A stretch of DNA of 28,808 nucleotides, from positions 1 to 28,808 of IMG/VR virus record IMGVR_UViG_3300020042_004808; one strand, written 5' to 3'. The translations under genes were made by a program, and so were the position numbers. The notes below the pieces were generated by a model. The model saw only the letters and a list, made by a program, of their open reading frames with translations, ran no database searches and was not told where the DNA came from. Source of the stretch: a virus. Lineage: Duplodnaviria; Caudoviricetes. This document shows, piece after piece, positions 1 through 28,808 of the stretch (positions are counted from its first letter, which is position 1; each line of letters starts with the position of its first letter).

Positions 1-702
1 ACGGCTGTTGCTGGCAACTGGCACACTGAAGCTGCTGCGGTTACTGTACAGGATATGACTTTTACAAGGGAGACATTTAATGCACACGTTTTAAACACGT
101 TAGTAAAAGTTTCTGTTGAATGGGCAAACGATGAGTTTGGTCTTTTAAATACAGAGTTACCTGTTATGTTAGGTGAGCGTTTAGGCCGTGGTCTAAACAC
201 TGCATTTACAACCGGTGATGGTTCTGGTAAACCAACAGGATTCAGAGACGTTGCTCCATCCGGTGTAGAATCTGCATCTACTGGCGCATTTACTGCAGCT
301 AACTTAGTTGAATTGGTTCACTCTGTGGATGTTGCTTATAGAAATAGTCCATCTGTTGCATTTATGATGCACGATAATATTTTATCTGCGGTTAGAAAGT
401 TAAATTTTGATACTGCAAATAATCCATTATTCCAACCATCATTAAGAGAAGGTGCGCCAGATAAACTTTTAGGCTACAATTATTTTGTAAATAATGATTT
501 GCCATCAACTCAAGCAGCTGATGCAAAAATTATTTTCTTTGGTGATTGGTCTAAATATGTTATACGTCAAGTTGCCAACAATGTGCTTGTGCCATTGCGT
601 GAGCGTTTTATGGACGAAATGGAAATTGGTTTCTTAATGTATGCTCGTTATGATGGCAAGTTGCTACAAACTGCTGCAATTAAGCACCTAAAGAATCTGT
701 AA
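1..702 (+). CDS. Phage major capsid protein, HK97 fold (5'-truncated by window)
   Basis: Frame is open from base 1 (TAVAGNWHTEAAAV...). Motifs GDGSGKPTG, LLGYNYFVNNDLP, IIFFGDWSKY and ARYDGK are typical of the HK97-family capsid C-terminal half. Confidence 0.93.
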   Translation, partial: TAVAGNWHTEAAAVTVQDMTFTRETFNAHVLNTLVKVSVEWANDEFGLLNTELPVMLGERLGRGLNTAFTTGDGSGKPTGFRDVAPSGVESASTGAFTAANLVELVHSVDVAYRNSPSVAFMMHDNILSAVRKLNFDTANNPLFQPSLREGAPDKLLGYNYFVNNDLPSTQAADAKIIFFGDWSKYVIRQVANNVLVPLRERFMDEMEIGFLMYARYDGKLLQTAAIKHLKNL

Positions 703-722
703 TCTTATATTGGGATCTAATC

Positions 723-752
723 TGGAGGAGTTGCAATATACTCCTCCATTTT
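723..752 (+). terminator. Intrinsic terminator/hairpin after capsid gene
   Basis: TGGAGGAGT(723-731)/ACTCCTCCA(740-748) stem followed by TTTT. Confidence 0.7.
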
Positions 753-765
753 AAAATATAAACAA

Positions 766-1326
766 ATGGCTTGGAAAGTAACTACTGCACCTGTTAATGA
801 ACCTTGGACTCTTGCCGAGGTTAAAAGCTATTTAAAGATTGATGATTCAAACGAAGATTCAATGTTAAATACTCTTATAAAAGGTGCAAGGATGGTGGCA
901 GAGAGTTATTTAAACCAAGCATTAATTACACAAACAATAACGGAGAAGTTTGATAGGTTATCTAATCCTACTTTATACCTTAGTGTATCTCCTGTTATTG
1001 CCGTTACTAATTTCCAGTACGCAGACAGCCAAAATACTACGCAAACCTTTGCAGCGACTAATTATGTCGTTGACACATTTAGTGAACCAGCACGGCTCTC
1101 TATTGCTTACGGGAAAACATGGCCTACACTTTACGGAAACATAAATGATGTAACGATTACTTATACGGCAGGATACGACACAGAAAGTAGCGGTGTGCCA
1201 TTCCAAATAAGACAAGCTATCTTATTAATGATAGCCGATACCTACGAGAATAGGCAAGATTACGTTAAAAAATTACCTACTGCATCTCAATATTTACTTG
1301 ACCAATATCGCGTTCAATATTTCTAA
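766..1326 (+). CDS. Head-tail connector (gp6/gp15-like adaptor)
   Basis: EPWTLAEVKSYLKID...ED..L..LI..AR..AE; VTITYTAGY; IRQAILLMIADTYENR; directly after capsid. Confidence 0.9.
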   Translation: MAWKVTTAPVNEPWTLAEVKSYLKIDDSNEDSMLNTLIKGARMVAESYLNQALITQTITEKFDRLSNPTLYLSVSPVIAVTNFQYADSQNTTQTFAATNYVVDTFSEPARLSIAYGKTWPTLYGNINDVTITYTAGYDTESSGVPFQIRQAILLMIADTYENRQDYVKKLPTASQYLLDQYRVQYF

Positions 1327-3311
1327 TGAAGTATAACAAAAATGAAATTATTGGTCGAATGCGTGACAGGATAACTATCCAAAATGTCACACGTTCAAAA
1401 TCAGATACAGGCTTTGCCCAGGAGTCATGGGCAGATAGTGCCATAGTTTGGGCAAATGCCGAAAGCAAGTTACCTCCATCAAATGAAACGGTGATTGATG
1501 GAAAGAATACTGCTAAAAATATAAGCGACTTTACTATAAGATATACGACAGGCATAGATGAAGAAAGTCGTATTATTTGGAATGACAAGTTATACCAAGT
1601 AAGAAATATAAAAGTAAGTCACGATAGAAGATTTATAAGTTTTCAAGGCGAGTTCTACGACTCCTACATACTTACCGGTGTTTCCGTTGCTGCTATCCTT
1701 TCAGCCAATGCAAATGTATCATCCAATATAAAAGTGATACACAATGTCCTTGCTGCAATGAATGCCATAGCAACGACGAACGCTGAATTAACAGTAAGCC
1801 AACAAGGTCAAGTCTTGGCTGCGGCTTCCTTATCCGCATCTGGCAATCTTTCTGCCAATGCTACAAAAGTGATACCAATTAATAGCGATGTTACGGCAAA
1901 TGTCACATTAGCTGCTGCGGTAACAAAAGTTATAAATATAGATAGTACATTAAATGCAAATGCTACTTTATCGGCAAATGCTTTAGTGAGCAAAACATTA
2001 TTAAGTACATTAAATGCAAATGCTACTACATCGGCTGCTGTTGATGTAGTAACGCAAGGCTCTGTTAGTGTAGATGCATCTTTAACAGGATTAGGCACTG
2101 TTGCTGCTGAAATTAAGCGCACAGTTACATTAGAAAGTAGTTCAAGCACAAGTGCAACCACAGAATTAAACGCTACGCTTACCAAAGTAATTGAGGCAAG
2201 TGCTACTGCAACGGCTAACACACAAAGTACAGCACAGTTAACTATACCAGTTAACGCAGCTGCAAATGCTACGGCTAACACATCGGCAAATGCTACATTA
2301 TCATACACAGTTAATGCCGAGTTAAATGCTACGGCACAGACAAGCGTTGACGCACAGATAACAAGGATTATCTCCGCAGAAATGACTGCTACGGCACAGA
2401 CAAGCGTTGAGGCAGGTGTAGGAGTTACCTTTGTAGCTTCACTAATGGCTTCGGGCTCTGTAACAGATGCAAGTCTTTTAAGAACGGCAACCTTGGCGGC
2501 AAGTGTAACGGGAGCGGCAACGGTGACGGGTGCGACGTTGGATGTATTTGATGGAGATGCGTCTGCATTCTTTGGAAGAGTTACTGCGGCTGGAGGAACA
2601 TTGACTACAACCGAACAAACGGCTGTTAATACATTGGTTATTTCAATGAAAGCAAACGGTACATGGGCAAAGATGAAAGCCATTTACCCAATGGTTGGGG
2701 CGAGTGCGGCAGCCTGTAGACAAAACTTAAAGTCTTCAAGTTTTACAGGAACATTTAGTAGTGGATGGACATTTGCAAGCACTGGAGCAACACCTAATGG
2801 AATAAATGCGTTTTTTGATACTGCATTTAACACCAATACAAATCAAAGTGTAAATAATTGTTCGTTAAGTATTTATTTGCGTACTGCTACGATGGGAACG
2901 GATTATATTACTGATATAGGTAATGCAAACACACCAAGTTATTTGCCCTTAACAAGTATTGAATCAAATATTAATGAAAGATTACAATATTGTTGGGACT
3001 TTACAACCGCTGTGGCTACAATTTCTACAACAGATAGCCGAGGTATGTGGGGAACTTCAAGAAGCGGTACAAGTTCTTGGGTATCTTTTGAAAGAAATAC
3101 AGCAGTCGCAAAAACAACAACAACTTCACAAACATCGTTGCCAAATTTAAATGTATATTTAGGGGCTGCTAATTTAAATTCTGTGGCTGGACAATTTTCT
3201 TTTAGACAAATAGCATTTGCTCATTTAGGAAATTCGTTGACTAACACTGAATTTAATAACTTTTATACTGCAATTCAAGCATTTCAAACAACCTTAGGTA
3301 GAGCCATATGA
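1326..3311 (+). CDS. Head-closure (SPP1 gp16-like stopper) domain fused to Ala/Thr/Ser repeat stalk and C-terminal globular (possibly lectin/LamG-like) domain
   Basis: The N-terminal ~110 aa (IGRMRDRITIQ...W....VWA...FTIRY...RIIWNDKLYQV) match the head-closure pattern. About 290 aa of 20-aa repeats follow, then ~255 aa of beta-rich sequence. Confidence 0.82.
   Translation: MKYNKNEIIGRMRDRITIQNVTRSKSDTGFAQESWADSAIVWANAESKLPPSNETVIDGKNTAKNISDFTIRYTTGIDEESRIIWNDKLYQVRNIKVSHDRRFISFQGEFYDSYILTGVSVAAILSANANVSSNIKVIHNVLAAMNAIATTNAELTVSQQGQVLAAASLSASGNLSANATKVIPINSDVTANVTLAAAVTKVINIDSTLNANATLSANALVSKTLLSTLNANATTSAAVDVVTQGSVSVDASLTGLGTVAAEIKRTVTLESSSSTSATTELNATLTKVIEASATATANTQSTAQLTIPVNAAANATANTSANATLSYTVNAELNATAQTSVDAQITRIISAEMTATAQTSVEAGVGVTFVASLMASGSVTDASLLRTATLAASVTGAATVTGATLDVFDGDASAFFGRVTAAGGTLTTTEQTAVNTLVISMKANGTWAKMKAIYPMVGASAAACRQNLKSSSFTGTFSSGWTFASTGATPNGINAFFDTAFNTNTNQSVNNCSLSIYLRTATMGTDYITDIGNANTPSYLPLTSIESNINERLQYCWDFTTAVATISTTDSRGMWGTSRSGTSSWVSFERNTAVAKTTTTSQTSLPNLNVYLGAANLNSVAGQFSFRQIAFAHLGNSLTNTEFNNFYTAIQAFQTTLGRAI
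1670..2545 (+). repeat. Degenerate 60-bp (20-aa) tandem repeat region
   Basis: Exact copies 60 bp apart: AGTACATTAAATGCAAATGCTACT at 1944 and 2004; ACGGCTAACACA at 2211 and 2271; TGCTACGGCACAGACAAGCGTTGA at 2327 and 2387. Confidence 0.85.
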
Positions 3312-3532
3312 TAGGATATAAATTAACAGAAAATCAAAAGAATTTTGTACAAAACAAATTCTACACAACGCACCAATTTATAAATTGTGTGCAAGATATA
3401 AACGGCATTTGGTTCACTTTCTTCACTGACGAAGACAAGGAAATAATTGCCACAACGGATATAGCTTGGATTTTAGAATGTGAGCAAATGGAATATACAT
3501 TACCTATTGCCGTAAATCCTTTTAATACCTAA
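3308..3532 (+). CDS. Small hypothetical protein, possible fibre-associated/assembly factor
   Basis: 74 aa; ATGA overlap with upstream fibre gene suggests translational coupling. Confidence 0.7.
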   Translation: MIGYKLTENQKNFVQNKFYTTHQFINCVQDINGIWFTFFTDEDKEIIATTDIAWILECEQMEYTLPIAVNPFNT

Positions 3533-3536
3533 CACG

Positions 3537-4511
3537 ATGAAAATAGCCATTTTTACAAACATCAACTCCCCTGCTACCGACTTTTATCGCACGGTTGGCT
3601 GCTATGCCTACATGGGGCATGATATTAGATACCTTGCCATTGAAAGTGCAAAGTGGTTTGATTTAATGGATGTTGATGTGGTAGTGGCTAAATCTCCTAA
3701 TGGCATGGCGTACTTTGAAATGCTAAGAGAGTGTAAAAGGATGGGTAAGAAGATTATCATTGACCATGACGATAATCTGCACGAAACAACACGGACTAAT
3801 CCGGCACACATTGGATTAAGCCATGAGGCAATGAGAAAAACGGTCGAGGATTGCTTTGGCTTTGCTAACCATATTATTTATTCTACCGATGCCTTGCAAA
3901 AGTATTATATGCCGTATCACGAAGGCATTGCAAGCACTGTTATAAATAATGGATGGAATCCAATTATTCAGCCATTCATGCCAGTGCCTAAGATAGAAGA
4001 TAAGATAAGATTTATTTGGCGCGGTTCAATGCATCACTTGGATGACATTGGCAGCATAGAAAGTTATATAAACGAGTTAGCGGAAGATGAGAGCTGCGAT
4101 GTTGCCATGCTTGGCATACAAGATTTTATTATGGCTCACTTGTTCCCAAAGGTAAAAACAAAGGAATGGAATAGTTCACTCTTTGGTTACTTTGAAACAT
4201 TGAACAATAGCCAATGCCATTACGGATTATTTCCGTTACTCAAAAACGATTTCAACTTTGCAAAGAGTAATATATTTGCCATTGAAATGTTAGTAGCTGG
4301 AGGAGTTACCATTGCACCAAAGGGCATACCAGAGTACAACATTCCAGGTGTGATAAAGTATGACAACTTTGGCGATGTCATGCAGGCAGTGAAAAATAAG
4401 GACTTTGACAGAGAGGCAATAGTGAAGGAGGGAAGGGAGTATTTGAATGATGTGCTTAGAGTTGATAAGACAAACAAAAAGAGAGAACTAATTTTAAATA
4501 ATTTAAACTAA
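3537..4511 (+). CDS. Glycosyltransferase (GT-B/GT4-like)
   Basis: DFYR near N-terminus, KKIIIDHDDNL, IIYSTDAL, VINNG, RFIWRGSMHH, PLLKNDFNFAKSNI..IE: motif series typical of phage GT-B glycosyltransferases. Confidence 0.82.
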   Translation: MKIAIFTNINSPATDFYRTVGCYAYMGHDIRYLAIESAKWFDLMDVDVVVAKSPNGMAYFEMLRECKRMGKKIIIDHDDNLHETTRTNPAHIGLSHEAMRKTVEDCFGFANHIIYSTDALQKYYMPYHEGIASTVINNGWNPIIQPFMPVPKIEDKIRFIWRGSMHHLDDIGSIESYINELAEDESCDVAMLGIQDFIMAHLFPKVKTKEWNSSLFGYFETLNNSQCHYGLFPLLKNDFNFAKSNIFAIEMLVAGGVTIAPKGIPEYNIPGVIKYDNFGDVMQAVKNKDFDREAIVKEGREYLNDVLRVDKTNKKRELILNNLN

Positions 4512-4517
4512 TAAACT

Positions 4518-4913
4518 ATGAGTGCTTTTTCAAATTATTTGGAAGACCAAATAACAGGATGGATAGCAGGAACATCAATGACTGCTCCTACTGCTACTTT
4601 TGTACAGTTATACAACGGTGATCCATTAGACACAGGATTAGGAGGTACTGCTCTTTACTCAAGAATTACAGTTGCATCTGGTGCAGGGTCATGGACAAGA
4701 GGAACTGGAGGTAACGGTACAATTACAAATGCATCTGCTTTTACTATTACATCAAGTGCAACGGCTACGGCATCTGCTACTCACGTTGCAGTATTTGACG
4801 CTTCAGCATCTGGTAATTTACTTTTCTTTGGTCAATTAACAACTGCAAAAACTATTGCATCTGGTGATGAAGTTAAGTTTAACGCATCTGCATTAACTTT
4901 AACAGTTGCCTAA
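4518..4913 (+). CDS. Small virion structural protein (fibre-associated beta-sandwich family)
   Basis: MSAFSNYLE...THVAVFDASASGNLLFFGQLTTAKTIASGD..F...L.L, a pattern common in phage structural modules next to fibre genes. Confidence 0.7.
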   Translation: MSAFSNYLEDQITGWIAGTSMTAPTATFVQLYNGDPLDTGLGGTALYSRITVASGAGSWTRGTGGNGTITNASAFTITSSATATASATHVAVFDASASGNLLFFGQLTTAKTIASGDEVKFNASALTLTVA

Positions 4914-4915
4914 AT

Positions 4916-4945
4916 ATTAGGAGAATACTTAGGTGTTCTCCTAAT
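4916..4945 (+). terminator. 13-bp hairpin, terminator or mRNA-stabilising stem
   Basis: ATTAGGAGAATAC-TTAG-GTGTTCTCCTAAT; U-tract is weak. Confidence 0.55.
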
Positions 4946-4957
4946 TAATATTTTACT

Positions 4958-5542
4958 ATGACTTACATTACGCAGAGCCAAATATCAAGACTAAGGAAAT
5001 CAAGCGGAACAGGTGCTAAGAGGAGAGGCTTGTTTGCTAATGGTTTGGCTGAATGCGTGCTTGAATTAGATGACATCTTATCAAATATAACAGTTGATAA
5101 AAGAATGGATGTTATCAATGCCGCAATGCCTGCTGCAATAAATATATATAAGTCGCTTATTCCTGTGTCTAAAAAAGAACACAAAATAAGTACGTTTGCT
5201 AAAGGTGTAGGTAAGTCTGATGGTAATAGTAAGTATAGGTATATAGTTAAACCTGGCAATCTCCAAAGGTCTGTAAAAGGTTTAAGCCAATTACTAAAAA
5301 AATACAAGTGGAACAATGGAGCAATAGGGCCTCATTACATTCCACAGCCAGTAGGTTCTACTTTAAATAGTGAACAAAAATACGATGGCTTTTACGCTCA
5401 CATGGTTTACGGATCTGCAAAAGCATGGAGGCAAAAGATAGTCTTAAAAGCAAAAACTATGTCTGCATCTGTTGTTTATCCAAAGATGATAGCAGAGGCA
5501 AAGGAAGTAGTTAAGATGTACCCTAAAAAGTTTTGGGAATGA
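4958..5542 (+). CDS. Putative neck/tail completion protein (HK97 gp10-like)
   Basis: Basic protein with PGNLQRSV and DGFYAHMVYG; located before tail terminator. Confidence 0.7.
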   Translation: MTYITQSQISRLRKSSGTGAKRRGLFANGLAECVLELDDILSNITVDKRMDVINAAMPAAINIYKSLIPVSKKEHKISTFAKGVGKSDGNSKYRYIVKPGNLQRSVKGLSQLLKKYKWNNGAIGPHYIPQPVGSTLNSEQKYDGFYAHMVYGSAKAWRQKIVLKAKTMSASVVYPKMIAEAKEVVKMYPKKFWE

Positions 5543-5928
5543 TAGGAAAGGTAATATACGGAAGGTTAAGCGCAGAGCCAACAGTCATAGCGATTGTTGG
5601 GCAAAAGATATATCCGGACTTAACTCCACAAGATGTTCAATATCCTTTCTGTGTTTACACTATTGTAAACTCCACTCCCGTTGATTACAAGGATGGACAA
5701 AGTAACTTGGAGGAGGTGCAATTTCAAGTTGATTGCTACACTCAAAGCTATGATAGTACACAAGAACTTGCAAACAACATAAGAAATAGCCTTGATAGGT
5801 TTACCGGCACAGTTAACGGTATAAGTGTACAAACGATTAAATATATGTCAAGTGATTCACAAGTGTACAATCCTACGCTAAATGTATACTGGATGTCAGT
5901 TGATTTTATGGCAAGAATGAAACGATAA
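5539..5928 (+). CDS. Tail terminator/completion protein (DUF3168/gp17-like)
   Basis: IYPDLTPQ..YPFCVY, QFQVDCY, ELANNIRNSLD; ATG 5539 overlaps upstream TGA (ATGA). Confidence 0.85.
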   Translation: MIGKVIYGRLSAEPTVIAIVGQKIYPDLTPQDVQYPFCVYTIVNSTPVDYKDGQSNLEEVQFQVDCYTQSYDSTQELANNIRNSLDRFTGTVNGISVQTIKYMSSDSQVYNPTLNVYWMSVDFMARMKR

Positions 5929-5930
5929 TT

Positions 5931-6200
5931 ATGAAAATAAGATTAATAAAAACGTGGAATGGCAAGCCAGTAGGCGCAACAGGAGTTTTCCTTTCCGACT
6001 TTGGCAAGCAACTTGTTGCCGATGGCATTGCAGAGCATCTTGATGATGATTTTGTAGTGGAGCAAATGCCAGAGAAAAAAGTGCAAGAGGCACCTCAACC
6101 TATTTATATTCCTGTGCCAATGCCTATGCAATATTTTGAAGATGAGAATGAATTGGAAAAAATTGATGTTAATATAGATTTGTCAAAAGTTAAAAAATAA
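5931..6200 (+). CDS. Small hypothetical phage structural-module protein
   Basis: 89 aa ORF filling the gap between terminator and tube genes. Confidence 0.65.
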   Translation: MKIRLIKTWNGKPVGATGVFLSDFGKQLVADGIAEHLDDDFVVEQMPEKKVQEAPQPIYIPVPMPMQYFEDENELEKIDVNIDLSKVKK

Positions 6201-6204
6201 TAAA

Positions 6205-6630
6205 ATGCCAACTACAGGAATTATTAATGGTACGTTGATGCGCTTGTATAAAGATTCAACTGCAATCGGTTACGCCACATCGTGCCAAATGAACATCTCG
6301 GCTGCAATGCGTGAAATCTTAACAAAAGATAGCGCAAGCGGAGGATGGAGAGAAGTAAAGAAGGGTCAGTTATCTGGCACACTTTCAACAGAGGCATTAT
6401 ATGCCGGTCCTGGTGATTCATCTACCAATTACTTGTTTGATGATCTCTTTACAGATTTAATTAGTGGTACTGCACTCACTATTAAATTTACTACAGATGT
6501 TAGCGGTGACAACGTGTTTACAATGCAAGCCATTTGTACATCATTAGACCTTAATGCAGCCGTAGAAGAAAATACAAGCTACTCAGCTTCTTTTGAAGTT
6601 ACTGGTGCTATTGTTAAGACAACAAAATAA
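6205..6630 (+). CDS. Major tail tube protein
   Basis: IGYATSC, TKDS..GWRE...G, TSLDLNA..E...YSASFEVTG: siphovirus tube protein pattern. Confidence 0.9.
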   Translation: MPTTGIINGTLMRLYKDSTAIGYATSCQMNISAAMREILTKDSASGGWREVKKGQLSGTLSTEALYAGPGDSSTNYLFDDLFTDLISGTALTIKFTTDVSGDNVFTMQAICTSLDLNAAVEENTSYSASFEVTGAIVKTTK

Positions 6631-6648
6631 TTTTAAAAATTACCTAAA

Positions 6649-6978
6649 ATGAAAACAATAAAAATAGCTAATGCGGACATACCATGTAAATTTGGTATGT
6701 TCGTTTTAGGTACATTTTTAAGGGAGAGGAACCTTAAATTAAGTGACCTCTCCCTCCTTGGCGAAGACCTCCTATTTGCCCTTGAACTTGCCTTTGCAGG
6801 TGTACAGGCAGGTTACAAGGCAAAGGGAGAGAAGTGCCCATATACCTTAGAAAAGTTTTGCGATTTAGTAGATTTGGATAAGGGAGGAATAAACAGGATA
6901 ACGGAGCTGATAACAAATGAGATTTCAGTACCAGAAGATCCGGAAAGAAAAAACGAGATAGCGGAGGAGGTGAGTTAA
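6649..6978 (+). CDS. Tail assembly chaperone (gpG-like)
   Basis: Between tube and tape-measure genes; slippery A AAA AAC at 6948-6954 near the 3' end. Confidence 0.8.
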   Translation: MKTIKIANADIPCKFGMFVLGTFLRERNLKLSDLSLLGEDLLFALELAFAGVQAGYKAKGEKCPYTLEKFCDLVDLDKGGINRITELITNEISVPEDPERKNEIAEEVS

Positions 6979-7292
6979 CACTTGACTACATCGAAAGATT
7001 TTGTTTTGGAGTCCTTAGATTCCATCCTTCGCAATACTATGAAATGACATTGAGAGAGGTTATTATAGCTATGCAAGGTTATAATAACCAATTTGAAATA
7101 GAGCAGCAATTTGAGTGGGAAAGAGCCAGGTGGCAAACTACACTTTTATTAAATGTTCATACGGCAAAGGGAAAGTCAATTAAGCCTAAAGATTTGATTG
7201 AGTTTCCTTGGGAGACAGATAATCCAAAACCAACTAAAAGAAGTTTATCAGAAGTTGATAAGTCAATTTTTGAGAAATGGGATAAAGAGTAA
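6948..7292 (+). CDS. Tail assembly chaperone -1 frameshift extension (gpGT-like)
   Basis: The -1 frame is open from the slippery site (KRDSGGGELTLDYIERFCFGVLRFHPSQYYEMTLRE...) into ORF 7044-7292. Confidence 0.8.
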   Translation, partial: KKRDSGGGELTLDYIERFCFGVLRFHPSQYYEMTLREVIIAMQGYNNQFEIEQQFEWERARWQTTLLLNVHTAKGKSIKPKDLIEFPWETDNPKPTKRSLSEVDKSIFEKWDKE

Positions 7293-7294
7293 TA

Positions 7295-9337
7295 ATGGCA
7301 AATGCAGCGCAGTTAAATCTTAAACTTGGCATAGATGTTTCAAGCCTTTCCCGTGAACTTGGCAAGGTAGAAAGTAGAATGACAAAGTTTGGCTCACAGA
7401 TGCAGAACATTGGCAGCACTATGACGCAGTCGTTAACTCTGCCTTTACTTGGTGTTGGTGCAGCTTCATTGAAGGCATTTGCCGACATGGAAAAGTTGGA
7501 GAATGGATTAATTGCCATTATGGGTAGCAGTGAAGATGCAGCAGTTGAATTAATAAAGTTGCGTAAAGTTGCTGAAAATCCTGGTCTTGCTTTACCTGAA
7601 GTTGTTAAAGCATCTGCTGCTTTACAATCAGTTGGAATGTCAGCAGATGCAGCAAGAGAAACAATAACACAGTTTGGCAATGCCGTAGCAAGGTCTCCTA
7701 CACCTGATCCTGAAACATTTAATGGAGTTACAATGGCATTAAGTCAAATGAGTGCAGTAGGCAAAGTTACTCAAGAAGATTTAAATCAATTAAAAGAAAG
7801 ATTGCCAGAATTTGCAACTGTTATGAAAAATGAATTTGGCACAGCAACTGCCGAAGGCATTAGAGCAATGGGTTTAAGTAGTGAAGATTTTATAACGCGG
7901 TCTGTTAGTGCTTTAAGTGAATTAGGTAGAGCTCAGGGAGGATTAGCAAATACTTTTAACAATTTAAAAGACAATGTAACTGCTTCATTAGCAGAATTTG
8001 GAAAGGCTATAAATGAATCACTAAATTTACAAGCCGTTGCAGAAAGTTTAAGCAAATATATACAAGGTTTAGTAGATGGATTTAAAGCTCTTAATCCAGA
8101 GACTCAAGGCTTTATAGTTAAGGCTGCTTTAGTAGCTGCATCCATAGGGCCTATTATATTTATAGTAGGTAAATTAATAAGTACATACGGTGCTTTGGCA
8201 GGAGCCTCAAAATTAATAGTACAAGCAATAGGAAATATAAGTAAAGCATTTAGCTATTTAGCTGCCAATCCAATGATTTTGGTAGTTACTGCATCCATTG
8301 CTGCTATCGGTGCTATTGCATTGTATGTTTATGATAACTGGAAGGCATTTAGCGACAACTTTAAAAACATTTGGATAAACATTAAAAACTCTGTAATGGA
8401 AGGAGTAGCTAATGTTTTAAAAAATATTGACTATTTACAGAAAGCATTAGGTTTAAATTTATTTAATCTTGATGGATTAACATCGTATCAAAAGGAACAA
8501 AGAATAGTAGCTACAGAGTTTAAAAGTATTGGAGATACTGTTGATAGTTTAAAAGTCAAACTTGCCTCATTGTTTACAACGGGTGCAAAAGCAACAAATG
8601 GAGGTGGAGGTATTACTGTACCAACTATGCCGACAGAATCAAGTGCTACTACAACAGGCGGCGGTGGCGGTGGAATAGGTTCTGCTGCATCAATGGGTGC
8701 AGGTTTAGGTGTTATAGGAATTTTACCGACATTAGATTTATTGCCAGATAAATTAGAAAGTATATCAGCTGCAAATGAAAGATTAAAACAAACAAATGAA
8801 GATGTTGCAAATTCATTTAATAAAATTACACCTGCTGTTAAATCTATTGAAGATTTACTAACACCATTACAAAAATCACTTGTTTTAGGTGTTGAGGCAT
8901 TTGCAAATTTAGCAGAGAGTGGATTTAAAAGCATGAAAGAATTGGCAGCAGCAGTTAGGCAAAGTATAGCAGTTATAGTAGGTGATATGATAAAAGTATT
9001 TGTAGCTAAAGCATTAGCAGGTTTACCTCCATCACCTTTTATGCTTGCGATTGCTCCTGCTATTGCTGCTCTTGCAGGTTCATTAGGTAAAAGTTTAATT
9101 ATGAAAGTAGGCGCTCCAAAACTTGCCGAAGGTGGCTTGGCATACGGGCCTACTATGGCAACGGTAGGAGATAACAAAAATGCTCGTGTTGACCCAGAAG
9201 TAATTGCTCCTTTATCAAAATTAAAAAGCATGATGGGAGACATGGGCGTAGGTGGCACACTGGAGACAAGGATAAGCGGAAATGATTTGATTATATTGCT
9301 AAACAGATCTCAAAAAGGTCTTAGTAGAATACAATAA
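7295..9337 (+). CDS. Tail tape measure protein
   Basis: 680 aa Ala/Gly-rich helical protein; tape-measure domain (ALSQMSAVGKVTQEDLNQLKER); C-terminal LAEGGLAYGPTMATVGD..PEVIAPL. Confidence 0.93.
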   Translation: MANAAQLNLKLGIDVSSLSRELGKVESRMTKFGSQMQNIGSTMTQSLTLPLLGVGAASLKAFADMEKLENGLIAIMGSSEDAAVELIKLRKVAENPGLALPEVVKASAALQSVGMSADAARETITQFGNAVARSPTPDPETFNGVTMALSQMSAVGKVTQEDLNQLKERLPEFATVMKNEFGTATAEGIRAMGLSSEDFITRSVSALSELGRAQGGLANTFNNLKDNVTASLAEFGKAINESLNLQAVAESLSKYIQGLVDGFKALNPETQGFIVKAALVAASIGPIIFIVGKLISTYGALAGASKLIVQAIGNISKAFSYLAANPMILVVTASIAAIGAIALYVYDNWKAFSDNFKNIWINIKNSVMEGVANVLKNIDYLQKALGLNLFNLDGLTSYQKEQRIVATEFKSIGDTVDSLKVKLASLFTTGAKATNGGGGITVPTMPTESSATTTGGGGGGIGSAASMGAGLGVIGILPTLDLLPDKLESISAANERLKQTNEDVANSFNKITPAVKSIEDLLTPLQKSLVLGVEAFANLAESGFKSMKELAAAVRQSIAVIVGDMIKVFVAKALAGLPPSPFMLAIAPAIAALAGSLGKSLIMKVGAPKLAEGGLAYGPTMATVGDNKNARVDPEVIAPLSKLKSMMGDMGVGGTLETRISGNDLIILLNRSQKGLSRIQ

Positions 9338-11559
9338 TGGGAGTTAGGTATCAAACGACAGTATATAACGAAAAACGCAGAAAGATTACTGTATCTATTA
9401 AAGATAGTAATTACACTGGCTCTGTTGGTACATTTGATACTTTGTCTTTAGGCATCCAATATGATAGTGAAAGCCAGCAAGGTGCGGAAAGATTTACACC
9501 TATTATTGGATCGCGTTGTTCATTGTCTTTACTTATTAATAATAGTAACCTTCAAACATTATTACTTGATATTGGTTTGGCAGTTGAGGGAAGGTTTACT
9601 ATGCATCTTACAGCCTATGAGGATGATAATACAACAGTATCATTTTATTGGTATGGTTATATAGTTACAGATTTAGTTGAGTTTGAAGACATACCTTTAG
9701 TTATAGGATACCAGGCTCAAATATCTGCCATTGATGGTTTAGGATGGCTAAAGACATTAGACTATAAAAGTGCAGTAGGGCCTTACAATGGACAGGACAC
9801 AGTTGTACAACACATTTTAAATTGCCTTAATCAATTAGATTTTGTACAAAGTGAACTGGTTGCAAATAGCTTACCTGTGCTGCATACGGTATTTAATTGG
9901 AATGAGAATACAACTGCTTATAGTGCTGGTAAAGATTACGCCTTATTGACAGTTATACAGCATAGGGCATTTTACCATAAAGACACAAAGAATAATTATA
10001 TTTATCAAAGTTGCTATGATGTCCTAAAAAAGATATGTCAAACATTTGGAGCAAGATTAATATTTTCTGGCAATCAATATTGGTTTATACAAGTCAATGA
10101 ATATGCAAGGAATCCTTCAGCTCACAGATATTTTAAATACAGTGCTTTAGGAGTACAGGCATCTGGTACATTTACTTTTGATTTTACAATGTCTAATATA
10201 CAGACTAATTTACCAGGAAGTGATTTAATGAGATTAAGTGGAGGTAAATGGACATATTATCCTGCACTAAAAAATGTAGTTGTTAGATACAATCACTTTG
10301 CTAAACAAAACTTATTAGCCGGTGTAGAATATAACTATGCTACTAATGCCACACCAATAACAACTATCACTCCGACATTAGACGCTACAAATGCAGATGC
10401 AAGATTATCATACACAGGAATACTTGGCTTTTATGCCCAGGCTTTAAATCCTGTAAACTTTGAGCCTTTTCAATTTGTATTTGCTGTAAAGGTAGCATCT
10501 ATTATTAATAGCTTTCCATTGCAAGGTTTTGCCGATGCTAACTGGACATTGGGCAGCGGTTGGTTTATTAATAACGGAATACTTGAAGGTACAATAATAG
10601 CAACGGTAGCATACTACACTACTTTTACAGTTACATCTGGTAGAAAGTATTATGTTAAAATAAAAGTTGATATTGAAAATAGTGGTACCCTTAGATTACG
10701 TTTAGGTGGCGTTACAAAAACAATAACAGAAAGTGGTGATTATGACTATGTAATTTTATCAACTAACACCAATACATTACAATTAGATAGTTTATCATCT
10801 CCAGGTTTTACTGGCAAAATAAAATCATTACAAGTAAAGCAGGAAAATAAGTATTTAAAAAGAAATGTAACATACACTAATGGTTTTAATTTTATTTTAG
10901 AATCTGCAAGTTGGGAAAATACATTTTATGAATATGAGTTTAATACTGAAACAATAACAGCAGATGCTGCTTTTGTTGCTTATAAAACTATCACATTTGA
11001 TACATTAGATATTCCAGAGAGTGCGGAGTATATATGGGAGATGCGATTAAAATCTATGCGCAATGAGGCAGGAACAAATGTATCTGGTAATTTTAGTATA
11101 TCATATTTATTAAGCAGTAATTATCTTGAATTTCTTCCTACTGGTGCAGTCTCTGGACAAAGTGACATCCTTGAATATGGCTCTGACAATGACGATAAAT
11201 CATCTACTATATTTAGCCTTGATACATACCTTGGTGATGGGCCAAGTAAAACAACAGATGGAGGATTAAAAGTATTAGAATCTGGCACCTATGAAAATAG
11301 CAGCTCATGGGATGTTAGCAGCGGATCAGGCTTTAACAATGTCACACAATTATTAGTAAATGAAGTTATACGCGGACAACTTACACCAAAGCTACGCATG
11401 GTAGATATGCCATTCCAAAATCTTACAGTTGACAATCCATACCTTCCTCACAAGGTCATAGAATATTCTTCTGGATATTACGTTTTTGAAAGAGGTAGTT
11501 TTGATTTAAAAACAGAGATTTGGCAAGGTGATTACTTTAAAATAGAACTCGATGCCTAA
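9337..11559 (+). CDS. Tail tip/baseplate hub protein with inserted carbohydrate-binding-like module
   Basis: Follows tape measure; YWYGYIVTD, AIDGLGWLK, SCYDVLKKICQTFGARL typical of this position; beta-sandwich-like insert at ~10505-10845. Confidence 0.7.
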   Translation: MGVRYQTTVYNEKRRKITVSIKDSNYTGSVGTFDTLSLGIQYDSESQQGAERFTPIIGSRCSLSLLINNSNLQTLLLDIGLAVEGRFTMHLTAYEDDNTTVSFYWYGYIVTDLVEFEDIPLVIGYQAQISAIDGLGWLKTLDYKSAVGPYNGQDTVVQHILNCLNQLDFVQSELVANSLPVLHTVFNWNENTTAYSAGKDYALLTVIQHRAFYHKDTKNNYIYQSCYDVLKKICQTFGARLIFSGNQYWFIQVNEYARNPSAHRYFKYSALGVQASGTFTFDFTMSNIQTNLPGSDLMRLSGGKWTYYPALKNVVVRYNHFAKQNLLAGVEYNYATNATPITTITPTLDATNADARLSYTGILGFYAQALNPVNFEPFQFVFAVKVASIINSFPLQGFADANWTLGSGWFINNGILEGTIIATVAYYTTFTVTSGRKYYVKIKVDIENSGTLRLRLGGVTKTITESGDYDYVILSTNTNTLQLDSLSSPGFTGKIKSLQVKQENKYLKRNVTYTNGFNFILESASWENTFYEYEFNTETITADAAFVAYKTITFDTLDIPESAEYIWEMRLKSMRNEAGTNVSGNFSISYLLSSNYLEFLPTGAVSGQSDILEYGSDNDDKSSTIFSLDTYLGDGPSKTTDGGLKVLESGTYENSSSWDVSSGSGFNNVTQLLVNEVIRGQLTPKLRMVDMPFQNLTVDNPYLPHKVIEYSSGYYVFERGSFDLKTEIWQGDYFKIELDA

Positions 11560-11923
11560 TTACACCGAAAGAACAGTTTTATCGAAACCTCGAGATTTTG
11601 CCGAAGTTGCTAATAATGCAGGCAGTGGCGGAGTGGTAAATAACAATGTCACAGAAACTATAAACAATGTGACTGTTACCGGATCAGCAGTTAATATTTT
11701 TAACCAAGAATTTCTTAATACCTCCTCAGCGGTTTTAATTTGGACACAGAATGCAGGTGTGCTACCAAAAACCAACCTTTCTGCATCTGTCCATGTCTAT
11801 CAGAATGGTCAAAAATTAATAGCAAGTCAATATGTTATAACGGCACCTGCTACTATTACTATTGATACTAACACGCATTATGATGGAAGTAACTACATTG
11901 TATTTGCAATAAATATAAACTAA
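11552..11923 (+). CDS. Small tail-associated protein
   Basis: 123 aa, beta-rich, VHVYQNGQKL motif; overlaps both neighbours. Confidence 0.6.
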   Translation: MPNYTERTVLSKPRDFAEVANNAGSGGVVNNNVTETINNVTVTGSAVNIFNQEFLNTSSAVLIWTQNAGVLPKTNLSASVHVYQNGQKLIASQYVITAPATITIDTNTHYDGSNYIVFAININ

Positions 11924-14481
11924 TGGAAGAAATAAAAGCACCAAAGAAAGAAAGAAAGTTTTTAAAAGGACTTGGCGAGATTGCCCTTGTCCTTATCCGT
12001 GAGCTTGTGCTTGGCATTGGCAAAAAGGTAATTAACAAAGTAGGCAATAAACGAGAAAAACTTGTTATTGCCATTATCATCCTTGCCTCCTCCGTTGCTT
12101 TTGCCCAGTACCCAGCAACAGGAAATAAACAACGACTTGGTTACCAGAGTACTGGCGATGGTCTTGTTTTTAGAGGAAGGTCAAACGATACAACGGCTTT
12201 AAAACCTTCTACTATAAATAATGCCTACCATCTATTTGACACAGTTAACAATGTCTTATTTAGTTATATTAAGACTAAAGGAGGATGGAAGTTTAATAAT
12301 AGCGATACAGTTATTATAAACGGAGTTACTATGCCTTTTGATTCTATTACCTTTAACACAGCCAAGGATGGCACAGTTGGAGTAGGTGAGTTAGAGTACA
12401 ATGATACGCAAGGGAGTTTAATACAAGGATTTAAAGGTGGCTTAGTTACAAATGTTATAGGGCAGCAATTACATCAACGCGTTAACAATCGCACTGGTGC
12501 AACATTGGCAAAAGGTGATGTAGTTTATTTATCTGGTAGCCAAGGGAACAGAATAACAGTCGCAAAAGCGATTGCAACAAGTGATCCAACATCTGCAAAT
12601 ACTTTTGGCATTGTTGCAGAAAGCATAGCCGACAATCAAAGCGGTTATGTTATTACAGAAGGATTATTAACAAATATAAATACATCTGCTTTAATCGTAG
12701 ATTCAGCCGTTTATTTATCTGGCACAACAGCAGGCGCATTAACATCTATTAAACCACAAGCACCTATTAATGGTGTTTATATTGGAGTATGTGTAAAGAG
12801 TAATGCAGGAAGTGGTGAGGTATTTGTAAAGATTAGAAATGGTCAAGAATTAGACGAGCTTCACGATGTGCTAATTACTAATCCAACAAGTAATGCATCA
12901 CTTTTTTACAAAAGTAGCGAAGGACTTTGGCGCGACACAACGGCGGCACTATTAGTAAGCGACACGGCAAGTATGCTTACAAATTATTTGCGTACAGGGG
13001 TTGCGGCTGGGACTTATTTACCATTAGCAGGTGGAACATTGACTGGTGCAATTAAAAGACAAGATAATAATTATGATGGAAGTCCAAATACATTTTATTT
13101 TAATTTATTAAATTATTTTGCAAGAAAAGATAATAATCAAAATCAAGGTCAAACCGCTCAAATTTCTTTTACAGATAGACCAGGTACTGATAATTTCCCT
13201 AATCAGGTGCGAACATCTGATATTCATTTAATGACCGCTCATAATTGGAATGGTTCTGCTTATGGACAATATCTTGACACTACTTTATCTGTTGTTGCAA
13301 ATCAAGATGGAGGACGTATTGGTATAAATAAATTAAACCCATCTTATAAACTTGATGTAAATGGTACTCTCGGTGTAACAGGCGCAGCCACTTTATCTAA
13401 CCTTGCAGGCTCTGGCACTCGCATGGTTACGGCAAGTTCTACGGGATTATTAAGCACTCAAACCATTCTAACACCAACAACAAGGGGTTCAAATACATTT
13501 ACTTTACCTGACATTGGAACTATATCATTTCTGCGTTACAATGCAGATAACACTGTAAGTCAAAGGGGAGCGGATGGAATGCGCAGTGATTTGGGAGGTA
13601 CAACTATTGGACAATCAATTTTTACTTTAACCAATCCTTCTGCTGTAACATTTCCAAGATTTAACGTTGATAACACGGTTACAGCTTTAGATGCTGCAAG
13701 TTTTAGAACGGCGATTGGTGTAGGAACTGGTACAGGCACGGTGACATCTGTAAGTGCAGGAAGTCCTGCAAATGGTTTAAGTGTAGCAACAGGGACAACT
13801 ACACCAGTTATATCAATGGCATTAGCTGGCAGTGGAACAATAGGAGTAGTTAGTGCAACTACTCAAACATTTGGCGGTGATAAAACATTTAATGGTGTTT
13901 TAAATGCAAGTAGTGATTTAAATGTAACAGGGTTAAGCACATTAACAGGTGGAGCAACTATTGGCACAATGTCAACACAATCAGCATTAACTAATATACT
14001 TGGAGTAAATTCAAGCAATACAATAGGTGAAATAGGTTTAAATAGTGTATTTTCCTTATCAAGCGGTGTTTTAAATATTCAAGATGCAGGTGCATCTCAA
14101 AGAGGTATAGTCACTGCCACTACACAATCATTTGGTGGTAATAAAACATTTACTGACATTGTTGGCTTTAGCAAAGCGATTCAAAGACCTATAGCAACTA
14201 TAACTGGAAATACAACTATTCAAACATCTAATTGCTGGGTAATTGTAAATAATACAGGAGGTACAACAACTTTAACGCTACCTGATGCTACTCTTGCAAC
14301 AGGTACTGAATTAATGATAAAAACGGCTCAAGCACAAGCGGTAATAAGTGCCTCATCAAACGTAGTACCTTTAACTTTTGCAAATACTGCATCTACAAAT
14401 ATTTTACCTGCAACAGATGGAGCGTGGTGTACGTTGGTAAGTAATGGTACTTTTTGGGTAACAATGCAAGCAAATTTTTAA
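11923..14481 (+). CDS. Tail-fibre-like/adhesin protein with N-terminal signal-peptide-like segment
   Basis: 852 aa, Gly/Thr-rich; modules KGDVVYLSG..GIVAE..VYLS, YLPLAGGTLTG, RIGINKLNPSYKLDVNG, QTFGGDKTF x2; residues 43-62 KREKLVIAIIILASSVAFA|Q. Confidence 0.75.
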   Translation: MEEIKAPKKERKFLKGLGEIALVLIRELVLGIGKKVINKVGNKREKLVIAIIILASSVAFAQYPATGNKQRLGYQSTGDGLVFRGRSNDTTALKPSTINNAYHLFDTVNNVLFSYIKTKGGWKFNNSDTVIINGVTMPFDSITFNTAKDGTVGVGELEYNDTQGSLIQGFKGGLVTNVIGQQLHQRVNNRTGATLAKGDVVYLSGSQGNRITVAKAIATSDPTSANTFGIVAESIADNQSGYVITEGLLTNINTSALIVDSAVYLSGTTAGALTSIKPQAPINGVYIGVCVKSNAGSGEVFVKIRNGQELDELHDVLITNPTSNASLFYKSSEGLWRDTTAALLVSDTASMLTNYLRTGVAAGTYLPLAGGTLTGAIKRQDNNYDGSPNTFYFNLLNYFARKDNNQNQGQTAQISFTDRPGTDNFPNQVRTSDIHLMTAHNWNGSAYGQYLDTTLSVVANQDGGRIGINKLNPSYKLDVNGTLGVTGAATLSNLAGSGTRMVTASSTGLLSTQTILTPTTRGSNTFTLPDIGTISFLRYNADNTVSQRGADGMRSDLGGTTIGQSIFTLTNPSAVTFPRFNVDNTVTALDAASFRTAIGVGTGTGTVTSVSAGSPANGLSVATGTTTPVISMALAGSGTIGVVSATTQTFGGDKTFNGVLNASSDLNVTGLSTLTGGATIGTMSTQSALTNILGVNSSNTIGEIGLNSVFSLSSGVLNIQDAGASQRGIVTATTQSFGGNKTFTDIVGFSKAIQRPIATITGNTTIQTSNCWVIVNNTGGTTTLTLPDATLATGTELMIKTAQAQAVISASSNVVPLTFANTASTNILPATDGAWCTLVSNGTFWVTMQANF

Positions 14482-14482
14482 T

Positions 14483-14887
14483 ATGAAGTCAATAATTTTA
14501 AAACTATTACATCAAGGCTGGGAATTTATATCCTTTAGTATCTGCTGCGGCTTTGTTGCCTCGTTCTTCATTCCCATTAAAGGCTTTTTATTATTTACTG
14601 TTGCCGTTGTTTTTGCGGACACAATAACCGGAATAAAAGCAGCAAAGAAAGAGAATCAGCGTATAAGTAGTAAAGGTTTATATCGAACAACAGAAAAAAT
14701 TGTAGTTTATTTTGTAGCCATACTAATTTTTGAAGGTGCAAAAAATACCTTTTTAATTCCTTTCCCTATTACCTACATGGTAGCGATGATGATTTCTGCA
14801 ACAGAATTATTTAGCGTGGCAGAAAACATCAAGCGCATAACTGGCGTTGAATTAGGAACTTTAATCACACGCTTTTTTAAAAAGTAA
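14483..14887 (+). CDS. Holin (toxin-secretion/phage lysis holin family)
   Basis: Hydrophobic helices; DTITGIKAAK, ISSKGL, ELFSVAENIKRITG. Confidence 0.85.
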   Translation: MKSIILKLLHQGWEFISFSICCGFVASFFIPIKGFLLFTVAVVFADTITGIKAAKKENQRISSKGLYRTTEKIVVYFVAILIFEGAKNTFLIPFPITYMVAMMISATELFSVAENIKRITGVELGTLITRFFKK

Positions 14888-14904
14888 CCATTAAATTAAT
14901 ATAT

Positions 14905-15258
14905 ATGTCAAACGAAGTTTTAGGAGTAAAAGAAACAAAAGAAGTTTTAAACTTTGGTTTCGATTTATTAGAGGCAATTATCAAATCTTTGGAGGACAAA
15001 AAGTTTTCTATTGTTACTGATTCACCTCGTTTTGTACCTGTTATTTTTTCAGCTGCAAAAGCATTTGCTGGCATTGAAATGGTTAAACAGGAGTTGACTG
15101 ACCTTACCGAAGAAGAGCAGGATGAACTTGTTAAAGAGTTAAAGCAAAGATTTGACCTAAAGAATGATGCAGTTGAACTACTTGTTGAAGATGTTTTGGA
15201 TCATGTTTTCTTAACGATTAAACTTGCTAAAAGATTTCAATCTATTAAGCAAAAGTAA
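14905..15258 (+). CDS. Hypothetical helical protein in lysis module
   Basis: 117 aa acidic/amphipathic ORF between holin and phosphoesterase. Confidence 0.65.
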   Translation: MSNEVLGVKETKEVLNFGFDLLEAIIKSLEDKKFSIVTDSPRFVPVIFSAAKAFAGIEMVKQELTDLTEEEQDELVKELKQRFDLKNDAVELLVEDVLDHVFLTIKLAKRFQSIKQK

Positions 15259-15293
15259 AATATAGGCGCAGAGAATTCGCTACCTTAGTGCCG

Positions 15294-15327
15294 GGGGCGG
15301 TGTATTAATTTACATTGCCCCTTATTT
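15294..15327 (+). terminator. Intrinsic terminator
   Basis: GGGGCGGTGTA-TTAATT-TACATTGCCCC stem followed by TTATTT. Confidence 0.7.
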
Positions 15328-15341
15328 ATAAAAAAAAAACG

Positions 15342-16172
15342 ATGTTAAAGAAAATATTTCCCAATACGCATGAATTTTTAGATTTTCAAGTGTACCAAAA
15401 AGATAGGTATTTTTTATTTATATCGGATGTGCATTTAGATAGTGTTCATTGTGATAGAATTAAATTAAAGCAACACCTTGATTTGGCTTTGGAAAGAAAT
15501 GCTCCAGTATTTATTTTTGGTGATTTGTTAGATTTAATGCAAGGCAAGTATGACCCTCGTTCAAATAAAGCTGATCTTAATCCAAAATACAATACTGCAA
15601 GATACATAGATGAAGTCATTAAAGATGTGGTGGAATTTTTAACACCATACAAATCAATCTTAGCATTCTATTCTCCTGGCAACCATGAAACAAGCGTTGA
15701 AAAAAGAATAGAATATGGAATAGTTGATAAGATTTGCGATAAATTAGAAATGTCTCAAGGTAATTACTCAGGCTATATTTATTGTAGATTTTTTGCTTAT
15801 TTGGAAGAAGGCACAAAAGTACCCTTGATAATTGGATTTCACCACGGTTATGGTCAGGGAGGAGTAGTAACGCGCGATAGTATTAGTACGAATAGAAAAG
15901 CCGTATATCAACCAGATTGTAACATCTTAATATCTGGTCATACACACGACAGATGGGTAATACCAATTTCAAGAAATCGTATTTCAAGATACGGTGAAAG
16001 CGTAGACCAACAATGGCATATTAAAACTGGTACTTACCAAAACGCACCAATAGATTTTAACGGTTATGCTATTGAAAAAGGTTTAGCACCTAAATCTGGT
16101 GCAGGTATATGGATGAAATATACTATTGGTTCTGACCTTAAATTAAATTACAATTTTCAATTTGCAGAATGA
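15342..16172 (+). CDS. Calcineurin-like metallophosphoesterase
   Basis: SDVHLD, GDLLD, GNHE, HHG and SGHTH motifs. ATG at 15342 is preferred over TTG 15315, which lies inside the terminator. Confidence 0.88.
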   Translation: MLKKIFPNTHEFLDFQVYQKDRYFLFISDVHLDSVHCDRIKLKQHLDLALERNAPVFIFGDLLDLMQGKYDPRSNKADLNPKYNTARYIDEVIKDVVEFLTPYKSILAFYSPGNHETSVEKRIEYGIVDKICDKLEMSQGNYSGYIYCRFFAYLEEGTKVPLIIGFHHGYGQGGVVTRDSISTNRKAVYQPDCNILISGHTHDRWVIPISRNRISRYGESVDQQWHIKTGTYQNAPIDFNGYAIEKGLAPKSGAGIWMKYTIGSDLKLNYNFQFAE

Positions 16173-16828
16173 AACCAAATGAATTTTTAATATGCCTTGA
16201 TGCCGGGCATGGTGGCATGAGAAACGGAACTGGCCCAGAGAAATACGTAACCTATCCTTCTAAGTGCTGCCAACATCGCACAGGCAGGTTTCATTCCTAT
16301 GGATGGTTTTTTGAGGGAGTGTTTAATCGCTCATTAGCTAATTATTTGGAGCAGTATCTTATTGATTATGGATTCCAAGCAAAAAAGATATATGAGCCTA
16401 TCAATGACACAACATTAAATAAACGCTGCCAACTTGCTAACTCCTACGCATCTGTAGCTAAACACTCTATCCTTGTTTCCATACATGGCAATGCTGCATC
16501 ACCTACTGCCAGAGGTTGGGAAATATTTACATCGCCAGGACAAACTAAGTCTGATCTTCTTGCGACGTGCATCGGGGAGCAAATAAAAACTGCTACACCA
16601 GGCTGGGTGCATAGAGCTGATTATACGGACAATGACTTAGACAAAGAGGCAAGGTTTCAAATGCTTACCGGTGTAGCCATGCCTGCTGTGTTGTCGGAGA
16701 ATGGATTCTTTACTAATTATTCTGATGCTGGATTAATGATAGATGTTAATTGGCAGCAAAGTATTGCTAAAGCGCACGCAAAGGGCATCTTAGACTACGC
16801 AGTGCAGCAAGGTGTAGTGTGGGAATAA
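16169..16828 (+). CDS. Endolysin, N-acetylmuramoyl-L-alanine amidase (Amidase_3)
   Basis: LDAGHGG, E..FNR, L..R...AN, VSIHGNA, GWEIF, PAVLSENGFFTN. Confidence 0.93.
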   Translation: MKPNEFLICLDAGHGGMRNGTGPEKYVTYPSKCCQHRTGRFHSYGWFFEGVFNRSLANYLEQYLIDYGFQAKKIYEPINDTTLNKRCQLANSYASVAKHSILVSIHGNAASPTARGWEIFTSPGQTKSDLLATCIGEQIKTATPGWVHRADYTDNDLDKEARFQMLTGVAMPAVLSENGFFTNYSDAGLMIDVNWQQSIAKAHAKGILDYAVQQGVVWE

Positions 16829-16859
16829 AAAAGGCGCAAGTATCTCTCTTGCGCCTCTT
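16827..16859. terminator. Terminator at the convergence of late (+) and early (-) arms, probably bidirectional
   Basis: A6 then AGGCGCAAG(16832-40)/CTTGCGCCT(16848-56); strong U-tract on minus strand. Confidence 0.75.
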
Positions 16860-16883
16860 AGACACCTTAAACATCAACAAACA

Positions 16884-17177
16884 CTATTTAACAACTATAT
16901 CCTGCAATAACTTATTTAATAATCTAACGGCAGACTCTTTCACATCCTCTTTCTCGTTGTTTATTTTAACTACCTGCCAAAGCAAAGATACCATTCTTTC
17001 TGGATTCATATACTCATAAAATTGTTTGTTTCTTTCATCTTTAGAATTGTAAAAACTTACAAGAGTTGATGCGGAGGATACAACATTATTAGTCCTTATT
17101 CCTTTTGGATACTTTGCTATCATAGCATCACAAAGTGCTATTTGCTTTTTATCCAGTCCATACGTTTTAGCAGCCAT
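16884..17177 (-). CDS. Hypothetical protein
   Basis: 97 aa ORF, last gene of the minus-strand operon. Confidence 0.65.
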   Translation of the reverse strand: MAAKTYGLDKKQIALCDAMIAKYPKGIRTNNVVSSASTLVSFYNSKDERNKQFYEYMNPERMVSLLWQVVKINNEKEDVKESAVRLLNKLLQDIVVK

Positions 17178-17343
17178 GTGTACCTATTTTTAAAAGTGAA
17201 AGTTTAGTTTTCTCTTGTTTCATTCGATGTTCAATAATGCCCATGAACCATTTATCTTGCCTATTTTTATCTTTTAGCGATTCAGCTATATAAATCTTTT
17301 CAAGATTATTAAGACGTTTTCTAATTACTTTTTCCTGTATCAT
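17167..17343 (-). CDS. Small hypothetical protein (58 aa, absent from ORF track)
   Basis: Translated by hand: MIQEKVIRKRLNNLEKIY...KIGTHGC*. It fills the gap, overlaps the upstream gene by ATGA and overlaps the downstream start. Confidence 0.65.
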   Translation of the reverse strand: MIQEKVIRKRLNNLEKIYIAESLKDKNRQDKWFMGIIEHRMKQEKTKLSLLKIGTHGC

Positions 17344-17798
17344 TTGAAATATGCTTTTGATATTAACGCTAATTGAAAAGCATCAATTTCATCTTGTGAT
17401 AATTTTTTATTTCCTGTTACTTCGAGCTTCATTCCTTTAATTACAGACATTGCATAATCCAACGTCCATTTGCTACCTTTATCCTGTGGTGATATTCCTT
17501 TTACAGTATGTCCGTATAATTCTAACCAATCAATAGTAAATCTACTCGCACCTTGATTCATGCCGACATTGCGGCTAATCTTTGTTCTTGCCCTTCCATC
17601 AACATATTTTCTAAAAGTAATATTTTGTAGGCTTGAATCTTCTACTACTACTTTTATATCTGTTGCCCATGTCAATGCGTCCTTTGCCCAGTCAGCAAGT
17701 TTTTTGTACTTTCCAAAATAAACTTTTTGTTCATCAATAATACAAACGGCAAAGCCATTTAATCGCATAGATGGGTCAATGCCGACGAATTTTGGCAT
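17340..17798 (-). CDS. RuvC-like Holliday junction resolvase (RNase H fold)
   Basis: VGIDPS..GFAV, VVVEDS, C-terminal QDEIDA acidic motif. Confidence 0.72.
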   Translation of the reverse strand: MPKFVGIDPSMRLNGFAVCIIDEQKVYFGKYKKLADWAKDALTWATDIKVVVEDSSLQNITFRKYVDGRARTKISRNVGMNQGASRFTIDWLELYGHTVKGISPQDKGSKWTLDYAMSVIKGMKLEVTGNKKLSQDEIDAFQLALISKAYFK

Positions 17799-18675
17799 AA
17801 TTTATTTTTTTATTTAGAAAGTTACGTTTAAAATATTTGCTTACAAATTTGAGCAATCCAATATAGTCATAGTATTTATTTTTATACTTCCATACACCTG
17901 CCAATGGAAAGTATTCAAAGTTTTGTGTGCCGTAGGTCATGAACATGGTATTATCATAAGTAGTCCTTGAATATCCATCCCACAAATTAATGCCAGATAG
18001 TAAATCATAAGTAATAGTATCAACTGTATAGGATTCATTAGCCTCACTGTAATACCTTCTTTCTAATAAGCCCTTATCTATCTTTTCAAGGCTCATAGTA
18101 TTATAGGCAAAGAAATGATTATTCTGTGCTGGTAAATAGGCAACTGTTAGCATAAAACAAACGGCCATAGTAAACTTAATCGGCTGCGTGCTGCTAATGT
18201 TTGTCTTAGTTACCTCCCTTACTACTCTCCTCCTTGTCCTTGGCTCTTTTACACCTATGCCGTATGCCTCTATGCCTTTTTCAATAAACTGTATTTCTAA
18301 AACATAGCCAAAGCAAATAATAGCACCAATGAAGAAAAACATAGCCCAAAACTCTGCGCCAGTTGTTTGCCCTTGTATGCTAAACCACAATTCTAACAAA
18401 GCTATTACTGTAGCAGCAGCAGCAACTCGCGGAGGATATTTACTGCGCTTGTCGGATGGGTTTAGGAAATCAATAAAAACAACGGCAAATCTGCCAAACT
18501 GGAGCATGAGTGAGGCAGGGATAGAAAGGAGCAGGGGAAGGGGAAGGAAATAAACGTTAAGAGCTGCGGTAATAAGGTAAGTTAAAATTATACCTGTAAA
18601 AATAATCTTTGGCATTGAGGATGTAATGTCCTGGAATAACCATTCAAAGTTCTGATTGTTAAAATTCTTTTTCAT
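17776..18675 (-). CDS. Multi-pass membrane protein with C-terminal possibly exported domain
   Basis: About four hydrophobic segments in the first ~130 aa, a basic linker, then KFTMAVCFMLTVAYLPA|Q and a hydrophilic domain. Confidence 0.7.
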   Translation of the reverse strand: MKKNFNNQNFEWLFQDITSSMPKIIFTGIILTYLITAALNVYFLPLPLLLSIPASLMLQFGRFAVVFIDFLNPSDKRSKYPPRVAAAATVIALLELWFSIQGQTTGAEFWAMFFFIGAIICFGYVLEIQFIEKGIEAYGIGVKEPRTRRRVVREVTKTNISSTQPIKFTMAVCFMLTVAYLPAQNNHFFAYNTMSLEKIDKGLLERRYYSEANESYTVDTITYDLLSGINLWDGYSRTTYDNTMFMTYGTQNFEYFPLAGVWKYKNKYYDYIGLLKFVSKYFKRNFLNKKINYAKIRRH

Positions 18676-18704
18676 GTTTGTGATGTTTTAATAATTAATG
18701 ATAG

Positions 18705-18737
18705 CAAATATACAAAGTATATTTATATATTATAATA
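18705..18737 (-). promoter_or_regulatory. Bacteroidota-type promoter (-7 TATATTTG) overlapping palindrome ATATAC-AAA-GTATAT
   Basis: CAAATATA at 18705-12; 17-bp AAATATACAAAGTATAT identical to 23228-23244. Confidence 0.65.
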
Positions 18738-18741
18738 AAAT

Positions 18742-18774
18742 AAAAAAAAAGTGGGAAATAAAATACTTCCCACT
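18742..18774 (-). terminator. Intrinsic terminator (minus strand)
   Basis: AGTGGGAA/TTCCCACT stem with A9 (U9 on minus strand). Confidence 0.75.
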
Positions 18775-18790
18775 ATAAATAAAATACTAA

Positions 18791-18979
18791 TTACTCCTTT
18801 TGGAAAATTTCTTCTCTGCGCTTAAACATCTCATCTGCTGGCACAATCGTTAACTCTTTTGCACTTGTTTCTATGCGTAATTCTTTAAACCTTTCTATTG
18901 CCTCCGCTACATCATTAGCAGCTACACTAACAATGCCTTCTTTGTATTTTATAATAAAACGATTTGTTTTAACTTCCAT
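18791..18979 (-). CDS. Small hypothetical protein
   Basis: MEVKTNRFIIKY...; ATG 18979 overlaps upstream TAA. Confidence 0.6.
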   Translation of the reverse strand: MEVKTNRFIIKYKEGIVSVAANDVAEAIERFKELRIETSAKELTIVPADEMFKRREEIFQKE

Positions 18980-19107
18980 TAGTACCATTTTTTTAAAGTG
19001 TCAACAATAAAGTAAATGGCATAAGATAAAGTTAAAATACCTCCAATCGCTACAATAATAAGCGCAATCTCTTTGCCTAATTTCTGTTTTTCTTGTTCTG
19101 TTAGCAT
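18979..19107 (-). CDS. 42-aa single-pass membrane peptide (absent from ORF track)
   Basis: Translated by hand: MLTEQEKQKLGKEIALIIVAIGGILTLSYAIYFIVDTLKKWY*; tightly packed between dcd and the next gene. Confidence 0.65.
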   Translation of the reverse strand: MLTEQEKQKLGKEIALIIVAIGGILTLSYAIYFIVDTLKKWY

Positions 19108-19109
19108 GG

Positions 19110-19643
19110 TTATTTGTTTAAATAGTTTTTACTTGCTACTGGCTCTTTCCCCTGGTCTTTATACTTTGCATCTGCTTTGCTGGCATAGTCGGTGTATGGC
19201 ATTTCAGATATGTCATGATAGCATATTTGCGCTATTTTCATGCCTGAATAAATCTTAACTGGTTGTACACAAACAAGTTCTAAAGTCCAGTGCCCTTTGA
19301 AATTAACATCTCCAAAACCTGCCGTTACATGGACAAATAAACCTAATCTTCCTAAACTTGATTTACCTTGTATTATCGGCACATGGCGAAGTGTCTCCGT
19401 ATATTCGACAGTTGACGCAAGGTATAAAATGTTTGGCTGCAAAATCATTCCTTCTTCAGGTATAATCATAGGAGCATAAGCATTCTTCTTCCTGGTGTCA
19501 AGAACATGGTCAGTGTACATTAGCAAAGTATTGCTCAGTGTTAAGTCCACACTGTTAGTGCCAATGTTTGCTTCTATTAAAGGCTCAATGACAATGTTGC
19601 CAGCTGCTATTTCGTCAATAATGGTCTTGTCTGTTAAAATCAT
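19110..19643 (-). CDS. dcd: dCTP deaminase
   Basis: MILTD..I, NSVDLTL, LASTVE, GKSSLGRLGL, AGFGDVNFKGHWTLEL, GMKIAQI, KYKDQ. Confidence 0.93.
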   Translation of the reverse strand: MILTDKTIIDEIAAGNIVIEPLIEANIGTNSVDLTLSNTLLMYTDHVLDTRKKNAYAPMIIPEEGMILQPNILYLASTVEYTETLRHVPIIQGKSSLGRLGLFVHVTAGFGDVNFKGHWTLELVCVQPVKIYSGMKIAQICYHDISEMPYTDYASKADAKYKDQGKEPVASKNYLNK

Positions 19644-19858
19644 TTGTCTTCTTTTTTATAAATTCCGTTGTAATATTTATTTGCATACTTATCGTAATGT
19701 GAATATTCAAGACCATAAGGTAAAGCCGACATATAAGCCTCCTTTATCTGCTCTCTTTCCATTTGTAAAACTTCTTCTTGCAACTGTTTTGAAACTTTTA
19801 TTCCAGCATTTACCCGTAATACCTCTATTAAATATTCAACTGCCGTTTGTTTGCTCAT
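19640..19858 (-). CDS. Small hypothetical phage protein
   Basis: KQTAVEYL...MEREQIKEAY...YYN pattern; overlaps both neighbours. Confidence 0.7.
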   Translation of the reverse strand: MSKQTAVEYLIEVLRVNAGIKVSKQLQEEVLQMEREQIKEAYMSALPYGLEYSHYDKYANKYYNGIYKKEDK

Positions 19859-20160
19859 TTCTTTAGGTCATTTAATTCTGGATGTGTAAAATAAAATTCG
19901 GTCAGCATTGCTGCATTGCACATCAAGTGTGCAGAGTGCAAAAGTCCGCTTTCATTGTCTATCATTTCACCAAGTCGCATTGCTTCCAGGTGACGCATAG
20001 CGGAGGCAATGACAACAGAAAAGGGAAAGCCTTTCTCCCAGTTGCCAGCATCGTATTTTTCAAGTCCTTGTGTCCATACTTTGGCATATTCCCTTTGCGC
20101 TATCGCTGGGCAAAGGTCGTAGCGTAGTTTATTTTCGTTGTGTCTAATGGCTTCTTTCAT
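19855..20160 (-). CDS. DUF5664 / dATP-dGTP diphosphohydrolase N-terminal-like protein
   Basis: KLRYDL.P, G.EKY...NWEKG, AMRHL, D.ESGLLH.AH..CN. Confidence 0.85.
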   Translation of the reverse strand: MKEAIRHNENKLRYDLCPAIAQREYAKVWTQGLEKYDAGNWEKGFPFSVVIASAMRHLEAMRLGEMIDNESGLLHSAHLMCNAAMLTEFYFTHPELNDLKK

Positions 20161-20798
20161 AGGTGAAATGCTTCTAAAGATAATATAAATTTATTTGTAA
20201 GTTTTAACTCATGCAGCATCTCCATCGCTATATGCCTTGTTTCTGCCTGTGTATCTTTTGTAATTCTTAATTTCCAAAAGTTTATGTAGGCTAATAGAGA
20301 TCCTGTCCACATAAAAGTTGTTTCAAGGTTTAAAGGTAAAACAGTACGCGCTTGTTCTTTTGCCACTCCCAACTGCAAGAGCTCATGGTAAGCAGTAGCG
20401 CAATAATTAATAACATCATCTTGTATTATTAACGCTGCATCATTGTCATACATCTCTAAATCTTGTCCGCTGCCTTGCTTACTGCTTTTACTTTGTAATC
20501 TAAAATCTTCTATCCTGTAATAGTTATCTTCAAAATCTACATATCTACCAGAAATACTATTTGCCGTTAATCCCACCTGGTGCTTAAACAACTGACGCTC
20601 TACAAAGATAGGGCAGGTTATCCGGTACTGTAATTGTGGATGCCGAAAAGGGGAAGTGTGATTGTTTTCTGCAAGATATTTTATCAACTTTGCATTTTGA
20701 TCTTCAGAGTAGTTACTGGCTTCCTTGCCAAATGAAACGCGAGCTGCGTTAACTACCATTTCATCATTGCCAAATATTTCTAATAATTCTATTTTCAT
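20157..20798 (-). CDS. thyX: Flavin-dependent thymidylate synthase
   Basis: VVNAARVSF, HTSPF, PIFVERQLFKHQ, SISGRY, GVAKEQARTVLP, KLR....Q.E. Confidence 0.95.
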   Translation of the reverse strand: MKIELLEIFGNDEMVVNAARVSFGKEASNYSEDQNAKLIKYLAENNHTSPFRHPQLQYRITCPIFVERQLFKHQVGLTANSISGRYVDFEDNYYRIEDFRLQSKSSKQGSGQDLEMYDNDAALIIQDDVINYCATAYHELLQLGVAKEQARTVLPLNLETTFMWTGSLLAYINFWKLRITKDTQAETRHIAMEMLHELKLTNKFILSLEAFHL

Positions 20799-20801
20799 TT
20801 T

Positions 20802-20883
20802 ATCATTTTGTTGATGTCAACGATATGGTTAAAAATTGCCTGTCTTTCCAGGCTGCCAATTCATCCTCTGACGCAATAGGATG
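20802..20883 (-). promoter_or_regulatory. Three consecutive hairpins in the thyX leader
   Basis: CATCCT/AGGATG (20862-83), GCCTG-GAAAGA-CAGGC (20838-53, minus strand), imperfect palindrome 20802-29. Confidence 0.45.
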
Positions 20884-20938
20884 GAAAGAAATGTTTAATC
20901 AATAAACAAAACATCCTACTCCGAGGTCTGCAAATGTC

Positions 20939-21349
20939 TTATGTAGTCATGTGACCTACTAATATTCTTTCCTGGCGAAAGCTACTAAGCAAAGTTCTAT
21001 AGTTATCACTGGTGATAAGTAGCAGCTGCTTAACGGCCCGGCATTGCTCAAAGATGGCAGTGGCTTTTGGATATTTACCTTTAACATAGTAATCAGTCAA
21101 GGTAGAGGAGTGCTTTATTCTTTTATACTCCTCCTCTCCCATGTAGCGAATGCAAATCATTAATAGTTGTGAGTAAATACTTTCATTCATTCCAGAGATA
21201 ACAGTGTAGCGTGAATAGTAAGCAGATAATTGACGCAGAAACTGGTCACATTCATCAAGCATTTCCGCAGATGGAGCAGTGCTAATCCATGCGTTTACCT
21301 CATCACAAAAGGCTTTAATCTCCATCATTTGATCATTGTACTCTTTCAC
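20939..21349 (-). CDS. Hypothetical helical protein (recombination module)
   Basis: 136 aa ORF overlapping the exonuclease stop. Confidence 0.65.
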   Translation of the reverse strand: MKEYNDQMMEIKAFCDEVNAWISTAPSAEMLDECDQFLRQLSAYYSRYTVISGMNESIYSQLLMICIRYMGEEEYKRIKHSSTLTDYYVKGKYPKATAIFEQCRAVKQLLLITSDNYRTLLSSFRQERILVGHMTT

Positions 21350-22242
21350 TTTGCGTCTTTTACCGTTAACAATGTCACCGTTTTAGTTTCTTCCGTAGCT
21401 ACTCCATAAAGTATTTCCTGCTTCTTCTGCGCTGCCAGTTGCTCCTCCCTTTCCTGTAGTTCCGGGCTATGAGTATATGACTTTTTTTGATAGGTGCTAT
21501 AACTTAAAATCTTATTTGCAACTTGAACCATATATCTACTATTCTGCAACTGCTGTTCTATTTGCTTTCTTAATCCATCTCTTTTTATTGTCCAATCCTT
21601 AATTAACAAATCCCAATCTATATATTTTTTCATTAAAGATTCTAACTCTTGGTCACAATGCAGCTCATAGGCTTCCGCTATTTCCTCCGCTGCTTTTCTT
21701 ATCCTTATCTCTGTGTTTGCAAGGTCTTGCATTGTGAACGTGTGCTGGTATGTTTCATGCACATCTGTCCACTCCATGCTTTTGCCTTTTATTCTTGTCT
21801 TGTAATAGTCAATAAAACAAGTAGGTAGTATTGTTTGCTGCTTAAATAGTATTAAACTATATGCCATCATTTGAAGGCTATTTTCTATTCTATCTTGTGT
21901 CCAAGCAGCAGTGCCTGTTTTAAAGTCGCGGATAATTTCAAAGTTTTTAGAGGCATTGTCAATGTAGCCAATAAATTTAAACTCTCCAAAATCATGTTCC
22001 AGTTTATATTCTACATGAGGATATAAATAAATGTCTTGTAAAAAGTTAGGTGGAAAGTTAAAATCTCTTTGCTCACCTTTGACGTAATCCTCAATGTCAC
22101 TGGCAAACTGCTTGCCAAATTCCATCATAAGCGAAGGTGCATCTGGTATGTTTAGAAAATACCTTTTCATGTAGGCAAAGGGATCTGATTCCCAGAGATT
22201 AATCTGAGATATAGAAAGATGTGGTCGTGGTAGTTTAAGCAT
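21346..22242 (-). CDS. PD-(D/E)XK (RecB/Cas4-like) exonuclease
   Basis: HLSISQI..W, M.FG, E, GYID, IRDFKTG, QMMAY. Confidence 0.88.
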   Translation of the reverse strand: MLKLPRPHLSISQINLWESDPFAYMKRYFLNIPDAPSLMMEFGKQFASDIEDYVKGEQRDFNFPPNFLQDIYLYPHVEYKLEHDFGEFKFIGYIDNASKNFEIIRDFKTGTAAWTQDRIENSLQMMAYSLILFKQQTILPTCFIDYYKTRIKGKSMEWTDVHETYQHTFTMQDLANTEIRIRKAAEEIAEAYELHCDQELESLMKKYIDWDLLIKDWTIKRDGLRKQIEQQLQNSRYMVQVANKILSYSTYQKKSYTHSPELQEREEQLAAQKKQEILYGVATEETKTVTLLTVKDAK

Positions 22243-22471
22243 TATCTTCTGTTGTGTATGGTGTTTCCAAAAATTTCTTTAAATCATGTATAAGGTAATC
22301 TAATGATGATTGAAATTCATCTTTATTTGTTTCTATTTTATTTTTTTCGTGTGAAATAGTGTTAACTAACAAAGCTAATCTTGCACTGCCAGTTATTGAC
22401 CAGCTTTGTATCTGTTCTTGTTCATGGTCATAAAATGACACTCTGCATGATGTTTTTCTATCTAAAGCCAT
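22235..22471 (-). CDS. Hypothetical protein
   Basis: 78 aa ORF with A-rich leader. Confidence 0.55.
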   Translation of the reverse strand: MALDRKTSCRVSFYDHEQEQIQSWSITGSARLALLVNTISHEKNKIETNKDEFQSSLDYLIHDLKKFLETPYTTEDNA

Positions 22472-22493
22472 TTTGTTTTGTTTTTAAGTTTTT

Positions 22494-22521
22494 AAAAAAG
22501 AGGCAGCGCAGTTACTGCCTC
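22494..22521 (-). terminator. Intrinsic terminator (minus strand)
   Basis: GAGGCAG/CTGCCTC stem preceded by A6 on + strand. Confidence 0.65.
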
Positions 22522-22533
22522 ATATAGAGTCAT

Positions 22534-22938
22534 TCACCTCAATTTCTGAAATACCTGTATAAAGATAGTGCTTGTAGCTGCCGTTGCACTTTCATGCGGC
22601 ACTCCAGCCTCACTTATCTTGTTATATATGTCAATGTATGCCTGTGAGTAAATAGCAGAAATCTCAAAGACCATTGCAGCCAAGTCTTGCTTATCGCTTT
22701 GCTCTGTTTGTACTGGCATTGTTTGCGGCTCATCCTCAACTACCTTATATTTTCCTTTGTCATCTATTAGCTGTATGTTTTGCCCAGACTTATATCTCTC
22801 TATGACATCGCCAGGCTTTCCGTACACTCTGACTTGGCTTTGATCTTCCAATGTTACGAGTATGTTTATTGAAGGCCCATACTGTCCTTCCCTTGGCGCA
22901 CCTGCACCGTACTTAACTACACCTTTAACGATTTTCAT
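22534..22938 (-). CDS. Hypothetical protein, possible OB-fold ssDNA-binding protein
   Basis: Beta-rich N-terminal ~70 aa plus helical tail; upstream of the exonuclease. Confidence 0.45.
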   Translation of the reverse strand: MKIVKGVVKYGAGAPREGQYGPSINILVTLEDQSQVRVYGKPGDVIERYKSGQNIQLIDDKGKYKVVEDEPQTMPVQTEQSDKQDLAAMVFEISAIYSQAYIDIYNKISEAGVPHESATAATSTIFIQVFQKLR

Positions 22939-23188
22939 AATAATCTTCTTTTTTGCAGTCTAAAATCTCTTGTTCGTATCTATCCCACACATCTGTGAGC
23001 TGCTCCGCTATCCAAGGCACATCGAGTGCTTCTGTCATAATTTCGTTAAATAAGACTTGCTGGGCATCGTTAAGTAATTCGTAACGGAAAATTTTGTTAA
23101 TGGCTTTGTCAACATCCTCCTTTGTCGTTCCTTTAATCTTGTAGTCATCCATGAGATAGGATGCAAATCTTTTACTAATGTCGTTCAT
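22925..23188 (-). CDS. Hypothetical acidic protein
   Basis: 87 aa ORF; first gene after putative promoter. Confidence 0.65.
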   Translation of the reverse strand: MNDISKRFASYLMDDYKIKGTTKEDVDKAINKIFRYELLNDAQQVLFNEIMTEALDVPWIAEQLTDVWDRYEQEILDCKKEDYYENR

Positions 23189-23227
23189 GTTTGTTTTTTA
23201 AAAGGTGAACAATTTATTTTGTTTCGT

Positions 23228-23267
23228 AAATATACAAAGTATATAATTAATATACACTATTATAATA
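23228..23267 (-). promoter_or_regulatory. Putative promoter/operator, second copy of the 17-bp element
   Basis: AAATATACAAAGTATAT at 23228-44 plus TATTATAATA at 23258-67, as at 18706-37; contains TACTTTG on minus strand. Confidence 0.6.
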
Positions 23268-23276
23268 TAATTATTT

Positions 23277-24005
23277 TCACTTTTTTATCACTTTCCTCCA
23301 CACTGCCAACTTTTGCGCAATCACTACAGCCCTTTTCATATTGCCCTGTTCTATTTTCTTGGCATGGCTGCGGATGGTCATAAGGTCTAATGACTCTGGT
23401 GGCTCTTTAAGTGCGATGGCCTGAGCCTCATCCCACAATGCTCTTTTCTCTCCTTCCTCGTATGTTATCATGTCAAACTTTAGACACATATCATACCAGT
23501 ATAAAGGCACATCTTCCCATGTTTTTCCGGTAAATTCTTTTATCATTGTTGGAAATTCTGCGTACAACTTCTCTCTCTCCACTCTTCCCCTTTCTTCCAT
23601 CTGTACCTGGTGCCTGAGTGCTGCTACTTCGTTATCATGGCTTGCTATTATTTTCCTCCGGTAAGTCATGTAACCATTTAGTATCTTGCCAATAGTATGC
23701 ATATTTGCCTTGCCGTAGAATTTAACATCTTCATCCAGTTCTAAAGTTTCTGCGGAGAACATACGAAAGGCAATTTCAATTTCATTAGTCGCTATTTGCC
23801 CAAATGTTTTTACAATTTCCTTGGCTATGTTTGCATAGAAAGCTAAATCGCCATCTATTCCATACATTGGAAACACGGAGCTGATAACATTCAATGTTTG
23901 TTTATAGGCATCTTTTTGCTCCATATTGGCAATTCGGTTGCTCCTGGCTGTGATAATTGCCTGTTCATCAAAGTTGCGAGGTTGGTACTTTGTTAAATTA
24001 CTCAT
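23277..24005 (-). CDS. Hypothetical protein (replication-module, helical)
   Basis: 242 aa; EIEIAFR...KFYG...IGKILNGY; downstream of initiator. Confidence 0.6.
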   Translation of the reverse strand: MSNLTKYQPRNFDEQAIITARSNRIANMEQKDAYKQTLNVISSVFPMYGIDGDLAFYANIAKEIVKTFGQIATNEIEIAFRMFSAETLELDEDVKFYGKANMHTIGKILNGYMTYRRKIIASHDNEVAALRHQVQMEERGRVEREKLYAEFPTMIKEFTGKTWEDVPLYWYDMCLKFDMITYEEGEKRALWDEAQAIALKEPPESLDLMTIRSHAKKIEQGNMKRAVVIAQKLAVWRKVIKK

Positions 24006-24207
24006 TTGTAAATTGTTTTAGTTTGTGATAGCTTCTTTGGTATTCAATGTATTTCTGCCTTTGCTCCCTGCTCATAGCATGGTACTTGGCGCGATGGCGT
24101 AAGTTCTCGCGTTCGCGGATCTTCTTGTAAGTGTATTCGTTCATGGTGGCGCGGTACTTCTTCATGTACTCACGCATATAAGCGTTGCGGTCTTGTTTAT
24201 TCTGCAT
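23998..24207 (-). CDS. Small basic helical protein
   Basis: 69 aa, Arg/Lys/Tyr-rich (YMREYMKKYR). Confidence 0.6.
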   Translation of the reverse strand: MQNKQDRNAYMREYMKKYRATMNEYTYKKIRERENLRHRAKYHAMSREQRQKYIEYQRSYHKLKQFTNE

Positions 24208-24436
24208 AATTTTCTATTTCATGTTCAACTTCTTCCCAATAGTAATATTCATCATAGCTACCTTCTACTTCTATATTCCATTTTTCTTTCAACACTTCCC
24301 GTGCTGCAAATAAAGCGCAATGCTTTGCCAAAATAGATACAAGGATTTCATGCCCTAATTCTCCTCCAATGTCTTGGATTAGGATATAGTAATGATTAAA
24401 TAGATCTTTGGCTTTTTCTTTAGGTGTTTGTTTCAT
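24197..24436 (-). CDS. Small hypothetical phage protein
   Basis: TPKEKAKDL...AK.CAL...YWEEVEHEIE pattern. Confidence 0.7.
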   Translation of the reverse strand: MKQTPKEKAKDLFNHYYILIQDIGGELGHEILVSILAKHCALFAAREVLKEKWNIEVEGSYDEYYYWEEVEHEIENYAE

Positions 24437-24448
24437 AAATTATTTATT

Positions 24449-25201
24449 TTAATCTCCACAAAAACAAGATATATCTGGTTCATCAAACAAAGTTTTATTT
24501 AAAGCTAATGACTTAATTGTTTCCATTTTAAAGTCCTTATGAAACCTTGCATTAATTTTATTCTCTTGTTCTATCCACCAGTCTAATCTTTCTGGCATCA
24601 AATGGGCTTGTGCTACTTTCTTTTTAGTTCCTTTCATAAAACAAAAATCACAATTACTTAATGTGCTATGTATTTTAAGGTCAAATCCTTGATTACTCCA
24701 AAATGTTTTGACATCATTTACATTAACATTAAAATCCCAAAGTGGAAATATATAATCCCATCTATCTTTAGATACTTTATTTTTCATTTTAAAATATCTA
24801 TTTGGTTCGTCTTTTCTAATTCCAATAGCAGCATCCCAATGTTTGTGACCTAAGGACTTTAAATATCTTGCCATAGGTAATATTTTTAATTCCGTGGTAC
24901 AAAATCTTTTAACTCTGTTTGGCAAATAACCGCGTTCCTTTATCATGTCAGAAAAAGGTTCACCATTTCTGGAGGCAGTTTCGTAATTTACAATTTTATA
25001 TTTATTTTCATTGCAAAATTCTAACCAAACTACATCAAGCTTCCATCGAATATCACATTCATTTACAAAATCTAATGTTTCGTCCATTTCTTTACCTGTG
25101 TTGGCAAAAGTAAATATCAAATCATCTTTAGAATAATTATCAACCATAATCTTTGCCATCATAGCCGATGAACGGCCTCCAGAAAAACTTACTTGTATCA
25201 T
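24449..25201 (-). CDS. PAPS reductase-family (PP-loop) protein
   Basis: VSFSGGRSS, FANTGKE, FCTTELKI, IGIRKDE, NCDFCF, C-terminal SCFC. Confidence 0.88.
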   Translation of the reverse strand: MIQVSFSGGRSSAMMAKIMVDNYSKDDLIFTFANTGKEMDETLDFVNECDIRWKLDVVWLEFCNENKYKIVNYETASRNGEPFSDMIKERGYLPNRVKRFCTTELKILPMARYLKSLGHKHWDAAIGIRKDEPNRYFKMKNKVSKDRWDYIFPLWDFNVNVNDVKTFWSNQGFDLKIHSTLSNCDFCFMKGTKKKVAQAHLMPERLDWWIEQENKINARFHKDFKMETIKSLALNKTLFDEPDISCFCGD

Positions 25202-26121
25202 GGTTGATATTCATTTACGAGCCTCTCAATCTCCTCCTGCCTCCGCTTCTCCTGTGCGGCAGGGTTTTGATAATGGAATTTAGTATATATGGCATTGGCA
25301 TTGCTATAAATCATAGATATAGAAAAGTTGTTCTTCATAAACTTGTCACTAACGTGCCAGGCTGCCTTGGTGAAAGCTGCTACCATTTCATCCATTGTTC
25401 CCTCAACAACTGCTATCTGTTTTATCCATGATATTAATTTCTTGCAGTTACTCCCATCTTTTGCACTCATAATGTAATTGCCTTGCTTGTTCTTTGGCAA
25501 AGTAACCTTGGCGCAATTTTCGTACGCTTGGCAATAGGCAATGAAGGCAGAGTAAGTTTCGGTATTTTCTTTTTCTTTTGGCGCAACATTTTCTTTTTCT
25601 TTAAAACCTTGCTCATGGGAAATGGAATCATGGATGGACTGCCTTGCAAAACTATTTTTTATTTTTGGTTGAGGAGGCGTGAAAGAATTTTCACATTCCT
25701 TTAATACTTTAATATTGTTAATACTTCTATTGGCTAATACTTCTTGGGTGTTCATGGCTAAAGGTGCCCCCTCTTCATGTGTGAATACCTCCCCCTCTTC
25801 ATTGGTGAATGGGGTGGTATCCAAATCTGACATATTTTTAGCAGAAACAAATACTCCTATGTATTCAGTTTGCAATTTATAAAGGTTACTTGTTTGGCTG
25901 CCATCTGCTCTAAATCTTCGTGTGACAGTCATTATTTTTTTATCTACCAAAGAGTTTTTAACTCTTAAAATTTTAGACTGCGAAAATGTAGAATCTTTGC
26001 TAAGTTTGGCATTGGATGGAAAACACATTTTGTTTTGATTCATATAATTTACTATATAGCAAACAAGGTATAATTCATCTGGATTAATTTGGCTAAGTAG
26101 CCTTGTATCTATGTTTATCAT
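25198..26121 (-). CDS. Phage replication initiator (N-terminal winged HTH)
   Basis: CFPSNAKL, L.DKK, DGSQTSNLY, followed by a repeat-containing linker. Confidence 0.78.
   Translation of the reverse strand: MINIDTRLLSQINPDELYLVCYIVNYMNQNKMCFPSNAKLSKDSTFSQSKILRVKNSLVDKKIMTVTRRFRADGSQTSNLYKLQTEYIGVFVSAKNMSDLDTTPFTNEEGEVFTHEEGAPLAMNTQEVLANRSINNIKVLKECENSFTPPQPKIKNSFARQSIHDSISHEQGFKEKENVAPKEKENTETYSAFIAYCQAYENCAKVTLPKNKQGNYIMSAKDGSNCKKLISWIKQIAVVEGTMDEMVAAFTKAAWHVSDKFMKNNFSISMIYSNANAIYTKFHYQNPAAQEKRRQEEIERLVNEYQP
25767..25810. repeat. Iteron-like direct repeats (putative replication origin)
   Basis: CCCCCTCTTCATGTGTGAAT (25767-86) and CCCCCTCTTCATTGGTGAAT (25791-810), 24-bp spacing. Confidence 0.65.
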
Positions 26122-26633
26122 AATTCTAATTTAGCTTGTTTGCCATAATTACTGTTAAACACAATAGCTTGTATAGCATATTCATTCATTATGTTTATTG
26201 GAATCAACATTGTTTTAATTGTAGAAAGTGTTTCAACTACTTTATAAGTATTTTGTCTATACAATCTAATAAGTACCATTTTATCAATTATCCAACACAT
26301 ATCATAATTACCAATTACATAATAAATAGTATTATCTTTTCTTAATATTCCAGATGGAACCCATTTATCATTATTTCCATTTGTCTTTTCATAAACTTCA
26401 ATAGCTACATTATTTGTAGCTTCACAATATCCATGAGTACAATCACCTGTTGACCTTGCATCGTATTTTATTTCATATCCTTGTAAACTTTCACCTACTT
26501 CAAATTGGTATTTTTTGCTACTGTATGGCTGTATAACAATTCCATAATTATGAAGTAATTTTCTAATTATAAAGTCTTGAAATTCTAATCCAATTTCAAA
26601 AGAATCTTTGTGTTTATTATTTCCTTCGTACAT
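26118..26633 (-). CDS. Putative PD-(D/E)XK restriction-endonuclease-like protein
   Basis: G.EFQDFI, YEIKYD, NVAIE, WVPSGI; likely start MYEG at 26633, immediately after the MTase stop. Confidence 0.55.
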   Translation of the reverse strand: MYEGNNKHKDSFEIGLEFQDFIIRKLLHNYGIVIQPYSSKKYQFEVGESLQGYEIKYDARSTGDCTHGYCEATNNVAIEVYEKTNGNNDKWVPSGILRKDNTIYYVIGNYDMCWIIDKMVLIRLYRQNTYKVVETLSTIKTMLIPINIMNEYAIQAIVFNSNYGKQAKLEL

Positions 26634-26634
26634 A

Positions 26635-27747
26635 TTAATTATTACTTTGATTACCAAATACATCCCATCCTTCAGGCGTTTCCCTTGCAAATAATTCAAT
26701 TTTATTTCCGTATGTATAAATAGTTTCTATTATTTCTCTAAATACATTAGGCTTCTTTGAATGCTCTGTCCTTTCTTCGCTAACTACACTATCAAATAAT
26801 CTTTTTACATCTGGAGTACACGCTCCTTTTGTGCATACTAATAATATTTCATGGCGTACACTGTTATAATGTCCCATGTTATGTTTTATTTTATCCCAAA
26901 TAAATGTAGTCTTATATGTGAATCCCCATGCTTTAGCTACTTGTAATGCCTCTGGCAAATGTGGAGATGTACTCCATAAAAATAAAACTGCATCTTTTTC
27001 GGTAATATCTTTTATAGGCATTGCACATATATCTTCTGTGTTCATTAGTAGATAATAGTCCTGTGGCTCTGTAACATATTCTGGCATAGCATTGCCATAC
27101 TTCCAAGGTGGGTCGGCATAAATGATTCTGTATTTTTTATCCTTTATTTCTACATCTTGCTTTTCAAAAGTTTCTCGTATTTCCTTTCTTTTTAACTCTA
27201 CCTCCTCCTTCTTTATCTCCTTATATGCCTCATTGATTGACATTGTTCCAGTGTTCAACTTTTCTTTCACTTCGGCAGTAGCAGTTGCTTCAATCTTTTT
27301 TACTTTGGCTATTGTGTCGTGTGAAACATTTGCAATTTTGGCAATTTCTTGACGTGTTTCAATTGGTTTCACTTCCGCAGATATCTTCGGAAGTGAATTA
27401 CCTTTAAATTGAATGGCTTGATTTTCCTTTGCCTTTTCCTTAAATACGTCTTCAAGTTGCAAAGCCAAAACGCTTCTTTGGTAATTAGATAAATTCCTTC
27501 GCCCAAACTGGTTATGAATCATCCATTCCTTAACACGATTAATATTCTCAAACTCCTTTTCAAGTGTTTCATAATTAATATCATGTTCCTGCGCAATCCT
27601 GTATCGGTTGTGCCCGTCGATTAAAATACCATTCCATGTAATTAATGGTTCGCGTATCCCTTCTTCAAGAATATTGCGTTCAAGCTGCTTAAATTCCTCG
27701 TTTGATAATGGGGGAATAAGGCTTTCAAGTTCCTGTAATATTTTCAT
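26635..27747 (-). CDS. ParB-like N-terminal domain + HTH + MT-A70 family adenine DNA methyltransferase
   Basis: IPPLS.EEF..L, LIDGHNRY, NQFGRRNL; IIYADPPWKY, LFLW, WGFTYKT, HSKKP, IELFAR, GWDVFGNQ. Confidence 0.92.
   Translation of the reverse strand: MKILQELESLIPPLSNEEFKQLERNILEEGIREPLITWNGILIDGHNRYRIAQEHDINYETLEKEFENINRVKEWMIHNQFGRRNLSNYQRSVLALQLEDVFKEKAKENQAIQFKGNSLPKISAEVKPIETRQEIAKIANVSHDTIAKVKKIEATATAEVKEKLNTGTMSINEAYKEIKKEEVELKRKEIRETFEKQDVEIKDKKYRIIYADPPWKYGNAMPEYVTEPQDYYLLMNTEDICAMPIKDITEKDAVLFLWSTSPHLPEALQVAKAWGFTYKTTFIWDKIKHNMGHYNSVRHEILLVCTKGACTPDVKRLFDSVVSEERTEHSKKPNVFREIIETIYTYGNKIELFARETPEGWDVFGNQSNN
27368..27397. repeat. 30-bp palindrome inside the ParB-MTase gene
   Basis: TTCACTTCCGCAGATATCTTCGGAAGTGAA, 14 of 15 pairs complementary. 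Confidence 0.8.
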
Positions 27748-27760
27748 AGTAATTTTTTAC

Positions 27761-27865
27761 AAAAAAAAAGCCCAGCAGGTGGAGACTACTGGGCAGGTGA
27801 AACAAAGATTTGTTCCAATTTCCTTTGCATGGTCTCCACTCCGTGCAAAAGAATACACAAATATA
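27761..27865 (-). promoter_or_regulatory. Promoter plus structured leader RNA/attenuator upstream of the MTase
   Basis: TATATTTG (27865-58); hairpin TTTGCA..GTGGAGAC..TGCAAA; terminator GCCCAG..GTCTCCAC..CTGGGC-U9. Confidence 0.7.
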
Positions 27866-27873
27866 AACTATTT

Positions 27874-28107
27874 TTAATTCTTTTCCGAAATTTGTTTTAC
27901 CTCATTTCTATCCTCTATAAATCCACTGCCATGACTCCCTCCCACTATCTTTAGATACTGGTTCTCAACGCTGGCACTGTTTATAATCACCTGGGCAACA
28001 TCTGCCACAACCTTGGCTTTGGCAATGTCGTAGGTGGATTCTGGATCGGTTAGTTCTTCAAGTACACTGAACAGGTGGTTGCGTAAATCGCTGATTTTGT
28101 TTTTCAT
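27874..28107 (-). CDS. Small hypothetical protein following the HNH gene
   Basis: MKNKISDLRNHLF..LE.L...AK.VA.VA..IINSA pattern. Confidence 0.75.
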   Translation of the reverse strand: MKNKISDLRNHLFSVLEELTDPESTYDIAKAKVVADVAQVIINSASVENQYLKIVGGSHGSGFIEDRNEVKQISEKN

Positions 28108-28741
28108 TTGCTATTCTTTTAATTTGGTTTACTAATTGCTGCACTTCTCTCAACTCTGGAGGCACACGGCTTATCCATCGGTTAAGGACTGCAAGTTCTC
28201 CGCGTGACATAAGGCAGAGGTTATCAATGTTATTATTGTCTATAATACCATCCATGCGAAAAACAACGTAGCCTTTGGGCACTGGGCCGTGGACTTGTTC
28301 CCAGGTGTGCCTACTTAAAGAAATCCATTTGCCGTGGTCAATTTTAATTTCAAGATATTGGCCTAAATGTCTGGTTGTGCCAATGGGCTTATAGTTGTAA
28401 GGAATGTTACCTTTTACAAAACTTGATTCTACTAACTTTGCTCTATGCTCTGGTGTTAACTGTCTGCCTTTGTTCCAAGGGGTAAAGCCTTTTTTAAAGC
28501 AACTGCTTCTTGAAGGTGATTTTATTCTACCTATCTCAGATACACGACGCATATTTAAAGATAAAAAACCTTTACACTTCTTTATGCCAAGTTTATTAGC
28601 ACATACACCTATAGATACAGATGTTCTGCCCATCATGATAGATAAATCTTCATTATGCATATATGGGTAATAGGTTTTTAAAAACTTTATTTCCTCATCT
28701 TTGTAACGAATCTTTACACTTTTTTGAATATCATTCCCCAT
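28058..28741 (-). CDS. HNH endonuclease-like protein with N-terminal DNA-binding repeats
   Basis: FKKGFTPWNKG, F.KG..P.N..PIG, WEQVHGPVPKGYVVFRMDG...NNNIDNL. Confidence 0.8.
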   Translation of the reverse strand: MGNDIQKSVKIRYKDEEIKFLKTYYPYMHNEDLSIMMGRTSVSIGVCANKLGIKKCKGFLSLNMRRVSEIGRIKSPSRSSCFKKGFTPWNKGRQLTPEHRAKLVESSFVKGNIPYNYKPIGTTRHLGQYLEIKIDHGKWISLSRHTWEQVHGPVPKGYVVFRMDGIIDNNNIDNLCLMSRGELAVLNRWISRVPPELREVQQLVNQIKRIANEKQNQRFTQPPVQCT

Positions 28742-28806
28742 GATGTTACAGATTTTTCATCGCAATGAAATTTAAAATTATATTGCTCGAACATTGATAT
28801 CCATTC
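28714..28806 (-). CDS. 3' end of an upstream gene truncated by the window
   Basis: Open frame EWISMFEQYNFKFHCDEKSVTSWGMIFKKV* overlapping the HNH start. Confidence 0.4.
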   Translation of the reverse strand, partial: EWISMFEQYNFKFHCDEKSVTSWGMIFKKV

Positions 28807-28808
28807 CT

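Follow-up and report, generated by a model that had tools for sequence, protein, structure and literature searches.

Hc1 stoppers are usually stand-alone proteins of ~100-120 aa. In the window analysed here (the whole 28,808-nt stretch of IMGVR_UViG_3300020042_004808, Caudoviricetes), the gene in the stopper position is a single plus-strand frame of 661 aa at 1326-3311 with no internal stop, which raises the question of what the remainder of this protein is and how a phage neck would use it. The answer that we consider probable is that the protein combines a stopper, a 14-unit rope and a predicted lectin-fold tip, and that, jointly with a Gp80-family protein, it forms a neck fibre of the bead-chain type. 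The features are listed in Table 1.

Analysis of the N-terminal domain revealed matches to PF05521 Phage_HCP over residues 9-103 (55.8 bits, cut-off 25), to phrog_25, head closure Hc1 (E 9e-13), and to TIGR01563 gp16_SPP1 (28 bits, cut-off 20.6). The stopper homologue 2KZ4 was the sole match of the whole protein in a sequence search of the PDB. The preliminary description had set the domain beside stoppers of the SPP1 gp16/lambda FII type; the SPP1 gp16/Hc1 identity fits the evidence, and no lambda FII profile matched the domain. The gene is preceded by that of the adaptor and followed by those of the tail terminator and the tail tube, an order kept in the relatives, and PF05521 has one match in the whole record, which is 76% complete. 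AlphaFold2 modelled the stopper domain poorly (pLDDT 29-56). Since no sheath gene was found in the tail region, we take the virus to be a siphovirus (long-tailed phage). Profile searches of the neck genes detected no collar-like member, the rope being fused to the stopper instead. The 194-aa gene gave no match in family profile searches, and the glycosyltransferase-like gene is missing from part of the relatives. Among 50,697 records of cultured phages, none covered 80% of the 661-aa protein. GTDB genomes gave no match with a single-sequence query, and an alignment query returned one partly masked contig, too weak for fixing the host.

Table 1. Neck, fibre and tail features of the window, with the evidence for each.
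Feature	Coordinates	Strand	Evidence
HK97-type major capsid protein	1..702	+	PF05065 158 bits; 5' end lost at contig edge
Head-tail adaptor Ad1 (gp6/gp15-like), docking ring for stopper	766..1326	+	PF05135, phrog_442, TIGR02215 94 bits
Stopper (Hc1) domain, aa 1-112, putative fibre anchor	1326..1661	+	PF05521, phrog_25, TIGR01563
Probable rope, aa 118-406, fourteen 20-aa units with two 24-aa spacers	1677..2543	+	Periodicity
Tip domain, aa 408-661, swappable cassette	2547..3311	+	Predicted model; tip classes of relatives
74-aa partner of present tip type, likely chaperone or cap	3308..3532	+	Travels with tip
Glycosyltransferase-like gene within module	3537..4511	+	phrog_7162, E 1.5e-18
Gp80-family bead protein (GP4 fibre I / Bas63-Sf14 whisker fold)	4518..4913	+	PF23140, 8JOU
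194-aa gene, slot of HK97 gp10-like neck protein	4958..5542	+	Position alone
Tail terminator / completion protein	5533..5928	+	PF11367 59.9 bits, phrog_347
Major tail protein, likely tail-assembly chaperones, 680-aa tape measure	6205..9337	+	PF06199, PF20155, phrog_1407, phrog_58

The stopper, the repeats and the terminal domain had been described as one continuous frame, and this fusion is genuine. All 129 closed Hc1 frames in the fetched loci (duplicates counted) extend to 478-743 aa; they represent 67 distinct proteins, and the complete distinct relatives are fused in 67/67 cases. A metagenome scan found 28 of 29 Hc1 frames closed at 456-743 aa, the other one leaving its contig at 410 aa. 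Support across 1640-1700, which had been left to be checked, was found in four runs, belonging to three studies (one of which may be the source study), whose contigs cross this segment without gap or joint, and the rope-tip junction is bridged without difference solely in the possible source study. The in-frame fusion persists to ~30% identity (P0272, P0274, P0280). Distant stoppers are mostly stand-alone, with 105 of 131 Hc1-bearing representatives at most 135 aa long, and a relative of 114 aa with 65% identity (P0258) lies on a contig of 1016 nt. A search for loci of the stand-alone near relatives P0258 and P0285 found none, and no second stopper was present in the loci of relatives (0/203).

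An assembly or gene-calling artefact that merged the stopper gene with a downstream fibre gene might be suspected from the short database proteins P0243, P0248, P0249 and P0255, which end soon past the stopper in unrelated-looking tails, but the fused relatives, the gap-free bridging contigs and the metagenome scan refute it, and we give it practically no weight. The fusion could also be translational only, with the rope-tip part cleaved off, or with a frameshift or internal start yielding a short stopper, in which case few or none of the six ring subunits would carry a fibre. The many short Hc1 representatives and the 114-aa relative favour this explanation, whereas the absence of a conserved internal Met, the in-frame fusion kept among distant relatives and the lack of a second stopper in their loci speak against it. 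No conserved slippery heptamer occurs near the junction either (best 6 of 157 loci), and a programmed frameshift at the stopper-rope junction was rejected for this reason. We regard translational fusion as very improbable, and return to the protein as an intact stopper, rope and tip.

The segment behind the stopper is periodic. Its identity autocorrelation peaked at lag 20 (z 9.4), then at 40 and 60, against 1000 shuffles, and the 14 repeat units start at residues 118-387, the last ending at 406. Tandem Repeats Finder recovered almost nothing from the DNA, one weak 39-nt row, and a repeat that is detectable in the protein but hardly in the DNA must be old. The repeat columns strictly alternate small or hydrophobic with polar residues, the mean hydropathy on alternate positions being +1.99 vs -1.10. 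Over 780 units, Ala/Gly/Ser account for 91-99% of columns 6, 10 and 12 and large hydrophobic residues for 96% of column 4, and Pro and Gly make up 0.6% and 3.4% of the residues. The unit spacing equals 20 in 1042 of 1276 steps. Rope length varies from 4 to 16 units among the relatives, and at the sequence level the rope can be seen to gain and lose whole units. Modelled alone by AlphaFold2, the repeats adopted no confident fold (pLDDT 20-50). Sequence searches of the PDB with the rope profile and with the candidate rope of phage GP4 returned no rope match.

A bead gene is found 1.2 kb downstream of the fused stopper gene. The protein encoded at 4518-4913, overlooked in the preliminary description, is a Gp80-family protein: PF23140 matches it with 91.2 bits (cut-off 27), phmmer aligns it with 8JOU at E 2e-12, and its predicted model superposes on 8jou_a (GP4 gp80) with TM 0.70, Z 11.8 and rmsd 3.0 over 123 aligned residues, the next structural matches being Sf14 (Z 7.7) and then the Bas63 whiskers. 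The Gp80 gene follows the fused stopper in 60 of 67 distinct cases, and the remaining 7 contigs stop at most 1104 nt past the stop codon. Where a Gp80 locus has at least 3 kb upstream, rope units are present there (57/57), and they are never downstream of Gp80 (0/80), although these linkage counts are not independent because the linked loci are close relatives. A search for a locus of the distant fused form P0272 found none of its own; it gave 8 tip-led matches and one stopper of 30% identity, with a Gp80 match in none. Near-identical ropes occur with Gp80 proteins of 48-98% identity, and no tight co-variation is apparent.

We also inspected six public phage records chosen out of 85 Gp80 matches. 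In 4/6 (GP4, C72C1, Faith1, Lietuvens), the gene immediately behind Gp80 shows a 20-residue period that exceeds the shuffle maximum. This gene is the top scorer with a coarse repeat profile in 5/6 and exceeds 100/100 shuffles in 3, the scores being weak for the GP4 candidate rope (reached by 7/100 shuffles) and for Faith1 (19/100). A strict repeat profile was clear for C72C1 only and above the shuffle maximum for CRP-4; it did not recognise the GP4 candidate rope, and MW202481 has no rope adjoining Gp80. The low pLDDT of the repeats and their linkage to Gp80 turn us away from the stand-alone stalk proposed earlier: most likely the repeats are a rope, probably for threaded Gp80-family dimers, and not a self-folding stalk. 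One Gp80 dimer per 20-aa unit is likely, and stops short of certain because the GP4 candidate rope has ~10 periods by eye vs five dimers reported per fibre.

The protein ends in a globular domain of 254 aa (residues 408-661), modelled as a helical cap and a ConA/LamG-like beta-sandwich with a hypervariable middle. Its ConA-type matches have overall Z scores of 15.8-16.9 and rmsd values of 2.7-3.4 over 183-214 aligned residues, and include the tailspike of cyanopodophage Pan3, 9vyh_q (Z 15.8, rmsd 3.4, 214 aligned), and the sugar-bound domain 4 of AbnA (Z 15.8, rmsd 2.9, 183 aligned). Foldseek aligned the tip with sialidase chains (E 3e-4), and PF13385 occurs in 24% of the members among its Atlas neighbours. 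Pfam, including PF13385 Laminin_G_3, gave no match for the present tip at E 0.1; tips of relatives, e.g. P0011, do match PF13385. A ConA/LamG lectin fold is predicted from the model, into which the adhesin-like terminal domain of the preliminary description fits well, and we infer glycan binding as a candidate role. Clostridial neurotoxin binding domains are also represented among the top matches, by lectin-like subdomains of 7-13% identity that agree at fold level only and give no sign of a toxin function.

Comparison of the relatives indicates that this domain is replaced as a unit. Among 31 distinct relatives with Hc1 identity of at least 90%, one has the present tip type (46% identity), and the median identities in the same 31 are 91% for the rope and 97% for the major tail protein. 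Phages whose capsid and tail proteins stay ~90-100% identical exchange tips that differ in fold altogether, namely ConA-like, Gly-rich PF21722 and DUF6923, which is the pattern of a host-facing part. The 74-aa gene trails the present tip type in 3 loci and also accompanies the tip in the unrelated contexts L057, L058 and L106, and Gly-rich tips have a different partner gene, phrog_7759. At the level of sequence these data show that tip and partner gene are swapped as a cassette, evidently through recombination in the last rope units.

Combining these elements with the solved relatives suggests how the fibre may be built, the element missing from the earlier interpretation, which is thus partly supported. 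As established for the family, six stoppers would make up the ring that joins the adaptor to the tail terminator. Each C-terminal rope would exit this ring as an extended beta-strand, and every 20-aa unit would occupy the groove of its own Gp80 dimer, completing the open beta-sandwiches of that dimer and burying the small/hydrophobic face of the rope. A fibre may then hold ~14 dimers and measure from ~38 nm at the A1002 pitch to 95 nm when fully extended, and the Gp80 chains of a virion would number up to 168. Up to six bead-chain fibres would leave straight from the neck, and the earlier proposal that the stopper ring anchors about six appendages at the neck fits the evidence. A separate collar ring would be unnecessary, as the essential stopper is itself the anchor. 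The 74-aa protein may fold or cap the tip, which could bind surface or capsule glycans of the host in a reversible step that precedes commitment of the tail tip.

The repeats might instead fold on themselves into a two-strand-per-turn beta-solenoid, curli- or beta-helix-like, forming a rigid stalk of ~7 nm and leaving Gp80 a role elsewhere. AlphaFold2 indeed collapses residues 143-408 with two short strands per unit, the small inward residues are compatible with such a core, and the model aligns to beta-helices and CsgA with Z 12-13.6, but these matches were rejected, as the model lies below pLDDT 50 there. The alternation, moreover, is unbroken in columns 4-20 and no turn column has a fixed Gly, Asn, Asp or Pro above 50%, while the rope preceding Gp80 in every informative locus would be left unexplained. 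The same low-confidence beta-helix prediction, next to a gp80 homologue, is doubted in the available text on phage LSH1 (PMC13243795). A solenoid is consequently unlikely. Rope and beads could also be retained with the fibres folded on head or tail, bracing the head-tail joint or shielding the virion, and the tip docking on the virion itself. Precedents are found in the accessible descriptions of the Bas63 whiskers, which touch capsid and sheath and are proposed as head-to-tail anchors, of the GP4 fibres, which dock on the capsid, and of the A-1(L) neck fibre, whose tip failed to bind host cells (PMC10966104). The exchange of unrelated tip folds on nearly unchanged capsids and tails is hardly expected of a virion-docking part, and we judge this arrangement improbable; an outward-facing bead-chain fibre is the reading that we retain.

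Stoppers are regarded as small conserved plumbing, and the genes described here are annotated just as 'head-tail adaptor'; in this phage a probable fibre is rooted in the stopper and bears the hallmarks of a receptor-binding protein. The rope-and-bead principle is already known from the solved fibres of GP4, A1002 and Bas63/Sf14, and what surprises is therefore the stopper anchor and the swappable tips, not the type of fibre. We found no stopper-anchored fibre in the open-access literature. The range of rope-and-bead fibres, whose solved examples have come from podo- and myoviruses, would be extended to a collar-free siphovirus neck. The number of 20-aa units would equal the number of beads and set the fibre length, a rule readable from sequence for which the natural series of 4 to 16 units is available as a test, and the whole suggests a simple modular display scaffold on the phage neck. 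A wider interpretation, possible although we hold it only tentatively, is that of a neck-borne second host-recognition system with six bead-chain fibres of 40-95 nm rooted in the essential, DNA-gating stopper, a genetic ruler of 4-16 units that would determine their length, a cassette of tips traded across lineages that would determine specificity, and a rope-tip cassette grafted on various neck rings. If this were true, the cassette would have been grafted to the C-terminus of a stopper, a tail-terminator-like protein or a myovirus neck protein, neck rings would serve generally as display platforms, and the main host-range variable in an abundant group of freshwater phages would lie in the tip at the neck and not in that of the tail.

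Compared with known systems, the protein shares with SPP1 gp16/Hc1 proteins a profile match over the cut-off and a gene directly after the adaptor, but it is longer by 550 aa. Fibre I of the Ralstonia podophage GP4 (Zheng et al. 2023) reportedly has five dimers in each of five fibres, and its rope is said to be a protein of its own that attaches to an Ig-like collar. GP4 gp80 is homologous to the bead protein in sequence and fold, and the gene after it has a 20-aa period, as the rope has here; the rope described here is instead fused to the stopper.

The collar-whisker of the Felixounavirus phages Bas63/Sf14 occupies a similar neck position beside the adaptor and head-completion rings, and in Bas63 the rope passes along the grooves of the whisker dimers, whose incomplete sandwiches it completes; as far as described in the available text, these are myoviruses with a head-completion protein of standard fold, and their rope, two dimers long and tipless, is contributed by a separate 12-mer collar as its N-terminal arm (PMC12609058). 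In gp34-gp36 of the Alishewanella siphovirus LSH1, a gp80 homologue lies beside an adhesin with a poorly predicted, possibly repetitive tail, but this module is separate, optional, distant from the neck genes and includes an Ig-fold gene, and no rope is assigned in the accessible part of the paper (PMC13243795). The Anabaena myophage A-1(L) has a bead-chain neck fibre of ~100 nm with ~14 beads and an end of carbohydrate-binding type; its beads are described there as self-assembling, trimeric, ropeless and on a 15-mer neck ring, so that the likeness is only an analogy (PMC10966104). The closest parallel is the Pseudomonas podophage A1002, in which, according to the available text, the hexameric nozzle-rope gp39 carries 11 gp80-like dimers of gp40/gp41 by beta-sheet augmentation, the main fibre-dock region spanning residues 243-468, which amounts to 20.5 aa for each dimer (PMC13730344). 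There the rope is N-terminal to its anchor on a podovirus nozzle, with two bead genes and an Ig-like end, while here it is C-terminal on a siphovirus stopper, with one bead gene and a swappable lectin-fold or Gly-rich tip. As far as that text describes it, A1002 would share with the architecture proposed here a rope on a hexameric core virion protein, ending in a globular domain, six chain fibres and ~20 residues per dimer.

Analysis of the window revealed that the fusion gene is a single reading frame lying inside the head-neck-tail module of a siphovirus, and no sheath gene was detected among the tail genes scanned. It is followed by a 74-aa gene, a glycosyltransferase-like gene, the 131-aa and 194-aa genes, the tail terminator, the tail tube and the tape measure. 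The record is a linear virus contig of 28.8 kb with an estimated completeness of 76%.

Positions of the features discussed, in the window and in loci of related or public phages
Sequence	Positions	Strand	Feature
Window	1-702		Capsid gene
Window	766-1326		Adaptor gene
Window	1326-3311	+	Fusion gene (stopper, rope and tip), 661 aa
Window	3537-4511		Glycosyltransferase-like gene (phrog_7162)
Window	4518-4913		Gp80 gene, 131 aa
Window	4958-5542		Gene in gp10-like neck slot, 194 aa
Window	11923-14481		Final tail-module gene, 852 aa
Window	19110-20798, 24449-25201, 26635-27747		dCTP deaminase, dATP/dGTP diphosphohydrolase, ThyX, PAPS-reductase-like and MT-A70 methyltransferase genes
L111 (myovirus)	2747-4759		Neck protein + rope + PF09206-like tip
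L136 (CRP-4)	2447-3208		Unannotated probable rope adjoining Gp80
L137 (Lietuvens)	4403-5326		Unannotated probable rope adjoining Gp80
L138 (C72C1)	4397-5107		Unannotated probable rope adjoining Gp80
L140 (Faith1)	4361-6649		Unannotated probable rope adjoining Gp80

The preliminary description had read the protein as a head-closure domain running without a stop into 20-residue repeats and a globular domain, and both the domain and its fusion proved correct. Residues 9-103 match PF05521 (55.8 bits, cut-off 25), phrog_25 Hc1 and TIGR01563 gp16_SPP1, and residues 408-661 form a globular domain in the AlphaFold2 model. The Hc1 match was found in 157 fetched loci, a count that includes repeat-fetched contigs; all 129 closed frames extend to 478-743 aa and collapse to 67 distinct proteins, and the remaining 28 are cut by a contig end. 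Of the 408 relatives obtained in a protein search, 120 were listed, and 78 of these have the stopper domain, with lengths of 442-732 aa. Of 29 frames in a metagenome scan, 28 are closed (456-743 aa) and the other is truncated at 410 aa. Gap-free contigs bridge the junction across positions 1640-1700 in four runs, which come from three studies; X6 and X7 carry the label freshwater metagenome, X1 and X2 the label viral metagenome.

The fused form persists down to about 30% identity in P0272, P0274 and P0280, which combine a stopper with a 20-aa period and in two cases carry a LamG tip. More distant stoppers are mostly stand-alone, with 105 of 131 Hc1-bearing proteins at most 135 aa long among the 150 representatives listed. 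Shorter forms were also sought, and 20 proteins were recovered; most of the nine that were read are cut or have unrelated-looking tails, and P0258 (114 aa, 65% identity, contig of 1 kb) is possibly a genuine stand-alone stopper. A second stopper was found in none of 203 loci. Two stoppers lack the 20-aa rope and bear other payloads, a pectate-lyase-like beta-helix in P0335 (687 aa) and small repeated domains in P0305 (270 aa), and the stopper C-terminus seems to be a recurrent graft site.

The repeats, 14 units with a 20-aa period (lag-20 z 9.4), occupy residues 118-406. Among 780 distinct units, Ala, Gly or Ser fills 91-99% of columns 6, 10 and 12, and large hydrophobic residues make up 96% of column 4; the odd columns are mainly polar, and Pro and Gly amount to 0.6% and 3.4%. 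Unit spacing over 1276 steps was 20 in 1042, 24 in 154, 21 in 78 and 22 in 2, and ropes contain 4-16 units, mostly 13-15. This pattern suggests a single long strand with one face buried and no fixed turn column. Modelled alone, from a shallow alignment of 23 sequences, the repeats gave no confident fold (pLDDT 20-50); by analogy they look like the rope of Bas63 and A1002.

The probable partner of the rope, absent from the preliminary description, is the 131-aa protein, which belongs to PF23140 (91.2 bits, cut-off 27) and matches chain 8jou_a of GP4 fibre I in sequence (E 2e-12). Its AlphaFold2 model (pLDDT 75.9) combines a beta-sandwich with a helix and a short N-terminal strand, and is closest to GP4 gp80 (TM 0.70; Z 11.8, rmsd 3.0, 123 residues), followed by the Sf14 and Bas63 whiskers. 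A Gp80 gene lies past 60 of 67 fused genes, the contigs of the other seven stopping at most 1104 nt past the stop codon. Among 80 Gp80 loci retained out of 124, rope units occur upstream in all 57 with at least 3 kb upstream and downstream in none of the 80, indicating tight gene linkage in the sequences compared, although these loci are close kin and the counts are non-independent.

The tip model resembles ConA/LamG-type domains (Z 15.8-16.9). It aligns at full length with the tailspike of cyanopodophage Pan3 (9vyh_q; 214 aligned residues, Z 15.8, rmsd 3.4) and also with domain 4 of AbnA, a sugar-bound structure. The tip is conserved at its helical ends and hypervariable in between. Tips were classed in 127 distinct fused proteins, a sample skewed towards the query. 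There were 42 window tips, 26 PF13385 LamG tips, 19 PF09206-like tips, 23 that fall in the main PF21722 cluster (Gly-rich) and 17 from small clusters; looser clustering gives 87 ConA-like, 38 Gly-rich and two DUF6923-type tips. Among 31 relatives with a stopper at least 90% identical, only one has the window tip, at 46% identity, and median identities are 91% for the rope and 97% for both adaptor and tail tube; Gp80 is more variable (48-98%). The small gene past the tip varies with tip type: phrog_7759 (120-145 aa) follows Gly-rich tips in 34 loci, and a 73-74-aa gene follows the window-type tip in three loci and also occurs in unrelated contexts (L057, L058, L106). The tip is a swappable cassette. 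In other phages, the tip domain is also found stand-alone, in 2-4 tandem copies or behind Ig-like domains (P0022, P0028, P0039, P0043; L049, L057-L064), sometimes with the same 74-aa partner gene.

The rope-tip cassette is also borne by other anchors, the rope not being on a stopper in nine of 57 Gp80 loci. In eight of them (L092, L095, L102-L106, L112) it lies behind a tail-terminator-like domain of about 155 aa (Atlas score 0.88-0.89, a lead only), and the same rope and tip families are found on such a domain in P0089, P0268, P0269 and P0271; the gene order of this phage group is terminase, 99 aa, 297 aa, fusion and Gp80. The ninth is the myovirus fusion of L111, directly 5' of Gp80 and a tail sheath gene; its rope end and tip start are nearly identical to those of L102. 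A third anchor is a phrog_15100-like N-terminal domain (P0085, P0277; likewise P0267, P0278, P0279, P0283). Some phrog_15100-like fusions carry serial tips (LamG, Gly-rich, SPRY, DUF7483) and reach 1544 aa.

Of 85 public phage records that contain a Gp80 homologue, six served as an outside test. In GP4, C72C1, Faith1 and Lietuvens, the gene directly 3' of Gp80 had a best period of 20 that exceeded the shuffle maximum; this did not hold for CRP-4, and no rope was seen beside Gp80 in MW202481. With a coarse repeat profile this gene ranked top in five of six records, exceeding 100 of 100 shuffles in CRP-4, Lietuvens and C72C1, and being reached by 7 of 100 shuffles in GP4 and 19 of 100 in Faith1; a strict profile missed the GP4 candidate. 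The gene after gp80 is probably the GP4 rope. Its sequence was not in the PDB set searched, and it has about 10 periods versus the five dimers held by a separate rope, as cited in PMC13730344. In Lietuvens the rope precedes a DUF2313 baseplate protein in the same chain. Some of the Lietuvens, Faith1, CRP-4 and C72C1 ropes could serve as simpler experimental models.

Other genes of the window were also noted. The phrog_7162 gene, within the fibre module, is 97% conserved in close relatives and missing from others, and possible targets of glycosylation by its product are the Thr/Ser-rich fibre and the host surface. The 194-aa gene is swapped between near-identical relatives (30-98% identity), which is unusual for a core neck gene. 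The 852-aa gene had no Pfam, PHROG or NCBIfam matches; its N-terminus, judged by eye, has a basic stretch and a signal-peptide-like segment, odd in a virion fibre. The dCTP deaminase to MT-A70 genes point to nucleotide metabolism and possibly DNA modification. Weak hints of a host among Bacteroidota come from a Sediminibacterium assembly, which contains one related contig, and from Flavobacterium phage FL-1, which carries the tip domain.

Stoppers of this family are established to sit as a hexamer between adaptor and terminator (PMC10276861). Beyond the fusion, domain identities, repeat anatomy, linkage and tip exchange, all observed in the sequences, we propose that up to six ropes would each be coated by about 14 Gp80 dimers, giving fibres 38-95 nm long whose putative role at the tip would be reversible contacts with glycans. 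Tail length follows a rule of 0.15 nm per tape-measure residue, and the 680-aa tape measure gives about 100 nm, comparable to the proposed fibre.

In Bas63, a rope runs through the whisker dimers 'such as beads on a string' and completes their open sandwiches (PMC12609058). A1002 has a hexameric nozzle-rope with 11 gp80-like dimers per fibre on about 300 A of rope, and the main fibre-dock stretch of residues 243-468 corresponds to 20.5 residues for each dimer (PMC13730344). A preprint on P2 proposes that the baseplate has a rope-like contact (10.64898/2026.09.14.750843), and the siphovirus LSH1 has a gp80 homologue with no rope assigned. No stopper-anchored fibre was found in the open-access literature searched. 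In the known rope-and-bead fibres the rope is free in GP4, on the collar in Bas63 and Sf14 and on the nozzle in A1002, whereas here the predicted rope is on the stopper. The proposed window fibre is a real addition to the recently described rope-and-bead type and stands out by where it is anchored, by its length series and by the exchange of its tips.
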